Positions 1-64,000 of a stretch of 64,000 nt of DNA are shown here, one piece after another. The notes below the pieces were generated by a model that saw nothing but the letters and a program-made list of their open reading frames with translations, was not told the DNA's origin and searched no databases. The position numbers and the translations under genes were made by a program. Location of the stretch: IMG/VR virus record IMGVR_UViG_3300045017_000165, positions 1 through 64,000 of that record; one strand, given 5' to 3'. How positions within the stretch are numbered: position 1 is the stretch's first letter; each line of letters begins with the position of its first letter. This stretch comes from a virus.

Positions 1-1
1 T

Positions 2-334
2 AGTCCCACAGTTACTAGTACCGCCGCAGTTCCTGTTCCTGATTTAAGTTTAACAGTAACAACTGCGAAAGAGGCTCTTGAAATTTCTTATAACATGAAC
101 GTAAATAACTCGTCTTCTACAGAGTTTACGGCGACTCATATATCTGTAGATGGAAAACCAGCTTCGTCAGCGCGTATATCAAGAAATGCCATTACCTACT
201 ACTCTATTCATAGTGAAGAAATCATAGTTCCAGTGGCACCTGGAACACACAAGGTTGATATCTATTGGTTTGTGTCAGCAGGAACTGGAACTTCTCAGTC
301 TACTAATCGTTATTTAAAAGTTAAGGAAATCTAA
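2..334 (+). CDS. C-terminal part of tail fibre/adhesin-like protein (5' truncated by window edge)
   Basis: Frame is open from the window start. The C-terminus (PVAPGTHKVDIYW...LKVKEI) is paralogous to the C-terminus of 1411..3774 (PVSAGVHKVDMYW...LTVREI). Confidence 0.6.
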   Translation, partial: SPTVTSTAAVPVPDLSLTVTTAKEALEISYNMNVNNSSSTEFTATHISVDGKPASSARISRNAITYYSIHSEEIIVPVAPGTHKVDIYWFVSAGTGTSQSTNRYLKVKEI

Positions 335-335
335 T

Positions 336-707
336 ATGATAATGATCCAATTAGAATGGAAATCTTATAATATATCTCTCGCAAAGGTTGAGGAATGGAT
401 GCGAGCCAATTGTGGTGAGCATTATTGTGGTAATCAAGCCACTACTTGCCTCGAGCTTTGGTTTACTGAAGAGCCGGGTGAGGCGGTTCGTACTGCCATT
501 GCGACTTACTGGGACGAGATGACTGACCAGAGTGTAGAAGCTGCCGCCTATTTTAGCCAAGCCGCTGCCACAGCAGCCGAAAAAGCTGCACGCGAGGACA
601 TGGTCACCAAGTCATTCGACCAGCTCTCCACCCAGCAGAAGAAGATTCTCGCGCAAGTTGCACTAACCAATAGCGATTATCAAACTTTAATTTCCGTCTA
701 CTCCTAA
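336..707 (+). CDS. hypothetical protein, possibly tail fibre assembly/chaperone
   Basis: 123 aa ORF starting 1 nt after the stop of the preceding fibre gene. Function from context only. Confidence 0.45.
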   Translation: MIMIQLEWKSYNISLAKVEEWMRANCGEHYCGNQATTCLELWFTEEPGEAVRTAIATYWDEMTDQSVEAAAYFSQAAATAAEKAAREDMVTKSFDQLSTQQKKILAQVALTNSDYQTLISVYS

Positions 708-724
708 GTAAGAGGAACTAGCCC

Positions 725-1414
725 ATGAGCGTAAGCGGAACACCTCAAAAAAGAGCCGGACAACAAGGCGTATGCCTTGTTTACGCGCTCACCGATTTGG
801 AAAAAGGTATCCGCTACGTTGGCAAGAGTAGTAATGGAATGTATCGCCCCGTCGCTCACATGCTACCAAGACTCTATAATGGTCCCCTAAAGAAAACTCA
901 TTTGTATAACTGGATACGGAAAACTCTTTCTACGGGAGAGACTCCTCAAATAATCGTGGTAGAGTATTGCGGTAAGGAAAATCTTGCTGAACGCGAGATA
1001 TACTGGATTAAAAAATTTCGCTCGGATGGATTTGAGCTTTGCAATGGTACTAACGGTGGTGAGGGAACTTTTGGACGAAAGTGGTCAGAAGAGCGTAAAA
1101 GAAAATTCAGCGAATCAAGGCGAGGAATAAAGTTTTCTAAAGAGCATGTGGAAAAATTGAGACTAGCTCACATCGGTATCCCCTCTGGAAGAAAGGGAGT
1201 AAGGTCATCACCGTCCACAATCGAAAAAATTAAACTAGCTCAGGCGCACCGCCGAAAACCTATTATCGAGATGACAACCGGATTAATTTTCCAGTCTATC
1301 AGAGAAGCGCAAAATTATTTCAAACTGGATAAGCATGCTATAGTTAAAAATGCGCGTGGCTTAGTAAAAAATAAACTAGGACTAGAATTCAAATTTTTAG
1401 GAGATAACCAATGA
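725..1414 (+). CDS. GIY-YIG homing endonuclease with NUMOD3/NUMOD1-like DNA-binding repeats
   Basis: VYALTD...RYVGKS (GIY-YIG variant), REIYWIK, NGTNGGEG, and basic repeats SEERKRKFSES / SKEHVEKLRLAH. C-terminal IFQSIREA helix-turn-helix-like segment. Confidence 0.85.
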   Translation: MSVSGTPQKRAGQQGVCLVYALTDLEKGIRYVGKSSNGMYRPVAHMLPRLYNGPLKKTHLYNWIRKTLSTGETPQIIVVEYCGKENLAEREIYWIKKFRSDGFELCNGTNGGEGTFGRKWSEERKRKFSESRRGIKFSKEHVEKLRLAHIGIPSGRKGVRSSPSTIEKIKLAQAHRRKPIIEMTTGLIFQSIREAQNYFKLDKHAIVKNARGLVKNKLGLEFKFLGDNQ

Positions 1415-3774
1415 GTATTAGAACGCCACGGCTGGACTACATAGAATGTAACGCTCTGCTTGCCGGCTCCGTTATGCAGGCTCAGGGCTACACTAACATC
1501 GTATCTGCAAACAAAATATCACTTCCCGTAATTCCCAATCAGCCAGGTTACACATCTATTGTTAACCGCGCCAAAATTGTAGATCTAGCAAACGACGCTG
1601 GCGTGCGAATGGGTGTTGAGCGCATCATGACTCAACAGATCTACCCGTTGCAGGATGAGTTCGGTCCCAACGGTGAGCTTGTTCATGGCGTAGTAAACGA
1701 CAACTTGGGGCAGATTAGGTTTGTGGGAAGTTGGAGCAGTTCCAAGACTAGTGAAGGGATATTCAATGGTCCCGGCGCAAGCGGTGATTTTGTAGAAATC
1801 ACTTTTTACGGCACTGGATTAAGCGTTCTATTTTTAAATTATGCTAGTAGTAGAACTGCGTCAGTAAGTGTTGACGGAGGTTCTCCTAATGTGGTCACTT
1901 TGTCAACGACCTCTAGCTCTATTGTACTGACTGGTAGGGGCTATAGTCAAAATGTGGTGTATAATTTGGTATCCAATCTTACTCCAGGATTGCATACCGT
2001 AAAAATTGTAGAAAATACGTTTGAAATATATGGCTTCGAGATCCTAAACGAATCTTCCACTCTGAACGTTCGTCCAGGTACTATCTGTGGCAACAGCTCG
2101 AAGAACACATTGGCTGCTGCTCAGAACGTCGCCTATAAAACTGGATTTGATAATATCCTTGATGCCAACGTCGGCACTAAGGGCGGCTGCGCTCTGACCT
2201 ATATCAAGTCGGATAACACTTTTGGTAAAGCGTTTACCCCTACAGATGCTACCGCTCTTTACCTCACCAATACAAATCACGCCAATGAAGAGATTGTAAG
2301 AACTTACAACTGGAGAGAGTTTGGTTGTGGTAGAAGTGATGATTTTAGTACACTTGTCTCAACATCGAACAGGGCATTTACTATTGATGATGGTACAGTA
2401 ACTTTAATCTGTACTAGTGCGGCTAATTATACAGCGAAACGAGAGTGCTTTCTCCCTAATGCCAGTTCCGCATTCTGGACTTTTATCTTCGTAGGAACAG
2501 GATTGGATATTCTTGTAAATGATATCGGATCTGGAACTGTTGATACTAACACCATGTACGTTGATGGAGTATCGGTAGGGACCGCATTTTCAGGATCTAT
2601 AGTAAATGGTAGGGAGTACGTAGTTAAATTATGCTCTGGTTTACCATATGGAACGCATACGGTAAAAATTTTAAGAACATCATTTGCTGTGGGCTTTCCA
2701 GCTGTTGCTAATTTCATCGTCTACGCCCCCAAGACACCATCCTTGCCAGTTGGTGCGATTGAACCCGCTAAGTATTATGTCCTTGCGAATGCTGCAGCTA
2801 ACACAGTAGCAGGGCTAGAAACAATTAGTACAGGTGTGATCAGAAAAACTTGTCTTCGAGAATTAACTTATATCCAGGGAACAGGGGGATCACAGGATTG
2901 GATTGCGTCAGTAGATTTAGGCTATCTAAATGCTTCTAGTGTTGCAACCAATAGAACTGGTGTTTTTCGCTACACGTTTTACGGCACAGGATTTGATCTT
3001 AGAATTCGTTCTGCGGGCGACCAAACAGCAAGCGCACAGGTGATGCTACAAAGTTTGTCAACTGGGGGCTCACTGGTTAATTTGACATCAACCAACTTCC
3101 CCACAATGACAAGTAGTACTTATCAGTACCTTTCATTTACACCTTCAACCGGAATTTTAAACTGTAATAATGCTACCACTAATAATGGTAATGGTTTGGT
3201 GATTAAAGATCTTCCATTAGGGTTGTATACTGTACAGTTCACTAACAACAACGCCGCTTCCTATCTCAATCCGTGTTGTATTGACATCATCACTCCGATC
3301 CACTCCCCAAAGTCGAACTTCCAAGCGGATCTTCAGAACACTCTGCCAGTGGGCTCGAACTCCATTTGTGATCTTAGAACGTTCGGGCAGATGGCTGCTC
3401 AAGGCAAAGCATGGGCGCAGGCAGTTGGTATTGCAAGTAATCCTACAACAACATCATCTTCTTATATTCCCTGTCCTAACATGAGTGTTACAATTAAAAC
3501 TGGAAATTCCAGATTAGCTGTATCCTTTGTGTTTGTAGGGGGAGCGCATTATTCTGGTGCTACTTACGGTTGTAGAATTTATATTGATGGTGTTGCTGTT
3601 AGCCCAGAAACTAGAACAACTAGTGCACCAGGCGCACAAGCAACAGCAACACAAGTTATGGAATTCCCAGTATCAGCAGGGGTTCATAAAGTGGACATGT
3701 ATTGGGCAGTGTATGGTGGGGCAACACTAACTGCACAAGATACTTTTAGATCACTCACAGTGAGGGAAATCTAA
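1411..3774 (+). CDS. tail fibre/virion protein with repeated beta-sandwich carbohydrate-binding-like modules
   Basis: 787 aa, S/T/G-rich. Three repeats of F(Y/V)GTG(L/F)...L(T/P)xG(L/T)(H/Y)TV. Confidence 0.6.
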   Translation: MSIRTPRLDYIECNALLAGSVMQAQGYTNIVSANKISLPVIPNQPGYTSIVNRAKIVDLANDAGVRMGVERIMTQQIYPLQDEFGPNGELVHGVVNDNLGQIRFVGSWSSSKTSEGIFNGPGASGDFVEITFYGTGLSVLFLNYASSRTASVSVDGGSPNVVTLSTTSSSIVLTGRGYSQNVVYNLVSNLTPGLHTVKIVENTFEIYGFEILNESSTLNVRPGTICGNSSKNTLAAAQNVAYKTGFDNILDANVGTKGGCALTYIKSDNTFGKAFTPTDATALYLTNTNHANEEIVRTYNWREFGCGRSDDFSTLVSTSNRAFTIDDGTVTLICTSAANYTAKRECFLPNASSAFWTFIFVGTGLDILVNDIGSGTVDTNTMYVDGVSVGTAFSGSIVNGREYVVKLCSGLPYGTHTVKILRTSFAVGFPAVANFIVYAPKTPSLPVGAIEPAKYYVLANAAANTVAGLETISTGVIRKTCLRELTYIQGTGGSQDWIASVDLGYLNASSVATNRTGVFRYTFYGTGFDLRIRSAGDQTASAQVMLQSLSTGGSLVNLTSTNFPTMTSSTYQYLSFTPSTGILNCNNATTNNGNGLVIKDLPLGLYTVQFTNNNAASYLNPCCIDIITPIHSPKSNFQADLQNTLPVGSNSICDLRTFGQMAAQGKAWAQAVGIASNPTTTSSSYIPCPNMSVTIKTGNSRLAVSFVFVGGAHYSGATYGCRIYIDGVAVSPETRTTSAPGAQATATQVMEFPVSAGVHKVDMYWAVYGGATLTAQDTFRSLTVREI

Positions 3775-3775
3775 T

Positions 3776-4549
3776 ATGAGTACGAAATGGTTTGAAGATT
3801 ACATCCCTGCTCTAGTACAGGTGAACTCTACCTCTATTAAATTGCCTTCTGGTGGACATATTACTTTGGGTGGCAAACAGTATCATCTGACAAGCGACAT
3901 TTTCGCCACCCTGCCAACACTTGCAGCTTGCACCCTCTACATGGTCTACTTTGTAAATGGCGGCTCTCCCTCATTAGTCGTCTCCACCAACGTAAATTCT
4001 GTTGGTCCTGCGGGTTATTCAACTTTTAAGCTGGTCGGGGCATTTTACGCTAACGGATTAACGAGCGTTGGATTTGGAAGTTTTGTGAATTTAAATGGTA
4101 CTCCCACCACCAAATGGATGGGGTACACGCCATCAATAACTTCCTTATCCGGGACCGTCGTTAACTACACCACTAACTTCAATTATCGACGTACAGGATC
4201 AACCGTTTACATCAAAGGTGAAGTTTCTTTTACAGGTGCCAGTGGCACATGGGTGCAATTTAGATTTTCTCCACCTGTGGCTACAGTTATAACACCTGCA
4301 GAAGGTGCCGTTGGATTTTGGAATACTTTAGATGCGGGTGTCTTAAATTACGGATTAGGCTACGTATGGGAAGTTGGAAATGGGACACTCGGATTGCGAA
4401 CCCAATCCGACGGGGGCACAAATAGATTAACAGGGACAGAAACATCAAGTACCTCTCCTTTCACTTTCAGCACTGGCGATTTTATTTACATCTGTGAGTT
4501 TCCTTTGGCAGTACCTACGTGGTCAGAAACTCCCATCCAATTTTTGTAA
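3776..4549 (+). CDS. tail fibre-associated protein
   Basis: 257 aa, beta-rich, with a C-terminal YRRTGSTVYIKG segment typical of fibre tip domains. Lies in the fibre gene cluster. Confidence 0.5.
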   Translation: MSTKWFEDYIPALVQVNSTSIKLPSGGHITLGGKQYHLTSDIFATLPTLAACTLYMVYFVNGGSPSLVVSTNVNSVGPAGYSTFKLVGAFYANGLTSVGFGSFVNLNGTPTTKWMGYTPSITSLSGTVVNYTTNFNYRRTGSTVYIKGEVSFTGASGTWVQFRFSPPVATVITPAEGAVGFWNTLDAGVLNYGLGYVWEVGNGTLGLRTQSDGGTNRLTGTETSSTSPFTFSTGDFIYICEFPLAVPTWSETPIQFL

Positions 4550-4562
4550 TTTGAGGTAATTT

Positions 4563-5831
4563 ATGAGCGTAATCGGCAAGACAAACACAGGATTCGTAAA
4601 GCAGGTTGTCAAGGAGTCACGCTCCATAGCGAGGGTGGCGAAGAGCCTCAAGTTCGCTCACAAGGCTAATGCCGGCGAGACCTCGCTGAACCTGCAGTCC
4701 CTTAGCGCGCCTACGGAGATGATAGCTAATGGCTTCGTACAGCCTTCGGTTGCTGATTTGCTTGCAGCGAAGCTACTCACCAACCGCAACAATCTTAGAC
4801 TCAAATCTTCAATTCGTAACATTGAAGAATTCCTAGACTTCAAAGTTATTGACGACACTCTCATTCAGTTCATCTCCCCATTTGTAGCACTTCAAGATGA
4901 AATATTTACTGGTGTTATTAGTGACAACGTTCGCACCGGCTACGGTCTGCTTGATGCTGTACCGTTTGCTGTGACTGCAACTTTGGCTGAAGGTACTACA
5001 GACATTAGTCTTGGCGTACCTGTGCCAACATCGGGTATTTATGGGAGCCAGATCCCAAGCATCTTGGTAATGCGTTCAGGCGTGCCTATGGTGCAAAACG
5101 TCGGCAACTCGCCGAGTGGTGAAGGTAACTACTACCTCGTTCCGCAATCAACTGGCGGATCTTCTAGCCTGCTCCGCTTCAACGACGTTGGTGCGACGGG
5201 CGGCGAGCCGGTGATCATCACCCCGATCGGCAACATGCCGTTTCTTGGCACTGACTCAATGAACTCCGTTATGGAATCGGTGAACGGTGCGGTCAATGCG
5301 ATGAAGCCGTACTTGGCTGACGCTTGCGGCGTGGACACTAGCGCGTTCGGCAGCAACCCGAGCTACTCGGACCTTAGACAGTTTGGGGATACTGTTACAA
5401 ACCACACAGCAACGCTTGCGAATAATGAAACTCGAATCTCAGCAATTGAAAATCTTCCTTGGGTAACATTCTCTGCTGTGTGGAGAAATGGATCTGGTGT
5501 TCAGTTTACTCCCAGCGTTTCTTCTTTTGCAGAGCACGCAGTGTTAGGAAAAATTTTATATGTACACGCACGAATGATTCACTCAGGAGCGTTGGGTGGA
5601 AGTATACGTCTAGACTTACCCAGCGGTCATACACTAAGTACTAATTTCAATGATTATGATTGTTCAGGTTCTGTTTTAATTCGACAAAATGGAGCTGGAA
5701 CTTGGCCTGTAACAGGAGTCATGACTGGGAGTGCTACAGGGAATATCTTGATTGTCTTTCCTAATTCAGGTGATTTTAATACTGCAGCGGAACAGCGCGT
5801 AATGATTAATGCGATTATTCCACTACAATAA
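4563..5831 (+). CDS. virion/tail fibre protein
   Basis: 422 aa. Short coiled coil (TLANNETRISAIEN) followed by a beta-rich tip domain. Confidence 0.5.
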   Translation: MSVIGKTNTGFVKQVVKESRSIARVAKSLKFAHKANAGETSLNLQSLSAPTEMIANGFVQPSVADLLAAKLLTNRNNLRLKSSIRNIEEFLDFKVIDDTLIQFISPFVALQDEIFTGVISDNVRTGYGLLDAVPFAVTATLAEGTTDISLGVPVPTSGIYGSQIPSILVMRSGVPMVQNVGNSPSGEGNYYLVPQSTGGSSSLLRFNDVGATGGEPVIITPIGNMPFLGTDSMNSVMESVNGAVNAMKPYLADACGVDTSAFGSNPSYSDLRQFGDTVTNHTATLANNETRISAIENLPWVTFSAVWRNGSGVQFTPSVSSFAEHAVLGKILYVHARMIHSGALGGSIRLDLPSGHTLSTNFNDYDCSGSVLIRQNGAGTWPVTGVMTGSATGNILIVFPNSGDFNTAAEQRVMINAIIPLQ

Positions 5832-5854
5832 AGATTGTCGAATAAGAGGAATCT

Positions 5855-6883
5855 ATGAAATCTTCACTAATCAGCTCAACAATTCCATGGGCAAAGAACC
5901 ATCTCATCAATGGCGCGTTTGATATTTGGCAGCGTGGGACGAGTGGAACTGTGGTGGCTAGTACACCAACTTATTTTGTTGATCGACTTAGAAGTTATTC
6001 TGTTGGTGTGAATCATGCTATTTCTAGGGTTACTCCCATAATCTCCACAAACGAGTATTATTATAACTACGCTCTTCGTTACGCAAATAGTGTGGGAACA
6101 ACTGGAACTAGGCATTCTATTTCTCAAACAATGGAAGCCTTTAATGGGGCTAACCTTTACAGTAAACTCGCGACGTTCTCATTCTGGATTCGCGCCGACA
6201 AATCATACACGTTCGCGGCAAATGCGTGGAATGGGACGAAGATGTTTACCAAGAATTTCAGCGTCACCACAAGTTGGCAGCGTGTTAGCATCATCATCCC
6301 ATTCACTGAAATGCCTAATAGTTTTTCAGGAGCTTACAGCTATGACACGATTATTACTGCCAAGCCACTAAATCTTGGTGCAGATAACACTTGGAATATA
6401 GGTGATGTTTCTGGTGTTACTGGTACTACTTACGCGTTCGGTGCCACAACATCTGACTGGTTCGAGACTACAGGTTGGATGTTGAATCTCGGCACTGTTG
6501 CTGCGCCCTTCAGTCTCCATTCTATGGGTATCGGTTCTGAGTTCACGGAATGCCAACGATTCTGCCTAGTGCTAGGTTCGGGTAACGCTTTTGAAGTTTT
6601 TGGAAGCGGGTTTGCGGGGGGCACGTCAAACGCCTTTATCAATATTCCATTTGCGATCCGTATGAGAAGGGCACCTGATATCAGTACAAGCGCAGCTACG
6701 GACTTTTCGACCACTCATGCGGCAATTTCCCTTGTATTGGCGTCTTTCACAACACAAGCAAACGGAGACTTGGGTTGGTATTTTAACGGGACGCACACTG
6801 GGTCTGGATTTTCCACCAACGCAGCAGTTATTTTCAGGAACCAAACCGGAAATGCGAAAATCTATATTTCTGCGGAATTATAA
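5855..6883 (+). CDS. tail fibre protein (NxLINGxFDIWQRG family)
   Basis: KNHLINGAFDIWQRG motif, E..CQRF motif and C-terminal SAEL, all typical of phage tail fibre/CBM-like proteins. Confidence 0.7.
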   Translation: MKSSLISSTIPWAKNHLINGAFDIWQRGTSGTVVASTPTYFVDRLRSYSVGVNHAISRVTPIISTNEYYYNYALRYANSVGTTGTRHSISQTMEAFNGANLYSKLATFSFWIRADKSYTFAANAWNGTKMFTKNFSVTTSWQRVSIIIPFTEMPNSFSGAYSYDTIITAKPLNLGADNTWNIGDVSGVTGTTYAFGATTSDWFETTGWMLNLGTVAAPFSLHSMGIGSEFTECQRFCLVLGSGNAFEVFGSGFAGGTSNAFINIPFAIRMRRAPDISTSAATDFSTTHAAISLVLASFTTQANGDLGWYFNGTHTGSGFSTNAAVIFRNQTGNAKIYISAEL

Positions 6884-6897
6884 AAGGAACCATTTAC

Positions 6898-7632
6898 ATG
6901 AAAAAACTATTACTGATTTTAGCTCTACTTCTCGGCAGTACCGCTTATGCGGCGCCAGTTACTCCTGCTGATCTTCAGCGAGTAAAAACTGCTGTCAATA
7001 CTCTACCAACCGTTCAGATATTTATTTCTGGTTCCGGAACCTATACTCCAACTTCTTCATTGGTTAAATGGATTCATGTACGAATGATTGGGGGCGGTGG
7101 TGGTGGGGGTGGCTCTATGACTACTCCAACTTCTGGTTCTAATGGTGGTACTACCACCTTTGGTACTCTTACTGCGAATGGGGGTAATGGAGGTTCTACT
7201 GGGTCTAGTGCTACGGGTGGAACAGGTGGAACTGGAACTATTGGATCTGGTTGGACAGGATTTTCTATTCAAGGTGCAAGAGGATGTCATCCTGCCTATG
7301 TTGCAGTTGCCAATTTAACTTTATCTGGATCTTGTGGAGGAAGTTCTCCTTTTGGTGGAGCTGGTTCTGGCTTTAATGGACTTCAGTGGGGTGGATCTTC
7401 TGCTTCAGGCAATTCTGGTTCTGGAGGAGCAGGAGGAATATATAGTAGTGGCGGTTATGGCGGTGGAGGTGGTGGTTCAGGGGGCTACATTGATGCCTAT
7501 AATTTTTCTCCTTTAGCATATTCTTACTCAGTAGGGGGCGGTGGTTCTGGAGGAACATCAGGTTTAGGTGCAGGATATCCAGGATCTAATGGTGGAAGTG
7601 GTATTATTATTGTCGAGGAACACTACAAATGA
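6898..7632 (+). CDS. glycine-rich domain protein (fibre tip/adhesin-like) with signal-peptide-like N-terminus
   Basis: FISGSGTYT...GGGGGGG...GGSGIIIVEE glycine-rich domain. N-terminus MKKLLLILALLLGSTAYA. Confidence 0.65.
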   Translation: MKKLLLILALLLGSTAYAAPVTPADLQRVKTAVNTLPTVQIFISGSGTYTPTSSLVKWIHVRMIGGGGGGGGSMTTPTSGSNGGTTTFGTLTANGGNGGSTGSSATGGTGGTGTIGSGWTGFSIQGARGCHPAYVAVANLTLSGSCGGSSPFGGAGSGFNGLQWGGSSASGNSGSGGAGGIYSSGGYGGGGGGSGGYIDAYNFSPLAYSYSVGGGGSGGTSGLGAGYPGSNGGSGIIIVEEHYK

Positions 7633-7832
7633 AATCTTCTCTAATCGAATCATCAATCCCTTGGGCAAAGAACTACTTCATTAACGGTGCCTTTGACCTT
7701 TGGCAGCGTGGTACGAGTGGAACTGCCGCTGCAGTTTGTACTCGATGGGTATCCGTTTCTTGGGTAGCTACTGGAACTGATGGTGCGGGTGGTTTAGGAA
7801 ATGGGCAATGGTCTGCTGAAGCTAAATTATGA
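7629..7832 (+). pseudogene. internally deleted paralog of 5855..6883
   Basis: First ~32 aa nearly identical to 5855..6883, but only 67 aa long. Ends in WSAEAKL, similar to the paralog's ISAEL. Confidence 0.6.
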
Positions 7833-7978
7833 TTCTTTCTATTCTCTTAATTATTCTTGTAGCTGTTGCTAGTGCCTTCATGGTGCATTAGCCACTGGAA
7901 GTCAATGGTACTACTTCAATGGGTCTAGTTGGGTTTTATTTACCCCTGGAATAGAATTGAAGAAAGTAATCTTTATAA

Positions 7979-8623
7979 ATGAAAACTAAACTCCAACTAT
8001 TAATTCAAGCGTGCATTAATTCTTACAACGGTAAGCATGGAGTAGTTCGTAAGGTATTTGATTCTGAGGAAAATTTTGAAGTAAATTCCTCGCAAGGATT
8101 TATTGGTAGGCTTGGTGAAAAGACCTACCTTATTTTTAGAGGTTCGGACGAGTTTGAAGACTGGAAACAAAATTTTCAGTTTAAAAAAGTGATGGCTCCT
8201 TTTTTCCATAATGACAACAATTCTCTAGTACATGAGGGGTTCTTACACTCCTATCTGAATATCCGTGACATTATCCTCAATAAGTTTAAAAACTTTGACG
8301 GATTAATTATAGCTGGGCACTCTCTTGGTGGAGCGCTTGCAACTCTGTGTGCGGTTGATCCATTGATTAACCTCACAAATGTAAGTTGCACTATTTTTGG
8401 TGCTCCGAGAGTAGGAAACCCGCACTTTGTTAAACTGTACGATCAGAAGATCCCTAGCACTCTTCGCGTAGTTTACGGCGGCGATCCAGTACCACAGGTC
8501 CCAATGCGTAGTCTTGGTTTCATGCACGTAGGCAAAGAATTTCATATCGGTCCGAAGTCTAAATTACCTAATCCTATTGACCATATGCCGCAGAAGTATC
8601 TCGAAGCTTTGAGTAAGCTTTAG
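7979..8623 (+). CDS. lipase, class 3 (alpha/beta hydrolase)
   Basis: FRGS, VHEGF, GHSLGGALA nucleophile elbow, FGAPRVGN, DPVPQVP and catalytic His (DH). Confidence 0.9.
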   Translation: MKTKLQLLIQACINSYNGKHGVVRKVFDSEENFEVNSSQGFIGRLGEKTYLIFRGSDEFEDWKQNFQFKKVMAPFFHNDNNSLVHEGFLHSYLNIRDIILNKFKNFDGLIIAGHSLGGALATLCAVDPLINLTNVSCTIFGAPRVGNPHFVKLYDQKIPSTLRVVYGGDPVPQVPMRSLGFMHVGKEFHIGPKSKLPNPIDHMPQKYLEALSKL

Positions 8624-8685
8624 TTTCAGCGTAGTTGTAGGGCACCTGTGTTCAAGCTATAATCTAATCCTACTGCGGGGGTTAA

Positions 8686-11151
8686 ATGGCTTACAGACCG
8701 ATAGTTTACAACGATGCGGCAGCTACGTTCCAAGTCGTGTCTGGTGCTACGGCTTGTCAGGTTATTGGCGCGAGGAGACTCCCTAATGGTCTTGAAAATC
8801 CAGACCTTTTTAATATTGCTTACAGCCCTTCGACTCGAACGCTTGGTATCTCTTATGGCGCTGGTGCTGCTGTATGGGTAGACGGTACTAAAGTTGATAA
8901 GAGTGGGGCTGAGACTTCTCTTGCGCATGCCAATATTTCTAGGAAGTATTATTTTTACTACACGTATGGCGGTGTGCTTACTGTTTCATCGACTCCTTGG
9001 GACTTGCTGGCGGTAGCACCTTTAGCGGTTGTTTATTACAATGCTACCCTGGCTTCTGCGGTGATATTTGACGAGCGGCACTCTGCAACTGTAGGGCTCG
9101 ATGAGGGTACCCATAAATATTTACACGACACTCAGGGTACGCAGCTCTTGGGGGGATTTGGGATCTCAGGCTATACGCTTAACAGTTCAGGAGCGTCATC
9201 ACTCAGTTACGCGGTAGCGGCTGGTACGATTGCCGATGAAGACGTCCTTCGCAATTGTGCAGAGCTTGTTGATGATGGACCCTACAGAGTTTTCTGGCGT
9301 GCTGGAGCTAGCGGTGAGTGGACCTGGAGTGATACTTCTGTCACAGGTATTATAGAAGGTGGGACTGGAAGTAGTATCGTATACAACCGTTGGAATGGCA
9401 CGGCTTGGGTCCAGACAGAAATCACAGGTCTTTCGAAATGGGTCAACTATTACGTTGTAGTACTTCCTGAGATTAGCGGGGCGTATCGTACCTGCGTGGT
9501 GATGGGGCAAGTTCTTCACAACTCTCTTAGCGCCGCGACTTTTGAAGATCCTACGAGTATTTCAGGTTTAGGCGAACTCGCAGAAGAAGGCGTGATTCTC
9601 TATAAGATGACTTACCAGAGGACAAGCTCATCGCCATCAAATGCTCGACTAGTTAAAGTTCAGTTTATCGGAGCAAGTTTAATTACAGTTGTTAATGAGC
9701 TTGCTTTGAGAAGTCATAGTGGACTGCTCGATAGAAGCGTAAGTGATGCGCACCCTGCGAGTTCTGTGGCGGTATCCGCCGATGTATTTACGAACGTACT
9801 GAGTGGTCTTTCTACACCAACTACGCAGAAAGCTTTGGAAGTGCTGGATGCGGTTGTCATCGATAACACCGATGGTGCGGAGACTAAGAAATCTCCATCA
9901 GTTGCCGCGATGAAAACTTACGTGGCGGGGAACTCAGGGAGTAGTTCTGCTGATAATGTTTCGGTTGATGACAGTACTTTTAGCAAAGTGCTTGGTTCGT
10001 TATCCGCTCCAGCCAACGTTCAAAAAGCTCTTAAAGTTTTAGACTCAGTGGTACTAAATGACACTAGCGGGGATGAAACGCTTCAAGCCCCCTCTATAGC
10101 GGCGATGAAGACTTACGTCGCTACTCACGGTGGATCTGGTGGCACAGCCGCTGAAGATATAAACATTGATGACAGTACGTTTACTACGGTATTGGGCTCC
10201 CTACCAGACCCAAACGCACAGGAAGCATTTAAAGTTTTAGACACGGTGGTGCTAAACACTACCTCTGGAAACGAGACGCTTCAGGCTCCCTCAGTAAGTG
10301 CAACTAAAACCTTACTTGGAGCGCATACAGGTGCTACATCAAATGCACATACTGCTGGGGCTATATCAGTAAATACCTCTACGTTTACTGGTGTCCTCGG
10401 AGGGATCACGCCGGCTACGGCGCAAAACGCTCTTAAAGTATTAGACACGGTAGTTATCGATAGTACTGCTGGAGACGAAACGCTTCAGGCTCCATCAGTC
10501 TCGGCAATGAAGAACTACGTGTCGTCTCACGGCGGGGGTGGCGGCGGACCTATTGATGACAGCGGCTTCGTGGGAGTGCTCGGAGACTTGCCAGAACCCA
10601 CGGCACAAGCGGCATTTGAAGTTCTAGATTTGGTGGTTTTAAATTCAACAAGCGGGAATCAAACTCTTCAAGCTCCATCAATCGCCGCGATGAAGTCTTA
10701 TGTGGCGGCGGCTACTGGTAGTCGACTTGAAATACCGGAGGTAGCCGGAGAGACGTTTGAAGCTAATAAAACGCATGTGGTTAGGTACTCCGGTACATTG
10801 AGTCGAGTCTATAAAGCCACGAAGTTAACCACTACAGCTAATGGTTTTTGGGCAATCGGAGTGCTGCAGACCACGACAGAAATAGCTGCGGGTGATCCGT
10901 GTGTCATAGTTACCATTGGAGAGATAAACTTAAAGTCGGGCGATCCGCTACTCTCTACTGGTAGCGCTGGGAGTCCTCTTTTCCTTGGTGACGGCGGTAC
11001 GTTTAGTGAGCTGGCTCCGGGATCGGGATTAGCCGCCGGCACGGAATATGCGTCATGTGTAATAGGTAATATAAAATTTAGGTCTGGAACCCCGCAAAAT
11101 ACGGTGATTTTCGTTAGACCTCTGCAGTATTTTGGCACGGACGTAGCTTAG
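8686..11151 (+). CDS. long tail fibre-like protein with five internal ~65-70 aa repeats
   Basis: Repeat DDSTF..VLG.L..P..Q.AL.VLD.VV...T.G.ETLQAPS..AMK.YV occurs five times. N-terminal domain is shared with 11163, 12578 and 24467. Confidence 0.65.
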   Translation: MAYRPIVYNDAAATFQVVSGATACQVIGARRLPNGLENPDLFNIAYSPSTRTLGISYGAGAAVWVDGTKVDKSGAETSLAHANISRKYYFYYTYGGVLTVSSTPWDLLAVAPLAVVYYNATLASAVIFDERHSATVGLDEGTHKYLHDTQGTQLLGGFGISGYTLNSSGASSLSYAVAAGTIADEDVLRNCAELVDDGPYRVFWRAGASGEWTWSDTSVTGIIEGGTGSSIVYNRWNGTAWVQTEITGLSKWVNYYVVVLPEISGAYRTCVVMGQVLHNSLSAATFEDPTSISGLGELAEEGVILYKMTYQRTSSSPSNARLVKVQFIGASLITVVNELALRSHSGLLDRSVSDAHPASSVAVSADVFTNVLSGLSTPTTQKALEVLDAVVIDNTDGAETKKSPSVAAMKTYVAGNSGSSSADNVSVDDSTFSKVLGSLSAPANVQKALKVLDSVVLNDTSGDETLQAPSIAAMKTYVATHGGSGGTAAEDINIDDSTFTTVLGSLPDPNAQEAFKVLDTVVLNTTSGNETLQAPSVSATKTLLGAHTGATSNAHTAGAISVNTSTFTGVLGGITPATAQNALKVLDTVVIDSTAGDETLQAPSVSAMKNYVSSHGGGGGGPIDDSGFVGVLGDLPEPTAQAAFEVLDLVVLNSTSGNQTLQAPSIAAMKSYVAAATGSRLEIPEVAGETFEANKTHVVRYSGTLSRVYKATKLTTTANGFWAIGVLQTTTEIAAGDPCVIVTIGEINLKSGDPLLSTGSAGSPLFLGDGGTFSELAPGSGLAAGTEYASCVIGNIKFRSGTPQNTVIFVRPLQYFGTDVA

Positions 11152-11162
11152 GAGGGATTGAG

Positions 11163-12581
11163 ATGTCGAAAATAGTTCAATTGAAATCTGGTCTTCCTAG
11201 CGGTGGATTTAAAACCGGTGCAGACGCTTGCGCAGAGCTTGGCGCTGCTGTCGTATCAAATGGATTTGAAGATATGACAAAAGTGTCTTTGCAATATTCT
11301 TATCCAAGCACGCTAACGGTTACTCATCTTGAAGGTTCTGCTGTTTGGGTAAAGGGTCTACGTTACAGCAAATTAGGGGTAGAGAGCCTCACTCATTCTA
11401 CAGGAGAAGGAAGTCACTTCATTTACTATAACGCTTCTGGAGTACTGACGTCATCTTTCGGTCCAACTATCAGTTCAGTTAAGTGGGATTATTTAAATAC
11501 TACGCCAGTTGCGCTCTGCTTAAAAAGTAATCAAGTAATAGACAATAGATGCGCGGACGCGCGTCGTCCTGCCAGGGGAATACATGACCTGAAGAGAGCC
11601 TCTGATATGGATTCCGGCACTGCTTGCAAAAAAGCGAGTGGTTTTGAAATAGCGGATTATCTGATAGGAGTCTCGTCATCTGATGGACTTATCTACTCAA
11701 TTTCACCTGGTATAACTTCTTACGGTGACAAGCTTGAGAGTTACTCCGGCAAGTCAACTTCAGACAGCATATACTCGTGGGCTTTGAACGGAGTAGATGC
11801 TGCGTGGAACTATAGCGTTAACGTGTATGGATTTAGAGTTTCTCCAATTCAATACAATACCTTTTCAGGTGGGAGTTGGACTACCGTAAATGTTCCTGTC
11901 GGGTACTTCGTTAACTACTACGTTGTAGCCTTACCTATGGTTCTATCCTCGATGCGGATAGGAACGATCGTAGGTAGACAAATTTACAGCACGCTGGCGG
12001 AAGCCGTAGCAGAAGATAAATCCTCGGTTATGCCTGGCATGCGCGCATTTGATAGCCCCGTGTTTTTGTATAAGATCACTTACGAGCGCACGGCAGCGGC
12101 AGGACTTTACTACACTAGAATCATGAACGTGCATAAGTTCATGACTAGTGCGGAACATCAGGACCCGCTCACTACGGGGAAGCATATTGCGGAGTCAGTA
12201 TCGCACACTAGCCGGACACTTCCTTTAAATAAGACCGCAGAGTTAGGCAGCGCTATTAATAAATTGGGTGAAACTGCGAAGTTTTCCCTCAATTTAAATA
12301 TTAACGACCCGTATGAAAAAACCTACTACTTCACTCTTTCTGCCAAGGTGGCGTTTAAAATAAATGCGCTGACGGTGAAAACTGGTAGAGGTTCTGTAGT
12401 GTTGAAAATTCAGGTAAACGGTGTGGACGTACCGACTAGCACCACTACAGCGACGATGAGTATTTCGGAGAAAACGTTTACTACGGGTAACACGGTAAAT
12501 GCGGGCGACCGTGTGATGTTAGTTATAACCTCAATATCTGGTAAGGATTTGGTAGCGGAGATTCATGGAGAAGTTGTATGA
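11163..12581 (+). CDS. virion fibre-like protein (paralog family of 8686)
   Basis: Shares IYYN.SGVL and FVNYYV...GxQ...LYKITYER motifs with neighbours. Confidence 0.55.
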   Translation: MSKIVQLKSGLPSGGFKTGADACAELGAAVVSNGFEDMTKVSLQYSYPSTLTVTHLEGSAVWVKGLRYSKLGVESLTHSTGEGSHFIYYNASGVLTSSFGPTISSVKWDYLNTTPVALCLKSNQVIDNRCADARRPARGIHDLKRASDMDSGTACKKASGFEIADYLIGVSSSDGLIYSISPGITSYGDKLESYSGKSTSDSIYSWALNGVDAAWNYSVNVYGFRVSPIQYNTFSGGSWTTVNVPVGYFVNYYVVALPMVLSSMRIGTIVGRQIYSTLAEAVAEDKSSVMPGMRAFDSPVFLYKITYERTAAAGLYYTRIMNVHKFMTSAEHQDPLTTGKHIAESVSHTSRTLPLNKTAELGSAINKLGETAKFSLNLNINDPYEKTYYFTLSAKVAFKINALTVKTGRGSVVLKIQVNGVDVPTSTTTATMSISEKTFTTGNTVNAGDRVMLVITSISGKDLVAEIHGEVV

Positions 12582-13991
12582 GTAAGATGCTTGCCCTTAC
12601 CGCAGGTATTCCTACGGGCGCTGCGACTGCTACTGCTGCGCAAGCGCGCTCGAGTATCGGAGCTAGTCAATCACCTAGCGGAGTGGAAGATCCTTCTAAA
12701 TTTAGTTTTAATTTTACTGCCCCTAATTTTGTGGTCACTTACACAGAAGGGGCTGCGGTGATGGTAGCAGGAAATCGCTACGAGAAGAGTGGAAACGAGT
12801 CGCTGGTACTGCCAGCTTTTACCACAGGCAGATGGTACATTTATTACAACACCTCGGGAGTGCTTTCGCAAACGTACAAGGATTTCGGCGAGAGTTATGC
12901 GTGGGATTGGCATAATACGGTGCCTGTAGCGATACTGATGGCGGGTGTAGGAGTTATTTTAAACTTCATGCATTTGCCGATTAAGACGGACTTGGAGCGA
13001 GATAACGCTACGTGGGATGCCGCTATTTTATCTGGGCTTAATATTTATGGCTTCTCTATTGGTAGCGCCACTTTAGATGCACTCACCTACGGGATTATTG
13101 CGGGGGTCATTCACCAACGGCGATAAAGTTTTTAGCTGCGCAGAGATCGTAGAAGGCAACGCAATTAACGTGTATAGGCGTGATGGTGCGGCTGGGGGTT
13201 GGCTAATAGCGAGTGACTCAAGCGGTCTACTGACTAGTGGACTCTCCTATAACTATTGGGACACTACTACCTGGCAGAACGTTGCTCTATCTACGGGCGA
13301 GTTTGTTAATTACTACGTCATCGGATGGGATACGCTCGACGCGTCTCCAGATGTTGTAGTTATTCAAGGGCAACATAAGTTTTCGGTTTTACAAGACGCG
13401 CTTGACGAAACCTATTCATCCCTATCAGGCACGGAAACTTGGGCTGGTGCTGAAGCTCCAATTTATAAGATAACGTATGAACGAACCTCTAGTGGCTCTC
13501 CTTACTTTGCTAAGATAGCGCACGTTAGCAGGATCACAGCGCTTTCTGAAGAACTTCATCAGAAAAGTGACACAACATCGGCGCACGATGCTTCAATGAT
13601 TTCGTTTTCTCCGGTACCGACAGCTGTAGCGCTTGCGGGCAAAACTACCGCTGAGGACGCACTTAATAAACTAGGAGACGTGTCGAAAGTGGCGATGAAC
13701 CTACAGATAGAAGTGCCACTAAATAAGACCTATTACTATACGCTGTCATCTAAGTTAGCTTTCAATTTAACGAAACTATCTGCGCTAGCCGTCTCTGGAG
13801 CTATGACGGTTAGCATCAAGATTAATGGCGTGGAATTAACGGGAAGCTCGACAGCAGTAGGTAACACTTTAGTTGAGAAATCGTTTTCTTCAGGCAACGC
13901 TGTGGCAGTGGGAGATTCGGTGGCATTAGTTGTTGTGGTTACTAGTGCTGGAACCGACCTTATTGCTGAGATTTCTGGAGATATAGTATGA
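12578..13991 (+). CDS. paralog of 11163..12581 split by a +1 frameshift in a G5 run (13102-13106)
   Basis: ORF 12578..13126 matches the N-half and ORF 13077..13991 the C-half of 11163..12581. Removing one G joins LTYGIIAG to SFTNGDK (paralog: LIYSISPGITSYGDK). Confidence 0.7.
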
Positions 13992-14179
13992 TCATCTACA
14001 CCTCACAAATAATATCACCCGACTTAAGCGGCGGAGCATTAGTTTGGGGTATGGAAATGGATTTAGTGTATGATGCGGAGCCAATGGTTTTTTACTTCGT
14101 GGATAAAAAATCTTCATCAAACAACGACTCAACGCTCTATTATAATGCTGAGCCATTCGTTACGTTTAAAGCGGAGTAA
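13988..14179 (+). CDS. small hypothetical protein
   Basis: 63 aa ORF with ATGA coupling to the upstream gene. Confidence 0.5.
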   Translation: MIIYTSQIISPDLSGGALVWGMEMDLVYDAEPMVFYFVDKKSSSNNDSTLYYNAEPFVTFKAE

Positions 14180-14186
14180 ACGATAA

Positions 14187-16178
14187 ATGACTATCTACTA
14201 CTGTGATCCTATTAACGGGAACGACGCTAACGACGGCTTGAGCATGGCGACAGCGCTTAAAAACTTTTCCGTTACCGGTAAGAACATAACCGCCGGTAAT
14301 GAACTTCGTGTGAAAGCATCTCCAGACTCAACATCGCTCGGTCAAGCAGCTACGTGGACACTGGGTAGTCGCACTGTCACGCTAACTTCTGCGGTTACGC
14401 AAACGATTGATAACTGCGAAAGTGGGTGGGTAGGGGCTCCTAATATCACAGCCTCCCATGTCACTTCAGTTAAAGAGGGGAACACGCGGCTATCTATCAC
14501 CGCACTAGCGGCATTCGTCTCGGGACTGGTTGCGTATAAGACGCTGCCCTCAACACTTAATCTTTCTTCTTACCAGCAGATATCATTTTGGGTGTTTGCC
14601 AATAATGCAGGAATGCAGCTTACTGGCGCGAGTCGTTGGCAAATATGCCTTTGCTCTGACACTGTCGGCGCTGTTCCGCTCGACTCTTTTATCTTGCCAG
14701 CCACGGGAGTTACAACGCAGCTCTGGCATCCGTACACACTTGATAAAGGTTCTCCGCTTAGTGATGGAATTAATTCGATCGCTCTTTATGCGCTAAACGA
14801 TCCGGGTACGACTGCTGGGATTATCAGTCTTGATAATATTATCGCCTGTAAAGCGCCGTCAGCCCCCGACTCGCTGACACTTAATTCCTTGATAGGTAAG
14901 AACGATAGCGATAAACACTGGTATCCAATCAAGAGTATAAACGATACTACGATAATTCTAGATGGAACGTCGCAGTCAGATAAGAATACCGGACGCGGAT
15001 ACTCAAGACCTACAGAGACTGCTACTGCACATAAACGTGAGTGCTTTAGTACTCTAGAAAAAGCGGTGTCAGCCACAACGACTGTCATCAATTCTCTAGA
15101 TCGAGGATCTACAACTTTTACATCGGAGCTTTATAGAAAATACTCTGGCGGTTGGGTTAACGACACTGATCAGACTGGGGAAACTTGGTTTGATGGGTAT
15201 CACGGCTACGGCTTCTGCTTTGATACTACGTCCTACCTTACTCACGCGGATCGCTTCGGTGCAGTAAGATACTACCGCGGTTTTAACGGTGGCACTGGCT
15301 CCATGGAATTTAAGATCACCAACTGCTATGCGGTCGGTAATACTGACGCGGCGTTATACACAAATAACACAGCCGCTACTCTTAACGCTGATGGACTAAG
15401 ACTGGTGAGTAATGGCAACTACCCTAGTACTGGGTACAAGACTATCTTAACCAACTGTCATTTTATTGCTGGGCTATCTATTGGTTTATACGCGGATAAG
15501 GGCGGTGCTTTAATAAAAGACTGCACTTTCTTAAATAATGGAAGTAGAGGTATTGTTATCTTTGCCGGCACCGTAAAAATGCGAAATTGCCATTTTAAAA
15601 GTAACGCTAGTTCAAGCGTAGAAGCCAATAATCAGACCGGAGTGATAGTCTATCTATATGACTGCTTATTGGAAGATCCCAGTGAGTTTGCGGGTGTTAC
15701 TGGAGGGTATAGCAACAGTCGTTTTTATTCGCAGCACCACGATCGTATTAACGGTAATCATGTAATACTTAGCAGTTTTGGGCGTACACAGACTGATAGT
15801 ACTACTGTTCGCATCTCGCCTGTTTCCTGGAAGACCACCATTTACTATGATACATATACTACGACCAGCTCGAGATACCCAATCTACTTTACGATAGCGA
15901 AGATATACGCAAAAGCTAATGTAGCTACGACGGTAAAGGCTTGGGGAAGACGCAGTCACGTGGGCGTTACGGGTTCGTTAGTTTGCCCGGGGGGTCAAAT
16001 TGCTGGAGTAGATAATGATGTCGTGAGCAGCGTGACCGCAGCAATTAATCTGTGGCAAGAGTTAACCATAACCTTTATGCCAACAGTTGATGGTCCTGTA
16101 GAAATACAGGCGCAGTGTTATGCTACCGGAATTCTGCTAAATACTGAGTTTTATATTACAGACATGTCCATAACTTAA
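14187..16178 (+). CDS. right-handed beta-helix (pectin lyase-like) virion protein / possible depolymerase
   Basis: N-terminal YYCDPINGNDANDGLS motif, followed by Asn/Cys ladder repeats (ITNCYAVGN, LTNCHF, IKDCTFLNN, MRNCHFKSN). Confidence 0.65.
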   Translation: MTIYYCDPINGNDANDGLSMATALKNFSVTGKNITAGNELRVKASPDSTSLGQAATWTLGSRTVTLTSAVTQTIDNCESGWVGAPNITASHVTSVKEGNTRLSITALAAFVSGLVAYKTLPSTLNLSSYQQISFWVFANNAGMQLTGASRWQICLCSDTVGAVPLDSFILPATGVTTQLWHPYTLDKGSPLSDGINSIALYALNDPGTTAGIISLDNIIACKAPSAPDSLTLNSLIGKNDSDKHWYPIKSINDTTIILDGTSQSDKNTGRGYSRPTETATAHKRECFSTLEKAVSATTTVINSLDRGSTTFTSELYRKYSGGWVNDTDQTGETWFDGYHGYGFCFDTTSYLTHADRFGAVRYYRGFNGGTGSMEFKITNCYAVGNTDAALYTNNTAATLNADGLRLVSNGNYPSTGYKTILTNCHFIAGLSIGLYADKGGALIKDCTFLNNGSRGIVIFAGTVKMRNCHFKSNASSSVEANNQTGVIVYLYDCLLEDPSEFAGVTGGYSNSRFYSQHHDRINGNHVILSSFGRTQTDSTTVRISPVSWKTTIYYDTYTTTSSRYPIYFTIAKIYAKANVATTVKAWGRRSHVGVTGSLVCPGGQIAGVDNDVVSSVTAAINLWQELTITFMPTVDGPVEIQAQCYATGILLNTEFYITDMSIT

Positions 16179-16193
16179 ACGAGGTGCTAAAAA

Positions 16194-16583
16194 ATGATGC
16201 TTCTAATAATCTCCCTACTAATATGCATAGCCGCTTTTGCAAACGCGGTAATGGATAAATTAAGCTTTCACTTTGACGAGTCAGTGTTTAAGAACTTCGC
16301 TTGGCTGGATCCTAATAAAAGCTGGAAAAATAAGTGGAAAAATGGAGACCCGAAGCAAGGCGAGCGCTTTTGGCTAAGCTCTACGCTTTTAGTGGCAACT
16401 ACCGATCTTTGGCACTTTGCTAAGTTGGTGATGATTAGTTGCTTGGTGGGCGCAGCTGCTGTGCCACTTACCGCACCATTATTTAACTCGGCATGGGGCA
16501 TTGTCGGACTGTTCGTAGGGCTCAAGATCCTTTACAGTGGCGTGTTTCACATCTTTTTTACTTACGTGCTAAAAAGTAGTTAA
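16194..16583 (+). CDS. multi-pass membrane protein
   Basis: Three hydrophobic segments, plus W-rich loop SWKNKWKNGDP and TDLWH motif. Confidence 0.6.
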   Translation: MMLLIISLLICIAAFANAVMDKLSFHFDESVFKNFAWLDPNKSWKNKWKNGDPKQGERFWLSSTLLVATTDLWHFAKLVMISCLVGAAAVPLTAPLFNSAWGIVGLFVGLKILYSGVFHIFFTYVLKSS

Positions 16584-16625
16584 GACTGTATACTGGGAAT
16601 CCTGGAAGGCTGCGAGAATACCAAA

Positions 16626-16883
16626 ATGACCACCAACCAAAAAAACGGTATCTATTGTGATGATATCATTGAAGTAAGGGTGTTCGTCGCTCGGATAGAC
16701 GAGCGTCTCAAGAGTATTGAGAGTAAACTCGATAGCACTTTAAAACAGACGGAGGAGCTGGACACCAGAATTCAGCGTCATGAAAAATCTATCACCAACT
16801 TTAAGTCCGACCAAAAGTGGATTGTAGGAATCTTCAGCACTTTATTCACAATAGCTATCTCTGTTTTCAAATTCTCTAAATAA
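16626..16883 (+). CDS. coiled-coil protein with C-terminal TM helix (XhlA/holin-accessory-like)
   Basis: ARIDERLKSIESKLD coiled coil followed by WIVGIFSTLFTIAISVF. Confidence 0.5.
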   Translation: MTTNQKNGIYCDDIIEVRVFVARIDERLKSIESKLDSTLKQTEELDTRIQRHEKSITNFKSDQKWIVGIFSTLFTIAISVFKFSK

Positions 16884-16934
16884 ATACTATAATAAAAGTG
16901 TGTAGGGGTGGACCCTCACAGAGGAGGAATTGGT

Positions 16935-17156
16935 ATGGAATTTGACCAGATTACTTTGTTCCTTAAGGGATTAACGCCCTGGATGGGTAACGTCCTTATG
17001 ATTCTGGGGGGACTTACTGTCATCGGTACTGCTGTGGATAAATACATCCCAGATTCAGTTGATAATGGTTTCATGAAAAAAGCCTACGAGATTCCCTTTA
17101 TCGGGGGCTTGCTTAAATCTCTAGCCAAATTCAGTCCTTTCAACGTTCGCGAATAA
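16935..17156 (+). CDS. small membrane protein, putative holin
   Basis: GGAGGA RBS precedes the ATG at 16935. Contains a TM segment and lies in a cluster of membrane genes. Confidence 0.4.
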   Translation: MEFDQITLFLKGLTPWMGNVLMILGGLTVIGTAVDKYIPDSVDNGFMKKAYEIPFIGGLLKSLAKFSPFNVRE

Positions 17157-17164
17157 CACATACT

Positions 17165-17198
17165 AAGCGGACTCCGTTAGCGCGGGGTCCGCTTTTTT
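17165..17198 (+). terminator. intrinsic terminator
   Basis: AAGCGGACTCCG/CGGGGTCCGCTT stem followed by a T run. Confidence 0.75.
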
Positions 17199-17211
17199 AG
17201 GGAGATTCATT

Positions 17212-18195
17212 ATGAAAGTTGCCCACCTACTCGCCTTAACTCTCTCACTAGTACTCTTTAGTTGTTGTGGCAAACCCATTAAAGACGTGGCTGAGTCTCC
17301 GGCGTCATTAAACCAAATGCGCTTAGTAATGCAGGACTCATCTAAGGATAAAACAGTTGGCGTACTCCCAACTATGGACGAGAGTTTTAAGTTCATGGTG
17401 TTTGGCACCGGAACATATTCAGCCAGAGGTTTCTTAAGATGTAGTGGGCATTACGGAGGTTCCTTCAAGGACGCAAATTGGATAACTATAAAACCTCCGA
17501 AGCGTTCTGGTGTTTGCCTCATGCAAGTAGAAGTAAAAGAAAATAGTCTTGACTCGAATATATCAGGTGTATTCATCTCTGAGTTATTCGGAAATCCCGA
17601 TGTACTGCCGCTTAGCATCGACGTAGTGGGAAAGCGTAGGCTAGGTGTTAATGCTATCCAACTGGGCGAGCACCCTGATGGTGGGGTAAGGACGCTCATA
17701 AGTGAAGATACCGCTGTTAAGATTTATACCTCAACTAAAAATGGAACACTTCGCTCCAGATCAAGTTGTAAAGATAAGAGTGGCGAAACGTTTCTGTCAG
17801 ACAGCTTCATCATAGAAGATGGTGTTGTGACGACTGATTTATACCACCTTTATAGAAACTTAGGTGGTATCAACCAATCTTGCGTATTCAAATTTCTGGT
17901 AAATCCCGCCGATTCTCTGAAAGAAGGTGGAACGCTCTACGTCCACGTTTATAAAAAGTTCGGTTCTTGGTTAGAAACGCCATTAGTAGAGCGGCGTGGC
18001 AATAGGTATTGCTTCGAGTTCACCGATCCTTACGTGGTAGGGATGAAAGTAAACGATAAAGCCTCCAGCCTCAATGCGCAGCGGGTATGTTCTCCGCTCA
18101 ACTCCAGATACGAGGTGCTTGGTGTAACTAGCTCACTCCGTCTATTTTATGGGGTGTACGATACTATTCTTAACGATTGGGAGACTATCCAATGA
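17212..18195 (+). CDS. lipoprotein
   Basis: Signal peptide with lipobox-like LFSC(C). Cys-rich mature domain. Confidence 0.55.
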   Translation: MKVAHLLALTLSLVLFSCCGKPIKDVAESPASLNQMRLVMQDSSKDKTVGVLPTMDESFKFMVFGTGTYSARGFLRCSGHYGGSFKDANWITIKPPKRSGVCLMQVEVKENSLDSNISGVFISELFGNPDVLPLSIDVVGKRRLGVNAIQLGEHPDGGVRTLISEDTAVKIYTSTKNGTLRSRSSCKDKSGETFLSDSFIIEDGVVTTDLYHLYRNLGGINQSCVFKFLVNPADSLKEGGTLYVHVYKKFGSWLETPLVERRGNRYCFEFTDPYVVGMKVNDKASSLNAQRVCSPLNSRYEVLGVTSSLRLFYGVYDTILNDWETIQ

Positions 18196-18662
18196 TCTTC
18201 GCAACCGCTCCTTCCCCCCTACCAAGCATAGATGTCGACGTTATTGCCGGCATGCTCCAGAACGCCCTATCGATAGGATCCGCTCTGCCGGGGATACTAG
18301 GCGCTATTTTCGTAGTGTTTATCGCTATCGCCATCAGTCTGCTGCTCATCTCAAAATACTTCGCTGACGAGAACAAACGCCGCGACGAAGCGTATAAAGA
18401 AAGCAAGCGCCTAGAGCACGAGCATAACGCTAATCTTCAGCGTATAGCTGTGGACTATGCCAAAGCCGCAGGTGAGCTCTTGAGCGAGGAATACCGTAAA
18501 GACTACGAACTGTACTCCAAGCTCTTAGCCAATAAAGACTACTCATTTCTAGCTAAAATCGCCAAAGTCTACCACAACGAGTTAGCGGGGTTCATTTATG
18601 ACGAATCTATTGCTCCCCGGGATAGGGCTGCTAGAATAATCCATACAGTAACGGGGCGTTAA
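18192..18662 (+). CDS. membrane protein with coiled coil
   Basis: TM segment ILGAIFVVFIAIAISLLLI followed by a charged helix. ATGA coupling gives the start at 18192. Confidence 0.5.
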   Translation: MIFATAPSPLPSIDVDVIAGMLQNALSIGSALPGILGAIFVVFIAIAISLLLISKYFADENKRRDEAYKESKRLEHEHNANLQRIAVDYAKAAGELLSEEYRKDYELYSKLLANKDYSFLAKIAKVYHNELAGFIYDESIAPRDRAARIIHTVTGR

Positions 18663-18767
18663 TTCGTACTTAAAAACCATACTATCGTTTGGTTTAGTAA
18701 TACGATCTAACGTTGTGTGGTACTTTGTGTTGCCCGTATGATATTCTAGACTTAAGAGGGTTCTATC

Positions 18768-19181
18768 ATGGCGATTATCTATAACTTTTTCGGTCAAGTT
18801 CCCGGCACCGTAGTTTTGCAGACGAACGATAATTTTGATGGATCGTCCCATACCGCAACCCCAGTGATTACTCCTGGTATGGCGGTGTTTCCGGATCAGT
18901 GCCTAGGCGGACTATTTGACTTCCACACTAGACCTCTGACGCATCAGCAAGACTCCATTGATATCAAGGAAATAGCCTGGGAAGGCGTTGGAGCATGTGA
19001 GGTTTACAGAGTATCCCACGGTAGAGAAATTCTTATCCACACCTTCTCTGCCAACGGCGAATACTTTGAAAACATCGTTTTGACACCCACTGAATACCTT
19101 AAGTTTGTGTCGACCGGCACTGCAGGGCATAAGACTGTAGCTGTAACAGCCACGCTTGCCATGAATCCATGGAATGTATGA
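18768..19181 (+). CDS. hypothetical virion protein
   Basis: 137 aa ORF with RBS-like AGAGGG. Confidence 0.5.
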   Translation: MAIIYNFFGQVPGTVVLQTNDNFDGSSHTATPVITPGMAVFPDQCLGGLFDFHTRPLTHQQDSIDIKEIAWEGVGACEVYRVSHGREILIHTFSANGEYFENIVLTPTEYLKFVSTGTAGHKTVAVTATLAMNPWNV

Positions 19182-19340
19182 AATGACGGTTTATAACTTT
19201 GTTACCCCTACAAAAATGAACCGGGCGATTGACGAAGCAATCGATGAAGCGATGGCGAAGAAGCGCGCAAAGAACACGACTGGCGTGATCATAAATTAGA
19301 TTATTTGGCGACTAGTTACGTTTGAGATGGAGACTAATCA

Positions 19341-19946
19341 ATGGCTATTATTCAAAATAACGCGGCTGAACGAAATCTTCTTCTAACTCTCGCCGATGTA
19401 CCGGCTCTTGGCGTCGATCCTTCCACCGTGGTGTGTAGCTACAGAAAAGAAGGTCAATCAACGCTTACCGTCAAGCCTCTTGATTCGTCCAACTTCGTAG
19501 AACTCGGTGGTGGCTACTACTTCATTAAGTTTACTGCGACGGAGATGAACACGCTCGGCTACTTTTTCTACACTCTCACTAGCCCTGAGTTTGATAATTT
19601 TCTATACGATGAATTTACTATTGAGCCTGCACCTGGCGGGGAAGTAACGCCTACTCCTGGCATCTGTGTAATCCACGGCGTAGTGAATACTGCTTCAGCT
19701 ACAGCCGCTCGTGGTAAAAAGGTGACTGCTAGACCTGTCGCGATGCCAACCAAGTATGAAAGTAACATTATTTGCAGCGGCTCAGTCATTGCTTACGTCG
19801 ACACGTCGGGTAATTTTGAGTTGCCCTTGGTGCGCGGAGCAACGGTCATTATTGAGATAGAGGGCACTGGTATTCGTGTACAGATCGTAGTTCCCGATGC
19901 AGCTACGGCTGAATTTATAGACCTCGTTCCCGACTTCTGGGTCTGA
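19341..19946 (+). CDS. virion protein with C-terminal Ig/carboxypeptidase-regulatory-like domain
   Basis: C-terminal domain (C.IHG...D.SG.F.LPL...V..EI) is paralogous to that of 31779..32627. Confidence 0.5.
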   Translation: MAIIQNNAAERNLLLTLADVPALGVDPSTVVCSYRKEGQSTLTVKPLDSSNFVELGGGYYFIKFTATEMNTLGYFFYTLTSPEFDNFLYDEFTIEPAPGGEVTPTPGICVIHGVVNTASATAARGKKVTARPVAMPTKYESNIICSGSVIAYVDTSGNFELPLVRGATVIIEIEGTGIRVQIVVPDAATAEFIDLVPDFWV

Positions 19947-19972
19947 TAGCTAAACTTCTAGTGGCGCTCATT

Positions 19973-20128
19973 GGCGGACGAACGGAGTTGCAATCTCCGC
20001 TCGTCCGCCGTGACTGGGACAAAAAGCATTGTGTTAGTATTGTTCGACTACTTATGCACGAAAAACTATCTTTCATTCCCGATCCGTGCAACGGGAACTC
20101 AGAGGACCCCCCTAAGTAGGATACTAAC
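19973..20128 (-). ncRNA. candidate structured RNA (pseudoknot within a long helix, plus a 15-bp hairpin)
   Basis: Complementary pairs 20033-40/20121-28, 20048-54/20113-19, 20055-60/20085-90 and 20076-81/20092-97. Hairpin at 19973-20009. Confidence 0.4.
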
Positions 20129-20131
20129 TTA

Positions 20132-20665
20132 TCACGAAGCCTTGTTATCAAACGGGACTGAGTGAAGCTCACGCTTTCTCGTTTGAGGACGCGGGTTCGC
20201 AACTAACGTACTGTCAGCAAACGGATTACCAATAGAGTCATTAGTGTTCATAAGCGGATCGCTATTACGAGCCGCCATGCGTTCAGATACCTTGCTCCAT
20301 ACCGCTGCGCCAACAACTGCAGCACCAACGCCAACTAAAGCCTGAGCACCTTTCTCAAGCCACCAATGAAAACTGGTGGGGTTGAAGCACACGCGCTCTT
20401 CTACTTTTTTAGCTATGATATCTACTTGATTGTTGAACAGAAGCGTAATCTCTACAGATCTCACGATATCTTCTATTTTCTCCATAGGTAGTTCATCACC
20501 AAACTCGTAACCACCGAGCATTGCGCAAACCTCAGAGGTTACGTGATTGTGAAAATCATTCCAGTTTGTGAATCCGGGACTGCCGACTTTTTGAGCTACG
20601 ATACTATCTAGCTCTTTGTTCATCTCTGCTGCATTATTTGTGGTGTTCATTTTGTTGCCTTTCAA
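20132..20665 (-). CDS. hypothetical early protein with a TM segment
   Basis: 177 aa ORF directly downstream of the conserved promoter motif. The true start may be 20650. Confidence 0.6.
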   Translation of the reverse strand: MKGNKMNTTNNAAEMNKELDSIVAQKVGSPGFTNWNDFHNHVTSEVCAMLGGYEFGDELPMEKIEDIVRSVEITLLFNNQVDIIAKKVEERVCFNPTSFHWWLEKGAQALVGVGAAVVGAAVWSKVSERMAARNSDPLMNTNDSIGNPFADSTLVANPRPQTRKRELHSVPFDNKAS

Positions 20666-20688
20666 TAATGCTGTTTGTCCACGTTAAG

Positions 20689-20717
20689 CTTATATCCGAA
20701 ACCACTAAAGTTTTGCC
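20689..20717 (-). promoter_or_regulatory. conserved phage promoter GGCAAAA-N14-GATATAAG
   Basis: One of six copies with identical spacing, all on the - strand. Confidence 0.7.
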
Positions 20718-20790
20718 TCGCGTCATAAACATGCTTTTTGATGAAACCCGTGTAAAATGTTATTCTTAGTGAGAAAGTTCTGGAGAAAAA

Positions 20791-21891
20791 ATGAGACTAA
20801 TAAATCAAGTTATTGATTTTACAGACGACGTCAGTAAAGAGATTTTTAAGCAGGCTTCTGCCATACCAGAGCACTGCGCTGATGGGGCTATACTCACTGC
20901 TGAAGAGCGCGCAAAACTAGCGGAAGAAGACTTTGCGCTGGTTATGCTCACGAAAGAAGCCTCCAGATTGAGAAAGTTCCCCATCACAGACGAAGCAAAT
21001 ACTTGGCTATCGTGCCACTACTTTAGCAAGACTGCAGCTAGACTCCCTCACACGGCTCAAAAGATAGCTGCTGCTAATTTAAAGAGAGCCTGTGCCATAT
21101 TTAACATCACTCCCCCAAACAACGTGTGCGAGCTCGCCGACGAAACTGTTAGCAGTAACTTCTATGATGAAGCTACCCACGCAAACGCAGATCGATCGTT
21201 TGAGCAGACAGTGAAGATTGCTAGAGAGTTGCCGCGCTCAGAAAGCTCACCGCACTACTACGCGTTGTCGGGTAAATATGCGATGCCGTCGGCTGAGTAT
21301 GTGAAGATCGCAAGCCAGTACTTTGATAAGCATGAGAAAGAGTTTGGTAATGCGGAAGATAGGCACTCATTTGCTAATAATGTGCTGAATCGCGCTAAAG
21401 AATTGAACGTAGATCTTGGTGAATCCGCAACCATCAATAAATATGCCTCTGACCAGTACAGTGATAATATTTCTCGTCAGATTAAACTTAGGGAATCACT
21501 GGTGGATGGAAAAGATGACTTATCCAAGTCGCTCAGTAAACTAGCCTCATTTAAATCGACCACAGAGCCGTCAGTATTTGCAAAAGCTCTTTATGAATTC
21601 GATAAAAAAGCCGGTCTGGAGCGCTATTACGGAAAATCTGTGGATGATGCGTTTAAAGCAACTCTAGAAAAAACCGCTGCCTCGGCGTATCAATGGAAGG
21701 ACGCGCAAACAAACGAATCCATCACTGGAGACTTATTGAAAAAAGCTGCTAGTTCAAAGTTTGATAAAATCTCTCAGTATTTCGGCAAAACCGTGGCGGA
21801 AAACTTGAAAAAGCACCCAGTTGAAATATTTGATTCGCTGCCAAACGATGCCAAGGTGGTTATCGTTCGTCTAGCGAAAGGGACAATGTAA
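20791..21891 (+). CDS. probable head internal/scaffold-type protein with many K-x-A motifs
   Basis: KQAS, KEAS, KTAA, KIAA, KIAR, KIAS, KYAS, KLAS, EKTAAS. Confidence 0.45.
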   Translation: MRLINQVIDFTDDVSKEIFKQASAIPEHCADGAILTAEERAKLAEEDFALVMLTKEASRLRKFPITDEANTWLSCHYFSKTAARLPHTAQKIAAANLKRACAIFNITPPNNVCELADETVSSNFYDEATHANADRSFEQTVKIARELPRSESSPHYYALSGKYAMPSAEYVKIASQYFDKHEKEFGNAEDRHSFANNVLNRAKELNVDLGESATINKYASDQYSDNISRQIKLRESLVDGKDDLSKSLSKLASFKSTTEPSVFAKALYEFDKKAGLERYYGKSVDDAFKATLEKTAASAYQWKDAQTNESITGDLLKKAASSKFDKISQYFGKTVAENLKKHPVEIFDSLPNDAKVVIVRLAKGTM

Positions 21892-22734
21892 GTGAGTAAT
21901 ACTCAAGATCAACAGAAAAAAAGCCGCACCGAGGAACTAGGTAGGCGCACACTACGCTTGGTAAAGGGTGTGGAGCAGGTCGGCTCAAATCTGAAGGGCG
22001 GGCAACCTGTCAAGGCACTGCACCAAGCGATCATCACTGGGATAAAACTAGCAGACGAAAACGTTTTTTATAATGAGTTATCTTCAGCGCTTCAAGTTGC
22101 TGCAGCCTTGAAGGCGCTGAGCACGGATGCACTGAGCTGGACGCCGGAGGTTCTGTGCGCTGAGATCGATAAGAAGTTTAGAGGGTGGTCGAGTGAAAGG
22201 GTTGCCTCTGCCATCGCCCACTTTCATAAAACTGGTACTCTTTTAACAGACGTTCCTCAGCTAGTTCGTGAGAAGATTTACGCAATTCGTATAGTGGCGA
22301 CATCCAACTCTGCCCAGACAGAGTGGCACATCTTTGAAAAAGTCGGTGGCGCGTTCAACGATCGCGTCGCTAAATTCGGAGAGATCGAGCCGCTATCAGC
22401 TGCGGAAGCTGCTAAAACCGTAGCTATAATAGAAGACATTCGACCTGACGTTTATGACAACGAAGTGAAAATATACATAGCGGGGTGTTGCCATCAGGAC
22501 GGGCTTTACACCATAGAAGCCATTAAATGGTTGCGTATGTCAGAACCATACCTCCGACAGATGAACAGAGACTCAACCGGAGATCCTTTTGATCCATCAA
22601 TCGGAGCTGCCATCGGTAAAAAATTAAACGAACTGAGGAGTTTAGAAACCATACCGGATTTCGACGAGTCTGACGTTGTGTCAGTACAAGCAGGGAAGCT
22701 ACTCGCCATTGAACTTATAGCCAGCAAGGTCTAG
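21892..22734 (+). CDS. hypothetical protein
   Basis: 280 aa ORF with a GTG start abutting the upstream stop. Confidence 0.6.
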   Translation: MSNTQDQQKKSRTEELGRRTLRLVKGVEQVGSNLKGGQPVKALHQAIITGIKLADENVFYNELSSALQVAAALKALSTDALSWTPEVLCAEIDKKFRGWSSERVASAIAHFHKTGTLLTDVPQLVREKIYAIRIVATSNSAQTEWHIFEKVGGAFNDRVAKFGEIEPLSAAEAAKTVAIIEDIRPDVYDNEVKIYIAGCCHQDGLYTIEAIKWLRMSEPYLRQMNRDSTGDPFDPSIGAAIGKKLNELRSLETIPDFDESDVVSVQAGKLLAIELIASKV

Positions 22735-22741
22735 GGGTTGT

Positions 22742-23047
22742 ATGGGCATAGCTCGCAATAAAAGAGCTAACATTTTAATGGCGGTGGCGTTTAGCGCGAG
22801 CGACTGGCTAAATAACTCTATCGTCATTATCCGCTCAGGACTCCCTACAGTGCCGGGTGAAATCGGTCCTCACGAACTACCGTTAAATCGTTTTTACGAA
22901 ACTTCAATTTATAAATACCTGCCTAGTAGTAGGACTAAAGAAGTGGGTCTAACTATAGTGCACGATAGGGCGACCGGTAATATAACCTTCTCGAAAGCTG
23001 CAGCAGTAGCCGCTTTTTCTGGGGTGGCATTTATAAAAACCTACTAG
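22742..23047 (+). CDS. small virion protein, paralog of the C-terminal domain of 23270..24004
   Basis: VAFSASDW...GEIGPH...GNITF versus VSFAASDW...GEVGPH...GDITL. Confidence 0.55.
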   Translation: MGIARNKRANILMAVAFSASDWLNNSIVIIRSGLPTVPGEIGPHELPLNRFYETSIYKYLPSSRTKEVGLTIVHDRATGNITFSKAAAVAAFSGVAFIKTY

Positions 23048-23269
23048 TCATGAACGATAAAATAAGAAATAATCACACCCAGGAACTTTCTGAAAAAGTA
23101 GATTTACTTATCAATGCGCTACTACTTCTAACAAATATGCTAAGATGTAATAGGACAGTTGATGGAGTATCTTTTATTAACGCGATACCAGAATCAGTTT
23201 TGGATCGCGTAGAACATTTAGTGACGTACGATAAGCGTAGACCAAAATCATAGGAGGGTATGACGCAAT

Positions 23270-24004
23270 ATGGCACAAATTAATTATGCTCACGTTTATG
23301 CTGGGGCAGGTTTCAGCGGCGAGCAGTTCAATATTGCGGCTGGTCCAGCCGACACCAGTATTATTGACGTTCTGCTGAGCGTTGGCGACGGCGCACTGAC
23401 GGAAGACGCTCCGCACGTTCTCGTTTCAACAGGCGCTCTTGGTGGAGCGCGCGCTCTCGATATTTCAGCAATGGAAGTCGAATCCGCTGCCAAAGGTGGA
23501 CAAGCTCTGAACGGTCGTATTTTCTATCTGTCGGTTCAGAACTCAGACATTTCTGGAACTAACACGTTGACCATCAGTGGCACTACTTCGATCAACGGTT
23601 CTGCCACACTAGTCATCTCCAATACTGGTGACTACCTCTTCCATCACGTCAGTGGTGGCGTGTGGCGTGTAAACGTTCTCCCGACTCCGGCTGAAAAGCT
23701 AGCCACCATGGCTCGCGTTTCATTCGCGGCGTCTGATTGGGATGCTGGCGCAAGCAAGAACACGATCAAAGTGCTTCAGACTGGCACTCCTGCCGCGGGC
23801 GAGGTTGGTCCACATCTTGTTACTCCATACGGTTCATATGTAGTTCAGGTCATTAACACTGACCTCACTCCGGAGTGGCAACATCGTTTAGTATTGGTCG
23901 ACGTCGAGATTCAATTTGCGCCGAACGGCGACATTACTCTGCGCAAGTCTCCGAAAGCGGCTGACTTTGCTGGCGTAGTGCTTATCGTCGGCACACTAGA
24001 CTAA
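23270..24004 (+). CDS. abundant virion (decoration-type) protein
   Basis: Strong RBS (GGAGGG) and beta-rich sequence. Function from context only. Confidence 0.45.
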   Translation: MAQINYAHVYAGAGFSGEQFNIAAGPADTSIIDVLLSVGDGALTEDAPHVLVSTGALGGARALDISAMEVESAAKGGQALNGRIFYLSVQNSDISGTNTLTISGTTSINGSATLVISNTGDYLFHHVSGGVWRVNVLPTPAEKLATMARVSFAASDWDAGASKNTIKVLQTGTPAAGEVGPHLVTPYGSYVVQVINTDLTPEWQHRLVLVDVEIQFAPNGDITLRKSPKAADFAGVVLIVGTLD

Positions 24005-24017
24005 TTAAGGGGGTATC

Positions 24018-24200
24018 ATGGATATCTCTTCAAAAATTAAAGCGCTGCGCGAGGAAGCTGAAAAGCTCTCTGCCGAGGAAAAACTAATTAAAGCTCGCAT
24101 CGCCGAGCTTAAAACCGTCCTAGCAGAAAAGAAAAAGCAAGAAGAGCAACTAGCTGCTTTGAAGAAAGAAGAAGCCGAATTGCTAAAGCTTCTAGCGTAA
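24018..24200 (+). CDS. small coiled-coil protein
   Basis: MDISSKIKALREE heptads. Similar N-terminus to 24260..24457. Confidence 0.55.
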   Translation: MDISSKIKALREEAEKLSAEEKLIKARIAELKTVLAEKKKQEEQLAALKKEEAELLKLLA

Positions 24201-24223
24201 GCGGTTTTTATACAAAATAAGGC

Positions 24224-24254
24224 GGGCGGGGAGTTTAAACTCTCCGCCCTTTTT
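24224..24254 (+). terminator. intrinsic terminator
   Basis: GGGCGGGGAGT/ACTCTCCGCCC stem followed by a T run. Confidence 0.7.
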
Positions 24255-24259
24255 AATTT

Positions 24260-24457
24260 ATGGACATAACTGACAAAATCAGACAGCTTCGCGACGACGT
24301 AGTAGAAATAGATCGTCTAACGGCTGTGACCGAAAAAAGACTGCAGGCGTTGAAGACTTTAATCTCTGAACGAAATTTAGTCCTAGATCGTTTGGAGAAC
24401 TCTCTTAAAGAAGAGCAACAACTACTAAGCTTGCTAGGCAACGACTCAACGTATTAA
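24260..24457 (+). CDS. small coiled-coil protein
   Basis: MDITDKIRQLRDD. Probable paralog of 24018..24200. Confidence 0.5.
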   Translation: MDITDKIRQLRDDVVEIDRLTAVTEKRLQALKTLISERNLVLDRLENSLKEEQQLLSLLGNDSTY

Positions 24458-24466
24458 TATGTAGGC

Positions 24467-26221
24467 ATGGCGGGCTACTTTAATCAAACGATCAGAAGCT
24501 ATGGTGGTCTGTCTTTAGAATACGAAGACATATCAGAGTCAGATTTTGCTGCCGCTAATGGAGCAGCCTACACCCCTCCAGAGCGTGGTACAGAAAGCAG
24601 AGGCATTCGTCGCATCAACGTTGCCAGGGCTATTCAAATTTTAGCTGAGTGTCCTGGAGTTATTGAAACGTTCCAGTCAGCAGATGCCGAACTCAGGCTT
24701 CCAGCAAACACCGTGCTCGAAGCAACAAACGATGCTGGTAATGGTCGACTATTCTTCGTAAAAAACTCGGGCACCGCAAATGCCAGACTACTGATAAAAG
24801 ACTACTTGGGAAATCTGTTATTCACCCTCTACATGAACACCACTGTAATCGTAGTGGGGAACATGAATAACACGTGGGATTTTTACATGGGGTCTTCTGG
24901 TACCTTCCCTTCCGTAACAGGGGAACCAACCGGGTTTGTAAACACAATGTATGATTCGGTTGTTAGCTTCAATGAGACTTCGCTTCAATTCTCAATATCC
25001 CCAGTTAGCGGCTCTTTTAAATATTTAATACAGGGAGTGGAATACGTAAAAACCGGCACTGACACGGTCAACATAACTAACAACGATGGGGTTTGGTATT
25101 TCTACTACGTCGGTACGGTTTTGACAGCCAGTCAGACCCCGTGGACCATAGGCGACACTACCAAGGCTTTTATTCAAGCTATCTACTGGAATACGCAGGA
25201 TCAAAAAGCCACCGTCATAAACGAGGAGCGCCACGGTTTAGTGATGGACTGGGCTACTCATCGCTATAACCACTTCGTGCAGGGATTAATACCCGAAGAA
25301 TTTAAGTTTGACGCTTCTAACTACATACTACGCGGAGATGGATCGCTAAACACGCACGCTCAAATAGGAGTTACTAACATTGGGAGAGTTTTTGACGAAG
25401 ACTTAGATATCCTTCCCGTCAACTCCACGACTCCCACACAACCGTACGAGCAAATCCTCAGTCCTTACTTAAATGCCCCAGTTCTCTACCGATCTGGAGC
25501 CTCGGGCTTCTGGCGTAAACTTGCTGCAACTGCCTATCCTTTAGCTTGGCAAGCCGGTAATCTGGCGCGGTACAACCAGTGGACAGGAGCTACTTGGCAA
25601 CTAACCACTTGCACTGACAACTACTTCGTAAATTCTTATGTTTGCATTGTTGAAGATCCTCGCCACCCGCTTATTGTATTTTTGGGGCAGAATCAATTTC
25701 CAACCGTTGTCGATGCTGCAAACGAGCTATTCAAAAACCTCGTCACTGCCTTTCCGATGACGGAAGTTTACCCACTTTTTAAGCTAATTTACAAAACTAG
25801 TACAACTTATACAAACCAACCAAAATCAGTTTTATACGCAATCCTGCCAGTTGGCGAAACTGTAGTAGATAACGATCGCTACACGTACGAGTGTGGATAT
25901 AATGGTAACGCTGGTGTGGGTAAGTACATGGATCGTAGTACTGGCACATCTACTTCTGAAGACCCTTTTACTCTCCCTGAAGCATCCTTTATCAGATATA
26001 TAACAGTTCAAACTTCTGCCGACTCCACTGGAACAATAGCATTATATAAGATGACAGACTTAGTGAATCCCCTACTAAGTATGAGTATTACCGCCATTAG
26101 ATACGCGAAGTTTTCGTTCTCTCAATACTTCGCCGCCGATGAGCAGTTCGCCTTAAAGGTTACTTCCGGATCATTCGCAAAGCCTCTAGTCACCATCTGG
26201 ATACAAACTCAATTGGGATAA
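24467..26221 (+). CDS. virion fibre-like protein (8686/11163 family central domain)
   Basis: YFYY.G.VLT.S.TPW, ERH, YNQWTG.TW and FVN.YV motifs shared with 8686..11151. Confidence 0.55.
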   Translation: MAGYFNQTIRSYGGLSLEYEDISESDFAAANGAAYTPPERGTESRGIRRINVARAIQILAECPGVIETFQSADAELRLPANTVLEATNDAGNGRLFFVKNSGTANARLLIKDYLGNLLFTLYMNTTVIVVGNMNNTWDFYMGSSGTFPSVTGEPTGFVNTMYDSVVSFNETSLQFSISPVSGSFKYLIQGVEYVKTGTDTVNITNNDGVWYFYYVGTVLTASQTPWTIGDTTKAFIQAIYWNTQDQKATVINEERHGLVMDWATHRYNHFVQGLIPEEFKFDASNYILRGDGSLNTHAQIGVTNIGRVFDEDLDILPVNSTTPTQPYEQILSPYLNAPVLYRSGASGFWRKLAATAYPLAWQAGNLARYNQWTGATWQLTTCTDNYFVNSYVCIVEDPRHPLIVFLGQNQFPTVVDAANELFKNLVTAFPMTEVYPLFKLIYKTSTTYTNQPKSVLYAILPVGETVVDNDRYTYECGYNGNAGVGKYMDRSTGTSTSEDPFTLPEASFIRYITVQTSADSTGTIALYKMTDLVNPLLSMSITAIRYAKFSFSQYFAADEQFALKVTSGSFAKPLVTIWIQTQLG

Positions 26222-26228
26222 TAAGCCT

Positions 26229-27536
26229 ATGGACAGAATAGTTATAATAAAGAACAACCGAACTTCTGCTGCTGTAGTCTACGAGGGTCAGGAAATAGCT
26301 GCAGAGTCTTCTTACACTATTCAGACAGATGGCGAACTTCTCCGCTTCGCGGGTTGTACCTCGTTAATTCACGACTTGACCGAAGACTCACCACAAACGG
26401 TAATCAACGACGGGTCGAGTGATTTATCCGCAGTTCAGGGAGTGAATTGGCTAACGGGTAACACCGATAAACGTAACAAGGAAGGTGTTCAACTCGTAGA
26501 TATGGTGCTCAGACGGGGACAGCCCGGAGACGATGGATTTACGATAGTTTCTCATGACCTCACTGATCGCACCACTTGGTATCAGGCTTCGGTCCGCGTT
26601 TCTGACTGCTCACTAGTAGATTCTGGAGATCACCTCACTTTTCAGGCAGAGGAGGGAAAGCGCCATTGGGTCAATATTTACTCGAGAAAATTGACTATAG
26701 ATCACAACAAGATCTTACTAAAAGACGGAACACTAGCGAAAGAAGAGGACTTTGCAGTTGTAGTAAAAGTTGATGGAGTCGTAACCACGGAAGGATTTAC
26801 TATCGACTTTACTACAGGGTCAATCACGTTTAGTTCGTCGCAAGAAAACAAAACAATCACCGCAACCTTTAATCACAATGACGTTGACGATGCCTCTAAC
26901 TTCATCGTTAGACCGGTGTCTAACTGCAAATATTTGGTAGAGCACGTAGAAATTCAGTTCTCCAAAAACATGTCGTTTAACGATTCCCATATTCAATTTG
27001 AGGTTTGGGCGGGGGATCCCTCCTACTCTTACTATGGTTCCTACTCAGATGAGATGTTCCACTATGCGTGGGGACAACATGAAAACGTATTATTTAGGGC
27101 GGTCTCTGAAGGCTTGGCGTGGACTATTGCGGCTGGTACGCAAGGAGTCTACGTCCCATTTGACGGTAGTAGTACGATCAGTGCCATTGTCTCTGCTTGG
27201 AACACCTCTAATCCGGACCTAGCTATTACCTGCCTTGGAGATGACTCTCAAGTTCTTGCCGCAGGAGGACTATTTCTTATCGGCGGGTTTGGTCAAATGC
27301 GCACCAGGTACCGCGGAATGCGAGACCTTATCAACTGGTGTAATAATCAATACCCAGTCATCCCGGCGTGTGGTGAACTTCAATATGACATAATGTGCTT
27401 CCCTTTTAGGTACCTCGTTCCTGCCGAATTAAATCCTGCGCAAGGAGCCTTGGTTCGATTATTTAATAAAGACGATGTTGAGCTGACTGGTGAGATCGCA
27501 ACGATTACGTTTTATATGTTAAAGGTGGATCCTTAA
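26229..27536 (+). CDS. virion protein
   Basis: 435 aa with an internal VKVDGV...FTIDFTTGSITF segment seen in tail/baseplate proteins. Confidence 0.45.
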   Translation: MDRIVIIKNNRTSAAVVYEGQEIAAESSYTIQTDGELLRFAGCTSLIHDLTEDSPQTVINDGSSDLSAVQGVNWLTGNTDKRNKEGVQLVDMVLRRGQPGDDGFTIVSHDLTDRTTWYQASVRVSDCSLVDSGDHLTFQAEEGKRHWVNIYSRKLTIDHNKILLKDGTLAKEEDFAVVVKVDGVVTTEGFTIDFTTGSITFSSSQENKTITATFNHNDVDDASNFIVRPVSNCKYLVEHVEIQFSKNMSFNDSHIQFEVWAGDPSYSYYGSYSDEMFHYAWGQHENVLFRAVSEGLAWTIAAGTQGVYVPFDGSSTISAIVSAWNTSNPDLAITCLGDDSQVLAAGGLFLIGGFGQMRTRYRGMRDLINWCNNQYPVIPACGELQYDIMCFPFRYLVPAELNPAQGALVRLFNKDDVELTGEIATITFYMLKVDP

Positions 27537-27537
27537 G

Positions 27538-28359
27538 ATGAGAGCTTTCGTTTTATCTGGTGGTGGAGCTAAGGGGTCATTTCAAGCAGGAGTGCTGCTG
27601 CAGCTTTTTGAACAGGGAATTGTTCCAGACGCTTTCTTCGGCACTTCCGTCGGTGCCATCAACGCGCTCGGCTACGCCTACGGTGGGGCGGAAAAGCTGG
27701 TGAACTGGTGGCTTAGCGTTAAGGGGCGGGGGGACATACTATATCCGCACGGTATTCAGTGGCTTTGGAATTTCCATCGAATACTAGGGATTACAAACAG
27801 CGGTATATTTTCTACCGCACCACTTAGAAAAATCCTCCGCAACGCAGCAAGTGGAATAGAAACACCAATAGAGGCGGTAAGCTGCTTTGTGGACGTCAAG
27901 TCAGGCAAAACCAGCTACTGCTCTAACAAAACCAGCTCAACTGAGGACTTCGTGGACGCGGTGGTCTCCTCAGCCACTATACCCCTCATAATGGACGCCA
28001 ACCACTACACGGTTGACGGTGGTGTTAGAGAACAAACACCCCTCCAAGAAGCGCTAGACCGCGGCGCTACTGACGTTTATGTCGTGCTCTGCAACCCACT
28101 GCACGAAGATCCCGACCCGTGGAAACCTAAAGCTAAAGTATTCAAGTGGTTTGAAGTTCTCGAGCGCTGCGTGGACGACATCATGTGCCACGAGCTTTTC
28201 ATCAATGATCTGAAGGCACTTCTGAAGAATAAACCGCCGGGCGTCACCTTCCATGTTTACGCTCCCGACAGGCTTTGGATGCGCACAGTAGAGTTTGATC
28301 CGGCGAAAATACGAGACGCGATAGCCGCGGGTAAAGTCGCTAAACCTATTCAAATCTAG
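27538..28359 (+). CDS. patatin-like phospholipase
   Basis: LSGGGAKG glycine loop, GTSVG nucleophile, SATIP, and DGG catalytic Asp. Confidence 0.9.
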   Translation: MRAFVLSGGGAKGSFQAGVLLQLFEQGIVPDAFFGTSVGAINALGYAYGGAEKLVNWWLSVKGRGDILYPHGIQWLWNFHRILGITNSGIFSTAPLRKILRNAASGIETPIEAVSCFVDVKSGKTSYCSNKTSSTEDFVDAVVSSATIPLIMDANHYTVDGGVREQTPLQEALDRGATDVYVVLCNPLHEDPDPWKPKAKVFKWFEVLERCVDDIMCHELFINDLKALLKNKPPGVTFHVYAPDRLWMRTVEFDPAKIRDAIAAGKVAKPIQI

Positions 28360-28413
28360 GCAGTTACAGCTTGCCTATCGCAAGGTAGGTAGGCATGAGG
28401 TAAACTAGGGTTA

Positions 28414-31176
28414 ATGATAACAGCCACGGTAGGGTACCCAGCCCCAATAGATCTACAGTTAGATGATGGGGCAACGGACAGATACCCGAGAGCATACGTA
28501 TTCACCGATGCTGGGGTCTCTTTAGGAACCGTTGATCTAATTCACCAGGATAAGGGAGACTATACAGGGTTCTTTACCTTTTCTAGCGCCGGGTACTTTC
28601 TTGTACATTTTGTCACCTATCTAGATGCTGCGCGCACAATTGAAGACGTTGATTATACCCGTGACACCGATCTCTACAGGGCTACTATCACCACAGGGCT
28701 TTCTTGCGAGGATCTGGAAGCGATCGCCGATCATGTTTGGGATGAACCTGCTGAAGATCACATAACTCCAGGTTCTACGGGAGCCTACTTAGAAACCGCC
28801 ACCCATCCTGAAATCAACCTAGATTGTGTGGATCTCTCTCAAATAGCTGATGCTGTATGGGAAGAAGCAAAAGCAGGGCACACTACTCCAGATACTTACG
28901 GATATTACTTAGATACTACGGTTTCATCCCGAGCTTCTGAAATTACCGCAGCAGCTATAAAAGCGAAAACCGACCTACTTACATTCACAGGAACAGACGT
29001 CCACGCTGCATTTAGTCCCACCACGCAACAAGACGTAGCAGATAAGGTGTGGGATACCGCCATGGCTTCGCATACGGTAGCGGGGAGCTTTGGTGCAAAT
29101 GCTAATCTTATCGATGAGATTAAAACAGCTGTCGACCAGATTAATGTTGAGACAGACCCTACTCAAATAGCTGGCGCCGTGTGGGATGCAACAAGATTAC
29201 TTCACACAAACGCGGGTTCATTTGGAGAAGCCAATCAAGGGGTTGTCTCAGTAGCGCGCGCCAATAATCTCGATAATCTAAACGCTACCATTTCAAGTAG
29301 GGCGGCAGCCGCTACCGCTGTGTCGAATACCGACCTGACACTTGCCCGAATACAGAACCTAGATAACCTAGATATCGCAGTGTCGACGCGTGCCTCACAA
29401 GTAAGTATGGCGCTAGGGTTTGCGGCTGGAGCCAAAGATGCAACCGTTGCAAAAGACAGCACTGTCGCAAAAGAATCCACTCTTATCGCAATGAACAGTA
29501 CGTTGGTTAATATAGACAACGACACCACTCTATTAGAGTCCAGACTTACCGCTACGAGAGCTGCAAATCTCGATAAGTTAGATGTCAACGTTTCGACAAG
29601 GGCTACGCAAGCATCTGTCGACAATCTGTCGACAATCGTAGCTAAGGACGCAACCGTAGCTAAGGCTGCACAACTAGCCGCGCTTGACGCCAAGATCGGA
29701 ACTCCCGTTACAACGGTATCTGGGGACATCGCAGCAATCAAAACTACAGTGGATGCGGTAAGTACTGCTGTGAACACCTCTGGTGTGATGGTTAAGCCAT
29801 CAGAAAAAGCTGACATAGCTGACAGAGTTTGGGACGAGACGTTGAGCGATCATCTCGTTGCTGGCACTACTGGAGCTAAACTCGATTACCTCGATAACTC
29901 AACCGCAGTGCTTACGCCTGCAGATCTTAGCGCGATTGCAGACTCAGTATGGGACGAAAGCCTTGTAGGACACACGAGCTCGGGTTCTGCTGGCGCCAAC
30001 CAGAACCTCATCGATGAAATAGCTAATGATACTGCTGCTCTGGAAACACGAATCACCGCAGCCCGCGCAACTAACTTAGACAACTTAGACGTAGCTGTGT
30101 CGACTAGAGAAAGCGAAGCAAGTGCTGCAACTCGTTCAAGCGCTAACTTCATCGAACATAATCAAACCCAGACCGACATAGCTAATCTGCAACTCACTAC
30201 GAATAGCATCTCAACTAAAATCGGTAGTCCAATCACGTCTCTCTCTGGCGATATTGCGAGCGTTAAGGCTGATACGACAGCGATCAAAAGTAAAACGAAT
30301 AATCTTCCTTCTGATCCAGCAAGCCAATCAGCAGTTGACTCTAGGTTTAACACCGTCGATGCCACGACTGTAGCGACGCTAAACAATACCACTTTAATCA
30401 AAGTAAAAACCGATAATCTTCCAGCTGATCCAGCGAGTGAGAGTTCAGTTGTAGCTATTCCAACTAATCCAGTTCTAGTCACAGATCCGCGCCTATCAAG
30501 ACTCGACGTAAACGTATCTACAAGAGCCACACCTGCCGATCTCGCTAACCTCGCCACCAAGAACGACATTCTTCTGACCGAGGCTGCGATCATCGGTGGT
30601 ATTGATATTGTCGACGCTAAGGTAGATCAATTACCGACCAACGCTGAACTAACTGCAGCACTAGCTCCGATCGCTAAAGAGATCACACTACAGCAAGTGA
30701 AAGCTATTGTAGAAGCAATCCAAATCGCGCAGCTAACCGCGGAGCAAGTTTGGACATACGTAACTAGATCACTCACTGAACCAGTCACAACCGATTTAGA
30801 CCTAGCCCCACTTGCTAAGTCAACCGAGGTTAACGCGGCTAAAGCGGAAATACTCGATGCAATTCCTAAGCACGACATCGATATGACGACCGCGATTAAC
30901 CCCGATACCGACGAAATTGAAGTACAGGTGTGGATGGACTTGGATAACGCTACCATTGAGGATCCATTTAACGCTTCTATCTCCGTGTTCGATGGACTCG
31001 GAGCTCTTATTTTCAGCTCTCCAGTTTCTACAGATCACACTCCACAAGGGGTGTTTAGATTTATCAGAGGCAACGCAAGCGCGCTGCTAAGCCGCAATAA
31101 AACTTATGTCGTTAGCGCCACGATTACTCACGGAACTGAAACCTTACAAAAACTTAAATCCTTCGTGGTGTTCTGA
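28414..31176 (+). CDS. repetitive fibre-like virion protein (IADxVWDE repeats)
   Basis: Multiple IAD.VWD(E)...H...GS.G repeats and RA.NLD.LD..VSTRA repeats. Confidence 0.6.
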   Translation: MITATVGYPAPIDLQLDDGATDRYPRAYVFTDAGVSLGTVDLIHQDKGDYTGFFTFSSAGYFLVHFVTYLDAARTIEDVDYTRDTDLYRATITTGLSCEDLEAIADHVWDEPAEDHITPGSTGAYLETATHPEINLDCVDLSQIADAVWEEAKAGHTTPDTYGYYLDTTVSSRASEITAAAIKAKTDLLTFTGTDVHAAFSPTTQQDVADKVWDTAMASHTVAGSFGANANLIDEIKTAVDQINVETDPTQIAGAVWDATRLLHTNAGSFGEANQGVVSVARANNLDNLNATISSRAAAATAVSNTDLTLARIQNLDNLDIAVSTRASQVSMALGFAAGAKDATVAKDSTVAKESTLIAMNSTLVNIDNDTTLLESRLTATRAANLDKLDVNVSTRATQASVDNLSTIVAKDATVAKAAQLAALDAKIGTPVTTVSGDIAAIKTTVDAVSTAVNTSGVMVKPSEKADIADRVWDETLSDHLVAGTTGAKLDYLDNSTAVLTPADLSAIADSVWDESLVGHTSSGSAGANQNLIDEIANDTAALETRITAARATNLDNLDVAVSTRESEASAATRSSANFIEHNQTQTDIANLQLTTNSISTKIGSPITSLSGDIASVKADTTAIKSKTNNLPSDPASQSAVDSRFNTVDATTVATLNNTTLIKVKTDNLPADPASESSVVAIPTNPVLVTDPRLSRLDVNVSTRATPADLANLATKNDILLTEAAIIGGIDIVDAKVDQLPTNAELTAALAPIAKEITLQQVKAIVEAIQIAQLTAEQVWTYVTRSLTEPVTTDLDLAPLAKSTEVNAAKAEILDAIPKHDIDMTTAINPDTDEIEVQVWMDLDNATIEDPFNASISVFDGLGALIFSSPVSTDHTPQGVFRFIRGNASALLSRNKTYVVSATITHGTETLQKLKSFVVF

Positions 31177-31628
31177 TGCAAGCACTACGCGCTTATTCAC
31201 ACTCAGCCATTCCAATCTTCTTTTTCGAGCCCGCTGAAACGCAGCCCCAAGTAGGGGATCAGCCGCCGGTTGAAAAAGCTTTGGGGTTTCCTCCTGTGGG
31301 TGGTTTTATGGTGGAGTACTCCGGCGATGACCTCTCGCTTTTTGGAGTAAGCGTAGAGGAAGAAAAGGCGCAGGAAGTCCTGTTCGCCATCAATGTACTC
31401 CTACCAGAAGAGCCAGAAACAGTCGTGGCGACATCTGTTAAACGCACTCCAGAGCCTATGTATATTGTAGGTCACGGAGTTAGTAGAAGTCCAGAAGAGT
31501 CAAATATATTCGGCGCTGCGGTTGAAATGGATGCCAATTGGGAGTCAACTGGTATAATCTCTTTATACGTAGCTAAGTTACGAGAGGACGACGCGCCTCT
31601 CGGTCTTGGAGTTGAAATACATGAATAA
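31176..31628 (+). CDS. acidic hypothetical protein
   Basis: 150 aa, translationally coupled on both sides. Confidence 0.5.
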   Translation: MQALRAYSHSAIPIFFFEPAETQPQVGDQPPVEKALGFPPVGGFMVEYSGDDLSLFGVSVEEEKAQEVLFAINVLLPEEPETVVATSVKRTPEPMYIVGHGVSRSPEESNIFGAAVEMDANWESTGIISLYVAKLREDDAPLGLGVEIHE

Positions 31629-31782
31629 ATCATTTCTGCATGGTTTTGAAAAAACTGCCGCGGCGTCTCTGCCAAAGTGGCTACGTGAGCACCACAAGAC
31701 AATCAATCCGCTCAAAACGCTAAAAAACTTTAGTGGTAAATCTATTCATAAAACCAAAGCCGGAAGGGAGCTGCGCAAATGA
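31621..31782 (+). CDS. 53 aa basic protein with FxxGFEKTA N-terminal motif (not in ORF track)
   Basis: Translates as MNKSFLHGFEKTAAASLPKW...GRELRK*. ATGA overlap with 31779. Confidence 0.65.
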   Translation: MNKSFLHGFEKTAAASLPKWLREHHKTINPLKTLKNFSGKSIHKTKAGRELRK

Positions 31783-32627
31783 CCAACAAAGTGCGCTGGC
31801 ACGTTTTTGATGACGCCGACGTTGATAGCTTTAACGTCTATAGAGCCATCACTGGTCTAACAGTGACATTCCCAAACGCACTGCAGAGCGGTGATAAGCT
31901 AACATTCGCTGCAACTAGCCCGCAACAGCAGACCGTTACGCTGCGACCCGATGCACCCAGTATCGATACCGTACTAGCTGACATCAACTCACAAGCCAAA
32001 GGAATCGAAGCCTCTAAAAGCACCGATAATACTGAGCTGTTCATCCGCTGCACGGCTAAAACTAATCCCAAACTTAAGCTTTTTTCATGCTCGTTTCTAA
32101 CTCACTTGGGAGAACAGCCAAGGATCATAGTGGCTAAACTCGAATGGTCCGTGGTCGGTAATGTACTTTTTGAAGAGGGTACATCTGCCTATGGGTTCGA
32201 TGACGAGAATGGTGATCCGCTCGATTGGTATCATGTCACCTCAATAAAAGATTCTGTGGAATCAATCCCAAGCCAAGATCAACAAGCATTACTTGTGCCA
32301 GAAGATTTCTGCGTAGTTGAGGGGCGTATTGTCGACATCCAGAACAATCCTATTTCGGGAGCGGAAGTAAAAGCCTCTATTATGATTCCAGTCGGAACTT
32401 CAGATAATGCGGGCATCACAGTCCAATCTAAATCAATGGTTAGCGACAGTCTTGGTCGCTGGAACCTGCCAATTCTTCAAAAACAACAAGTACTTTTTGA
32501 AATTCCGGCAATCCGGTATAATCAAGTCGTAGAGATACCTGAGCAGCCATACATCTTGTTCAAGGATCTGAAACCACTAAACGATCACTACTTTGCGCCA
32601 GCGGGAGAGCCAGAAGGCGGAGTCTAA
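31779..32627 (+). CDS. virion protein with C-terminal Ig/carboxypeptidase-regulatory-like domain
   Basis: CVVEGRIVDIQNNPISGAEV...SDSLGRWNLP. Immediately upstream of the probable portal. Confidence 0.5.
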   Translation: MTNKVRWHVFDDADVDSFNVYRAITGLTVTFPNALQSGDKLTFAATSPQQQTVTLRPDAPSIDTVLADINSQAKGIEASKSTDNTELFIRCTAKTNPKLKLFSCSFLTHLGEQPRIIVAKLEWSVVGNVLFEEGTSAYGFDDENGDPLDWYHVTSIKDSVESIPSQDQQALLVPEDFCVVEGRIVDIQNNPISGAEVKASIMIPVGTSDNAGITVQSKSMVSDSLGRWNLPILQKQQVLFEIPAIRYNQVVEIPEQPYILFKDLKPLNDHYFAPAGEPEGGV

Positions 32628-32630
32628 TAA

Positions 32631-34454
32631 ATGAGCTCAGATCCATCACAACCAAGCGGTAATGTAGATCCGAATCTCAGGATGTCCTACGAACGTGGTA
32701 GGACGCGCTACCCCTCGCCATTTTTTGACGTCTCTCAGCAATACATCCCGCCCACAGTTAAAGAGATGTTTAAGTGGGTATACTTCTACGCCACCAACAA
32801 CTCATTTCTAGGACCAGCTCTTAATAAGATCGCCCGCTATCCGATCACAGATCTAATCATAGAAGACCACAACGCTAAGGTAGCTGATAACTGGAAAACC
32901 CTACTGAATAACACTCTTCAAATTAAGACCTTCGAGATGGAAGTAAATCTCGACCTCACTACTTACGGCAACGCTTTCGTTTCTATCAACTATCCGTTCT
33001 CTCGCTTCTTGGTGTGTCAGGGGTGCAAGCACCGTCACCCATGGAAAACAGTTTCTAAGCGAATAGAAAACCTCTCAATCAAAATTAAATGTCACAAATG
33101 CGGTTACAACGGGATCGCTAAGATTCATGATGTTCAGTATAAGTCCGCTGAAGGTGTGCGGCTTATAAGACTTAATCCAGAATTTATCGACATTAAGTAT
33201 AACGACTCCACCGGCAGACATGTTTACCTATACTCAATACCGGATAAGCTAAAACGCATGATCATGTCGGGTGATTCCGACATCATCGAGGACACACCTG
33301 AAATCTATCTCGAGTCCATTAGACAAAAGAAAAAGATTAGGCTTAGCAATCAAAATGTTTTTCACCTCAAAAGACCATCCCTTGCCGGCAAAGACATGGG
33401 TTGGGGAATGCCGCTAATCGCTACAGCGCTGAAAGACTTGTTTCACTACTATACACTTCGTCGTGGACAAGAAGCTGTAATGTTGGAACACATCACTCCG
33501 TTTGATATTTTGTTCCCACAAGCTAACGGAAAATTCGACCCGTACGTTCATTCCGACCTCACTTCATGGAAAGCTGAAATTCAAAGACAAATCGCAGCTA
33601 AACGTAAAGATCCGAACTACAAAGCGGTTCTTCCATTCCCTGTGGGATTTGAACGAATCGGCGGTGATGGCAAAAATCTAATGCTCACTCCGGAGCTAGA
33701 TTTTCTCGCCAAGACCATCATCGGAACTTGCGGTATTCCGCAAGAATTCGTGTACGGCGGTACAATGAACTGGTCCGGATCTTCCGTAGCACTTCGTACG
33801 CTCGAAAACGAATTTCTCCACCACCGCTCACAGCTACTTCAAATGATTATCTGGATAGTCGATCGTCTTAGAGTTTATCTTGATATTATGCCTCCCAAGT
33901 CAATCAAGTTCTCTGACTTCAAGATGGCTGATGATATGCAAAAACTTCAGCTGCTCTTCAACGCTGCCGATAAAGACAAACTCGACTGGGAAACGATCTT
34001 TAAAGAATTGGGCTACGACTACGAAGTGGTTAAGCGTAAGATCGAAGAGCAAAAGCTCTTTGAGGCGAAACTTACAGAGGTACAGTTGGTAAGGCAGGCG
34101 GAAGCTCAAGCCAAAGCTCAACAAGTCGCTTTAAGATATCAGCAAAAAGTTCAGGGCTCTGAACAGCCACAGACAGAACAAGAAGCCGCTCAGGAGTCCA
34201 TACAAGAAACGACAATTCAAGCTTGGGCAAAACGCCTTGCTGCACAATCAGTAGAACAACAGCAGCAAGCACTAGCTAGACTAGAGCAGCAAGATCCGCA
34301 ATTCGCTGCTAAGATCAAAGCAGCGCTAGCTGGGTTGTCACAAACACAACCAGCAACTTCTACCAAAACCACACAGAAACCAAAAGCTGGTGAACAGATA
34401 GATATGCGGCAAGCACCGGAGCAAAAACCTCCGCGCAGACAGGGAGGCATCTAA
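32631..34454 (+). CDS. probable portal protein with zinc-ribbon insertion
   Basis: 607 aa. DL..YGNAFV, LIRLNPEFI, VFHLK...GWGMP and I....GIPQEF motifs typical of portals. CxxC...CxxC insert and Q-rich tail. Confidence 0.7.
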   Translation: MSSDPSQPSGNVDPNLRMSYERGRTRYPSPFFDVSQQYIPPTVKEMFKWVYFYATNNSFLGPALNKIARYPITDLIIEDHNAKVADNWKTLLNNTLQIKTFEMEVNLDLTTYGNAFVSINYPFSRFLVCQGCKHRHPWKTVSKRIENLSIKIKCHKCGYNGIAKIHDVQYKSAEGVRLIRLNPEFIDIKYNDSTGRHVYLYSIPDKLKRMIMSGDSDIIEDTPEIYLESIRQKKKIRLSNQNVFHLKRPSLAGKDMGWGMPLIATALKDLFHYYTLRRGQEAVMLEHITPFDILFPQANGKFDPYVHSDLTSWKAEIQRQIAAKRKDPNYKAVLPFPVGFERIGGDGKNLMLTPELDFLAKTIIGTCGIPQEFVYGGTMNWSGSSVALRTLENEFLHHRSQLLQMIIWIVDRLRVYLDIMPPKSIKFSDFKMADDMQKLQLLFNAADKDKLDWETIFKELGYDYEVVKRKIEEQKLFEAKLTEVQLVRQAEAQAKAQQVALRYQQKVQGSEQPQTEQEAAQESIQETTIQAWAKRLAAQSVEQQQQALARLEQQDPQFAAKIKAALAGLSQTQPATSTKTTQKPKAGEQIDMRQAPEQKPPRRQGGI

Positions 34455-34840
34455 TGCTACAAGAACCACAAAAAGGAGCGCTACCTGTAGCGCTTGAAGA
34501 AGCGTCTCACTTAGAGAAAAGCCCGGCGGTTCAAGGGTTTCTGGCTGGTTTGAAGGGAGCGCTATTCGGAGCTCCCGCAGCGGGGTTTATCCAAGCGGTT
34601 CGTGGTAAGGCTCCCATTCCAGCCGCCATTCTCGGTGGATTAGGCGCAGGTCTCGCAATGGGTCTAGCTAAGTATCTAAAACAAAACGTTGAGAACGTAG
34701 AAACCGAAAGCGATATTAGATGGCATGCTGCCCGTATCAAGCAAAGAGAGCCACTATTCTTCATGCCGCCAGCTCAACATATGGGATCGATCTTCTCTAA
34801 ATTCCACTCTAGAGCGCATCTACCAGACGCAGAGAACTAA
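34454..34840 (+). CDS. small virion protein with glycine-zipper hydrophobic segments
   Basis: GLKGALFGAPAAG and ILGGLGAGLAMG. Confidence 0.5.
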   Translation: MLQEPQKGALPVALEEASHLEKSPAVQGFLAGLKGALFGAPAAGFIQAVRGKAPIPAAILGGLGAGLAMGLAKYLKQNVENVETESDIRWHAARIKQREPLFFMPPAQHMGSIFSKFHSRAHLPDAEN

Positions 34841-34843
34841 TCC

Positions 34844-35059
34844 ATGGCGTTTATTGAGCGAACCACTCGAGCGGTTAGACGGTTTAATATTAACGATGCC
34901 GAAGAGCTCGAGCAGTACAACAGCCTTATTCGAGACCCCAAGGTAAAGGTGATTAGAGACCAGGTACTGACTCAATCCGAAAGCCACTTTGAAGAGGGTT
35001 TTAGCACTACCACTACGAACCATATTGTACTAGTGGAGGTTGAGATATGTTCTTTGTAA
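34844..35059 (+). CDS. hypothetical protein
   Basis: 71 aa ORF in a coupled operon. Confidence 0.5.
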   Translation: MAFIERTTRAVRRFNINDAEELEQYNSLIRDPKVKVIRDQVLTQSESHFEEGFSTTTTNHIVLVEVEICSL

Positions 35060-35277
35060 GGGGATTCGCAAAGACTGCCGCTCCACTTGGCGACAACGCA
35101 TTTATAGGAGATACGGGCGGTAAATCTGACATTGCAGACACCACCGCGACTCAACTAAAATGGGAAACTAGTTCAGGTGCGTCCCCCGAAAATATTGGCT
35201 ATAATGAGCCAGAAGATCTTAACACACGTAAAAAGATTCGCAGTCTTTTTAGAAAACCACGGAGACTCGTCAGATGA
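35047..35277 (+). CDS. small protein with FxxGFxKTA motif
   Basis: MFFVRGFAKTAA. Confidence 0.6.
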   Translation: MFFVRGFAKTAAPLGDNAFIGDTGGKSDIADTTATQLKWETSSGASPENIGYNEPEDLNTRKKIRSLFRKPRRLVR

Positions 35278-35666
35278 CTAACTTCGTCAATGGCTTTGAA
35301 AAAACAGCGGCTAAAGCTCAAGCGGCTTCTAAAGCAATGGACACAGCAAAGAAAATTTTGCATGGCGGTAAAGATGTTGCCGTGGCGTTTGGTAAGGGTG
35401 TTAAAAGTTCTGGCGGGCATACGGTTAGCGACGTGCTCAAGCTTAAAGGTCTTTATTCAACTCCCGCAGAAGCTATCAAGCGCTCTGGTGGCATTCATAA
35501 AGCACTAACTACAGTTCAGGGTCGCAAAGCACTTTCAGAAGCAGCTGGAAAAGTACTTCCACAAGCCGTAGCTGCTGGAGCTTACGGAGCTGGCGCTAAA
35601 AAACTTTACGATGCTACTCTTGGTTCTGATAATCAGAGTGCTGCATCTATGGGGTACTATCAATGA
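35274..35666 (+). CDS. basic protein with FxxGFEKTA motif
   Basis: MTNFVNGFEKTAAK. Confidence 0.65.
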   Translation: MTNFVNGFEKTAAKAQAASKAMDTAKKILHGGKDVAVAFGKGVKSSGGHTVSDVLKLKGLYSTPAEAIKRSGGIHKALTTVQGRKALSEAAGKVLPQAVAAGAYGAGAKKLYDATLGSDNQSAASMGYYQ

Positions 35667-35863
35667 ACTTCCTAAAATCGTTTAAAAAAGTGGCTATGGA
35701 AAAAGTGGCTGAGCCACCAATCCCAGGAACGGGGATGGACAAACTTTTGAAAGGGTTGCGTGGTACTTTTGGTGGGCAACCTAAACCCCCAAAAACCACG
35801 ATGGTAACTCCACCACCGACAACGCCTAAGCCTTTAGCACCAGTTAAACCGCTGAGCTCATAA
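35663..35863 (+). CDS. Pro/Lys-rich small protein with FxxSFxKxA motif
   Basis: MNFLKSFKKVAMEKVAE. Confidence 0.6.
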   Translation: MNFLKSFKKVAMEKVAEPPIPGTGMDKLLKGLRGTFGGQPKPPKTTMVTPPPTTPKPLAPVKPLSS

Positions 35864-35864
35864 C

Positions 35865-36044
35865 ATGGCATTCATTAAGTCGTTTGAAAAAACCGCAGCC
35901 ATTAAGCTCGCGCAAACCATTAATGAACGTATTGGGAATCCCTTCGGAAAAGTCACTCCGAAAACTCCGCCTCCACCACCAGCGGCACCAGCCAATGTTG
36001 GGCAGGGTAAAACGATCGGTCAGATGATTGGTTTTCCTGGCTAA
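35865..36044 (+). CDS. 59 aa Pro-rich protein with FxxSFEKTA motif (not in ORF track)
   Basis: Translates as MAFIKSFEKTAAIKLAQ...GQMIGFPG*. Confidence 0.65.
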   Translation: MAFIKSFEKTAAIKLAQTINERIGNPFGKVTPKTPPPPPAAPANVGQGKTIGQMIGFPG

Positions 36045-36068
36045 GCTACCCGGAAATTCCGGATAGCT

Positions 36069-36104
36069 AAAAACAAAACGTAGTGATCAGCTACGTTTTG
36101 TTTT
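36069..36104. terminator. bidirectional intrinsic terminator
   Basis: AAAACAAAACGTAG/CTACGTTTTGTTTT inverted repeat between convergent genes. Confidence 0.75.
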
Positions 36105-36114
36105 ATTGCACGGG

Positions 36115-36576
36115 TCATTTTCGCTTTCTTTTTAATTTCGCAAGATTAATCCTTTCGATGAACTTGCGGTGTTTCTTATTGTAGTGCGATTTTAAACGTC
36201 CCTCATCGCGGTAGGTTTTTCCGCAATGTTCGCAAATGAACTCTCCCTTCGGATAGGCGTTATCTACTGTGCTCCAATCCAGTTCGTATTTAGCGTGATG
36301 TAGCTGGATTATCTTTTTATATTGTTCAATGGTGCTATCGATGGCTTCCTTGTTGTTTTTAGCGAACTCCATGTAGTCTGGGCAATCTTTCTTACAAACT
36401 CCTTTAGCTCTAAGAACAGTGCAAACTCTGCTGTCCTTGATATGCGCAAAAAGCGCGCAGTGAATACTTCTATAGGGAATACCTTTTTTAATTACGGCTT
36501 TTCTATTAAAGTCCTTAATCTCTCCCTGCTTCTTACGTAGTTTCATACCTTCTGCACCCCGCGCAGTTATCACCAA
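36115..36576 (-). CDS. C2H2 zinc-finger-containing protein
   Basis: FICEHCGKTYRDEGRLKSHYNKKH, plus an upstream Cys cluster. Very basic. Confidence 0.7.
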   Translation of the reverse strand: MVITARGAEGMKLRKKQGEIKDFNRKAVIKKGIPYRSIHCALFAHIKDSRVCTVLRAKGVCKKDCPDYMEFAKNNKEAIDSTIEQYKKIIQLHHAKYELDWSTVDNAYPKGEFICEHCGKTYRDEGRLKSHYNKKHRKFIERINLAKLKRKRK

Positions 36577-37064
36577 GGAGCGACATTATGCGGAGAGGAA
36601 CCATTATTTCCATAAGCTACGTGCTGAAATGGGTCGTTCCTAGTGCCAGAGCCACCTAGCGCACTATATTGCTGCTGTGGGGTCTGCTGCTGAATACTCG
36701 CGCTCTTACCTGCGTATAAAACTCCTCCGGTCGAGATCTCCAGCGCCGGCTTTCCCTTCTTTACTAGTGAGTCCATGATAGAATTCATAATCATAGCGCA
36801 CAGCTCAACTATAAACTTAAACACCGCAAGCTCGATCGCTCTAATTACAAACTCAACCAGCATTGATTTCAACCTGGTGGCGATCTCGCGTAGCTTGCCG
36901 AGCCAAGCGTGATCTTTCCGCTTCTTAGCCAGCTTCACTTGAGACTGGATCTTAAAAGCAGCTTTTAGCATGTCTTTTGCTTCTCCCAGCATCTCCTCCT
37001 TGCTTTCTGACTGCTCATCCGCCCCTCCAAAATCAAATGGATTTACCACTGCCGAACTAGTCAT
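36570..37064 (-). CDS. hypothetical early protein
   Basis: 164 aa with an AAGGAG RBS, downstream of the promoter motif. Confidence 0.6.
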   Translation of the reverse strand: MTSSAVVNPFDFGGADEQSESKEEMLGEAKDMLKAAFKIQSQVKLAKKRKDHAWLGKLREIATRLKSMLVEFVIRAIELAVFKFIVELCAMIMNSIMDSLVKKGKPALEISTGGVLYAGKSASIQQQTPQQQYSALGGSGTRNDPFQHVAYGNNGSSPHNVAPW

Positions 37065-37131
37065 AAGTACAGCTCCTTGTTATGGGTTGTTGGTTAAGGT
37101 AAACTCATACCGAATGGTTTCACCTATTAAA

Positions 37132-37160
37132 CTTATATCGTTAACTCAACTATTTTTGCC
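37132..37160 (-). promoter_or_regulatory. conserved phage promoter GGCAAAA-N14-GATATAAG
   Basis: Exact spacing match to the other five copies. Confidence 0.7.
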
Positions 37161-37176
37161 CTCCGGTTGGTAAGAC

Positions 37177-40100
37177 ATGAGAACATTTCACGGCTCCGCG
37201 CAATTCGATGCATTGAAAACTACTGTTACTGATGCGTACAAAAAACTATTTCCAGTTTATGCCAAGGGGCAGGAAGGCAAGAGTCCGTCACTCCACTTAA
37301 AGAATATTTGGGTAGATGATGCAGAGCTGGATCCCAACAACTTTACAGATCAGAAAAAAACTAAGCTCGCAGGAAGAACTTGGGGAGCTCCCGTATTTGC
37401 GGACATCGAATTGAAAGACCCCTCAGGTCATGTCATTGACAAACTAGATAAAATTCGCATCTCAACCATTCCAAGGCTAACCCCGCGTGGCTCCTACTTG
37501 GTGCAAGGTAGTGAATATCAGATAGCCAATCAGTTCCGCAGAAAGGCGGGCGTGTACGTTCTACCCATGGCTACTGGGGATCAGTTCAAGGCGGTGTTCA
37601 ACGTTCTGGGAGAAGGCTCACGCAACTTTGAAGTACACCTTGATCCTAAGTCCAATAAGTACGCACTAAAGGTAGGGCAGGGGTTCATGCCCCTCTACCC
37701 GTTCTTAAACGCGCTCGGTGCAAAAGACGATGACCTGAAAAAAGCTTGGGGTGAAGAGGTGTTCGCAGCCAATAAAGTTGACCCCAATAAGCACGTACAG
37801 AAATTGGCTGAAAAACTTACGCGAGTAAAGACAGACAACAAACAGACAGCCATCGAAGCGCTCCATAACTTCGGCAAAGCAGCGAAGCTAGATCCCTCTA
37901 TTACCGAGCTAACTCTTGGTAAAAGTTACGCGCAGCTCGATCAGCACGCGATAATCGCAGCCAGCAAAAAACTAAAGGACGTTTACCACGGCGTAGTCGA
38001 ACACGATGATCCCGAGAACATCCTCTTTAAAGAAGTTCTATCAGTTGAAGACATGCTTCACGATAAGCTTACCAGTAAAACCCAAACTGATGCTCTTAAG
38101 TATTCGCTATCCAGAAAGCTCGGAAAGCGCACTAAAATCAAAGACATCGTAGACTTCAGACGTCTGGCTGGTCCTGTGGAATCTTTCTTCACCTCAGACA
38201 CCAGAAGCAGTACCCCAGAGCAGTACAACCCTATCCACATGCTCTCAGAAAGTCAGAAAGTTACCCTGCGCGGTACTGGTGGCATTACTGACCCACACAC
38301 CATCACAAGTAGTGTGCGCGAAGTTCATCCATCTCACGTAGGATTCGTGGATCCGGTGCATACCCCCGAAGGTGAGAACATCGGCGTCACCATGCACCTA
38401 GCCGCTGGAGCAGTTAAAGACGGTCGCGCAATCAGAACTCCTGCAGTAAATGTACGCACTGGTAAAGAGGAACTCCTTACCCCTAAAGAACTGTACACGA
38501 AGGTAGTGGCATTCCCAGATGAAGCTAATATCTCAGATAAGGGTGTGCAGTTCAAAAATAAGCTAGTCAAAGCGCAGCGTCTTGGAAAGATGTTAGAAGC
38601 CGAGCAACACAGCGTGGACTACGTGATTCCGTCGCATACGACGATGTTCAGCTACGCTACGAATCTCGTGCCGTTCCTTCACAGCGATCAAGGTAATCGT
38701 ATCGCCATGGCTGCAAAACACTTGAGCCAAGCAATCCCACTAGTCGATCGTGATGCGCCAAACGTTCAAACTGAGGTTGCACCTGGAAAGAGTTTTCACG
38801 AGGTGATTGGTAGGCAGTTCGCGGTCCACGCCCCTGAAGACGGAGTAGTAACTAAAGTTACGTCTGACTTCATCGAGGTCGGTAAACATAAAATTCACCT
38901 CTATAATGATTTTCCGCTAAGACAAAAAACGCTCCTTCACCACGAACCGCTAGTTAAAGTGGGAGATAAAGTTAAGAAGGGTCAGCTCATCGCAGACTCC
39001 AACTTTACAAAAAATGGTACGCTTGCCCTCGGTAAGAACTTGAAAGTCGCTTACCTCCCGTATCCGGGTCTAACTTTCGACGACGGTATTGTCATCACCG
39101 AAAGTGCGGCTAAAAAACTTTCAACTGTCCAGGTGTACAAGCACGCGTTTGAAGTTGAGCCGGGAGCCAAGAAAACTGACCTCCGCATGTACTCGGCTTA
39201 CTTCCCGAACGTCATTGGAAAAGATCTGCATAAAAAGTTTGACGTTGACGGTGTCATTAAAAAAGGTGCTGTCGTAAACCCTGGGGAACTCGTAATCGCT
39301 GGTTTGAAGTATGATCTAGCCAATCCTGAACTCGCTACACTAAAGCGCATTAATAAATCCCTCGCACGTCCATGGTCAAACGCAGGACAACACTATTCGG
39401 GTGAATTCCCAGGAGTAGTGACAGATGTAGTTAAGCGTGCAGATACTGTAGAAGTCTATATTAAAGCCGTCGAGCCAGCCAGAGAATCGGACAAACTATC
39501 GGGCGTTCACGGCAATAAAGGCGTCATTACTAAAGTGATTCTCGATAGTGAAGCGCCAAGAACTAAAGACGGAAAAATACCCGACGTTATCTTGAATCCT
39601 CACGGGATCATCGGTCGTATTAACGCCGGACAAATATTTGAGTCCGCCGCAGGAAAAATTGCCGAGAAGACCGGAAAAACTTACGTGGTGAAAAACTTTA
39701 ACGGTAAGAACACCGGTAAGGAAATTCTGAAAGAACTTGAGGCTCATAATATCGATGACATGGAAGAAATGTTTCTTCCTAATGGAAAATCGATGGGCAA
39801 AGTTCACATCGGTAATCCCTATATTCTCAGACTCTCCAAAACAGGTAAGACTGGCTTCTCTGCCAGAATGCCTGGCAGCGGTTATGACCCGAACCAGCAA
39901 CCTACTAAAGGTGGTGAAGAAGGCTCTAAAGCTCTCGACCTGCTCACATTCTATTCGATGCTTTCTCACGGTGCTAAAAAAAACCTTGCAGACGCTCACC
40001 AGAAATCAGAAAAAAATGACGAGTACTGGCATGCAATTGAAATGGGAAAACCACTTCCAGCTCCACGACAAACCTACGCGTTCAACAAGTTCATCTCTCT

Positions 40101-43100
40101 GTTGCACGGTGCCGGCGTTAATACTGTTAAACAAGGTAATAACGTCATTCTCGCACCGCTAACAGATGGTGCTGTTAAAAGACTTAGTCACGGTGAAATT
40201 AAAGAACCAGAGTTTCTTCATGGAAAAGACTTAAAAGAAAAGAAGGGTGGCTTTTTCGACCCTGCGCTTACTGGTGGTAAAGCCGGCAAGAACTACACCC
40301 ACATCGAGCTGAAGGAGTATCTGCCAAATCCAGTGTTTGAGCGCCCAATCAGATCACTCTTAAATTTAACCGCTGCCGATTACGCTGATATAGTGAGTGG
40401 CACTAAACATGTTAGTACTGAGGGTAAAGTCCTGACCACTTCCGCTAAAGGGACTCTTACTGGAGGCAACGCTATCCAGCATCTTCTATCAAAGATAGAC
40501 GTAGATAAAGAAATAGAAGCTACCACCAAAAAGCTTCCTTCTATGCGAGAAGGAAACGATCTTAACCAGTTGAGCAGAAAACTTCGGTATCTGCACGCGC
40601 TTAAGGAGCTCGATCTTAAACCTCAAGACGCGTATGTTAGAAAACTAATTCCCGTTGTTCCGCCTGAATTCCGACCCATTTATGAAACGGCTAAACGTGG
40701 TTTGCAGGTGGCGCCAGTAAATGTTCTCTACCAGAACGTTGGTATCCTAAACAAGTCTCAAGATCTCCCCGTAATGTCTTTACTCGAAGATTCTGAGAAG
40801 AAGGACTTACGTACCGAGCTTTACCACTCGACTAAGACACTCGCTGGTCTCGAAGAGATCATGCGCACAAAAGAACAGCCAATAAGAGGTTTCCTATCGC
40901 AGATCACTGGTGACACACCCAAAACCAGTTTCTTCCTCAACAAGGTCATCAATAAACGACAAGACCTAGTAGGTCGCGGCGTTATTACAGCATCTCCTGA
41001 TCTCCACATCGATCAGCTAGGTATACCCGAGAAGATGGCTTGGAAAATTTTTCATCCATTTATCATTAGAGAGTTCACTTCATCCGGTATTACTCCAGAC
41101 ATCGCGAGAAAAGAAATCGAAGAGAAAACTCCCCGAGCGAAACAGTTCCTTCAGACTGCGATGGACAAGAGAACCGTTCTAATGAATCGCGCGCCGTCAC
41201 TACACAAATTCTCTATAATGGCGTTCAAGCCGACCATCACTGATGGACTTGCTATTAAAGTGCCCCCGCTAGTTCTAAAGGGGTTTGGCGGAGACTTTGA
41301 CGGAGATTTTCAACAAAATCGCGTACTTGTTCATCTCACAGAAAAAGTTTTGCTTGAGATTGAGGAGGTACTTGGGCATAGTTACGCCAAGGAGCGCGAT
41401 GTGACCGCCAGATATAAAGAATCAGTGGTGTTAAAGAAGGGCGAAAAAGTTCTCGCTATCGATCTACAAGATTTTCCTGTCGGAGCGCTGGTAGCGACTC
41501 GTGAAGCCTCGAAAGGGCAAATAGATCTCTATGAAGCTATTCCTGGTACAAACGTTATTGCGTACGATGAGCAGAGCGGACGAATCGAGTTAAAGCCGGT
41601 GACCTATTGGTCCAAGCACTACGACCGCGAAGTAGAAATCGTTACTTTAGTGTCAGGGCGTCAAATCGTAACTGATGACGACCCCAGAGCCGTGTATGGA
41701 ATTCCAGCAGGATTTCTGTCACCTGCTAGGTTTACACCAGAACACGCCGTAGCTAAAACTGTATTAGTACCGCGTGCTATAAACATTAACCCCGTTGAGT
41801 CTATCGTAACCACGTATGTAGATCTCGAGACCGAGGAAGGGGACCTACTAGCTTTACCGCTCAACGAAAATCTTGGCTACCTGATAGGAGCCGCCGCAGG
41901 AGATGGCTGGAGTGACGACAGGCACTTCTGTCTGGCGTCAATTACTCCCGAAATTCCGGCTAAAGTTTTTGCCGCTCTAAAAGATCTCGGGCTAGTTAAA
42001 CCGGACAGTAAATTCTATAAGTCGGATCGTAAACAGGCTGGGCTGGGGGACGTTAGCTCCAAGTATTCGTGTGGCGGAGCTAGACTAGCCAAGTTCATTA
42101 AGCACAGCATCGGGCATCGAGCGAAGAATAAGCACTTACCCGAGTACTTTCTGGGTGCGAGCAGAGAGTTTAGAGAAGGGTTATTTGCTGGTTTGATGGA
42201 CACGGATGGGTCAATCTCGGTATCGAACGCAAAAGATAAAGTTTCACCGCAGTTGATGGCTAACTACAGCACTAATAGCCTTCGTTTAGCGAGAGAAATC
42301 CAGCTTCTCGCGCGAACGCTGGGGATTAGAGCTAGCATTACTGCGTCCAAAACTCCTGCGGGTAATCCATGTTGGATGATGAGCTTTTCAAACGTAGACA
42401 TCAAACAGTGGGATGGTAAGAGTATGCAACATCCCGGAAAACTAGCCAAGCTCGCTAGTATCCAAGAGATAAAGAAAACCGCCTCCACAGCTAAACTCGA
42501 TATCATACCCATCACCAAAGTGTTGGCTACGTTTATCGCTAAAACATTAGGAGCTCCAAGAACCGCTCCAACCGAACACAAAAGACTCTACGGAATTGCT
42601 AATCAGGCTGCTAAAGATGGATTCGTTTCAAGGCAGTCCATCGATGCTGTCATTGAAAAGATTTCACGCAAAGTCGTAGCCTCCCATCCCGACGGTCAAA
42701 GGTGGCTGGCACTACTAGACAATCGCGATGTCACGTGGGATCGCTGCGTATCTTTCGAGCGTACGGGTATCAAAGAAACCGGCTACGATCTCACAGTGCC
42801 AGGACACGAAACTTTCATGGCTGTCGACGGTGTCATCCTCTCTAACACAAGCACCATCCACGTGCCGACAAGCGACGAAGCCGTACGAGAATCTTTCAAG
42901 ATGCTCCCTTCACAAAATCTGTTTAAGCCCGGGACCGGGGAGTTGATGATTCAACCATCGCAAGAAAACGCGATCGGTCTTTATTTCCTTTCTCAGTCAA
43001 AGGAAGGGCGCGCCAGAATAAATGCGCTACTTCCCAAAGACCACCACATCTCAGCAGCTCTTGATAAGAAGGGGCTGGGTAGTCTCTTCAACAGTCTAGC

Positions 43101-44844
43101 TAAAACTCACACCAGACAATACGCCGACATTGTCCACAAACTTAAACAACTCGGCGATTCGGAAACCTACGCCAGAGGCTTTTCAGTTGGTGTAAAAGAC
43201 GTGGTTACCAGCACTGCGACAAGAGATAAGATTTTCGACATAGCAGAAAAGAAAGTGGCAGCACTCAAAAAAGCTAAGAAGCCGGGTCTAGAACTAGATC
43301 ACGAGATCGCAGGTATCTACACTTCAGCTGCTAAAGAGGCGTACGAACATACTAAACAAGATCTGAAGAAAAGCGATAATGCGTTCTACCATATGGTCAC
43401 CTCAGGAGCGCGTGGTAAGGACTCACAGCTACAACAGCTAGTCACTGCTCCAGGCATCGTGACCGACGCTAAAGATCGCCCAGTACCGATCCCACTAAAG
43501 CGTTCTTATGCCGAGGGTATTTCTACAAGTGATTACTTCGTTTCCTCTTACGGCGTTCGTAAGGGTATGATAGATAAATCACTTCAGACTTCGCAGCCCG
43601 GCGCCATGAACAAAAATATCATGGCGAATACCGTGGACAATATCATCACATCTCAAGACTGTGGAGTACGAAAGGGTATTGAACTACCGATCTCGAGTCA
43701 CGATGTTAACAACCGTTTCCTTGCTTCAGATCAGCACGGCTTCAAACGTAACACCCTAGTTACACCGCAGCTAATCTCGAACCTCACCAAACGTGGAGTA
43801 CGAACAGTACAGGTAAGAACTCCTCTGGAATGCATCGCTCCTAAAGGAACTTGCGCACACTGTTTCGGTCTTGATGAGCACGGTAAGGCCCCAGAACTCG
43901 GCGACAATATTGGCGCAAAAGCTGGTCAGGCACTATCCGAGCCTCTTACCCAATCCAGCATGAAAACCTTCCATACTGGCGGCGTAGCTGGTGAAGTTTC
44001 TATGCTCGGTGGATTTCCGCGCATTAAGCAGCTTCTCACAATGCCTAAGTATGTTGCTGGCGAAGCTCCACTAGCAAAGTTAGACGGCAAAGTGACGCAG
44101 ATTAAAACTACCACCAATGGTGCGCATGTAGTTATTGCGCCTCTCAGTAAAGAAGGAAAGCCTGAGATTCACCCGCTTCCACCCAACAGAAAAATAAAAG
44201 TTAAACTGGGGGATAAAGTGCAGGCGGGGGATCCTCTCACCCACGGGGTTCTTAACCCACAGGAAATCCTCAAGTACCGCGGAATGAAAGCCGCACAAAA
44301 TTACGTGGTGGATGAGCTAAAGAAAACTTACGACGAGATTTCGGGTGTCGGTAGGATGGAGCGAAGAGCCATCGAGACGCTTGTAAGATCGTTCGGCAAC
44401 TACACAAAAGTTAAAAGCGCTCCTAAGCAGGCTGACTTTAAACCAGGCGATATCATACCGTTCACTGTTGCAAATCACTACAACGAGACCCGTGCAGAGA
44501 CTTTACCAACCGCCGACTCAATGGGGTATAAACTCAGGTCTAGCGTTGGTAAACTCCCCCAATTCCATGAGATCGGGCACAAGGATATCGAATATTTGCA
44601 CGGGCTGGGCTACAATAAAGTGGACGTCGTAAAGGATCCCCTAATCCACACCCCGATAATGAAGGGCGTGGAAAGGCTCCCTAAAGAAAAGAAAGATTGG
44701 CTAGCTCAGCTTGGATACCAGCACATTAAGGACACATTATCCGAAGGTGCTGCGGAGGCTTGGAAATCAAGTCTTCAGGGCGAGCATCCAATCCCTGCTT
44801 ACGCATTTGGCGCCACGTTCGGTCAGAAAAAGGAGCACTACTAA
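37177..44844 (+). CDS. rpoBC: DNA-directed RNA polymerase, fused beta and beta' subunits, intein-containing
   Basis: Beta motifs: REVHPSHVGFVDPVHTPEGENIG, DKLSGVHGNKGVI, DVILNPHGIIGRINAGQ. Beta' motifs: IPVVPPEFRP, VLMNRAPSLH, GGDFDGD, SGARG, bridge helix, GQALSEPLTQSSMKTFHTGG trigger loop. Confidence 0.93.
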   Translation: MRTFHGSAQFDALKTTVTDAYKKLFPVYAKGQEGKSPSLHLKNIWVDDAELDPNNFTDQKKTKLAGRTWGAPVFADIELKDPSGHVIDKLDKIRISTIPRLTPRGSYLVQGSEYQIANQFRRKAGVYVLPMATGDQFKAVFNVLGEGSRNFEVHLDPKSNKYALKVGQGFMPLYPFLNALGAKDDDLKKAWGEEVFAANKVDPNKHVQKLAEKLTRVKTDNKQTAIEALHNFGKAAKLDPSITELTLGKSYAQLDQHAIIAASKKLKDVYHGVVEHDDPENILFKEVLSVEDMLHDKLTSKTQTDALKYSLSRKLGKRTKIKDIVDFRRLAGPVESFFTSDTRSSTPEQYNPIHMLSESQKVTLRGTGGITDPHTITSSVREVHPSHVGFVDPVHTPEGENIGVTMHLAAGAVKDGRAIRTPAVNVRTGKEELLTPKELYTKVVAFPDEANISDKGVQFKNKLVKAQRLGKMLEAEQHSVDYVIPSHTTMFSYATNLVPFLHSDQGNRIAMAAKHLSQAIPLVDRDAPNVQTEVAPGKSFHEVIGRQFAVHAPEDGVVTKVTSDFIEVGKHKIHLYNDFPLRQKTLLHHEPLVKVGDKVKKGQLIADSNFTKNGTLALGKNLKVAYLPYPGLTFDDGIVITESAAKKLSTVQVYKHAFEVEPGAKKTDLRMYSAYFPNVIGKDLHKKFDVDGVIKKGAVVNPGELVIAGLKYDLANPELATLKRINKSLARPWSNAGQHYSGEFPGVVTDVVKRADTVEVYIKAVEPARESDKLSGVHGNKGVITKVILDSEAPRTKDGKIPDVILNPHGIIGRINAGQIFESAAGKIAEKTGKTYVVKNFNGKNTGKEILKELEAHNIDDMEEMFLPNGKSMGKVHIGNPYILRLSKTGKTGFSARMPGSGYDPNQQPTKGGEEGSKALDLLTFYSMLSHGAKKNLADAHQKSEKNDEYWHAIEMGKPLPAPRQTYAFNKFISLLHGAGVNTVKQGNNVILAPLTDGAVKRLSHGEIKEPEFLHGKDLKEKKGGFFDPALTGGKAGKNYTHIELKEYLPNPVFERPIRSLLNLTAADYADIVSGTKHVSTEGKVLTTSAKGTLTGGNAIQHLLSKIDVDKEIEATTKKLPSMREGNDLNQLSRKLRYLHALKELDLKPQDAYVRKLIPVVPPEFRPIYETAKRGLQVAPVNVLYQNVGILNKSQDLPVMSLLEDSEKKDLRTELYHSTKTLAGLEEIMRTKEQPIRGFLSQITGDTPKTSFFLNKVINKRQDLVGRGVITASPDLHIDQLGIPEKMAWKIFHPFIIREFTSSGITPDIARKEIEEKTPRAKQFLQTAMDKRTVLMNRAPSLHKFSIMAFKPTITDGLAIKVPPLVLKGFGGDFDGDFQQNRVLVHLTEKVLLEIEEVLGHSYAKERDVTARYKESVVLKKGEKVLAIDLQDFPVGALVATREASKGQIDLYEAIPGTNVIAYDEQSGRIELKPVTYWSKHYDREVEIVTLVSGRQIVTDDDPRAVYGIPAGFLSPARFTPEHAVAKTVLVPRAININPVESIVTTYVDLETEEGDLLALPLNENLGYLIGAAAGDGWSDDRHFCLASITPEIPAKVFAALKDLGLVKPDSKFYKSDRKQAGLGDVSSKYSCGGARLAKFIKHSIGHRAKNKHLPEYFLGASREFREGLFAGLMDTDGSISVSNAKDKVSPQLMANYSTNSLRLAREIQLLARTLGIRASITASKTPAGNPCWMMSFSNVDIKQWDGKSMQHPGKLAKLASIQEIKKTASTAKLDIIPITKVLATFIAKTLGAPRTAPTEHKRLYGIANQAAKDGFVSRQSIDAVIEKISRKVVASHPDGQRWLALLDNRDVTWDRCVSFERTGIKETGYDLTVPGHETFMAVDGVILSNTSTIHVPTSDEAVRESFKMLPSQNLFKPGTGELMIQPSQENAIGLYFLSQSKEGRARINALLPKDHHISAALDKKGLGSLFNSLAKTHTRQYADIVHKLKQLGDSETYARGFSVGVKDVVTSTATRDKIFDIAEKKVAALKKAKKPGLELDHEIAGIYTSAAKEAYEHTKQDLKKSDNAFYHMVTSGARGKDSQLQQLVTAPGIVTDAKDRPVPIPLKRSYAEGISTSDYFVSSYGVRKGMIDKSLQTSQPGAMNKNIMANTVDNIITSQDCGVRKGIELPISSHDVNNRFLASDQHGFKRNTLVTPQLISNLTKRGVRTVQVRTPLECIAPKGTCAHCFGLDEHGKAPELGDNIGAKAGQALSEPLTQSSMKTFHTGGVAGEVSMLGGFPRIKQLLTMPKYVAGEAPLAKLDGKVTQIKTTTNGAHVVIAPLSKEGKPEIHPLPPNRKIKVKLGDKVQAGDPLTHGVLNPQEILKYRGMKAAQNYVVDELKKTYDEISGVGRMERRAIETLVRSFGNYTKVKSAPKQADFKPGDIIPFTVANHYNETRAETLPTADSMGYKLRSSVGKLPQFHEIGHKDIEYLHGLGYNKVDVVKDPLIHTPIMKGVERLPKEKKDWLAQLGYQHIKDTLSEGAAEAWKSSLQGEHPIPAYAFGATFGQKKEHY
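41308..42846 (+). mobile_element. intein with LAGLIDADG endonuclease, inserted right after the catalytic DFDGD of RNAP (non-canonical N-terminus)
   Basis: 513-aa insertion between GGDFDGD and TSTIHVP. LAGLIDADG motifs LGYLIGAAAGDG and LFAGLMDTDGS. C-terminal YDLTV...VILSN|T. Confidence 0.85.
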
Positions 44845-45338
44845 TGTTTAACTCAGGATTTGAAAAAACAGCACTTCAAGCCAAATTCATCGGTAAGGGT
44901 CTAGGTTATTCTGCTAAGGGAGCTCGCGCAGTGGGTCAGCACTTGAAACGCGTAGCTGCGGGTAAGACTGAGCTGCAGAAAAGTATCCGCGCCGGTAAAG
45001 AAGAAGTCATGCGCGCAGGCAAGAGTGAGCCTGGCGAGAAACTACTTCAGAAACATATCGAAAAATTCACCTCTGGCAAAAAACCACATGAGAAGCTAAT
45101 TCCTGGTGAAACAAAACGGAAGCTTCAAACTGTGCGCGGTCAGAAAGAATTTAAAGAAGCTTTTAGAGAAAAAGCTAAGCAGCGTCTAGAGAAGATGGAA
45201 GAGTCCAAGCCAACGTTCATGCATAAACACCCACTACTTACGGCTGGCGGTGCAGTGCTTGCCTACAAGTCGCTCTTTGGCGAAAAAGATTCTGAACAAA
45301 AACAATTTCCATCCATCACCTACCCACAGCAGTACTAA
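44844..45338 (+). CDS. basic protein with FxxGFEKTA motif
   Basis: Likely start is the ATG overlapping the RNAP stop (TAATG), giving MFNSGFEKTAL. Confidence 0.65.
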   Translation: MFNSGFEKTALQAKFIGKGLGYSAKGARAVGQHLKRVAAGKTELQKSIRAGKEEVMRAGKSEPGEKLLQKHIEKFTSGKKPHEKLIPGETKRKLQTVRGQKEFKEAFREKAKQRLEKMEESKPTFMHKHPLLTAGGAVLAYKSLFGEKDSEQKQFPSITYPQQY

Positions 45339-45545
45339 ATGAGCTTCTCTTCAGGATTTATTAAGACTGCGGAGTTCTCCAACTACGACGTCATAGAGGG
45401 CGCTGCCCCCAATTCAGGTCTCGGGTACGATCCGAGACTTCATGCGGGATCAGTAGAGATGGATACTCAAATAGCTAAAAAAAGCTCCCCGAAGGGAACC
45501 GCGGCAAAGCGCCGCCAACTATCAAACAAAGAGAGCACCAAATAA
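45339..45545 (+). CDS. small protein with FxxGFxKTA motif
   Basis: MSFSSGFIKTAE. Confidence 0.6.
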   Translation: MSFSSGFIKTAEFSNYDVIEGAAPNSGLGYDPRLHAGSVEMDTQIAKKSSPKGTAAKRRQLSNKESTK

Positions 45546-45802
45546 ATAGTGCTCATCCGTGTTTGAAGAGCGGTACGGTTACCGTTGTACGTTGGTTTGC
45601 TTGATGAAAGAGAACGTTATCCAGTAATACTACCTGAACTTTATACGATCTCCGCCACCAATCAAACTTAAGCAAAGTGGCGACGCAACGTCGATCAGCA
45701 TGTTCAATTCAACTCATCATGAGTTCCGTATAAGTCCCTCGTGCGCTAGGTACAAGCAATTACCAATAAAGATTTAACTGAATAAATCTTTCTTCTACTA
45801 TA

Positions 45803-45831
45803 CTTATACCCTAAAAACTCACGCTCTTGCC
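45803..45831 (-). promoter_or_regulatory. conserved phage promoter GGCAAGA-N14-GGTATAAG, pointing into an ORF-free region
   Basis: Same spacing as the other copies. Confidence 0.6.
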
Positions 45832-46017
45832 TAGCTGCTCTTTGCGTACTTTAACCCGTAAATCCAGCTCTTTTTTGTATCGCTTCGTATCTAGCGGAAT
45901 GTCGGTTGGAGAGGCGTGTTCGTCGCAAAATAGATGCCCCCAACTATTGATATTGGCAGCTTCCTTATCACACTGCTCGTATCTGGTTCCTTTTGAATAC
46001 TCACATTCACAGCGCAT
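45811..46017 (-). CDS. small Cys/His zinc-binding protein
   Basis: C-x-C...C...FCDEH pattern, with an AGGAG RBS. Confidence 0.55.
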   Translation of the reverse strand: MRCECEYSKGTRYEQCDKEAANINSWGHLFCDEHASPTDIPLDTKRYKKELDLRVKVRKEQLGKSVSF

Positions 46018-46087
46018 GCTTAGCTCCTAAAGATAAAAGAATGAGCGCGATACTTCCGCGCTCACCCCTCAATTACACAGCCGTTAT

Positions 46088-46510
46088 TCAAAATGGAATG
46101 TCGACGGCATTGTAGTCGTCCGTATTACTTCCTGGACCGTTTGACTGATTACTCTGCGGAGCACCCTGCGACTGACCCTGCGGAGCAGAGCCGATGAACT
46201 GCACAACTGAAGCCACAATTTCAGTTGTGTACTTGGTCTGCCCTTCTTTGTCCTGCCACGACCTGGTTTGAAGTTTTCCCTCTACGTAGGCTTCACGACC
46301 TTTGGCTAGGTATTTACAACAGTTTTCAGCAAGCTTACCCCAAACAACAATACGATGCCATTCAGTGCGGTCCTGCTTTTGACCATTCTTATCCACCCAA
46401 CTTTCATTAGTAGCGACACTAAAATTAGCAACTGCAGATCCTCCTTGCGTATTGCTAGCTTTAGGATCCTGACCAAGTCTGCCTACAAGAATGACTTTAT
46501 TAACCGACAT
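46088..46510 (-). CDS. ssb: single-stranded DNA-binding protein
   Basis: [38 protein letters not shown] and acidic C-terminus DIPF. Confidence 0.95.
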
Positions 46511-46556
46511 TTGAGTTACCTTTCATTTCGTTACTACTCGGACCACCCGAGTAGGA

Positions 46557-46736
46557 TCATTTTTTAGATTTACCATCGACTATACCTAAATAGCCAACGG
46601 TAGCCCCAATAACTAGTGCTGCTGTAATACTGAGCGGAATGCCCAACACCGCAGAAACACCCACTATAACACAACCAGTCATAACTATATTATTAGCTTT
46701 GCCTCGTCGTGCTTCACAGTTAGATTTGTTTTTCAT
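46557..46736 (-). CDS. 59 aa membrane protein (not in ORF track)
   Basis: MKNKSN...GCVIVGVSAVLGIPLSITAALVIGATVGYLGIVDGKSKK*. GGGGAG RBS, directly after a promoter motif. Confidence 0.6.
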   Translation of the reverse strand: MKNKSNCEARRGKANNIVMTGCVIVGVSAVLGIPLSITAALVIGATVGYLGIVDGKSKK

Positions 46737-46757
46737 GAATCTAACTCCCCAGTCTCC

Positions 46758-46786
46758 CTTATATCGGCATATCCTGATTTTATGCC
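46758..46786 (-). promoter_or_regulatory. conserved phage promoter GGCATAA-N14-GATATAAG (ssb operon)
   Basis: Same spacing as the other copies. Confidence 0.7.
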
Positions 46787-46813
46787 AAACAACAATGTTG
46801 GTACAATAACGTT

Positions 46814-47896
46814 ATGGCTAGAGAACTTAGTATTTACGAAGGTACGCTCGATGGCAGAAATGGACTTACCTGCCTGGGAAGAATCACAAACGTAGACGCT
46901 GACGCTCGTAGATGTCGCGTTAAGACTATCGGTCTTAAGGGTGCTACTGACGACTTAGATTTGTACAACGTTCAGTGGGTGTCTCTCACCGCACACGACC
47001 AAGGCGATGAGTGCACGTTTATCCCAAGAGCAGGGCAGTACGGAGTTGTGCTGTTCATAAACTCTGAGCCGTACATTACGGGCTTCTTTTCTACTCTACC
47101 CGCCGAACCCGGCGTAGTTAACTCCAATAAAGTGAAGCTAAAACCCGGTGACTGGATCGTCAAAACTATCGGTGAGAACAGAATAATCGTTAGAGGCGGT
47201 GGTTCTATTGAAGTCGAATCTAGTAAGATGTGCCACACTTACTGGCTTCCAGCTAGAAACCTAATCAGCAGCGTATGCAAGGAATATGAATTAGAGTGCG
47301 ACGGAGGGTTCTTCTTCTGGACTCGAGATAAAAAGACAGACGCAACCAAACTCGAATTCTTCGCTTACAACTCACTTAAACCTACCAATGCTTGCTCTGT
47401 TCAAATGGGTACCGGAGTAGGCGGAGAACTGCTTCGCGTTATCGCCGGCTCATGTGACGGAAAACCAGATATTCAAAACTCAGTGTTCAAACTACTGGTG
47501 CAGCCCACGGGAGACACCACTTTAGACGTCGGCAATGGTAAAGCGACGCTTTCGATTAAAGGCGCGACAGGTGATACGTCTCTGGTCACAAAAGGTAAAC
47601 TAACCATCACTACCACTGGGGATGCAGCGCTAACCTCCGCAGGAGCTTTGAAGCAAGTCGGAAAGACTGCTAGCGTTGAGGGTACCACCTCAGCGCAACT
47701 AAAGAGCAACAAGGTAGCCATTGGTAATAGCGGAACGGAGCTTCTAGATCAGATCGTGACAGCACTTAAAGCCATCGGGATGCTCACTCCACCAACCGCT
47801 GTAGGACCTACCGCCCCATTTCAATCCGCACCTCAGTGGTCACAAGTTCAGGCTGCTATAGGTAAGATCGAAAGCATCAAGGGTTCCATCTCATGA
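46814..47896 (+). CDS. baseplate central spike (gpV/gp5-like) protein
   Basis: N-terminal OB-like GRITNVD...CRVKT...IPRAGQYGVV, then LKPGD and a C-terminal beta-repeat region. Confidence 0.6.
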   Translation: MARELSIYEGTLDGRNGLTCLGRITNVDADARRCRVKTIGLKGATDDLDLYNVQWVSLTAHDQGDECTFIPRAGQYGVVLFINSEPYITGFFSTLPAEPGVVNSNKVKLKPGDWIVKTIGENRIIVRGGGSIEVESSKMCHTYWLPARNLISSVCKEYELECDGGFFFWTRDKKTDATKLEFFAYNSLKPTNACSVQMGTGVGGELLRVIAGSCDGKPDIQNSVFKLLVQPTGDTTLDVGNGKATLSIKGATGDTSLVTKGKLTITTTGDAALTSAGALKQVGKTASVEGTTSAQLKSNKVAIGNSGTELLDQIVTALKAIGMLTPPTAVGPTAPFQSAPQWSQVQAAIGKIESIKGSIS

Positions 47897-48462
47897 GTCT
47901 TGATCCTCTATCCGACTGGAAGGCAGCTATTGACGCACTACCTGCAGCAAATTCCACCCCAGCTGGAACTCTCAACCTAGCTAATGCAATCTCGGAACTG
48001 GAAGATAAAGTGCAAGCCGGTTCAAAGGGTAGTCCTGGTATTCTAACTACAAACTCCTCCCTCTTCGCTGCAGGACTGGCGGCTATGGCGCCAACATCTG
48101 GTACTGGTTGGGTAGATACGATCGTAAGCGCATGGCAAGCCGCGCTTACCGCTAGCTCCATCACCCCTAGTACTGTTAATGATCCTACCACATGGGTAGC
48201 CTCATCAACCGATACTTTAACCCTAGCAGTCGTACCAGCTACTATCACTACTCTGAGCAGTGCCGTCAGCGAGCTGAGGTCCGAACTAATGGAATTGGCT
48301 GCGTCTTTTCAAGGGGGTGGAGATCCAGCCATACAGCAGAACGCCACCGAAAAATTTGCGGGAGCCTTCCGTAAAGCAGTGTTAAAATTCAAGTTTAATT
48401 GCATTGGTCTGGTGGTAGCTACTCCGCCGACTCCACTACTAGTAGCCATTGACGCGAAATAA
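47893..48462 (+). CDS. baseplate-associated hypothetical protein
   Basis: 189 aa, coupled to the spike gene. Confidence 0.45.
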   Translation: MSLDPLSDWKAAIDALPAANSTPAGTLNLANAISELEDKVQAGSKGSPGILTTNSSLFAAGLAAMAPTSGTGWVDTIVSAWQAALTASSITPSTVNDPTTWVASSTDTLTLAVVPATITTLSSAVSELRSELMELAASFQGGGDPAIQQNATEKFAGAFRKAVLKFKFNCIGLVVATPPTPLLVAIDAK

Positions 48463-48531
48463 ACGTCTATTTATTCAAATACAATAGTAGGATATTATTG
48501 GGTAGACATCACACGATGAGGAGACAACCAA

Positions 48532-50589
48532 ATGCCAGGTCTTGAGAACCTTTTTGCCGCCGAACCCAAACTTCCTTCAGTTCAAACGCTTAAGATGCCA
48601 GAGAATCCTCAAGAATGGGCAGAAGCCATAACGGTCGCTGCCAGAGAACGCTATCCTGATTTAGCTCATCTACCACTTGTCATTGAATTCCGTAAAAAAG
48701 ACGAGCAAGCCGGCACCGCGGTAGGGGCTATTCACGTTACAAGCGACGACGATAAAAAAACAATCTTTCTCCCGATCGTCATTAAAAAGTTTGAACTATC
48801 ACCTCTCGACGTATGGATGGAAAAAGACACCCAAGCCATTCACCCCATTAAGCCGGATACTTTTAAAAAGGCGTTCTTTAATCCGTCTTCAGCTAAAGGA
48901 CTCGATGTCCGCCCTACAGATGTAGCCGGTCAGTACTTCAACGACCCCTCCACTTGGAGTTCCAACTATCCACCACTCCAAGGTCGATACAGCTACGCTT
49001 CTGCTGGTTATCCAATTCTTGATAGCATTAGCGACACCATCCGAGAAAAAGAGCTGAAAGAGTTTCGTGAAACCCTGCAAAAAAATGCCTTCGTTCTAGC
49101 TAAATTTAAACGCGGTCCTCACTACGAAGTAATTCAAAAGCTAGCGGCTAAAATTCCTACTAAGGATCCCGACTACGTAGCTTCTGCCACTAAGCTTATT
49201 CCGGTGGGAGCGGCTAGCATTAAACGTGAGGGTAAAGATAAGTATTCGGTCCTTTCCATGGCAGACCAAATGTTTGATCTCGCTGCTAGTGAATATCTGG
49301 ACGAGTATAACTGCCGTAACTGGCTTTCAAAAATTACTGCCTTTTGTAAAGACTCTATCCACGACCTTCCACAACAAGGAGAAAAACTCCTTGTAACGAA
49401 ACCGGCTCCGAAAGGAACCGTTTATCTATTTGATCAGACAAAATACTCCCCGGTCAGCGCTGACGAGTTCGCAGCATACGTAGTAAAGACTAAAACCGGT
49501 GTTCAGTCACACGGCGTAGTTTTCCCAAACGTGGTTGAGTTCAACGGTGATAAGGCTCCTGTAAAACTTTTCGTCAGTCAGTCACACTGCAGTTTCCAGA
49601 CAAACATCGCCGGAGAAAAGAAACCAGATAGCGAAATGATGGCTAAAGTTCTTAAGCCATCCGCCGCTAGAGTGGGGCAGACCGGAACATTCGTATTTAT
49701 TGACGATGGTCAGGCAATCGCCACCGTCCCTGTCACAATCAAGGCGATCGAAGAATACGGTCAAGCCCGTATTACCGCAATCAAACTGGATGGCACAAAA
49801 ATCAAAATTAGCCGCGGCTATTCCGACGATCCTCCAAAGATGACAGAAGCGTTGCCGTGTACTAAACCTGCTAAGACTAAAGATAAATTCCTAGATGTTC
49901 ACTCTATGATCGAGGATCGTCCTAAAGAATATACTATTCCAAGATCAATGATCTGGATTCCTATGGAAGGTTTCCAGGAAGTTTCTAGCTCTCCAAAAGA
50001 ATGGATGCAGAAAGAGGCTGCTAAGGTATCTCACGATCCGTTTAACATTCGCTATACAGGCATTGTTTATGAAGCCTATGGTAGTGATATCGAAAAACGC
50101 GCTTTCAGCGAAAGAGAGCTGAAAGTAACCCTAGCCAACAAAGGCGCAGACGCAGAGATGATCGACTCTGTTATCAAAGTTGCGAGGGCTAAAGGTAAAT
50201 GTTGTGTTCACGGTCTTCGACAGCTTAAGAAAAAAGCTGACATTATTAAAGTTGCAACAGATGCCTCCGCACGCTTAGAGAAAGCCTGCGCAGAGCTGAA
50301 GAGAGACTTAGTCAAGTTCGCGGCGGAAGTCGGCGACTCATCAATGACAGTTGATGCCATGTTGTCACTTAACTTTGTAAACCCCGAGAACTTGGCTAAG
50401 TTCGTTTCCTACAAGCCTGTGTTTGAGAAAGTCGCTGACTACCTGGCGGAGCTCTTGATGGCGGCAAGACTGGGTATTAAAGACATGTCCGAGAGTGCGC
50501 TAGTAACTGCGATCGCTCGTATTCAAGAAGTAATCGATGGTCTAGCTAAAGTTCAAACAAGCCTTAGCGGATCAGGAGAAAAGGTTTAA
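48532..50589 (+). CDS. large virion (head-associated) protein
   Basis: 685 aa with an AGGAG RBS. Contains K-x-A motifs (KLAA, KEAA, KVAT, KFAA). Confidence 0.45.
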   Translation: MPGLENLFAAEPKLPSVQTLKMPENPQEWAEAITVAARERYPDLAHLPLVIEFRKKDEQAGTAVGAIHVTSDDDKKTIFLPIVIKKFELSPLDVWMEKDTQAIHPIKPDTFKKAFFNPSSAKGLDVRPTDVAGQYFNDPSTWSSNYPPLQGRYSYASAGYPILDSISDTIREKELKEFRETLQKNAFVLAKFKRGPHYEVIQKLAAKIPTKDPDYVASATKLIPVGAASIKREGKDKYSVLSMADQMFDLAASEYLDEYNCRNWLSKITAFCKDSIHDLPQQGEKLLVTKPAPKGTVYLFDQTKYSPVSADEFAAYVVKTKTGVQSHGVVFPNVVEFNGDKAPVKLFVSQSHCSFQTNIAGEKKPDSEMMAKVLKPSAARVGQTGTFVFIDDGQAIATVPVTIKAIEEYGQARITAIKLDGTKIKISRGYSDDPPKMTEALPCTKPAKTKDKFLDVHSMIEDRPKEYTIPRSMIWIPMEGFQEVSSSPKEWMQKEAAKVSHDPFNIRYTGIVYEAYGSDIEKRAFSERELKVTLANKGADAEMIDSVIKVARAKGKCCVHGLRQLKKKADIIKVATDASARLEKACAELKRDLVKFAAEVGDSSMTVDAMLSLNFVNPENLAKFVSYKPVFEKVADYLAELLMAARLGIKDMSESALVTAIARIQEVIDGLAKVQTSLSGSGEKV

Positions 50590-50592
50590 TTA

Positions 50593-50820
50593 ATGTTTAC
50601 GCTAGGACTAGAGAAAACTTCAAAAGTGCTTTCAGCTAAAGGTAGAAAGCATATTAAAGAAGAAAACTTTGCGCTTCCAGGAAGACGATATCCAATTCAC
50701 GATGCGGCTCACGCTCGCAATGCTCTAGCTCGAGTCGCTCAGCACGGTACTCCTGAGGAGCAAGCGATCGTAAAAAGAAAAGTGGAAGCAAAGTTCCCTA
50801 GTATTGGCGACAAAAGCTGA
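50593..50820 (+). CDS. small basic protein (FALP.RRYPIHD..HARNALAR family) with FxxGLEKTS N-terminus
   Basis: Motif recognised from small phage head-associated proteins. Confidence 0.6.
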   Translation: MFTLGLEKTSKVLSAKGRKHIKEENFALPGRRYPIHDAAHARNALARVAQHGTPEEQAIVKRKVEAKFPSIGDKS

Positions 50821-50841
50821 TAGTGGAGTCAAGAGAATTCG

Positions 50842-51810
50842 TTGACTTCCCGTTACTCCTGGCTCAATACTTTAGGTATGGGTGTACCTTTCCACCGATA
50901 TCTGACGTGGCTATGCTTTAAAGAGCTAGAAGATGAACAGATCCGCTCTTTTTTTGAAAATTTTACCATCCCATGCCCATCCAAATCAATGATTGAAGAG
51001 TACCGCACAAAGGCTGAGGGAATTCTTGTATCCTCTGCTACTAGGCGGCGTGTTAAAGCACTAAAGTACGATGCTTCTGACGCACTGATACTAGAGAAGT
51101 TTGGGCTTGGTGAGACGTATAAAAGGGATGTGGGCGGCATAGCTGGCGAACCTAAGCTTAAGGCAGCTTGGGATGAGGTGTTCAGTGTTCTTGAAAACCC
51201 CCTAACTAGAGTAGCGATGGACTGTGCTTTTTTATGCAGATACTCTCCTGAGGATCTGTCGCAGATACTACCTGAGATGCTAGGAACGAGCTGCACGTCT
51301 GCTGGAGTGGCACTCTACCGGAAGTACTTCTTCGATTACTCTTCGATGAGTAGAAGCGACTGGAAGGACTTTCTAGCCCTCACTGAGGACGTGCCCTACG
51401 TACACGTTAGGTATTACACGGCGCTTACAAAGCCTAAGGAAGAGACTCTGTTCCTGGTGGGGATACCAACTAAGCCCGACTTCTCACGGTTCTTAAAGAA
51501 CGTGCTAGCTACCGCGGATTTTAAATTTAAGTACTACTCCAGGCTATCATCTCCGGATAGTGACGCTCAGGCTAAGACTTGGGCTAAGGTTGGGTTTGAG
51601 GCTGGGGTTAGATATGAGAAGGTGTCGACTGGCGACGTGACTGACTTCTCGTCGGCGGTGCAGACTGAGTTCGATATGCTTGACCCCACGTTCCAGACGA
51701 TCGATAACGACCTTCTTAGCCAAGTGAAGACGCAAGCATCGGTGGAAGAAAAGCCTACGTCCGCCCCTGCGTTACCTGCCGAACAGACCTATAATATGAA
51801 CGACGTTTGA
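50842..51810 (+). CDS. hypothetical protein upstream of terminase (possible small terminase/packaging partner)
   Basis: 322 aa. Position only. Confidence 0.4.
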   Translation: MTSRYSWLNTLGMGVPFHRYLTWLCFKELEDEQIRSFFENFTIPCPSKSMIEEYRTKAEGILVSSATRRRVKALKYDASDALILEKFGLGETYKRDVGGIAGEPKLKAAWDEVFSVLENPLTRVAMDCAFLCRYSPEDLSQILPEMLGTSCTSAGVALYRKYFFDYSSMSRSDWKDFLALTEDVPYVHVRYYTALTKPKEETLFLVGIPTKPDFSRFLKNVLATADFKFKYYSRLSSPDSDAQAKTWAKVGFEAGVRYEKVSTGDVTDFSSAVQTEFDMLDPTFQTIDNDLLSQVKTQASVEEKPTSAPALPAEQTYNMNDV

Positions 51811-51837
51811 GCAAACCGCTCGGGTATTGTTCTTTCA

Positions 51838-52270
51838 GTTTTATGCAAGAGCGACCCCGTTTTATGCAAGCTATTCCAAGAATTGACGCGGTGCTCAGGT
51901 CATTCGTAGAAAAAGCCACTGTCAATTCTTTGACAAAGTTTTGAGATTTTGTCAAAACTTTGACTAACGCACTGTTTCGTATTTGTGCATGCATGCGAAA
52001 TGACGCGCCCTCTCTGGAACGAGCAGGTGCGTTAGTGTAGCGTAATTTCAAGTGAATTTTATGACGCGGTGTTTCGTATTACTATTCCATTCCTATAAGT
52101 AAGGTCTTATAGGGATAAAAAATTTTAATGGGGCGCGCTCCCGCGTTTTTCTTTTCCCTACAACCCTTGTGATATTTGGTCTTGAATAGCTTGAATAGAA
52201 ATACGAATCGGTGCGTCACAAATTGCTCCGTGCGTCTAACGCGTCAATACCTGATCGACCAGTCAGGTAT
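51838..52270. other. repeat- and palindrome-rich intergenic region; candidate replication origin or packaging site
   Basis: Direct and inverted copies of TRACGC-N4-5-TTCGTATT, palindromes at 51935-51961, 52092-52113 and 52247-52270, and GTTTTATGCAAG twice. Confidence 0.45.
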
Positions 52271-52317
52271 TTCAATACTCAGTTGCAATACCCGTTGACT
52301 GCGGTGATAACTAAAGT

Positions 52318-55260
52318 ATGGGAGACTCAGAGTTAGATTTCTTGCGCAGCGGCAGTACTGACGAGATAGAAGCCAACAGAGCAGCTTCCAGCGATGAGAG
52401 ACTCAAATCTCTAGCCTCTCCGGAACGCGTCGCCAAAGTCATGTCTGCGCTTAAATCTGATGGCTCCACCAAGACCCTGATCAAGGCTAAGAAGTCAGAC
52501 TGGATACGAGCCCTGATCCACCTCGACGGCACTAACTTCGACTTCTCTGGACGCGACTACCTAAAACAGATCTACGATACGAAGCATCCGCATAAACTTC
52601 TTGTCACGGGGCGTCAAGTTGAAAAATGTCAACCGATTTGGTCAACTATTCACAGAAGCGATGGGGGTGAATGTCGCATAGATGAACTTCGCTTAGGGGA
52701 CTCTATCTGCGCCATGAACCAAGGGGGCATACAGACGCAGGACTTAGTGTTAGCCTCGGAATCTAACGGTGTTAAAAAGTGTCTTCGCATAAAAACTCGC
52801 CTAGGCTCTACGATTGAAGCCACGTTGAACCACCCCTTTAGAAAACTACTCACATGGGAGCAAGCCTCTAAGCTAATAGTTGGTGATAAAATCGCGGCAC
52901 TTCGCAGTGTAGGGTTTTTTGGAGATAAGCAAAACGATCTGGCGATGGTAGTGGGGCTTCTGTTTGGAGATGGAAGCTTCAGTAATAGACTCATTTCGCT
53001 GGCGTGTGGAAGAGCTCCTATCCAAGAACTATTTGAAAAAGAGTATATTAGGCTAGAGGGTATAGCGCCTAAGTTTAGTTTGTCGAAAGGCTCAAAAACA
53101 CAACGAACCTATCGAGTCAGTGTCTCTACTAAAATAGCAGCGTGGTTCTACGAGCACGATCTGATAGGTATGGTTGCAAGCATCAAAAAATTACCCGCCG
53201 AAGTTTTCTCTTACAATAAAGAGTCAACTCGAAATTTGATCCGAGGACTTTGGGCAACCGATGGGCATTGTAAGAACGTAACCTCTTCTAAGATTGATTT
53301 AGTTTACTGCTCCACTAGCGAAACACTTGTTAGACAAGTGAGACTACTACTAAGAAAGTTTGGAGTTCTTACAACACTTCGTACGTATAAGCCCCAGCGA
53401 GGACAAAAAGCATTCCTTATTAGAGTAGTCACAAGAAAATCCATAGAAGCTTTTCATCGTGACATTGGACCTATTCCAGGAAAACCATTTAATATTCCCG
53501 GGTGTGAGAGCAATAGCAATTTAGATACTGTCCCTAGAGAAGTACTCAACGTATTGAAGAAAGCAAAACGTGCTGCCGGTTATGGTGGAAGATGGGGCAG
53601 CGACAACAAATGCTTTGAGCGAGATTCAGGGTTCCGGTTTAAGTCAAATTATTGCCCAACATTTGAGAAGTTAGCTGCTGCGCAGTCTTTACTCAACAAC
53701 TCTACCATACAGAAAATCTTAGACTCGGATATTATTTGGGATGAGATTGTATCAATAGAGGATTTAGGAGACCAACCAACGTGGTCTATTCAAACCCAAA
53801 CAGAAACCTACATCTCTGATTTCATAGTCCAGCACAACTCTACAATGCTAGCTAACGAGATCATCATCAACTCGGTAGTGATACCTTATTTCAAAACTCT
53901 ATATGTATCGCCGTCGCATGATCAGACAAGACAGTTCAGCAACGGAAAGTTAAAGCCGTGGATCGAAGATAGTCCTCTTATTCAAAAGTACTTCCAGAAC
54001 TCTGCCGTATCAAAGCAGGTCTTTGAGAAGAGCATGTCAAACGGATCGATTGCGTTTCTCAGGTCAGCTTTTCTAAGTGCTGACCGAACACGCGGAATAT
54101 CTAGTGATATACTATGCTTAGACGAGATTCAGGACATTTTAACGTCAAATATTCCGGTCATTACCGAGACCTTATCGCATAGTAAGTATGGGTATAAGAT
54201 TTTCGCCGGCACTCCAAAGACTCTTGAGAATCCTATCCAGCAGTACTTTGAGATGTCTAGCATGTGCGAGTGGTTGATACCTTGTTTCGCACACTCGCCG
54301 CCGCACTGGAACTACATTGATGAGAAGAGTATCGGTAAGGACGGACCAATATGCAATAAATGCGGCAAGCCCATTAATCCTGCTGAAGGTAAGTGGATAG
54401 CATTCAATGATAGTCGAGATATTCTGGGGTTTAGGATTTCACAGATCATGGTGCCATGGATCTATCAGAATCCTCTGAAGTGGAAGGAGTTCTTGTGGAA
54501 GTACGAGAACCTTTCGAGAGGTATTTTTTATAACGAGTGCTTGGGTATTTCTTTTGACTCCGCAAGCAAGCCTATTACGCGCACTGAATTAGTTGAGTGC
54601 TGCTCGTCAAAACATCCACTACGCTATCATCCAGACTCCTTCACGCATAAGATAGATCTATTTGCCGGTGTGGATTACGGCGAGGGCTCGGACGGAACAG
54701 AACGGGGTATGAAAGGAAGGATGAAGAACGCTTCGTACACAGTTCTTACGATAGGAGTCTATCTCGACCCAACACATTTTCATTACTTATTTATGAAACG
54801 GTATACTGGAGAGGAAGCTCTCCCAGCTAACTGTATCGGTGACATTATAAATATTGCACGAGCGTTTAGGGTTAAGTGCGTTGGTGCTGACTGGGGTCAT
54901 GGATGGGGAGTTAATGAGCAACTGGAAACTGCTCTCGGAAAGTCGCGCGTAATTAAGTTTCAATACGTAGGTAATCAGCGCGAGCGTAAAAAGTTTGATG
55001 AGATAGGACTTAAATACCAACTAGGTAGAACAGAAGTGATGACAGACTTTTTTACAGCAATAAAAAACCACCACATAATTTTTCCGGCATGGGAGTCAGT
55101 TAAAGATTATCTGTGTGATATCGAACATGTTTACGCCGAGTACGGAGATGGGGGAAGGTCGCTTAAGTATGACCACAAACCATCGGAGCCTGATGACGCG
55201 CTTCACTCAATGATTTATTGTAAGGAAGCCGCGGACAACTATTTCGGTAAGCACAAATAG
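52318..55260 (+). CDS. terL: terminase large subunit, intein-containing
   Basis: Walker A GRQVEK|ST (split by the intein), RGISSDILCLDEIQD Walker B, GTPK coupling motif, nuclease GVDYG...PDDALHS. Confidence 0.88.
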   Translation: MGDSELDFLRSGSTDEIEANRAASSDERLKSLASPERVAKVMSALKSDGSTKTLIKAKKSDWIRALIHLDGTNFDFSGRDYLKQIYDTKHPHKLLVTGRQVEKCQPIWSTIHRSDGGECRIDELRLGDSICAMNQGGIQTQDLVLASESNGVKKCLRIKTRLGSTIEATLNHPFRKLLTWEQASKLIVGDKIAALRSVGFFGDKQNDLAMVVGLLFGDGSFSNRLISLACGRAPIQELFEKEYIRLEGIAPKFSLSKGSKTQRTYRVSVSTKIAAWFYEHDLIGMVASIKKLPAEVFSYNKESTRNLIRGLWATDGHCKNVTSSKIDLVYCSTSETLVRQVRLLLRKFGVLTTLRTYKPQRGQKAFLIRVVTRKSIEAFHRDIGPIPGKPFNIPGCESNSNLDTVPREVLNVLKKAKRAAGYGGRWGSDNKCFERDSGFRFKSNYCPTFEKLAAAQSLLNNSTIQKILDSDIIWDEIVSIEDLGDQPTWSIQTQTETYISDFIVQHNSTMLANEIIINSVVIPYFKTLYVSPSHDQTRQFSNGKLKPWIEDSPLIQKYFQNSAVSKQVFEKSMSNGSIAFLRSAFLSADRTRGISSDILCLDEIQDILTSNIPVITETLSHSKYGYKIFAGTPKTLENPIQQYFEMSSMCEWLIPCFAHSPPHWNYIDEKSIGKDGPICNKCGKPINPAEGKWIAFNDSRDILGFRISQIMVPWIYQNPLKWKEFLWKYENLSRGIFYNECLGISFDSASKPITRTELVECCSSKHPLRYHPDSFTHKIDLFAGVDYGEGSDGTERGMKGRMKNASYTVLTIGVYLDPTHFHYLFMKRYTGEEALPANCIGDIINIARAFRVKCVGADWGHGWGVNEQLETALGKSRVIKFQYVGNQRERKKFDEIGLKYQLGRTEVMTDFFTAIKNHHIIFPAWESVKDYLCDIEHVYAEYGDGGRSLKYDHKPSEPDDALHSMIYCKEAADNYFGKHK
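52627..53838 (+). mobile_element. canonical intein with LAGLIDADG endonuclease in the terminase Walker A motif
   Basis: 404 aa. Starts with C (CQPIWS), block B TLNHP, motifs VVGLLFGDG and LIRGLWATDG, ends QHN|S. Confidence 0.9.
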
Positions 55261-55280
55261 ATAAAAAAACTAACAGTGTT

Positions 55281-55320
55281 GTATTAGCCGACCCCAACGC
55301 GAATCGGGGTCGGCTAATAC
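55281..55320. terminator. bidirectional terminator hairpin
   Basis: GTATTAGCCGACCCC/GGGGTCGGCTAATAC 15-bp perfect stem between convergent genes. Confidence 0.75.
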
Positions 55321-55332
55321 TTTATTTACGCG

Positions 55333-55956
55333 CTAGCTTTTCTTATCATTGAAAGCTCCCAGTCTCCAGCGAGCCAACGGTACAAATACCTCGCCCGGAT
55401 CTGGTAAGCGGTGTGAGTAGCATTGCGCACGCATTTCGTCGTAGTCAGAGTGCATAAGATTATCTGAACACCAACCCACTTTTAATAGCTCGGCGTTCAA
55501 TCCAGCGCTTGGATAATTGTTATCTGCTGACACACTAAAGAGTAACACTGGCAATATACTCCAGCTATTTGCGAGACAGATCTTTAAGATTTCTCTTAAG
55601 ATATGATCGCTTTCATAGCGTGAGCTAGAGCGTATAGCATTATCAAATTCACCATAAGATATAAGCTCCCCTCTAGCAGCTGTGAGTAAAAGAACATTAA
55701 GACCAGCTGCTATTCTGAAGCCTCTGAGTTCTCTTGCTCTTTCAATACCAACTTGGGTTGCTTTCTTATTGTCGTAGCCTGCTTTTTCTTCGCAGTCTGC
55801 GAGTGCTTTCTTATATGCATCGAACGATTTAATAGTAAGCATATAGCTTCCTTCATTTGATCCCTTATTTTTAAAACTGCGCCACATCGCGGGATCTTTT
55901 CCAGTGGCACACCTTTGGATATTTGGACCGATATAGCGCTCGGTTCCCACACGCAT
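55333..55956 (-). CDS. hypothetical protein
   Basis: 207 aa ORF in a - strand operon. Confidence 0.5.
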   Translation of the reverse strand: MRVGTERYIGPNIQRCATGKDPAMWRSFKNKGSNEGSYMLTIKSFDAYKKALADCEEKAGYDNKKATQVGIERARELRGFRIAAGLNVLLLTAARGELISYGEFDNAIRSSSRYESDHILREILKICLANSWSILPVLLFSVSADNNYPSAGLNAELLKVGWCSDNLMHSDYDEMRAQCYSHRLPDPGEVFVPLARWRLGAFNDKKS

Positions 55957-55962
55957 TTGTTA

Positions 55963-56397
55963 TTACTCACTATCGGAAGACTCAGAGAGTTTAAGCTTCA
56001 TAAGTTCTTCGTCTAGTGTAGGAGCAGCTTCAAACCCTTCGATATTACCGCGCTTGTCGCAGCACTTACCTTTTGGTTTAGGTTCGTTTGGCGACAGCCC
56101 AACATATATACGAAGTGTTCGATACTTTTCCTCTGTATTGGCTTTATCTATGTTCAGATTTTTCAGTGCCTGTTCGAGCTCAGCTTTTTCAGCAATAAGA
56201 CGTTTTTCTCTCGCTTGAACTTCTTCAACGTCTATGTGAACAACGGCACCGCTTTTAGTGATAGCCATGCCAGGTTTAATGTGTTCTTCCTGCATAGCAT
56301 TTTCCATTGTGCGCATCTCTTTATACACTGGCTGAGATGCACACGCGCTTAGGATAACAAGAGACACTGACGCAACCATTAGTGTTATGTTTTTCAT
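55963..56397 (-). CDS. lipoprotein with coiled coil
   Basis: AGGAGG RBS, signal peptide and lipobox LSAC. Confidence 0.7.
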   Translation of the reverse strand: MKNITLMVASVSLVILSACASQPVYKEMRTMENAMQEEHIKPGMAITKSGAVVHIDVEEVQAREKRLIAEKAELEQALKNLNIDKANTEEKYRTLRIYVGLSPNEPKPKGKCCDKRGNIEGFEAAPTLDEELMKLKLSESSDSE

Positions 56398-56466
56398 AAC
56401 ATCCTCCTATTTGTTTCAGTTACTTGTTTAATTAACTCGACCTGACTGTGTTTAAATCTTTAATTA

Positions 56467-56512
56467 AGACGTACCAACGAGCTGATGAACAGCAGTACTC
56501 GTGGGTACGTCT
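56467..56512 (-). terminator. hairpin closing the 3' end of pentamer array 1
   Basis: AGACGTACC-A-ACGAG / CTCGT-G-GGTACGTCT (14 of 15 paired), 5 nt from the end of the array. Confidence 0.6.
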
Positions 56513-56517
56513 CATTT

Positions 56518-56770
56518 CACTACGACACGTCACTTGACATTACTTTAACCTCACGGAACTTTACCTTACTTCACATGACGGCACCACGACCATACTTTAC
56601 TCGACCATACGTTACCATGACTTTACTCTACTCAGCAGTACCATACGGTGCTTCACAGTACCCGCACGCCACTCGACTAAACGGTACCATACCTCCACAA
56701 CACAGAACGGCACAAAACCCCACCCCACATTACCAATACTGGACTGGACAGGACGACACATAACCCTTAC
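56518..56770 (-). ncRNA. periodic pentamer array 1 (RNA sense GY-NNN units); putative guide RNA array for the Cas7-like protein
   Basis: The + strand parses without gaps into 41 pentamers and 8 hexamers, all ending in RC (47 AC, 2 GC). Starts 27 nt after the stop of the RAMP gene. Confidence 0.8.
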
Positions 56771-56797
56771 TGAAAGCCATCCATGGCAAACAAGTAG

Positions 56798-57589
56798 TTA
56801 CGCAGATTCGATCGTGCACTTGAACTGTCCGTAGCCTGCGTTTCTCCACTGACCTAAGCCCGACACTCTTCCGTATGAGAAGAGTTTCTTTAGAGCTTCT
56901 TCAGTGAGCGGGGAATTCTCAAGCACGAGAAGTGTGAACTTGAGAGCGGCTCCGGATTCAATGCACTCGCTTTTAGCTACAGAGACGCGTGGACCTTGAG
57001 CTGTCATAGCTCTCAGTGAACGCTCACAGTACTTGATTGAGCCATCAGCACTCTTCATCACGTCTTTATCAAACGAGATGAATTGTTGCTCAATTGTTAC
57101 GTGTTGATTAATGATCGATTCCGTATAGCTTGCTGAGTTGAGGATCGTACCATTCTTTTTAGGAAGAGTACGAGCTACCGCTTCAGCAGCTGCTTTTAGG
57201 AATCCTTTAATCATGTGATCTCCGATACACGGCATTCCTGCCTTGTCGCGGAAGAACACTGTAACGCCTCGAAGTTCTTGCTCGTCGAGAGTTTCTTTTA
57301 AAGATTCGAGTTCACCTTTGATAGCAAGTTCGCGTTCTTCTGAGGTGAACTTTCTACCCACGAGAGTTTCAAGCTTATCGAGAAGCTTATCGGTTTCAAG
57401 TTTACCGCGCTCTTCGGTGATCTGTAGAGCTTCTAGGTACTTATTAATCTCAGCGTTGTAGCTACCTTTCTCTTGAATAAGCTTACGCTGCTTTTGAATG
57501 ATATGTTGTTCGTGAATCGACGGATCCGCCGGATTCGTGCCCAAAATGTCACGTGTGAATGACAAGACTACTTTATATTCTTTAAACAT
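56798..57589 (-). CDS. stand-alone Cas7/RAMP-superfamily protein
   Basis: N-terminal strand YKVVLSFTRDILGT, P.IGDHMIKGFLK.A helix, ERSLRA...RVSVAKSECI thumb region, and C-terminal G-rich loop YG...GLGQWRNAGYGQF. Confidence 0.8.
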   Translation of the reverse strand: MFKEYKVVLSFTRDILGTNPADPSIHEQHIIQKQRKLIQEKGSYNAEINKYLEALQITEERGKLETDKLLDKLETLVGRKFTSEERELAIKGELESLKETLDEQELRGVTVFFRDKAGMPCIGDHMIKGFLKAAAEAVARTLPKKNGTILNSASYTESIINQHVTIEQQFISFDKDVMKSADGSIKYCERSLRAMTAQGPRVSVAKSECIESGAALKFTLLVLENSPLTEEALKKLFSYGRVSGLGQWRNAGYGQFKCTIESA

Positions 57590-57610
57590 TTTAATACGCT
57601 TTCAAATAAA

Positions 57611-57650
57611 AGCGGTCACGCTCTACACTAGTTCATAGAGCGTGACCGCT
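57611..57650 (-). terminator. strong hairpin plus U-tract directly upstream of the Cas7-like gene
   Basis: AGCGGTCACGCTCTA/TAGAGCGTGACCGCT 15-bp perfect stem, followed by a T-rich tract on the - strand. Confidence 0.65.
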
Positions 57651-57661
57651 AGTTTTAGGTT

Positions 57662-57883
57662 TTACAGTACTTCTGGCTTAGATTTCTTGCCTGGCTTTTT
57701 ATTAGCTGCGGCAGGATTCTTAGCCGGTCTTCCACGCTTCTTTACGGTGCTTGGCGGCGTTGCATCGTCGTTAGCCATAAAGCGATCGTAAGCTTTCACA
57801 GCTACTGCGCCTGCTGCTGCGGAAGCGACGTAAGGAAGTGCTTTCTTAGTTACTGACCATACTGATGATAGAAAACCACTCAT
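57662..57883 (-). CDS. small basic protein with AT-hook-like KKRGRP motif
   Basis: AGGAGG RBS, amphipathic N-terminus and Lys-rich tail. Confidence 0.6.
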   Translation of the reverse strand: MSGFLSSVWSVTKKALPYVASAAAGAVAVKAYDRFMANDDATPPSTVKKRGRPAKNPAAANKKPGKKSKPEVL

Positions 57884-57991
57884 GGGATCCTCCTAATGAG
57901 TTTGTTTATGTTGTTGATTGTTGGTTGTTGCTAGCAACATTGTCTCGACCAACATTCGAGACAATACTTTAAAAACTTTTTCACTAATAAT

Positions 57992-58020
57992 CTTATACCC
58001 GAAAATGGCTATTTTTATCC
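57992..58020 (-). promoter_or_regulatory. conserved phage promoter GGATAAA-N14-GGTATAAG (upstream of the Cas7-like operon)
   Basis: Same spacing as the other copies. Confidence 0.65.
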
Positions 58021-58055
58021 AATAGTTAGATATTATACCCTATGGGGGTATAAAA

Positions 58056-58089
58056 GGTGTGCGCATAACAGATAGCTTATGCGCACACC
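58056..58089 (-). terminator. terminator hairpin
   Basis: GGTGTGCGCATAA/TTATGCGCACACC followed by TTTT on the - strand. Confidence 0.7.
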
Positions 58090-58099
58090 CAGATTCAAA

Positions 58100-58339
58100 T
58101 TACTCTGAGAACATCTCAGCAAGCTTACTTTTAGCTTCAGCTTGATGTTCTGCGGGCACTTCTTTTAGATTTATGTTTACGGTGACAGTTCCATCTTCGT
58201 TAGTGATAGCTTTACCAACCATGTAGCTGTCACCACCTAGATCAAGTCTTATTGACATCTTCTTAATATAACCGCTTGAAAACGCCATAAGAGTCACGTC
58301 ACTAACAATCTCTCTTACCACTTCTCTTAACCTAATCAT
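58100..58339 (-). CDS. hypothetical protein
   Basis: A GGAGG RBS supports the start at 58339. Confidence 0.55.
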   Translation of the reverse strand: MIRLREVVREIVSDVTLMAFSSGYIKKMSIRLDLGGDSYMVGKAITNEDGTVTVNINLKEVPAEHQAEAKSKLAEMFSE

Positions 58340-58407
58340 ATTCCGTACCTCCATAATGAAGTGGGTGCGGATTAGAAGTCTCCGCACCCGCTGACATGAT
58401 TCTGGTA

Positions 58408-59223
58408 TTACTCGGCATTTATTGAGATACCGGTAGTACCTGTTAACGAGGTCATAAGTGCAGGATCTGAACTAAAGTCTACACTCGTCACTGTAGCTCC
58501 ATAGAACCCCGTGGGGGCAGCTATGTCTACACAGGTAGATGAGTCGTAGGCTTTATAGGATCTAACAGTCCTTGACATTATGTCGTTAGTTAAAGCGACA
58601 TAATATACACCGTTATTGTTCAGCAGGACTTTGAGCATAGACCCAGCATCAGGATCATTATGACCTGAGGTTAGTCGGTTAGTCCTGACCACAGGAGTTC
58701 CGACGCACCCCAAACTAGGGTAGTAGATACGGGCACGAAGTCCGTACTCACTACCGAACTCGTTCTTATTTATGTTGACTACGAACCCACCAGTAGTATG
58801 CCAAAACGCAATGCCAACTGCGCTTTGACTAATTAGAGTTCCCATTACAACACCGAGCGAGTTCCTTACTACGAACCGAGGAGCAGCTGTACCAGCAGGA
58901 CCCTGGGCACCTTGAGCGCCCTGAGCACCTGTAGCTCCAACCGCACCCGCAGCACCTGTAGCTCCTGTGGCGCCTTGTGGTCCTTGAGGACCTTGAGCGC
59001 CATTAGATACTACAGCAGTGTTACCGCTTGGATCTGTGATACGAACGCCGTCTGACAGCTGAGTAATGGTGATTGAACCAACACTCATACTTTCACCGAC
59101 GCTAAGGTTAGTAGCCGCACCGTCCACTGGCATGACTGTTACGGATTCACTTACACAACCTGAGAGAACAGCTACTGAAGTTACAATCAAACTACCAACT
59201 GACATCATCATGAGCTTATTCAT
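58408..59223 (-). CDS. collagen-repeat lipoprotein
   Basis: Lipobox VLSGC and about 12 Gly-X-Y triplets (GAQGPQGPQGATGATG...). Confidence 0.75.
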   Translation of the reverse strand: MNKLMMMSVGSLIVTSVAVLSGCVSESVTVMPVDGAATNLSVGESMSVGSITITQLSDGVRITDPSGNTAVVSNGAQGPQGPQGATGATGAAGAVGATGAQGAQGAQGPAGTAAPRFVVRNSLGVVMGTLISQSAVGIAFWHTTGGFVVNINKNEFGSEYGLRARIYYPSLGCVGTPVVRTNRLTSGHNDPDAGSMLKVLLNNNGVYYVALTNDIMSRTVRSYKAYDSSTCVDIAAPTGFYGATVTSVDFSSDPALMTSLTGTTGISINAE

Positions 59224-59268
59224 AACGTCCTACCTTTCATGATTACATTGATTGGATCGCGACGAGCT

Positions 59269-59670
59269 TCACAGTGAACGCACGACATGTGCGAACTTAC
59301 TGAGCGCATCGTTTGTTTCTTGCAGTAAGCGTCTTCTGAGAATCTTTTGTAGTAGAGGTAGCTCTGAGATATATTTTTTGTGAGCGATTAGAGTATTTGC
59401 TAATTGCTCAGTCAAATATTCTTTAGCTATCTTTACTGCTAGTACGTCGTCGACCTTAGAGGTATCAAATTCTCTATCGTCGTCTAAAAGTGCTAGCTTA
59501 AAATTCTCAGCAGTTTGCTCAGCACATCCGATTACAAGTTCGTCTGTGCTTTTTAGTTTCACTAGATCTACAATCGTCTTCGCGACAAGATCACCCAACA
59601 GTGATTTTTCTGACATTCTTTTTCGTTGGAGTGTCTGGCTTGGCGACGCGTGGTTTTTTACGTTCGACAT
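59269..59670 (-). CDS. hypothetical protein
   Basis: Helical ORF. Start is uncertain because it overlaps 59591..60106. Confidence 0.5.
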   Translation of the reverse strand: MSNVKNHASPSQTLQRKRMSEKSLLGDLVAKTIVDLVKLKSTDELVIGCAEQTAENFKLALLDDDREFDTSKVDDVLAVKIAKEYLTEQLANTLIAHKKYISELPLLQKILRRRLLQETNDALSKFAHVVRSL

Positions 59671-60106
59671 TTTGCAGTCCTCCTTTTTCTTCGATTGATT
59701 TGATGTAGTGTCTTACGGCTACGATTACCCCGCCCGCTACTTGCTTCATTTTGGAAATGATAAGTAGTTTGGCAAAGTGCGCAGCCTTGTCAGCACCTAC
59801 ATCGTCTTTGTTAATGATCGATCCCATCACGAAGAACATCGCCCCGTACTTGAGCTTACGGAGCGTTTCGATATGAAGACCATTAGGGCGGTCATCTATC
59901 TGTGACGGGAACATCTTTACGAAAACAGCCGCGAATTTCTCGGTAGTTGCCGATAGGGTCTCGAGCGTGTTCACGACTGAGTTCATTAGCCCTTCATTAC
60001 TTTCATTGTCAGCCAGTTTAGCGGCGGACTCTGAAAAGGCTTCAAGAGACTCTGCGAATACGTGCATTGAGTCTAGTTCGTCTTTGCTTAGTTTTAATGT
60101 TTTCAT
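59591..60106 (-). CDS. hypothetical protein
   Basis: GAGGTG RBS, downstream of a promoter motif. Confidence 0.6.
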   Translation of the reverse strand: MKTLKLSKDELDSMHVFAESLEAFSESAAKLADNESNEGLMNSVVNTLETLSATTEKFAAVFVKMFPSQIDDRPNGLHIETLRKLKYGAMFFVMGSIINKDDVGADKAAHFAKLLIISKMKQVAGGVIVAVRHYIKSIEEKGGLQNVERKKPRVAKPDTPTKKNVRKITVG

Positions 60107-60259
60107 AGGTCACCTCTTTGGTTAATAGTTAAAGTTTTAGTTTGGATACACGACCGCCCAACGCTAGCACCGTTTAGATGCAGCGTTAGACGGGGTCTAA
60201 GCTTTATGTAAAGGGAGGAAAAAATAGCTTAAGGGAATAAGTATTTTTTACCTATTAAA

Positions 60260-60288
60260 CATATACCCTTAAAAGGGCTGTTTTTGCC
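60260..60288 (-). promoter_or_regulatory. conserved phage promoter GGCAAAA-N14-GGTATATG
   Basis: Same spacing as the other copies. Confidence 0.65.
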
Positions 60289-60348
60289 TGTATTTTTGAT
60301 GGGTTAGTGGAGGTCTAAAAAGGGTGTTTTTTAGGTATTCAGATGGAC

Positions 60349-60549
60349 TTATTTGGGGGTTGATTTAAAGCCCTTGAGGAAGCCTGAAACGTTATAGTTC
60401 TTTGGAGCGTTTATGGCATCTATATCGGCATAGCTAAGCCCTAGATTTTTGAGTCTTCCCCACTCTCTTGTGGAGCGAAGCTTTTTTGTAAGAGCGGGGT
60501 TTTTAGCGAATATTGATCTTAGAAGCTGGTATGCACCTGGTTTAGACAT
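60349..60549 (-). CDS. small basic protein
   Basis: 66 aa ORF. Confidence 0.4.
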   Translation of the reverse strand: MSKPGAYQLLRSIFAKNPALTKKLRSTREWGRLKNLGLSYADIDAINAPKNYNVSGFLKGFKSTPK

Positions 60550-60609
60550 GAAGGTAATTTTATCGCAATACCTAAAAAAGAGCCAGAGGGGAGCCGGCTC
60601 TTTCGGTTA

Positions 60610-60903
60610 TTAGTTCATCCAATTCTTACTGGGTATGACGAATGTTTTAACAGCATTATCTGAATCATCGGGGGATGATTGTTCTACTGCTGTACTCGCC
60701 TTGGCTGTCAAAGATTTGAACGTAGTAACGATCTTACTGAAATCTTTACTTAGTTTTTTAAAATCCCTGAGAGTTTTATTACTCAGTACTAACTGGCGCT
60801 TCATTTCAATCGCCTGACTACGAAGTTTTAAAATCTGAAGCATCAGATAGATGCATGTCAGTCCTAAAACAACTAATGAGACGCTGAAAACTTTGTTATA
60901 CAT
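60610..60903 (-). CDS. N-terminal TM plus coiled-coil protein
   Basis: An AAGGA RBS supports the ATG at 60903. TM segment VFSVSLVVLGLTCIYLML. Confidence 0.55.
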   Translation of the reverse strand: MYNKVFSVSLVVLGLTCIYLMLQILKLRSQAIEMKRQLVLSNKTLRDFKKLSKDFSKIVTTFKSLTAKASTAVEQSSPDDSDNAVKTFVIPSKNWMN

Positions 60904-60924
60904 ACGATTCCTTCCCAATAACAA

Positions 60925-61458
60925 GTAACGTTACCGTACCTTACCTTACGAAACCCCAACGCAACGCTACTGAACTCCACATAACTATACCACCACACAA
61001 CATAATCACCACTACCGCGCAACACATTACATTACCCCGCCAAGACAGTGCATTACTTCACCGTACTAAAGCTAAGCCCTACCGCACAGTACCCTACCCG
61101 AACCGGTTTCTACCGGAACACAACACTACTAAACTTAACTACACCATACCGTCACGTTACATGACGAAACTGCACTGACGCAGTACATTGCTTTACCGAG
61201 ACTTTACTACACTCAACGACACTTCACGCTACCCAACCGTGACTTTACTGCACCCTACTACACATCACGATACCTCACTGTGGCTTTACCCCACGACACA
61301 CCACCCAATCAAACATCACCATACCGCACGGGACTCTACCGAGACGCTGCCATGCTGGACGTTACTTTGCCATAGCAATACTGCACAACACGTTACCCGA
61401 CCTTACCATAGCATCACCTTACAACACGAGACCTTGCGTCACTGTAGCATCGCAGTAC
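60925..61458 (-). ncRNA. periodic pentamer array 2 (GY-NNN units, ~100 units)
   Basis: Same NNNRC pentamer / YNNNRC hexamer grammar as array 1, with a few degenerate units. Begins at the stop codon of 61458..61709. Confidence 0.8.
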
Positions 61459-61709
61459 TAATGTGCAGTATCGTTACGGACTTCGTCTGAACTAAACGAT
61501 GTCGCCGCAACGTAATTATTTTTTTCCTGTGGTGGATAAACAAGAAAAACCGTCCTGCCGTTTAGTACGACTGGAAGCATAGTGTGTATTCCTGTCGTAG
61601 CTACTTTGGAAGATTCTTCCAAAATATCCGCAAGAGCTCTTAGCTGCTCTGGCGAAGTTTCAAATAATTGCCCGTGTACAACTTGTCCCGTAGTTTTAAA
61701 TTTTTCCAC
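61458..61709 (-). CDS. hypothetical protein immediately upstream of array 2
   Basis: GGGGAG RBS, GTG start, 83 aa. Confidence 0.55.
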   Translation of the reverse strand: MEKFKTTGQVVHGQLFETSPEQLRALADILEESSKVATTGIHTMLPVVLNGRTVFLVYPPQEKNNYVAATSFSSDEVRNDTAH

Positions 61710-61727
61710 GACAAATCTCCCCTAAAT

Positions 61728-61762
61728 AAAAAAGGGAGCCGTCTAAAAGATAGACGACTCCC
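61728..61762 (-). terminator. intrinsic terminator
   Basis: GGGAGTCGTCTA/TAGACGGCTCCC followed by a T run on the - strand. Confidence 0.7.
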
Positions 61763-61813
61763 AAGTTGGTTTTCACTACTTTAAACTTATACCATTTAAA
61801 TTAATGGTTTAGT

Positions 61814-62134
61814 TCACACTGTCTGATCAATCAGAGATGCCACCAGATATCTATATTCGGTCTTTAATGCCTCGGAATACGGTGACGCTAAAATCTTTAC
61901 TCTGACTAAAACTAGCTCACTAAGCCTGAGTCCTAATGGAGCTAAGAATTGCACTTTAGCGTTAGTTGTTCCTGATGATTCCACTCCTATTATGAGCGGG
62001 TATTGAAATAGGACTGGCTCGTCTAAATCAACGTTTTCTATCGCGCAATGCATGAACGCCATGATGGTTTGCCCATCATCTAGCTGTGCGATGACGACTG
62101 GATTATTTTTCAATGCGTCTACTATACTAGTCAT
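61814..62134 (-). CDS. hypothetical protein, tandem paralog of 62127..62561
   Basis: VIAQLDDGQTIMAFMH..IENVDL....LFQYP shared with the neighbour. Confidence 0.65.
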   Translation of the reverse strand: MTSIVDALKNNPVVIAQLDDGQTIMAFMHCAIENVDLDEPVLFQYPLIIGVESSGTTNAKVQFLAPLGLRLSELVLVRVKILASPYSEALKTEYRYLVASLIDQTV

Positions 62135-62561
62135 TTCGATCCCCCTTATTTAGTTTAGTTTTGTTCCTTAGGTTGGCTTCGTTTTCTTCGATTTGTTTTA
62201 GGTAGTTGTACACTGCAGATCTGTAGGCTTCTTTTGCGCACTGCGAGCTAGGTGAGTCCAGCCCCGCAACTTTCCTGAGCGAGAACTCACTTAAGCAGCG
62301 CCCGAAAGGACGGTCTAACACCGAGTCTAATTCTGCGTCATCAGAGTCGGGTATTTCGTAATTTAAGAACGGTGCGGTTCTAACGGACTCTTCAGCTGAT
62401 ATAACTTCTATAGGATATTGAAATAAGATAGCATCGTTTAGATCAACGTTTTCCATCTCTCCGTGCATAAACGCCATAAAGCTTTTCCCGTTGTCCAGAT
62501 GAGCAATCACGACGTGGAGTTGTTTCAGTATATCTTTTTGATCGGGTTGTTTTTTATTCAT
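62127..62561 (-). CDS. hypothetical protein, tandem paralog of 61814..62134
   Basis: VIAHLDNGKSFMAFMH..MENVDL....LFQYP. Confidence 0.65.
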   Translation of the reverse strand: MNKKQPDQKDILKQLHVVIAHLDNGKSFMAFMHGEMENVDLNDAILFQYPIEVISAEESVRTAPFLNYEIPDSDDAELDSVLDRPFGRCLSEFSLRKVAGLDSPSSQCAKEAYRSAVYNYLKQIEENEANLRNKTKLNKGDRND

Positions 62562-62572
62562 TTGTGTTTCCT

Positions 62573-64000
62573 TTATTTAGTCCAATAAGGCAGAAGTATG
62601 CCTTCAACTTCCATAGGCACTCTTGAGAGAAATTTCTGACTCTGCTCGATGCCTATCTTTTTATGAAGTTCGTGCGCTTCTTCTGCGTCTTTTTTAGCTA
62701 CATCTAAGACAACTTCGTCATAGATGCTGTTATACATTCTGGCGTCGTAGCCTCGCTTTTTGAATTCTTTGCGAAGCTCGTACATCCAGCACTTGGTCAT
62801 CTCTACGTTGGTAGATTGCACCATGAAGTTTGCGGCTTCTCGTTCAATCTGCGCGTAGATATTTTGTCTCTTCTCATCCACAAGCCTACTTACTTGCCTA
62901 TTGATCACGACTTTGTCTAGATCTCCGATTGCGATACCCTTGTAAGATTTCATGACTTCTTTATACATTTCACCATGGATCTTAGCAGTGTTTGGCGGCA
63001 ACCATCTTCTGCGCCTACCATTAATGTTACTCATGGATAGCTGAGATCTTCCTAAGCGTTTACAATTGTCGAGCCAGTGAATGGCTCCACGGAAAGTCTG
63101 CTTGTACTTCTGTAGAAGCTCGTGGCACTCTTCAATTGTAATTGCATAACCCGCCGAATTAAGTAGCAAGTGTAACCTACCAGCACCACCTCCGTATGCG
63201 AGCATGAAGTTGATAGTTTTAGCGGGAGTTCTTAGTTTCGCGTTCGTGTTCTTTTTCGTTACCTCGCAACCAAACAGCATTGAGGCTACATAGCAATGAA
63301 AGTCGACGCCACTGTTAAAACCCCTGACCATCAATTCGTCTTCCGATTGATCCGCAAGAATTCTTAATTCCGCTCCACTCAGATCAACAGTGGAGATTAG
63401 TCTTGATGGATCCGTTGTGAACGCGTGACGGAATCTTTTATCTCTTGGAATGTTTAGAACATTGATTCCCCCTCTACCAGCAACACGACCGGTTTCTGTG
63501 CCATATTGCCAGAACGCCGGGTGTATTCTACCTGTGGCTGGATTTATGGCGTCTATAAAGTTTTGCCCGTATGCAGATATGGCTCGCATCGCTTCTCTAT
63601 AGTTATCGAGCGCCGGAATCATGGGGTGCTTAATTTTTTTACGCACCTCCTTACCAGTGCTGGTGATCATCTCACCGTCTACAGTGATGCCGTTCCTCTG
63701 CATGGCATAAAGAATGGTTGGCTGGGAGTTGTAATTAATGTCCAGCACTCCAAATAGGTCTCGATCAAAGAATGGTTCAAAGAACGGTTCTAGATTTCGT
63801 TTAGCCTCCTCCGCCTTATCTTGGTTAAACTTCATGACGTCTTTCCAAGCATCGGTGTCAAGTTTTTGACCGAAGTAGGTGATGTCTGCAAACGCTGGGA
63901 GGGCGTTACACTCAATTAGGAAGGTGGGCATAATACCCTCCTTAAGAAGACGGTCTCCTATCTTTTCTCTGAGCGGAATAAGGTCGGCGGTGTCTTCAGC
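62573..64000 (-). CDS. polA: family A DNA polymerase (5' part outside the window)
   Basis: TETGR, NVLNIPR, motif A DLSGAELRILA, motif B RTPAKTINFMLAYG, motif C IYDEVV. Frame stays open to the window edge (AEDT, ExoIII-like). Confidence 0.92.
   Translation of the reverse strand, partial: AEDTADLIPLREKIGDRLLKEGIMPTFLIECNALPAFADITYFGQKLDTDAWKDVMKFNQDKAEEAKRNLEPFFEPFFDRDLFGVLDINYNSQPTILYAMQRNGITVDGEMITSTGKEVRKKIKHPMIPALDNYREAMRAISAYGQNFIDAINPATGRIHPAFWQYGTETGRVAGRGGINVLNIPRDKRFRHAFTTDPSRLISTVDLSGAELRILADQSEDELMVRGFNSGVDFHCYVASMLFGCEVTKKNTNAKLRTPAKTINFMLAYGGGAGRLHLLLNSAGYAITIEECHELLQKYKQTFRGAIHWLDNCKRLGRSQLSMSNINGRRRRWLPPNTAKIHGEMYKEVMKSYKGIAIGDLDKVVINRQVSRLVDEKRQNIYAQIEREAANFMVQSTNVEMTKCWMYELRKEFKKRGYDARMYNSIYDEVVLDVAKKDAEEAHELHKKIGIEQSQKFLSRVPMEVEGILLPYWTK

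What the first reader, a model, noticed from the sequence alone, without database searches (positions are those of the whole stretch)
56467..57650. Stand-alone Cas7/RAMP gene followed by a 5-nt-periodic non-coding array: candidate RNA-guided system with a non-contiguous guide code
Seen in sequence: the 263-aa protein has RAMP hallmarks, including the C-terminal G-rich loop GLGQWRNAGYGQF. Starting 27 nt after its stop, 253 nt parse without a gap into 49 units. The RNA reads GUAAGG GUUAU GUGUC GUCCU GUCCA GUCCA GUAUUG GUAAU GUGGG..., a fixed GY dinucleotide alternating with three variable bases. A 14/15-bp hairpin closes the 3' end. No cas1/2/3/5/6 gene or repeat-spacer array is in the window. 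Established knowledge: Cas7-family proteins polymerise along guide RNA with a fixed nucleotide step (6 nt in class 1 CRISPR). Inference: each subunit grips one GY and displays the variable bases, which together specify a gapped target, for example for anti-competitor-phage or gene-silencing activity. From memory (not verifiable here), phage Cas7-like 'VIPR' systems with GGY/NN pentamer RNAs have been reported. In this array the base before GY is not conserved in pentamers, so it may be a GY/NNN variant with a different code.
Basis: partly seen in the sequence, partly recalled or inferred. Interest (0 to 1): 0.97.

Follow-up and report, generated by a model that had tools for sequence, protein, structure and literature searches.

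The report
Phage VIPR system, GY-NNN guides
A lake-water phage carries a small Cas7-like protein gene and two long arrays of five-letter guide-RNA repeats; this is a real copy of the VIPR RNA-guided DNA-silencing systems first described in 2026, with an unusual repeat spelling but not a new kind of system.

Summary
A 263-aa gene (56798-57589, minus strand) has a Cas7/Csm3 RAMP fold. Starting 27 nt after its stop, 253 nt parse into 49 G-Y-N-N-N units. A strong hairpin closes the tract. All 80 homolog loci fetched carry a 5-nt-periodic tract within 700 nt of the gene.

This is a VIPR system (Vipr protein plus vrRNA array; bioRxiv 10.64898/2026.04.26.720920). A profile of the family aligns full length to the reference SUSP1 Vipr (hhalign 86-92%). 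The two SUSP1 residues that read the first G of GGY are replaced here (H17 to T18, D177 to Q247). That fits the GY/NNN unit, which the paper already lists as "YNNNG".

Beyond the given coordinates:
- A second array of about 103 units lies at 60925-61457.
- Both arrays are punctuated every 5-9 units by a 6-nt unit. These probably delimit 31-46-nt guides.
- No vap partner gene and no cas genes were found.

Targets and the reading rule stay unknown. Pattern scans gave only chance-level hits, and no RNA data exist.

This scan has already noted VIPR-like loci in about 370 other genomes. Verdict: a new member of a known kind, of moderate interest.

The parts
57611..57650 (-). Intrinsic-terminator-like hairpin just upstream of vipr. 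It ends the preceding transcription unit, so vipr plus array 1 look like a unit of their own.
   Evidence: 17-bp stem with 9 GC pairs, followed by TTTATTTGAA.
56798..57589 (-). vipr gene. It encodes a 263-aa stand-alone RAMP/Cas7-like protein with an RRM core, a thumb beta-hairpin (about residues 187-210, with invariant R190, R193, G199 and R201) and the G-loop GLGQWRNAGYG (244-254). It also has an enlarged helical insertion (about residues 23-107) where SUSP1 Vipr has its small alpha-helical bundle.
   Evidence: AF2 model with pLDDT 78.8. VIA-align Z 12.9 to Csm3 6ae2_B; Foldseek E 4e-8 to type VII Cas7 and to Csm3. PADLOC Cas7_IIId E 2e-4. hhalign to SUSP1 Vipr 92% / 86%. PDB profile hit to 36pp_D 'SUSP1 Vipr protein' at E 0.013.
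56771..56797 (-). 27-nt leader between the vipr stop codon and the first repeat unit.
   Evidence: Read directly from the sequence.
56518..56770 (-). vrRNA array 1: 49 GY-NNN units. Six-nt units split it into segments of 6, 8, 6, 9, 6, 8 and 5 units (31-46 nt each).
   Evidence: The array body is not significantly structured (z -1.7). Open frames across it are explained by composition.
56465..56514 (-). 3' hairpin that closes array 1. It is probably a terminator or 3'-end cap.
   Evidence: MFE -25.8 kcal/mol, z -4.2. Arrays of close relatives end in unrelated GC-rich hairpins.
60925..61457 (-). vrRNA array 2: about 103 units with the same GY-NNN grammar, on the same strand, 3.3 kb upstream of vipr. 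It starts right after the stop codon of an 83-aa ORF and ends at the ribosome-binding site of the next ORF. It contains two paralogous 41-nt (8-unit) segments.
   Evidence: TRF finds a 41-nt period at 61195-61289.
61458..61709 (-). 83-aa ORF of unknown family, probably co-transcribed with array 2. Its role is unknown and it is not shown to be a vap gene.
   Evidence: No Pfam or PADLOC hit. No homolog in related loci. A terminator-like hairpin lies upstream at 61734-61762.

Best explanation
This is a phage-encoded VIPR system.

The proposed mechanism is as follows.
- The 263-aa Vipr protein is a stand-alone Cas7-like RAMP. It is inferred to polymerise along transcripts of the two arrays, one protomer per 5-nt unit.
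- Each protomer pair sequesters the fixed G-Y. These correspond to G2 and Y3 of the published GGY.
- The following variable bases are presented for gapped base pairing with double-stranded DNA.
- Binding silences transcription of the target, most likely genes of competing phages or other mobile elements.

In this protein clade the first G of GGY is not read, so the unit is GY-NNN (the published 'YNNNG' form).

The arrays have no per-guide tails. A 6-nt unit occurs every 5-9 units. Its extra base is G in 76% and A in 24% of cases, which makes a full GGY at the next unit. These units most likely mark the borders of successive 31-46-nt guides, as in the published 'staggered' arrays.

Shown here: the fold, the homology, the gene-array linkage, the array grammar and the punctuation.

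Inferred by homology only: RNA binding, DNA targeting, silencing, the reading rule and guide processing.
For: Fold:
- The RAMP/Cas7 fold covers the whole protein. Z is 12.9 to Csm3, and the top 30+ matches are all Cas7/Csm3/Cmr4/Csf2-type chains.
- BFVD phage proteins annotated as 'RAMP superfamily' match at E 7e-20.

Homology to the reference Vipr:
- hhalign of a 23-sequence family profile against SUSP1 Vipr gives 92% probability and E 6.5e-7 over 182 columns. A 55-sequence profile gives 86%.
- A profile search of PDB sequences lists 36pp_D 'SUSP1 Vipr protein'.
- The G-loop aligns GLGQWR with GVGDWR. W178/R179 and M72 are kept.
- The two residues that the cryo-EM paper says read G1 (H17, D177) are T18 and Q247 here. 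This matches the loss of the first G in the repeat.

Linkage of gene and array:
- 80 of 80 IMG/VR homolog loci have a 5-nt-periodic tract within 700 nt of the gene.
- 87 of 89 tracts lie on the gene's strand.

Array behaviour:
- The G and Y positions are fixed and positions 3-5 vary.
- All 6 array SNPs seen in other lake samples fall on variable positions.
- No coding signal.

Context:
- The contig is a phage, with a terminase, PolA and tail-fibre-like genes.
- No Cas1, no second RAMP and no CRISPR array.

Punctuation:
- The coefficient of variation of segment length is 0.29, against 0.82 for random placement (P < 2e-4).
- A2 holds 41-nt paralogous segments.
- Related gut-phage arrays share hexamer-delimited segments in mosaic order.

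Published mechanism.
Against: - No RNA data exist for this phage, so transcription, processing and co-purification are untested.
- No natural target was found under any rule tried, so neither DNA targeting nor the skip rule is supported directly.
- There is no vap partner gene and no conserved 3' tail or pseudoknot per guide. Both are typical of the characterised type II systems.
- Sequence similarity to SUSP1 Vipr is remote. hhalign gives 86-92%, not above 95%, and the thumb region aligns inconsistently between the two profiles.
- The helical insertion (residues 24-107) is modelled with low confidence.
- The contig is only about 54% complete, so partner genes could lie outside it.
Confidence: 0.82

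Rival explanations
1. The parts are the same, but the code or the substrate differs. Either the protein-RNA filament reads all three variable bases (contiguous triplets or another skip length), or it targets RNA rather than DNA. In that case GY-NNN would be a mechanistically distinct branch and not merely a relaxed GGY-NN.
For: - Three positions per unit are variable, and all three differ between paralogous segments and between samples.
- Both G1-reading residues of SUSP1 are replaced.
- The closest solved folds are RNA-targeting type III Csm3/Cmr4 and type VII Cas7.
- The alpha-helical region that holds the skipped target base in SUSP1 is much enlarged here.
Against: - Triplets taken as codons show no stop-codon avoidance: 4 seen against 6.4 expected.
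- The NN+1 patterns scanned would also have caught contiguous NNN targets, and none stood out. At the hits found, the third base matched at chance level.
- W248, R249 and M126, the equivalents of the G2/Y3 pocket residues, are kept. This argues for the same grip geometry.
Confidence: 0.12
2. It is a VIPR system used for regulation of the phage's own genes or of host genes, with timing or takeover as the purpose and not inter-phage conflict.
For: - Both arrays sit in early or middle-gene-like minus-strand units between small ORFs.
- No competitor target was identified.
- Array 2 lies away from vipr, inside another operon.
Against: - No self-target rose above unit-shuffled controls under ten pairing rules.
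- The published systems also lack self-targets and aim at satellites or prophages.
- Host targets could not be tested because the host is unknown.
Confidence: 0.05
3. The periodic tracts are not guide RNAs. They would be a simple satellite, a DNA structural element or a translated repeat peptide that merely lies next to an unrelated RAMP-like gene.
For: - Long open frames cross both arrays on the opposite strand (92 and 100 aa).
- No expression data exist.
Against: - Open frames of that length arise in 16-31% of column-preserving shuffles, and 5-nt periodicity is incompatible with codon structure.
- The variable letters differ between units, so it is not a microsatellite.
- Linkage to the gene is 80 of 80 across distant homologs, with strand agreement in 87 of 89 tracts.
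Confidence: 0.01

Closest known systems
Type II VIPR of Escherichia phage SUSP1 (Vipr ALH47069.1, vap1, four vrRNAs; bioRxiv 10.64898/2026.04.26.720920, .720927, 10.64898/2026.10.15.759431; PDB 36pp)
   Same: - Phage-encoded stand-alone RAMP with an RRM core, thumb and G-loop containing W-R.
- Pentanucleotide-repeat RNA genes beside the gene, on its strand.
- Arrays both upstream and downstream of vipr.
- No cas genes and no self-targets.
   Different: - The unit is GY-NNN, not GGY-NN.
- H17 and D177 are replaced by T18 and Q247.
- The protein is 263 aa against 195 aa, owing to an enlarged helical insertion.
- The arrays are continuous, 253 and 533 nt long and punctuated by 6-nt units. SUSP1 instead has discrete vrRNAs of about 100 nt, each with its own leader and pseudoknot tail, and no 6-nt units.
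- No vap gene is recognisable.
VIPR variants named in the same preprint: vrRNAs with 'YNNNG' repeats, and 'staggered arrays with overlapping vrRNAs' (methods section on type classification; fig. S18 legend)
   Same: - A YNNNG repeat is the cyclic permutation of GY-NNN.
- The arrays here have no spacers or tails between guides, so the end of one would be the start of the next, as that legend describes.
   Different: - Only the text of the preprint could be read, not the figures or tables. It is therefore unknown which of the seven types this is, or whether the regular +1 (6-nt) punctuation seen here is what 'staggered' means.
- The preprint says the staggered form was not among those confirmed by small-RNA sequencing.
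Class 1 CRISPR backbone subunits: Csm3/Cmr4 (type III), Cas7 of type VII, Csf2 (type IV)
   Same: - Same fold (Z 10-13).
- Same G-loop motif at the C-terminus.
- The expected polymerisation along a guide with a fixed nucleotide step and thumb-induced base flipping.
   Different: - No CRISPR repeat-spacer array, no Cas1/2/5/6/10/11 and no second RAMP in the contig.
- The step is 5 nt, not 6 nt.
- The guide information is interleaved with fixed letters, not contiguous.

Membership tests
VIPR (Vipr + vrRNA) | Vipr protein has a RAMP fold with RRM core, glycine-rich loop and thumb | tested here: met
   AF2 model. Z 12.9, rmsd 2.6 over 141 residues to Csm3 6ae2_B; Foldseek E 4e-8. G-loop at 244-254; beta-hairpin 187-210 with invariant arginines.
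VIPR (Vipr + vrRNA) | Sequence homology to a characterised Vipr (SUSP1) | tested here: met
   hhalign gives 92% (E 6.5e-7, 182 columns) and 86% (E 5e-6) with two family profiles. PDB profile hit to 36pp_D at E 0.013. The similarity is remote but full-length and motif-consistent.
VIPR (Vipr + vrRNA) | Stand-alone, non-CRISPR context (no cas operon, no CRISPR array) | tested here: met
   No Cas1 or further RAMP HMM hit in the 84.7-kb contig. TRF finds no repeat-spacer array. Caveat: the contig is about 54% complete.
VIPR (Vipr + vrRNA) | Adjacent tandem pentanucleotide repeats with fixed and hypervariable positions, on the gene's strand | tested here: met
   The link is conserved in 80 of 80 homolog loci.
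VIPR (Vipr + vrRNA) | Canonical GGY/NN (YNNGG) repeat consensus | tested here: not met
   The base before G-Y is G in only 18-27% of pentamers. The unit fits the alternative 'YNNNG' form that the preprint accepts.
VIPR (Vipr + vrRNA) | Each vrRNA ends in an invariant structured 3' tail (a pseudoknot in the SUSP1 clade) | tested here: not met
   There is only one hairpin, at the end of array 1, and none after array 2. The only internal borders are 6-nt units. The preprint describes other architectures without tails.
VIPR (Vipr + vrRNA) | Accessory vap gene next to vipr (typical, not universal) | tested here: not met
   Neighbouring ORFs have no Pfam, PHROG or PADLOC family and no homolog in related loci. 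The upstream 73-aa ORF is separated from vipr by a terminator.
VIPR (Vipr + vrRNA) | Encoded by a virus or provirus (majority of systems) | tested here: met
   IMG/VR viral contig with terminase, PolA and tail-fibre-like genes.
VIPR (Vipr + vrRNA) | Array is transcribed and the RNA co-purifies with Vipr | not testable with these tools
   Only DNA runs of lake-water metagenomes hold the stretch.
VIPR (Vipr + vrRNA) | Gapped recognition of dsDNA with a one-nucleotide skip | tested here: inconclusive
   Exact-pattern scans of IMG/VR and GTDB genomes gave none or chance-level hits.
Class 1 CRISPR-Cas effector (Cas7/Csm3 backbone) | Cas7-type RAMP fold | tested here: met
Class 1 CRISPR-Cas effector (Cas7/Csm3 backbone) | Associated CRISPR repeat-spacer array and partner cas genes (Cas5/6/10/11, Cas1-2) | tested here: not met
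   This is therefore not a CRISPR-Cas locus.

The most novel reading that the evidence does not exclude
This Q-W-R G-loop clade of Vipr proteins no longer reads the first G. Under the novel reading, it uses a different code from the published one, reading three bases per 5-nt unit or using another skip length. It would also make its guides as tail-less 31-46-nt pieces, cut or measured at the regular 6-nt units. Together these would be a second, distinct grammar and biogenesis route for noncontiguous guide RNAs.
Probability: 0.15. Interest if true: 0.65.

Novelty: new member of a known kind. Interest (0 to 1): 0.35.

Why it matters
VIPR is a very recent class (preprints of April to October 2026), and only type II systems of E. 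coli and Pseudomonas phages have been characterised.

This locus documents a freshwater-phage member of a very large clade. A profile search finds 2,630 representatives at 50% identity.

Three features make the clade useful for study.
- The protein's G1-reading residues are replaced and the RNA grammar is relaxed to GY-NNN in step. This is a natural example of protein and RNA grip changing together, and it could guide engineering of the scaffold.
- The regular 6-nt punctuation is a clean system for asking how tail-less arrays are cut into guides.
- The mosaic sharing of punctuated segments among relatives is a way to ask how such arrays gain new guides.

It does not change the known picture of what VIPR is.

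Tried and rejected
Target search:
- A 9-unit guide of array 1 under the published rule (two bases after GY, one skip) gave two identical IMG/VR contigs. Neither the flanks nor the third base matched, so this is chance level.
- The same guide with positions 4-5 as the reading pair gave 0 hits.
- A 12-unit guide of array 2 gave 0 hits in IMG/VR and 0 in GTDB genomes.
- Two paralogous 8-unit guides gave 16 and 13 loci, which is the chance number. All the array-2 guide X hits were in frame with ORFs, but the ORFs are unrelated to each other. The in-frame bias is explained by the codon-like purine at position 3.
- Ten pairing rules tested against the phage's own genome gave nothing above shuffled controls.
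- Comparing dinucleotide composition with codon positions did not discriminate between rules.

Expression: no RNA holder was listed for the stretch. Contigs from other lake samples only showed the same phage at low depth.

Known RNA families: no hammerhead or any other Rfam family occurs in 55000-62600.

Partner gene: no conserved neighbour was found. The 73-aa upstream ORF with a KKRGRPAK (AT-hook-like) tail was considered as a vap and rejected, because a terminator separates it from vipr and it has no homologs in related loci.

Coding reading of the arrays: rejected.

Not attempted: complex prediction was not used, because RNA cannot be included.

Not found: Foldseek against the PDB copy did not list the SUSP1 Vipr structure, which was probably released after that copy's cut-off.

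Full report
**What is there**

On the minus strand an ORF runs from 57589 to 56798 and encodes 263 aa. It is preceded by a strong terminator-like hairpin at 57650-57611. Twenty-seven nucleotides after its TAA stop, a 253-nt tract begins (56770-56518). Its lag-5 autocorrelation is 0.50, against about 0.23 at neighbouring lags.

A dynamic-programming parse gives 49 units, 42 of 5 nt and 7 of 6 nt. In the pentamers, position 1 is G in all units and position 2 is T in 91% and C in 5%. Positions 3-5 vary, and position 3 is purine-rich. The tract runs into a hairpin at 56514-56465 that folds far better than shuffles (z -4.2). The array body itself is not significantly structured.

Scanning the whole 84.7-kb contig, only two tracts pass the periodicity filter, and shuffles never give anything comparable. 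The second tract lies outside the finding's coordinates. It spans 61457-60925 on the same strand, with about 103 units of the same grammar. It fills the gap between the stop codon of an 83-aa ORF and the ribosome-binding site of the next ORF.

**The protein**

Sequence searches give only weak RAMP signals:
- Pfam RAMPs at E 0.03.
- The Csm4 G-loop in PDB.
- PADLOC Cas7_IIId at E 2e-4.

An AlphaFold2 model built on 37 homologs has mean pLDDT 78.8, and the core is above 90. It matches Cas7-type backbone subunits over its whole length:
- VIA-align gives Z 12.9 to Csm3 (6ae2_B). More than 30 further Csm3, Cmr4, type VII Cas7, Csf2 and Cas7-11 chains score above Z 8.
- Foldseek gives E 4e-8.

Residues 24-107 form a low-confidence helical insertion. 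It is absent from the roughly 197-aa relatives. It sits where SUSP1 Vipr has the small helical bundle that holds the skipped target base.

**Is the gene tied to the array?**

A profile-guided scan of IMG/VR returned more than 568 relatives. I kept 80 loci at 28-51% identity.
- Every one has a 5-nt-periodic tract within 700 nt of the gene. About 70 have it directly downstream and about 10 upstream.
- 87 of 89 tracts are on the gene's strand.
- Three more loci from metagenomes behave the same way.

The family is very large. A profile search finds 2,630 representatives at 50% identity with E <= 1e-3.

The open frames that cross the arrays on the other strand are what column-preserving shuffles give in 16-31% of trials. 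They have no real homologs.

**What it is**

The class exists in print. VIPR systems consist of a stand-alone RAMP (Vipr) plus vrRNAs made of GGY/NN pentamers. They are mostly phage-encoded. They recognise dsDNA by pairing only the NN of each unit and skipping every third target base, and they silence competing mobile elements (10.64898/2026.04.26.720920). Structures are in 10.64898/2026.04.26.720927, and the biology of SUSP1 against its satellite is in 10.64898/2026.10.15.759431.

I located the reference Vipr in phage SUSP1 (KT454805.2, ALH47069.1) and compared it with profiles of the window's family.
- hhalign gives a full-length alignment at 92% probability (E 6.5e-7) with 23 diverse sequences, and 86% with 55.
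- A profile search of PDB sequences lists 36pp_D 'SUSP1 Vipr protein'.

Membership is therefore supported by fold, remote homology, context and array linkage.

**Why GY-NNN and not GGY-NN**

The cryo-EM paper states which residues contact each fixed base:
- G1 is read by H17 and D177.
- G2 is held by R138 and W178.
- Y3 is held by E71, M72, R179 and neighbouring G-loop residues.

I checked the SUSP1 numbering against the record. In the alignment H17 corresponds to T18 and D177 to Q247, while W178, R179 and M72 are kept as W248, R249 and M126. Q-W-R is nearly invariant across the family.

Both G1 contacts are thus replaced and the G2/Y3 contacts are retained. This fits a unit in which only G-Y stays fixed. 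It is an inference from alignment, not a structure. The thumb region aligns differently with the two profiles, so I make no claim about R138.

The preprint's methods already list 'NNNGG, YNNNG and NNNNG' repeats as alternative vrRNAs. The spelling is therefore a known variant. In the more distant gut-phage relatives the second letter is mostly C or A, not T.

**Second-level structure**

Both arrays are punctuated by 6-nt units. The segments between them are 6, 8, 6, 9, 6 and 8 units long in array 1, and mostly 5-8 units in array 2. That is 31-46 nt per segment.

The spacing is far more regular than random placement. The coefficient of variation is 0.29 against 0.82, with P < 2e-4 for the window alone and the same for 121 segments across the clade. 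The extra base is G in 76% and A in 24% of cases, which creates a full GGY at the start of the next segment. That segment's first unit tends to be GTA or GTG.

Array 2 contains two adjacent 41-nt segments that are 79% identical and differ only at variable positions. In a set of related gut phages, hexamer-delimited segments recur in different combinations and orders, like cassettes. SUSP1 arrays have no such units and carry a tail after each vrRNA.

I read the segments as individual tail-less guides. This is probably the 'staggered arrays' of the preprint's fig. S18 legend, but the figure could not be seen and no RNA ends are available.

**Context**

- The contig is a lake-water phage. It encodes a terminase carrying an intein, a family A polymerase and a collagen-like fibre protein.
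- There is no Cas1, no second RAMP and no CRISPR array.
- None of the ORFs around vipr or array 2 has a known family or a homolog in related loci. No vap gene can be named.
- Low-depth contigs of the same phage in other lake samples carry eight differences over 7.3 kb. Six lie in the arrays, all at variable positions. The depth is low and the six come from two contigs, so this is only a hint.

**Targets**

I could not find any target.
- Exact-pattern scans under the published rule, which would also catch contiguous-triplet targets, gave none or chance numbers of hits.
- Hits had no agreement at the third base, no matching flanks and no shared gene family.
- An alternative reading pair gave nothing.
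- Ten pairing rules against the phage's own genome gave nothing above shuffles.

The code therefore remains open. Conservation of the G2/Y3 pocket favours the published NN-plus-skip rule, with the fifth base unread.

**Verdict**

It is a new member of a known, very recently published class.

What is specific to this locus:
- The coupled protein and RNA change at the G1 position.
- The regular 6-nt punctuation without tails.
- Two arrays totalling about 150 units.
- An enlarged helical insertion in the protein.
- The absence of a vap gene.

Noticed in passing
window 52318-55260 (+): The terminase large subunit (980 aa) is interrupted by an intein with a LAGLIDADG homing-endonuclease domain. Pfam hits are LAGLIDADG_3, Intein_splicing and Hint ahead of the GpA_ATPase part.
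   Followed up: no
window 57662-57883 (-): A 73-aa ORF just upstream of the vipr terminator ends in a basic tail with an AT-hook-like KKRGRPAK motif. It has no family hit and no homolog in related loci.
   Followed up: partly
window 61195-61289 (-), inside array 2: Two adjacent 41-nt (8-unit) segments are 79% identical and differ only at variable positions. This looks like guide duplication followed by divergence.
   Followed up: partly
P0121 (458 aa) and P0122 (432 aa), from the representatives search: The two best profile hits are twice the usual length and match the Vipr profile in two stretches. They appear to be tandem double-Vipr fusions.
   Followed up: no
L010, L013, L018 and related gut-phage loci (IMG/VR sample 3300045988), arrays just downstream of the gene: In these distant relatives the 6-nt units are preceded by a recurring two-unit motif close to GCAAC GGAAT. 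This leaves only 3-4 fully variable units per segment. Segments are shared between phages in mosaic order.
   Followed up: partly
L053:4390-4530: A block of about 45 nt of the array is repeated three times almost exactly. This is a recent segment amplification inside a vrRNA array.
   Followed up: no
window 37177-44844 (+): A 2,555-aa ORF. Earlier notes of this scan read it as a single-chain beta-beta' RNA polymerase with an intein. It was not examined here.
   Followed up: no
window 61734-61762 (-) and about 61786: A strong terminator-like hairpin lies between a promoter-like GGTATAAG box and the small ORF that leads into array 2. This is a possible attenuator-type arrangement controlling array 2.
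   Followed up: no

What the first reader, a model, noticed from the sequence alone, without database searches (positions are those of the whole stretch)
56518..56770. Second-level punctuation: 6-nt units divide the arrays into crRNA-sized segments
The 5-nt phase slips by +1 at regular intervals. In array 1, hexamers end at 56523, 56549, 56590, 56621, 56667, 56698, 56739 and 56770 (spacings 26, 41, 31, 46, 31, 41, 31). In array 2 the spacings are mostly 21-41 nt, with one of 61. By my parse all 24 hexamers in both arrays begin with a pyrimidine on + (19 C, 5 T). On the RNA this is an extra purine giving RGY/GGY, whereas that position is unconstrained in pentamers. Inference: the hexamers mark guide boundaries (processing sites or filament caps), so each array holds multiple distinct guides of mostly 4-8 pentamers without any conventional repeat.
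Basis: partly seen in the sequence, partly recalled or inferred. Interest (0 to 1): 0.85.

Follow-up and report, generated by a model that had tools for sequence, protein, structure and literature searches.

The report
Punctuated VIPR guide-RNA arrays, lake phage
The extra base after every six to nine five-base repeats is real and is shared by 83 related phage loci examined; it divides the guide-RNA arrays of a phage VIPR system (a CRISPR-related DNA silencer first described in 2026 preprints) into cassette-like units, so this is a clean new example of a known kind.

Summary
Observation confirmed. Read on the minus strand, both arrays are runs of GUNNN units (56519-56770, 49 units; 60923-61458, about 103 units). 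One unit in about seven has six bases. The extra base, just before the next GU, is a purine in 22 of 23 hexamers against 64 of 126 pentamers (P = 2e-5). Hexamer spacing is far more regular than chance.

The gene just upstream (56798-57589, minus strand) has a Cas7/Csm3-like RAMP fold. Its C-terminal G-loop aligns with the published Vipr of phage SUSP1. This is therefore a VIPR system with YNNNG (NGY/NN) repeats.

In 83 of 84 homologous loci the same grammar holds: 16.9% hexamers, extra base G in 70-94%, spacing peaked at 5-7 units, junction motif G-Y-n-A-n-G|G-Y-A. In relatives, whole hexamer-bounded segments are shared, lost and duplicated. Two adjacent segments in the window's array 2 are diverged tandem copies.

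The reading "hexamers delimit guide modules" is supported by evolution and statistics but not by RNA ends or targets. No significant target was found and no RNA data exist. The preprint's "staggered arrays" probably describe this layout. This scan has already reported the same punctuation on at least eight other genomes. New member of a known kind; moderate interest.

The parts
56798..57589 (-). vipr gene (P0001, 263 aa): RAMP protein with RRM core, helical bundle (about residues 23-107), thumb hairpin (about 187-210) and C-terminal G-loop GLGQWRNAGYG (244-254)
   Evidence: Pfam RAMPs gives a weak hit at residues 217-257. The AF2 model has mean pLDDT 77. Foldseek PDB top hits are Csm3 and type VII Cas7 at E about 2e-7. 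hhalign against SUSP1 Vipr gives probability 75%, E 2.6e-5 over the G-loop region. There are 274 or more homologues and 559 viral loci.
57577..57605 (-). sigma-70-like promoter candidate just upstream of vipr
   Evidence: Consensus scan, 9 of 12 matches. Weak: shuffles give 2.3 such sites.
57611..57650 (-). strong intrinsic terminator (17-bp stem plus U-run) that closes the upstream gene and isolates vipr and array 1 as their own unit
56519..56770 (-). array 1: 49 GUNNN units in 7-8 segments. Hexamers lie at 56765-70, 56734-39, 56693-98, 56662-67, 56616-21, 56585-90 and 56544-49 (56518-23 is ambiguous). The array starts 27 nt after the vipr stop and opens with a hexamer (GUAAGG).
56465..56514 (-). 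stable hairpin directly after the last unit of array 1: terminator or 3' tail-like cap
   Evidence: RNA fold -31.7 kcal/mol, z = -3.1
60923..61458 (-). array 2: about 103 units of the same grammar, with 16 hexamers and 3 irregular units, 3.3 kb from vipr between small genes
61197..61278 (-). two adjacent 41-nt segments (7 pentamers plus hexamer each) that are diverged tandem copies; both end in GUAAA-GUC(A/U)CG
   Evidence: TRF finds period 41 at 79% match. 62% of variable positions are identical.

Best explanation
The window carries a VIPR system. The minus-strand gene 56798-57589 encodes a Vipr-type RAMP. Both arrays are its vrRNA genes, transcribed on the minus strand as N-G-U/N-N pentamers (the YNNNG variant of the published YNNGG repeat).

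By analogy with the SUSP1 structures, one Vipr protomer sits on each pentamer. It hides G-Y and presents the next two bases to read double-stranded DNA with one skipped base per unit.

The six-base units are module boundaries. At each one an extra G restores a full GGY and shifts the register by +1. This cuts array 1 into 7-8 cassettes and array 2 into about 17, each of mostly 5-9 units.

Inferred mechanism: the +1 spacing breaks the 5-nt protomer-to-protomer register. The filament is therefore interrupted or re-nucleated there, or the RNA is cut there. Each cassette then acts as a separate guide of about one helical turn.

Shown here: the grammar, its conservation and its cassette-like evolution. 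Inferred: the filament break or RNA processing, and the independence of the guides.
For: Identity as VIPR:
- RAMP fold and G-loop.
- C-terminal homology to SUSP1 Vipr, with W178/R179 kept (W248/R249) and D177, which contacts G1, replaced by invariant Q247. This fits the loss of the first G in the repeat (residue roles from bioRxiv 10.64898/2026.04.26.720927).
- An array lies next to the gene in 83 of 84 homologous loci.
- YNNNG and WGT/NN repeats are already reported for VIPR.

Punctuation in the window:
- Purine bias P = 2e-5.
- Regular spacing P = 5.5e-4 for array 1.

Punctuation across the family:
- 1440 hexamers among 8538 units, inserted base G in 70-94% of cases per locus, gaps peaked at 5-7 units with CV 0.34 against about 1 for random placement.
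- Constrained flanks: A at hexamer position 4 and A at position 3 of the next unit.

Boundaries behave as cassette edges:
- 128 exact segments are shared between loci in mosaic order.
- L025 to L041 differ by a deletion of four whole segments, and L040 carries a duplication of four whole segments.
- Breakpoints cluster at junctions: 56% and 51%, against about 30% expected.
- The window's array 2 holds a diverged tandem copy of one whole 41-nt segment.

Other points:
- Canonical SUSP1 vrRNAs have no such slips and use a 3' tail instead.
- The Vipr filament has six subunits per turn free and five when bound to DNA, close to the modal segment length.
Against: - No RNA data exist, so neither transcription strand nor ends are measured.
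- No natural target was found above chance, so independence of the segments is untested.
- Segments of 5-9 units specify only 10-18 target bases under the published two-bases-per-unit rule. That is fewer than the 9-16 repeats of tested vrRNAs.
- About 45% of inter-strain breakpoints lie away from junctions.
- No accessory (vap) gene was recognised beside vipr.
- Sequence homology to a published Vipr covers only the C-terminal 50 residues at 75% probability.
- The text of the preprint does not say whether its 'staggered arrays' are this +1 grammar, and its figure is not held.
Confidence: 0.6

Rival explanations
1. The hexamers are internal features of long guides. They would be a hinge or once-per-turn register correction inside a continuous Vipr filament, with target reading continuing across them. 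They would then not separate guides.
For: The spacing mode of 5-7 units equals the five to six subunits per helical turn of the SUSP1 filament. Single segments are short compared with the 9-16 repeats of proven vrRNAs. No tails or ribozymes separate the segments.
Against: Spacing varies (4-9 units in one array) rather than being fixed. SUSP1 filaments of 12 subunits need no correction. Segments are exchanged, lost and duplicated as independent cassettes in different orders; that would scramble a continuous guide.
Confidence: 0.2
2. The extra G is a neutral scar of how arrays grow, by tandem duplication or recombination at a short junction repeat, and has no role in RNP assembly or processing.
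For: Block duplications and deletions end at junctions. Loss of the G fuses two segments without obvious harm, as in the 15-unit segment of L084.
Against: The identity of the base (G in up to 96%), the flanking A preferences and the narrow spacing are kept across Vipr proteins only 28-50% identical, with either GU or GC anchors. That implies selection.
Confidence: 0.12
3. The tracts are not guide RNAs at all. They would be a DNA-level protein-binding or structural repeat, or a chance periodicity.
For: No expression data exist for this DNA.
Against: The tract is linked to a RAMP gene on the same strand in 83 of 84 loci. Published small-RNA sequencing and co-purification exist for homologous systems. 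No other such tract occurs in 64 kb.
Confidence: 0.03

Closest known systems
VIPR type II of Escherichia phage SUSP1 (Vipr plus vap1 plus four vrRNAs; bioRxiv 10.64898/2026.04.26.720920 and 10.64898/2026.04.26.720927)
   Same: Phage-borne stand-alone RAMP with G-loop G-x-G-x-W-R. Pentanucleotide arrays lie beside the gene on the same strand, and a second array lies at a distance. The variable dinucleotide follows G-Y.
   Different: The SUSP1 protein has 195 aa, against 263 aa here. SUSP1 repeats are strict YNNGG, 12-16 per vrRNA, with no register slips, and each is closed by a roughly 40-nt pseudoknot tail. Here the first G is free, the arrays run for 50-100 units without tails, and a +1 unit recurs every 6-9 units. 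No vap gene was recognised.
VIPR 'staggered arrays with overlapping vrRNAs' and alternative YNNNG/NNNNG repeats (fig. S18 and Methods of 10.64898/2026.04.26.720920)
   Same: [quoted passage not shown] This is most likely the same architecture.
   Different: The text gives no hexamer, extra-G or spacing rule, and says this architecture was not confirmed by small-RNA sequencing. The figure could not be read here, so identity is presumed rather than verified.
Non-canonical VIPR arrays (WGT/NN, TGH/NN) found by a genomic language model (bioRxiv 10.64898/2026.10.21.760802)
   Same: A 5-nt period, G-T anchored units, and a Vipr-like fold next to the array.
   Different: Those are described as about 10 repeats per element. 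No punctuation is mentioned.
Class 1 CRISPR Cas7/Csm3 backbone on crRNA, and CRISPR repeat-spacer arrays
   Same: RAMP fold; one protomer per fixed RNA step; a thumb that interrupts pairing; arrays that evolve by gain and loss of whole units between short conserved junctions.
   Different: The step is 6 nt with five contiguous pairing bases. Repeats are long (about 30 nt), with Cas6 processing and cas1-cas2 acquisition. None of these is present here.

Membership tests
VIPR system (Vipr plus vrRNA) | Protein is a RAMP with RRM core, glycine-rich loop and thumb | tested here: met
   The AF2 model has a beta-alpha-beta-beta-alpha-beta core, a long hairpin at 187-210 and a G-loop at 244-254. Foldseek gives Csm3 and type VII Cas7 hits at E about 2e-7. 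Pfam RAMPs matches the G-loop weakly, E 0.03.
VIPR system (Vipr plus vrRNA) | Sequence homology to a published Vipr | tested here: inconclusive
   hhalign of the family profile against SUSP1 Vipr gives probability 75%, E 2.6e-5, over only the last 50 residues. tblastn of P0001 does not reach SUSP1.
VIPR system (Vipr plus vrRNA) | Tandem pentanucleotide array (YNNGG or YNNNG/NNNGG/NNNNG) flanking the gene, same strand | tested here: met
   Array 1 starts 27 nt after the stop codon and array 2 lies 3.3 kb away. The same arrangement holds in 83 of 84 homologous loci.
VIPR system (Vipr plus vrRNA) | Non-CRISPR context (no CRISPR repeats, no other cas genes) | tested here: met
   No CRISPR-like repeats appear in the TRF output for the window. 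There are no Rfam hits in 54-64 kb. Neighbouring ORFs have no Cas family hits.
VIPR system (Vipr plus vrRNA) | Accessory vap gene beside vipr | tested here: not met
   The neighbours are a lipoprotein-like ORF (55963-56397) and a 73-aa basic ORF with a weak AT-hook hit (57662-57883). Neither is recognisable as a vap. The preprint says loci 'typically' have a vap, so this is not strictly defining.
VIPR system (Vipr plus vrRNA) | vrRNA is expressed and bound by Vipr | not testable with these tools
   No RNA run holds this DNA.
VIPR system (Vipr plus vrRNA) | Targets follow the one-base-skip rule (NNx) | tested here: inconclusive
   No self-target was found. IMG/VR and genome scans gave either nothing or a chance-level hit. 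The composition of the two bases after G-Y (purine-rich, then A-rich) resembles codon positions 1 and 2.
VIPR 'staggered array' architecture | Adjacent vrRNAs abut without tail or ribozyme, the end of one marking the start of the next | tested here: inconclusive
   The sequence fits: there are no tails and no Rfam ribozymes. However, the defining figure (S18) is not held and RNA ends are unknown.
CRISPR-Cas class 1 | Repeat-spacer array with roughly 30-nt repeats, Cas6-type processing and an adaptation module | tested here: not met
   The period is 5 nt, not 60-79 nt, and no cas neighbours are present.

The most novel reading that the evidence does not exclude
The extra-G register slip would be the functional counterpart of a CRISPR repeat reduced to one base. 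Under this reading it stops one Vipr filament and seeds the next. A single uncut transcript would then carry a string of one-turn mini-filaments, a polyvalent silencer. Recombination at these junctions would be the primitive form of spacer-array evolution. No VIPR preprint text read here states this.
Probability: 0.3. Interest if true: 0.6.

Novelty: new member of a known kind. Interest (0 to 1): 0.35.

Why it matters
VIPR was described only in 2026, and its experiments cover tail-capped vrRNAs of phage SUSP1 and a few other types. The tail-less arrays seen here are the common form in the 84 metagenomic loci examined. They reach 50-330 units per locus, and the preprint says this architecture was not confirmed by small-RNA sequencing.

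A simple rule for splitting such arrays into guides (extra G, motif G-Y-n-A-n-G|G-Y-A, every 5-9 units) would allow guide annotation and target prediction across these phages. It also gives a concrete handle, one base, for testing how Vipr filament length is set. For this window alone the result is a well-documented example, not a new principle.

Tried and rejected
- **Phage database.** BLAST of the locus, near and distant modes, found no match.
- **Rfam.** No family matched in 54-64 kb.
- **PHROGs and Pfam on neighbours.** Only a collagen-like tail fibre was recognised.
- The four contigs carrying the identical protein could not be compared.
- **Metagenome scan.** Only 3 loci were found, at 48-60% identity.
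- **Sequencing runs.** No RNA holder is listed. All ten holders are lake-water DNA runs, four of which may be the source.
- **Laying four partial holders.** This gave short low-depth contigs with no indels and six substitutions in the arrays, all at variable positions. One turns a hexamer's extra G into U, but at depth 2.4. This is too thin to use.
- **Self-targeting.** Searching the 84.7-kb genome gave nothing above shuffles.
- **All-against-all decoding.** I decoded 84 arrays against 1 Mb of fetched loci under nine pairing rules. An apparent signal for the published rule (39 against 2 decoy hits) was one low-complexity guide of L043 matching 6-nt tandem repeats, and was rejected. One extension script timed out.
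- **Exact IMG/VR scans of decoded long segments.** The window's 12-unit segment, L080 and L004 gave 0 hits. The genome collection also gave 0.
- **The 9-unit segment of array 1.**
  - It hit two contigs of one phage family (18 of 18 bases, in frame, skipped bases at wobble positions).
  - No extension past either hexamer was seen at offsets -1 to +3.
  - An 86% relative matched 17 of 18.
  - Two composition-matched decoys gave 0 contigs and 13 contigs in about 3 families.
  - The target phage has 55.5% GC against 45.7% here.
  - No other guide hits that family above replicated-homologue noise.
  - I treat this as chance level.
- **Not attempted.** Complex prediction of Vipr oligomers was not tried, because assembly depends on RNA.

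Full report
**1. The observation**

On the plus strand the tract 56519-56770 reads NNNAC repeated. On the minus strand it reads GUNNN.

A dynamic-programming parse of the minus strand gives 49 units for array 1: 42 pentamers and 7 hexamers. The eighth, at 56523, lies at the 3' edge of the array and is ambiguous.

Array 2 (60923-61458) has 84 pentamers, 16 hexamers and three irregular units. These two tracts are the only 5-nt AC-periodic regions in the 64 kb window.

The base that makes a unit six long, the one just before the next GU, is G 16, A 6, U 1. The same position in pentamers is unbiased (A 34, C 26, G 30, U 36). Fisher tests give P = 1.8e-5 for purine and 3.6e-5 for G.

Spacing is under-dispersed against random placement. 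Array 1 gaps are 6, 8, 6, 9, 6, 8 units (P = 5.5e-4). Array 2 gives P = 0.0055.

**2. What the locus is**

The minus-strand gene 56798-57589 ends 27 nt before array 1. It is preceded by a strong terminator (57650-57611) and a weak promoter-like site.

Its 263-aa product has no PHROG hit and only a sub-threshold Pfam RAMP match on the C-terminal glycine-rich loop. An AlphaFold model built from 22 homologues (pLDDT 77) shows an RRM-like core, a helical insertion, a long beta-hairpin and the G-loop. Foldseek places it with Csm3 and type VII Cas7 at E about 2e-7.

A full-text search found bioRxiv 10.64898/2026.04.26.720920, which describes the following:
- VIPR systems: phage-borne ancestral RAMPs (Vipr) with vrRNAs made of 9-16 YNNGG pentamers and a 3' tail.
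- DNA recognition through the NN bases with one skipped target base per unit.
- Seven types, and alternative repeats NNNGG, YNNNG and NNNNG.
- 'Staggered arrays with overlapping vrRNAs', which were not confirmed by small-RNA sequencing.

GUNNN is YNNNG in that register: N-G-U followed by N-N. A second preprint lists WGT/NN arrays next to Vipr-like folds.

I fetched the SUSP1 genome and found its locus (vipr at 28474-29061, minus strand). Its four vrRNAs are strict YNNGG runs with tails and no register slips.

A profile of the window's family aligns to SUSP1 Vipr over the last 50 residues (probability 75%, E 2.6e-5). This pairs W248/R249 with W178/R179, and invariant Q247 with D177. According to the cryo-EM preprint, D177 reads the first G of GGY while W178 and R179 hold the second G and the pyrimidine. 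Loss of D177 fits a repeat whose first G is free.

**3. The punctuation is a property of the family**

A pattern search returned 559 viral loci with relatives of the protein. I kept 80 of them, plus 3 metagenome loci. Nearly every locus has its strongest 5-nt autocorrelation next to the gene.

A cyclic hidden Markov model was trained separately on each locus. It had five unit states, one insert state and a background state. Results:
- It finds an array on the gene's strand in 83 of 84 loci.
- There are 8538 units, of which 1440 (16.9%) are hexamers.
- The inserted base is G in 70-94% of cases per locus, whether the anchor is GU (13 loci) or GC (71 loci).
- Gaps between non-pentamer units peak at 5, 6 and 7 units (401, 383 and 208 of 1425). 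The CV is 0.34, whereas a geometric model predicts 259 gaps of length one against 31 observed.

Around the slip the variable positions are no longer free. Hexamer position 4 is A in 52-74%. The extra base is G in 84-96%. Position 3 of the next unit is A in 59-76%. The junction therefore reads G-Y-n-A-n-G|G-Y-A. In the window the form GUAAA-GUCNCG recurs.

Each lineage has its own modal segment length: 8 units in L084, 6-8 in the window, 5-6 in L002 and L003.

**4. Do the hexamers bound evolutionary units?**

I cut every array at its hexamers, which gave 1053 distinct segments. Of these, 128 recur exactly in more than one locus. Related phages carry them in mosaic orders.

Clear cases:
- L041 equals L025 minus four whole consecutive segments.
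- L040 carries a tandem duplication of four whole segments present once in L037.

At nucleotide level, ends of shared blocks fall within the junction unit in 56% (left ends) and 51% (right ends) of non-redundant events, against about 30% expected. The rest lie elsewhere.

In the window itself, two adjacent 41-nt segments of array 2 (61238-61278 and 61197-61237) share 62% of their variable positions, and TRF reports a 41-nt period. In L084 a 15-unit segment is a copy of an earlier segment that has lost its extra G and fused with its neighbour.

**5. Do the hexamers bound functional guides?**

This could not be settled.
- No RNA run holds the DNA. The holders are lake-water metagenomes. Partial holders add only a few low-depth substitutions at variable positions.
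- Decoding by the published NNx rule gives no self-target.
- An all-against-all search among the fetched loci gave one spurious low-complexity signal.
- Exact scans of IMG/VR with long decoded segments gave nothing for three guides, and nothing in the genome collection.

The 9-unit segment of array 1 matched one phage family perfectly. The match lies in frame in the gene after the major head protein, with skipped bases at wobble positions. There is no extension into either neighbouring segment at any offset. That is what the boundary model predicts.

However, composition-matched decoys returned 0 contigs and 13 contigs in about three families. The candidate phage also differs by 10% in GC, and no other guide converges on it. 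I count this as chance level.

**6. Mechanism**

In SUSP1, one protomer binds each repeat. Two neighbouring protomers share each GGY. The filament has six subunits per turn when free and five when bound to DNA.

An added nucleotide between two G-Y anchors must disturb that protomer-to-protomer register. The simplest reading is that the filament ends or restarts there, or that the exposed junction is cut. This would give guide modules of about one turn.

The main rival is that the slip is a hinge inside a longer guide. It is favoured by the shortness of the segments. It is disfavoured by their variable length and their free reshuffling.

A neutral-scar model is disfavoured because the base, the flanks and the spacing are kept across proteins only 28-50% identical.

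**7. Novelty**

The system is known from 2026 preprints. The YNNNG and WGT repeats are also known. The tail-less abutting arrays are mentioned there as 'staggered', without a stated rule and without RNA confirmation. I could not read that figure.

Earlier reports of this scan describe the same punctuation on at least eight other genomes. The window is therefore a new member of a known kind. The quantified grammar is a useful annotation rule that still needs RNA-end data.

Noticed in passing
window 56465-56514 (-): A stable hairpin (-31.7 kcal/mol, z = -3.1) follows the last unit of array 1 directly. It may be a terminator or a tail-like 3' cap for the final guide.
   Followed up: partly
window 57662-57883 (-): A 73-aa ORF upstream of vipr, separated from it by a strong terminator. 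It has a hydrophobic N-terminus and a basic C-terminus containing KKRGRPAKNP, with a weak AT-hook hit. It could be a DNA-binding accessory, but this is unproven.
   Followed up: partly
window 55963-56397 (-): The 144-aa ORF downstream of array 1 starts with a signal peptide and a lipobox-like LSAC, so it is a likely lipoprotein and not a recognisable vap.
   Followed up: no
window 58408-59223 (-): A collagen-like tail-fibre gene with 9-nt tandem repeats (58920-58997) lies between the two arrays.
   Followed up: no
L086 1579-1604, L087 185-210, L090 6192-6218: A gene just after the major head protein of a 55.5% GC phage family matches the decoded 9-unit guide of array 1: 18 of 18 bases in two contigs and 17 of 18 in an 86% relative. 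The match is in frame with skipped bases at wobble positions and stops at both hexamers. Decoy scans show this is within chance.
   Followed up: yes
L085 (Escherichia phage phiSUSP1 KT454805) 27480-29530 (-): In three of the four canonical SUSP1 vrRNAs, the last YNNGG repeat is followed by one extra G before the tail (UGUGG-G-UGG, UAUGG-G-UAG). This resembles the extra G that closes segments in the tail-less arrays.
   Followed up: no
L084 6801-7425: The closest array-bearing relative (60% protein identity, 33% GC) has a modal segment of 8 units. It also has one 15-unit segment made by duplication plus loss of the extra G.
   Followed up: partly
L008 3414-5110; L065 6568-7902: Some relatives carry very long arrays: 328 units in L008 and 259 units in L065, which comes from a 172-kb contig. 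Both use the same grammar.
   Followed up: no
window 56701, 56704, 56719, 61079, 61145, 61150: Substitutions seen in other lake-water runs all fall on variable positions of the units. The change at 61150 would turn a hexamer's extra G into U. Depth is only 2-2.4, so these may be errors.
   Followed up: partly

Follow-up and report, generated by a model that had tools for sequence, protein, structure and literature searches.

The window, that is, the whole stretch of 64,000 nucleotides that was analysed, constitutes the first 64 kb of a single-contig phage genome of 84.7 kb, and the public runs containing its sequence are lake-water DNA metagenomes. Structural genes and the large terminase gene occupy the plus strand up to 55.3 kb; beyond this point the genes lie on the minus strand, including that of a family A DNA polymerase. 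On the plus strand, a single ORF of 2,555 aa spans 37177-44844, and the large terminase gene (52318-55260), which encodes a GpA ATPase domain, is split by an intein that contains Hint/Intein_splicing and LAGLIDADG_3 domains. Within the minus-strand part, 534 bases (60925-61458) carry no coding signal and show a G-pyrimidine pair every 5 bases. This element is called array 2 here, and a similar one beside a gene for a Cas7-like protein is called array 1. The names vipr and vrRNA used below are those of the VIPR system, with which both are compared further on.

56500-56770, minus strand: array 1, about 50 GYNNN units in 7-8 blocks, beginning 27 nt past the stop codon of the vipr candidate
56798-57589, minus strand: vipr candidate, encoding a 263-aa Cas7-like RAMP protein with the G-loop GLGQWRNAGYGQF at residues 244-256
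60575-60606, minus strand: hairpin AGAGCC...GGCTCT followed by a T-run, just past the small ORF downstream of array 2, read from the sequence
60610-60903, minus strand: small ORF directly downstream of array 2, with a hydrophobic N-terminus and no family match
60925-61458, minus strand: array 2, about 100 GYNNN units in about 15-17 blocks (candidate vrRNAs) of 4-8 units
61458-61709, minus strand: 83-aa ORF without a family match, with a GTG start and the RBS AGGGGAG, immediately upstream of array 2
61734-61762, minus strand: terminator-like, GC-rich 12-bp hairpin with a T-run behind it, upstream of the 83-aa ORF
61786-61793, minus strand: GGTATAAG box, candidate promoter element of the phage, ahead of the 83-aa ORF and array 2

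Lag-5 identity within 60925-61458 was 0.48, compared with a composition expectation of 0.28, and the values at lags 10, 15 and 20 were 0.42, 0.38 and 0.34. Lags 3 and 6 gave 0.25 and 0.26, and no period-3 signal was detected in this interval. When read on the minus strand, the interval was parsed into 91 pentamers, 16 hexamers and 2 odd units, in agreement with the roughly 100 units that had been predicted, and 85 of the 91 pentamers begin with GY (75 GT and 10 GC). GY-N3-GY pairs numbered 86, against 29.8 ± 4.5 (maximum 42) in 300 dinucleotide-preserving shuffles. The scan of the genome for a period-5 signal that accompanied the original prediction as a proposal was carried out with a sliding window, and only two regions exceeded 4 SD (56471-56791 and 60871-61501), i.e. 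the two arrays.

Both arrays are parsed as GYNNN on the minus strand, and the claim that they share strand and grammar was thus confirmed. They have no block in common, so that their variable bases differ as had been stated, and GC-type units are more frequent in array 2 (10/85 pentamers and 6/16 hexamers) than in array 1 (3/46 and 0/8). The plus-strand hexamers CGAGAC and CATAGC, previously noted as occurring twice each, are the minus-strand punctuation hexamers GTCTCG and GCTATG, with 2 copies each in array 2. Every block of array 2 is closed by a hexamer of the form GYNNN(G/A), and the blocks measure 16-41 nt, plus one of 61 nt. The base preceding GY is G in about 26% of the in-block units. 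The blocks abut directly, with no invariant spacer and no 3' tail or pseudoknot between them. The predicted RNA of array 2 was slightly less structured than shuffled sequences (z +1.16), as expected for a protein-coated guide.

An Rfam search at E <= 1 over 55-64 kb returned a chance miRNA match only, and blastn of the array region against 50,697 phage records gave no match. No CRISPR-like repeats were found in the window, and the neighbouring and large ORFs contained no Cas family apart from the lone RAMP fold. The features that define CRISPR-Cas, namely a 23-50 nt repeat-spacer array, a Cas1/Cas2 adaptation module and a multi-protein or Cas9/12/13 effector, were not found there.

Array 2 fills the gap between two small genes and starts, as the original prediction had it, at the upstream stop codon, its first G being the G of the TAG stop of the ORF 61709-61458 (minus strand). 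It ends just before the RBS GGAAGG of the downstream small ORF, whose likely start is the ATG at 60903 behind this RBS (the ORF list gives TTG at 60924). The only minus-strand ORF of at least 40 aa inside 60925-61458 is a 50-aa frame (60873-61025) that overlaps the array end, and a 100-aa plus-strand ORF (61188-61490) also overlaps array 2. The octamer GRTATAAG has 9 matches in the window versus 3.45 expected. Seven of these are minus-strand copies (2867, 20689, 37132, 45803, 46758, 57992 and 61786), mostly upstream of minus-strand gene groups. In 5' to 3' order, the GGTATAAG box is followed by the terminator-like hairpin and then by the 83-aa ORF, and this hairpin may either end an upstream unit or attenuate the unit of array 2. 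The hairpin at 60575-60606, left unflagged by the hairpin scan because its loop is longer than 8, is likely the end of the transcription unit containing array 2. Given the GGTATAAG box upstream and the hairpin with its T-run after the downstream ORF, array 2 probably sits in a small minus-strand transcription unit.

The vipr candidate lies on the same strand as array 2, which is 3.3 kb and five ORFs away. One of the products encoded between them, in a region of non-structural genes, is a 271-aa protein with collagen-like Gly-X-Y repeats and tail-fibre-like PHROG matches (58408-59223, minus strand), and the collagen-like repeat was found joined to different flanks in other lake contigs. A perfect 17-bp hairpin followed by TTTATTT (57611-57650, minus strand) stands 21 nt upstream of the vipr start codon and may either terminate transcription of the small ORF before it or regulate vipr. 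An imperfect hairpin is present near 56470-56510, after array 1.

No Pfam family was found for the 263-aa protein, and its best PDB sequence matches were to Csm4 proteins, in their G-loops. The AlphaFold model, for which 46 homologues were used, had a mean pLDDT of 80, and Foldseek returned >160 matches at E <= 0.001; all among the matches listed are Cas7/Csm3-type RAMPs, indicating that the earlier designation "Cas7-like" is correct at the level of the modelled fold.

At E <= 0.001, 274 homologues of this protein were retrieved, all metagenomic and mostly on phage-sized contigs; the nearest ones share 71-78% identity and lie on short contigs. A period-5 array adjoins the gene in all of the 80 best viral-contig loci (80/80), and nearly all of 60 metagenome loci with enough flank have an array too; in the latter, the dinucleotide that recurs on the strand of the gene is GT or GC and never AC. 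The neighbours of this genome's vipr were sought across 141 loci, and neither a family in common nor an accessory (vap) gene was found; no Pfam or PHROG function was assigned to the ORFs neighbouring vipr. When 13 neighbouring proteins were compared by tblastn with all loci, only synteny of polA was detected (in L084, L001 and L099), and no syntenic counterpart of array 2 was found by the same comparison. Since the flanking genes have no counterparts apart from polA, the mobile unit would thus comprise the vipr gene and its array.

The anatomy of the arrays is also shared among relatives. In the arrays of 15 relatives, blocks mostly consist of 5-8 pentamers closed by a hexamer, whose sixth base is G in 312 of 357 cases, and GGY is kept only at block starts. 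The G at the end of a closing hexamer thus gives the following block a canonical GGY start, and the phase shifts by +1, which is the staggered layout. Among 97 related array pairs, the G was substituted at 1.2% of sites and the Y at 7.3% (55% of the changes being C/T exchanges), and the three variable positions were changed at 7.0%, 8.3% and 11.4%; the low substitution of G indicates that the array grammar is under selection. Among relatives, 20-kb loci seldom contain a large GY array detached from the gene. A gut-associated clade (L031, L034, L036, L039, L047 and L059) with a GC-type repeat has two arrays upstream of vipr, one of them about 1.1 kb off, so split arrays exist elsewhere too.

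VIPR is a CRISPR-related DNA-silencing system first described in 2026 (bioRxiv 10.64898/2026.04.26.720920), in which protomers of the Vipr protein polymerise along guide RNAs made of pentamer repeats. According to that preprint, phage-encoded Vipr is an early-branching RAMP, and its vrRNAs consist of 9-16 YNNGG repeats, in which NN pairs with DNA and one target base in three is skipped; the system was shown to silence rival phages and satellites. The methods list the alternative repeats NNNGG, YNNNG and NNNNG, and the legend to fig. S18 describes staggered arrays, with neighbouring vrRNAs offset by 1 nt; as the preprint itself words it, staggered arrays are not among the arrays confirmed by small-RNA sequencing. 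The published loci, as described there, have vrRNAs both upstream and downstream of the genes, and "typically" two genes. In a cryo-EM study, one protomer was found per repeat, with G1 read by H17 and D177 and G2 by R138 and W178; R179 is part of the pocket that reads Y3 (bioRxiv 10.64898/2026.04.26.720927). Orphan vrRNAs acting in trans have also been reported (bioRxiv 10.64898/2026.10.15.759431).

Among the closest known counterparts is the staggered VIPR with YNNNG repeats (720920). It shares with the present locus a lone phage gene for a Cas7-like RAMP, the lack of CRISPR repeats and of cas1/cas2, 5-nt repeats in which only G and Y are fixed (GYNNN being YNNNG rotated), and an uninterrupted array of directly adjoining guides, each offset by 1 nt from the next. 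Unlike in this counterpart, 3.3 kb and five ORFs lie between vipr and array 2, which is wedged between two small ORFs, and no recognisable vap is present.

The type II VIPR of Escherichia phage SUSP1 (NC_028808; vipr AVU07_agp039, vap1 agp038, four vrRNAs; PDB 36pp), in which GGYNN tracts with tails were confirmed beside agp039, resembles the present locus in its phage-encoded Vipr with the G-loop G-x-G-x-W-R, in arrays on the gene's strand, in vrRNAs on both sides of the protein genes and, as proposed here, in one protomer per 5-nt repeat. Its repeats are GGYNN, in 9-16 units with a conserved 3' pseudoknot tail, whereas those of the lake phage are NGYNN/GYNNN, in 4-8 units per block without a tail. 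The protein has 263 aa here and 195 aa in SUSP1, the G1-reading residue is Asp in SUSP1 and Gln here, and the similarity covers only about 49 residues. Placed around the G-loop only, the hhalign alignment of the 46-sequence profile with SUSP1 Vipr had a probability of 71% and an E value of 3.6e-5 over 49 columns, and PDB 36pp ("SUSP1 Vipr protein") reached only E 0.85. The profile alignment sets Q247-W248-R249 of the 263-aa protein on D177-W178-R179 of SUSP1. Gln occupies this G-loop position in all 47 scorable relatives, whose mean G1 frequency is about 0.27; the covariation between the G-loop residue and G1 frequency is uninformative, as all 47 loci have Gln. In a comparison of two classes only, the exchange of the G1-reading Asp for Gln is suggestive and would fit the loss of the first G from the repeat.

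The backbone of Class 1 CRISPR-Cas (Cas7/Csm3/Cmr4 on crRNA) shares the RAMP fold with G-loop and thumb, and the repetition of protomers along the guide RNA with periodic flipping of bases is a likeness that we also propose here. In Class 1 systems, however, the period is 6 nt on a contiguous spacer with repeat handles, and Cas6 processing, Cas1/Cas2 and other subunits take part, none of which was found here. Solo or orphan vrRNAs of VIPR-null phages and satellites (bioRxiv 10.64898/2026.10.15.759431) resemble array 2 in lying away from vipr and, as proposed for array 2, in acting in trans. They are defined by the lack of a vipr on the contig or within 20 kb; since a vipr lies 3.3 kb away on the same strand here, "orphan" is a loose term for array 2.

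We consider it probable, at about 85%, that array 2 belongs to a VIPR system as its second vrRNA array, with the Cas7-like protein encoded at 56798-57589 (minus strand) as the effector, and the array most likely contains about 16 short guide RNAs. Its best reading on sequence grounds is that of a detached, staggered, YNNNG-type vrRNA array, in a system of a class that was published in 2026. The features observed directly are the periodic grammar, the RAMP fold, the family-wide link of gene and array on one strand and the conservation of the G; transcription of array 2, its binding by the protein, its block-wise use, silencing and its targets are what we infer. The minus strand would be transcribed, probably as a unit of small ORF, array and small ORF, and one Vipr protomer would occupy each 5-nt unit, holding the fixed G and pyrimidine and exposing the variable bases. 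A block of 4-8 units would then form a short filament recognising about 15-24 bp of dsDNA of a rival phage or satellite, leading to its silencing, and each block boundary would be a phase slip of +1, in which the hexamer ends in G and the next block starts with GGY. The original prediction had described array 2 as a trans-acting guide reservoir. By comparison, this holds as far as the link between gene and array and the grammar and punctuation reach; as the latter two are the same as in array 1 and in the arrays of relatives, a guide set used in trans is the best reading of array 2.

Several observations run against the VIPR reading. No conserved vap gene lies beside vipr in the subfamily, a 3' tail or pseudoknot like those of the characterised type II vrRNAs is lacking, and the similarity to SUSP1 Vipr is confined to about 49 residues. 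Five ORFs separate array 2 from vipr in a family in which large detached GY arrays are uncommon, and a terminator-like hairpin stands between the candidate promoter box and the array 2 unit. The canonical GGY/NN repeat is not the rule in array 2, where GGY is kept at block starts only; the alternative YNNNG class has been published, and this departure is thus compatible with membership in VIPR.

The variable triplets (positions 3-5; 5,136 units) showed a codon-like signal. Their frequencies correlated with in-frame sense codon usage (r = 0.76), compared with 0.27-0.44 for other frames and antisense, and a residual correlation of 0.42 was retained once positional composition had been removed. 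Stop triplets were depleted (184 observed versus 290 expected): a purine at position 5 was rarer after TA than after VA (odds ratio 0.65, p = 0.001) and A was rarer after TG (odds ratio 0.58, p = 0.002), and no depletion was seen in a shifted frame. Targets of published VIPR are coding and wobble-aligned, and the signal suggests agreement with such targets, with the third variable base tracking the wobble base. This base would either be read, or the guides would arise as copies of their targets. A more tentative and rather doubtful extension is that the subfamily with Gln in the G-loop uses 3 informative bases per protomer instead of 2. Given the likeness of the triplets to sense codons, a whole target codon might then be read per 5-nt step without a skipped base, with the GGY slip alone setting filament boundaries, so that one long transcript lying between two ORFs, like that of array 2, would serve as about 16 guides without processing. 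In a relative with a 64% identical Vipr (L081:1751-3661), the array runs for at least 1.9 kb to the contig end and has about 49 blocks, the long ones of which mostly end in GTGAA. Several paralogous block families differ at 1-2 variable bases; as triplet strings they read RGGNEIKPE and KGGSEIKPE, and RPDGFRCFYVE occurs twice with one third-base change.

Candidate targets were searched with 22 guides under 9 pairing rules in the phage's own genome and 140 loci, and the best-site mismatches equalled those of shuffled controls, apart from the trivial period-5 self-match. No enrichment was obtained with 514 guides from all loci under 8 rules. Targets of type II VIPR are matched under a gapped rule (xNN). 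NNx patterns of 3 guides gave 16, 2 and 13 matches in viral contigs (about 3.4e10 bases), which is close to chance, and the third-base matches for these guides were 2.2/8, 0/9 and 3.3/8; collection scans with two long guides of relatives (14 and 15 units) yielded 0 matches. At L168:9873-9895 (minus strand), 22 of 24 bases agreed with the joined variable triplets of one block of array 2, that at 61237; the site is intergenic, about 40 nt upstream of a 470-aa ORF without a family. This match was left uncounted, as its estimated p of about 0.07-0.2 is not significant after correction.

The original prediction also held that array 2 implies a way to generate or diversify arrays, and for this no evidence emerged. 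Contigs of 2018 lake runs cover array 2 at 60938-61337 with three low-depth C>A differences from the window sequence, and two array 1 pieces without differences, and the window sequence is near-identical in 2025 runs. No turnover between 2018 and 2025 was seen where the arrays were covered, and the VIPR papers describe no acquisition machinery.

Alternative roles for array 2 were weighed against its use by the neighbouring protein. It could be a decoy or counter-weapon that loads the Vipr proteins of rivals, or a sponge that soaks up the Vipr of the phage itself. Orphan vrRNAs are known to exploit or mislead a Vipr in trans (bioRxiv 10.64898/2026.10.15.759431), and the detachment of array 2 from vipr in what is probably a small transcription unit of its own and its larger share of GC-type units than array 1 would suit such a role. 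We regard this as very unlikely, since array 2 agrees with array 1, the neighbour of vipr, in its GY grammar, in the lengths of its blocks and in the hexamers that punctuate them, and since the phage has its own Vipr, use by that protein being simpler to assume; moreover, no guide matched the vipr genes or arrays of 140 relatives above shuffled controls. That array 2 is no longer used, as a relic that arose by duplication of a vrRNA array and then diverged, would accord with its distance from vipr, the terminator-like hairpin upstream and the targets not found, but is highly improbable. Its grammar is intact over 534 nt, with 85 of 91 GY pentamers and regular blocks, where it was covered its sequence was unchanged between 2018 and 2025, and the G is substituted 6-10-fold less in related arrays, whereas unused arrays should decay.

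T4-type primers are pentaribonucleotides, and the plus strand of array 2, which reads (ACNNN)n, resembles a concatenation of them. The pattern might thus be a DNA-level element (dense primase sites, or a binding or structural element) unrelated to the Cas7-like gene, and the overlapping 100-aa plus-strand ORF (61188-61490) might alternatively make it a coding region. Both notions are scarcely credible, as such arrays accompany vipr homologues, with one constant orientation, at >130 loci that are otherwise unrelated, array 2 lacks a period-3 signal, and the plus-strand ORF is expected from the G-poor, stop-poor composition. Primase-site arrays, like a TRAP-like or nucleocapsid-like RNA scaffold, were dropped once the linkage to vipr had become clear.

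No new class of system is revealed by the second vrRNA array that we take array 2 to be. What it adds is a clean natural example of the least characterised VIPR layout, with staggered arrays of YNNNG repeats. Its source is an environmental phage that belongs to a poorly known lineage and has few gene families that can be recognised. The patterns of the subfamily provide testable hypotheses on the reading of non-canonical VIPR codes and the delimitation of guides, namely the GGY phase slip as punctuation, Gln in place of the G1-reading Asp and codon-like triplets, in which the third variable position evolves fastest. On this reading, kilobases can separate a large guide array from the gene of its effector, with the array placed within a different small operon, and such distant placement would matter for tools that call VIPR loci by adjacency.
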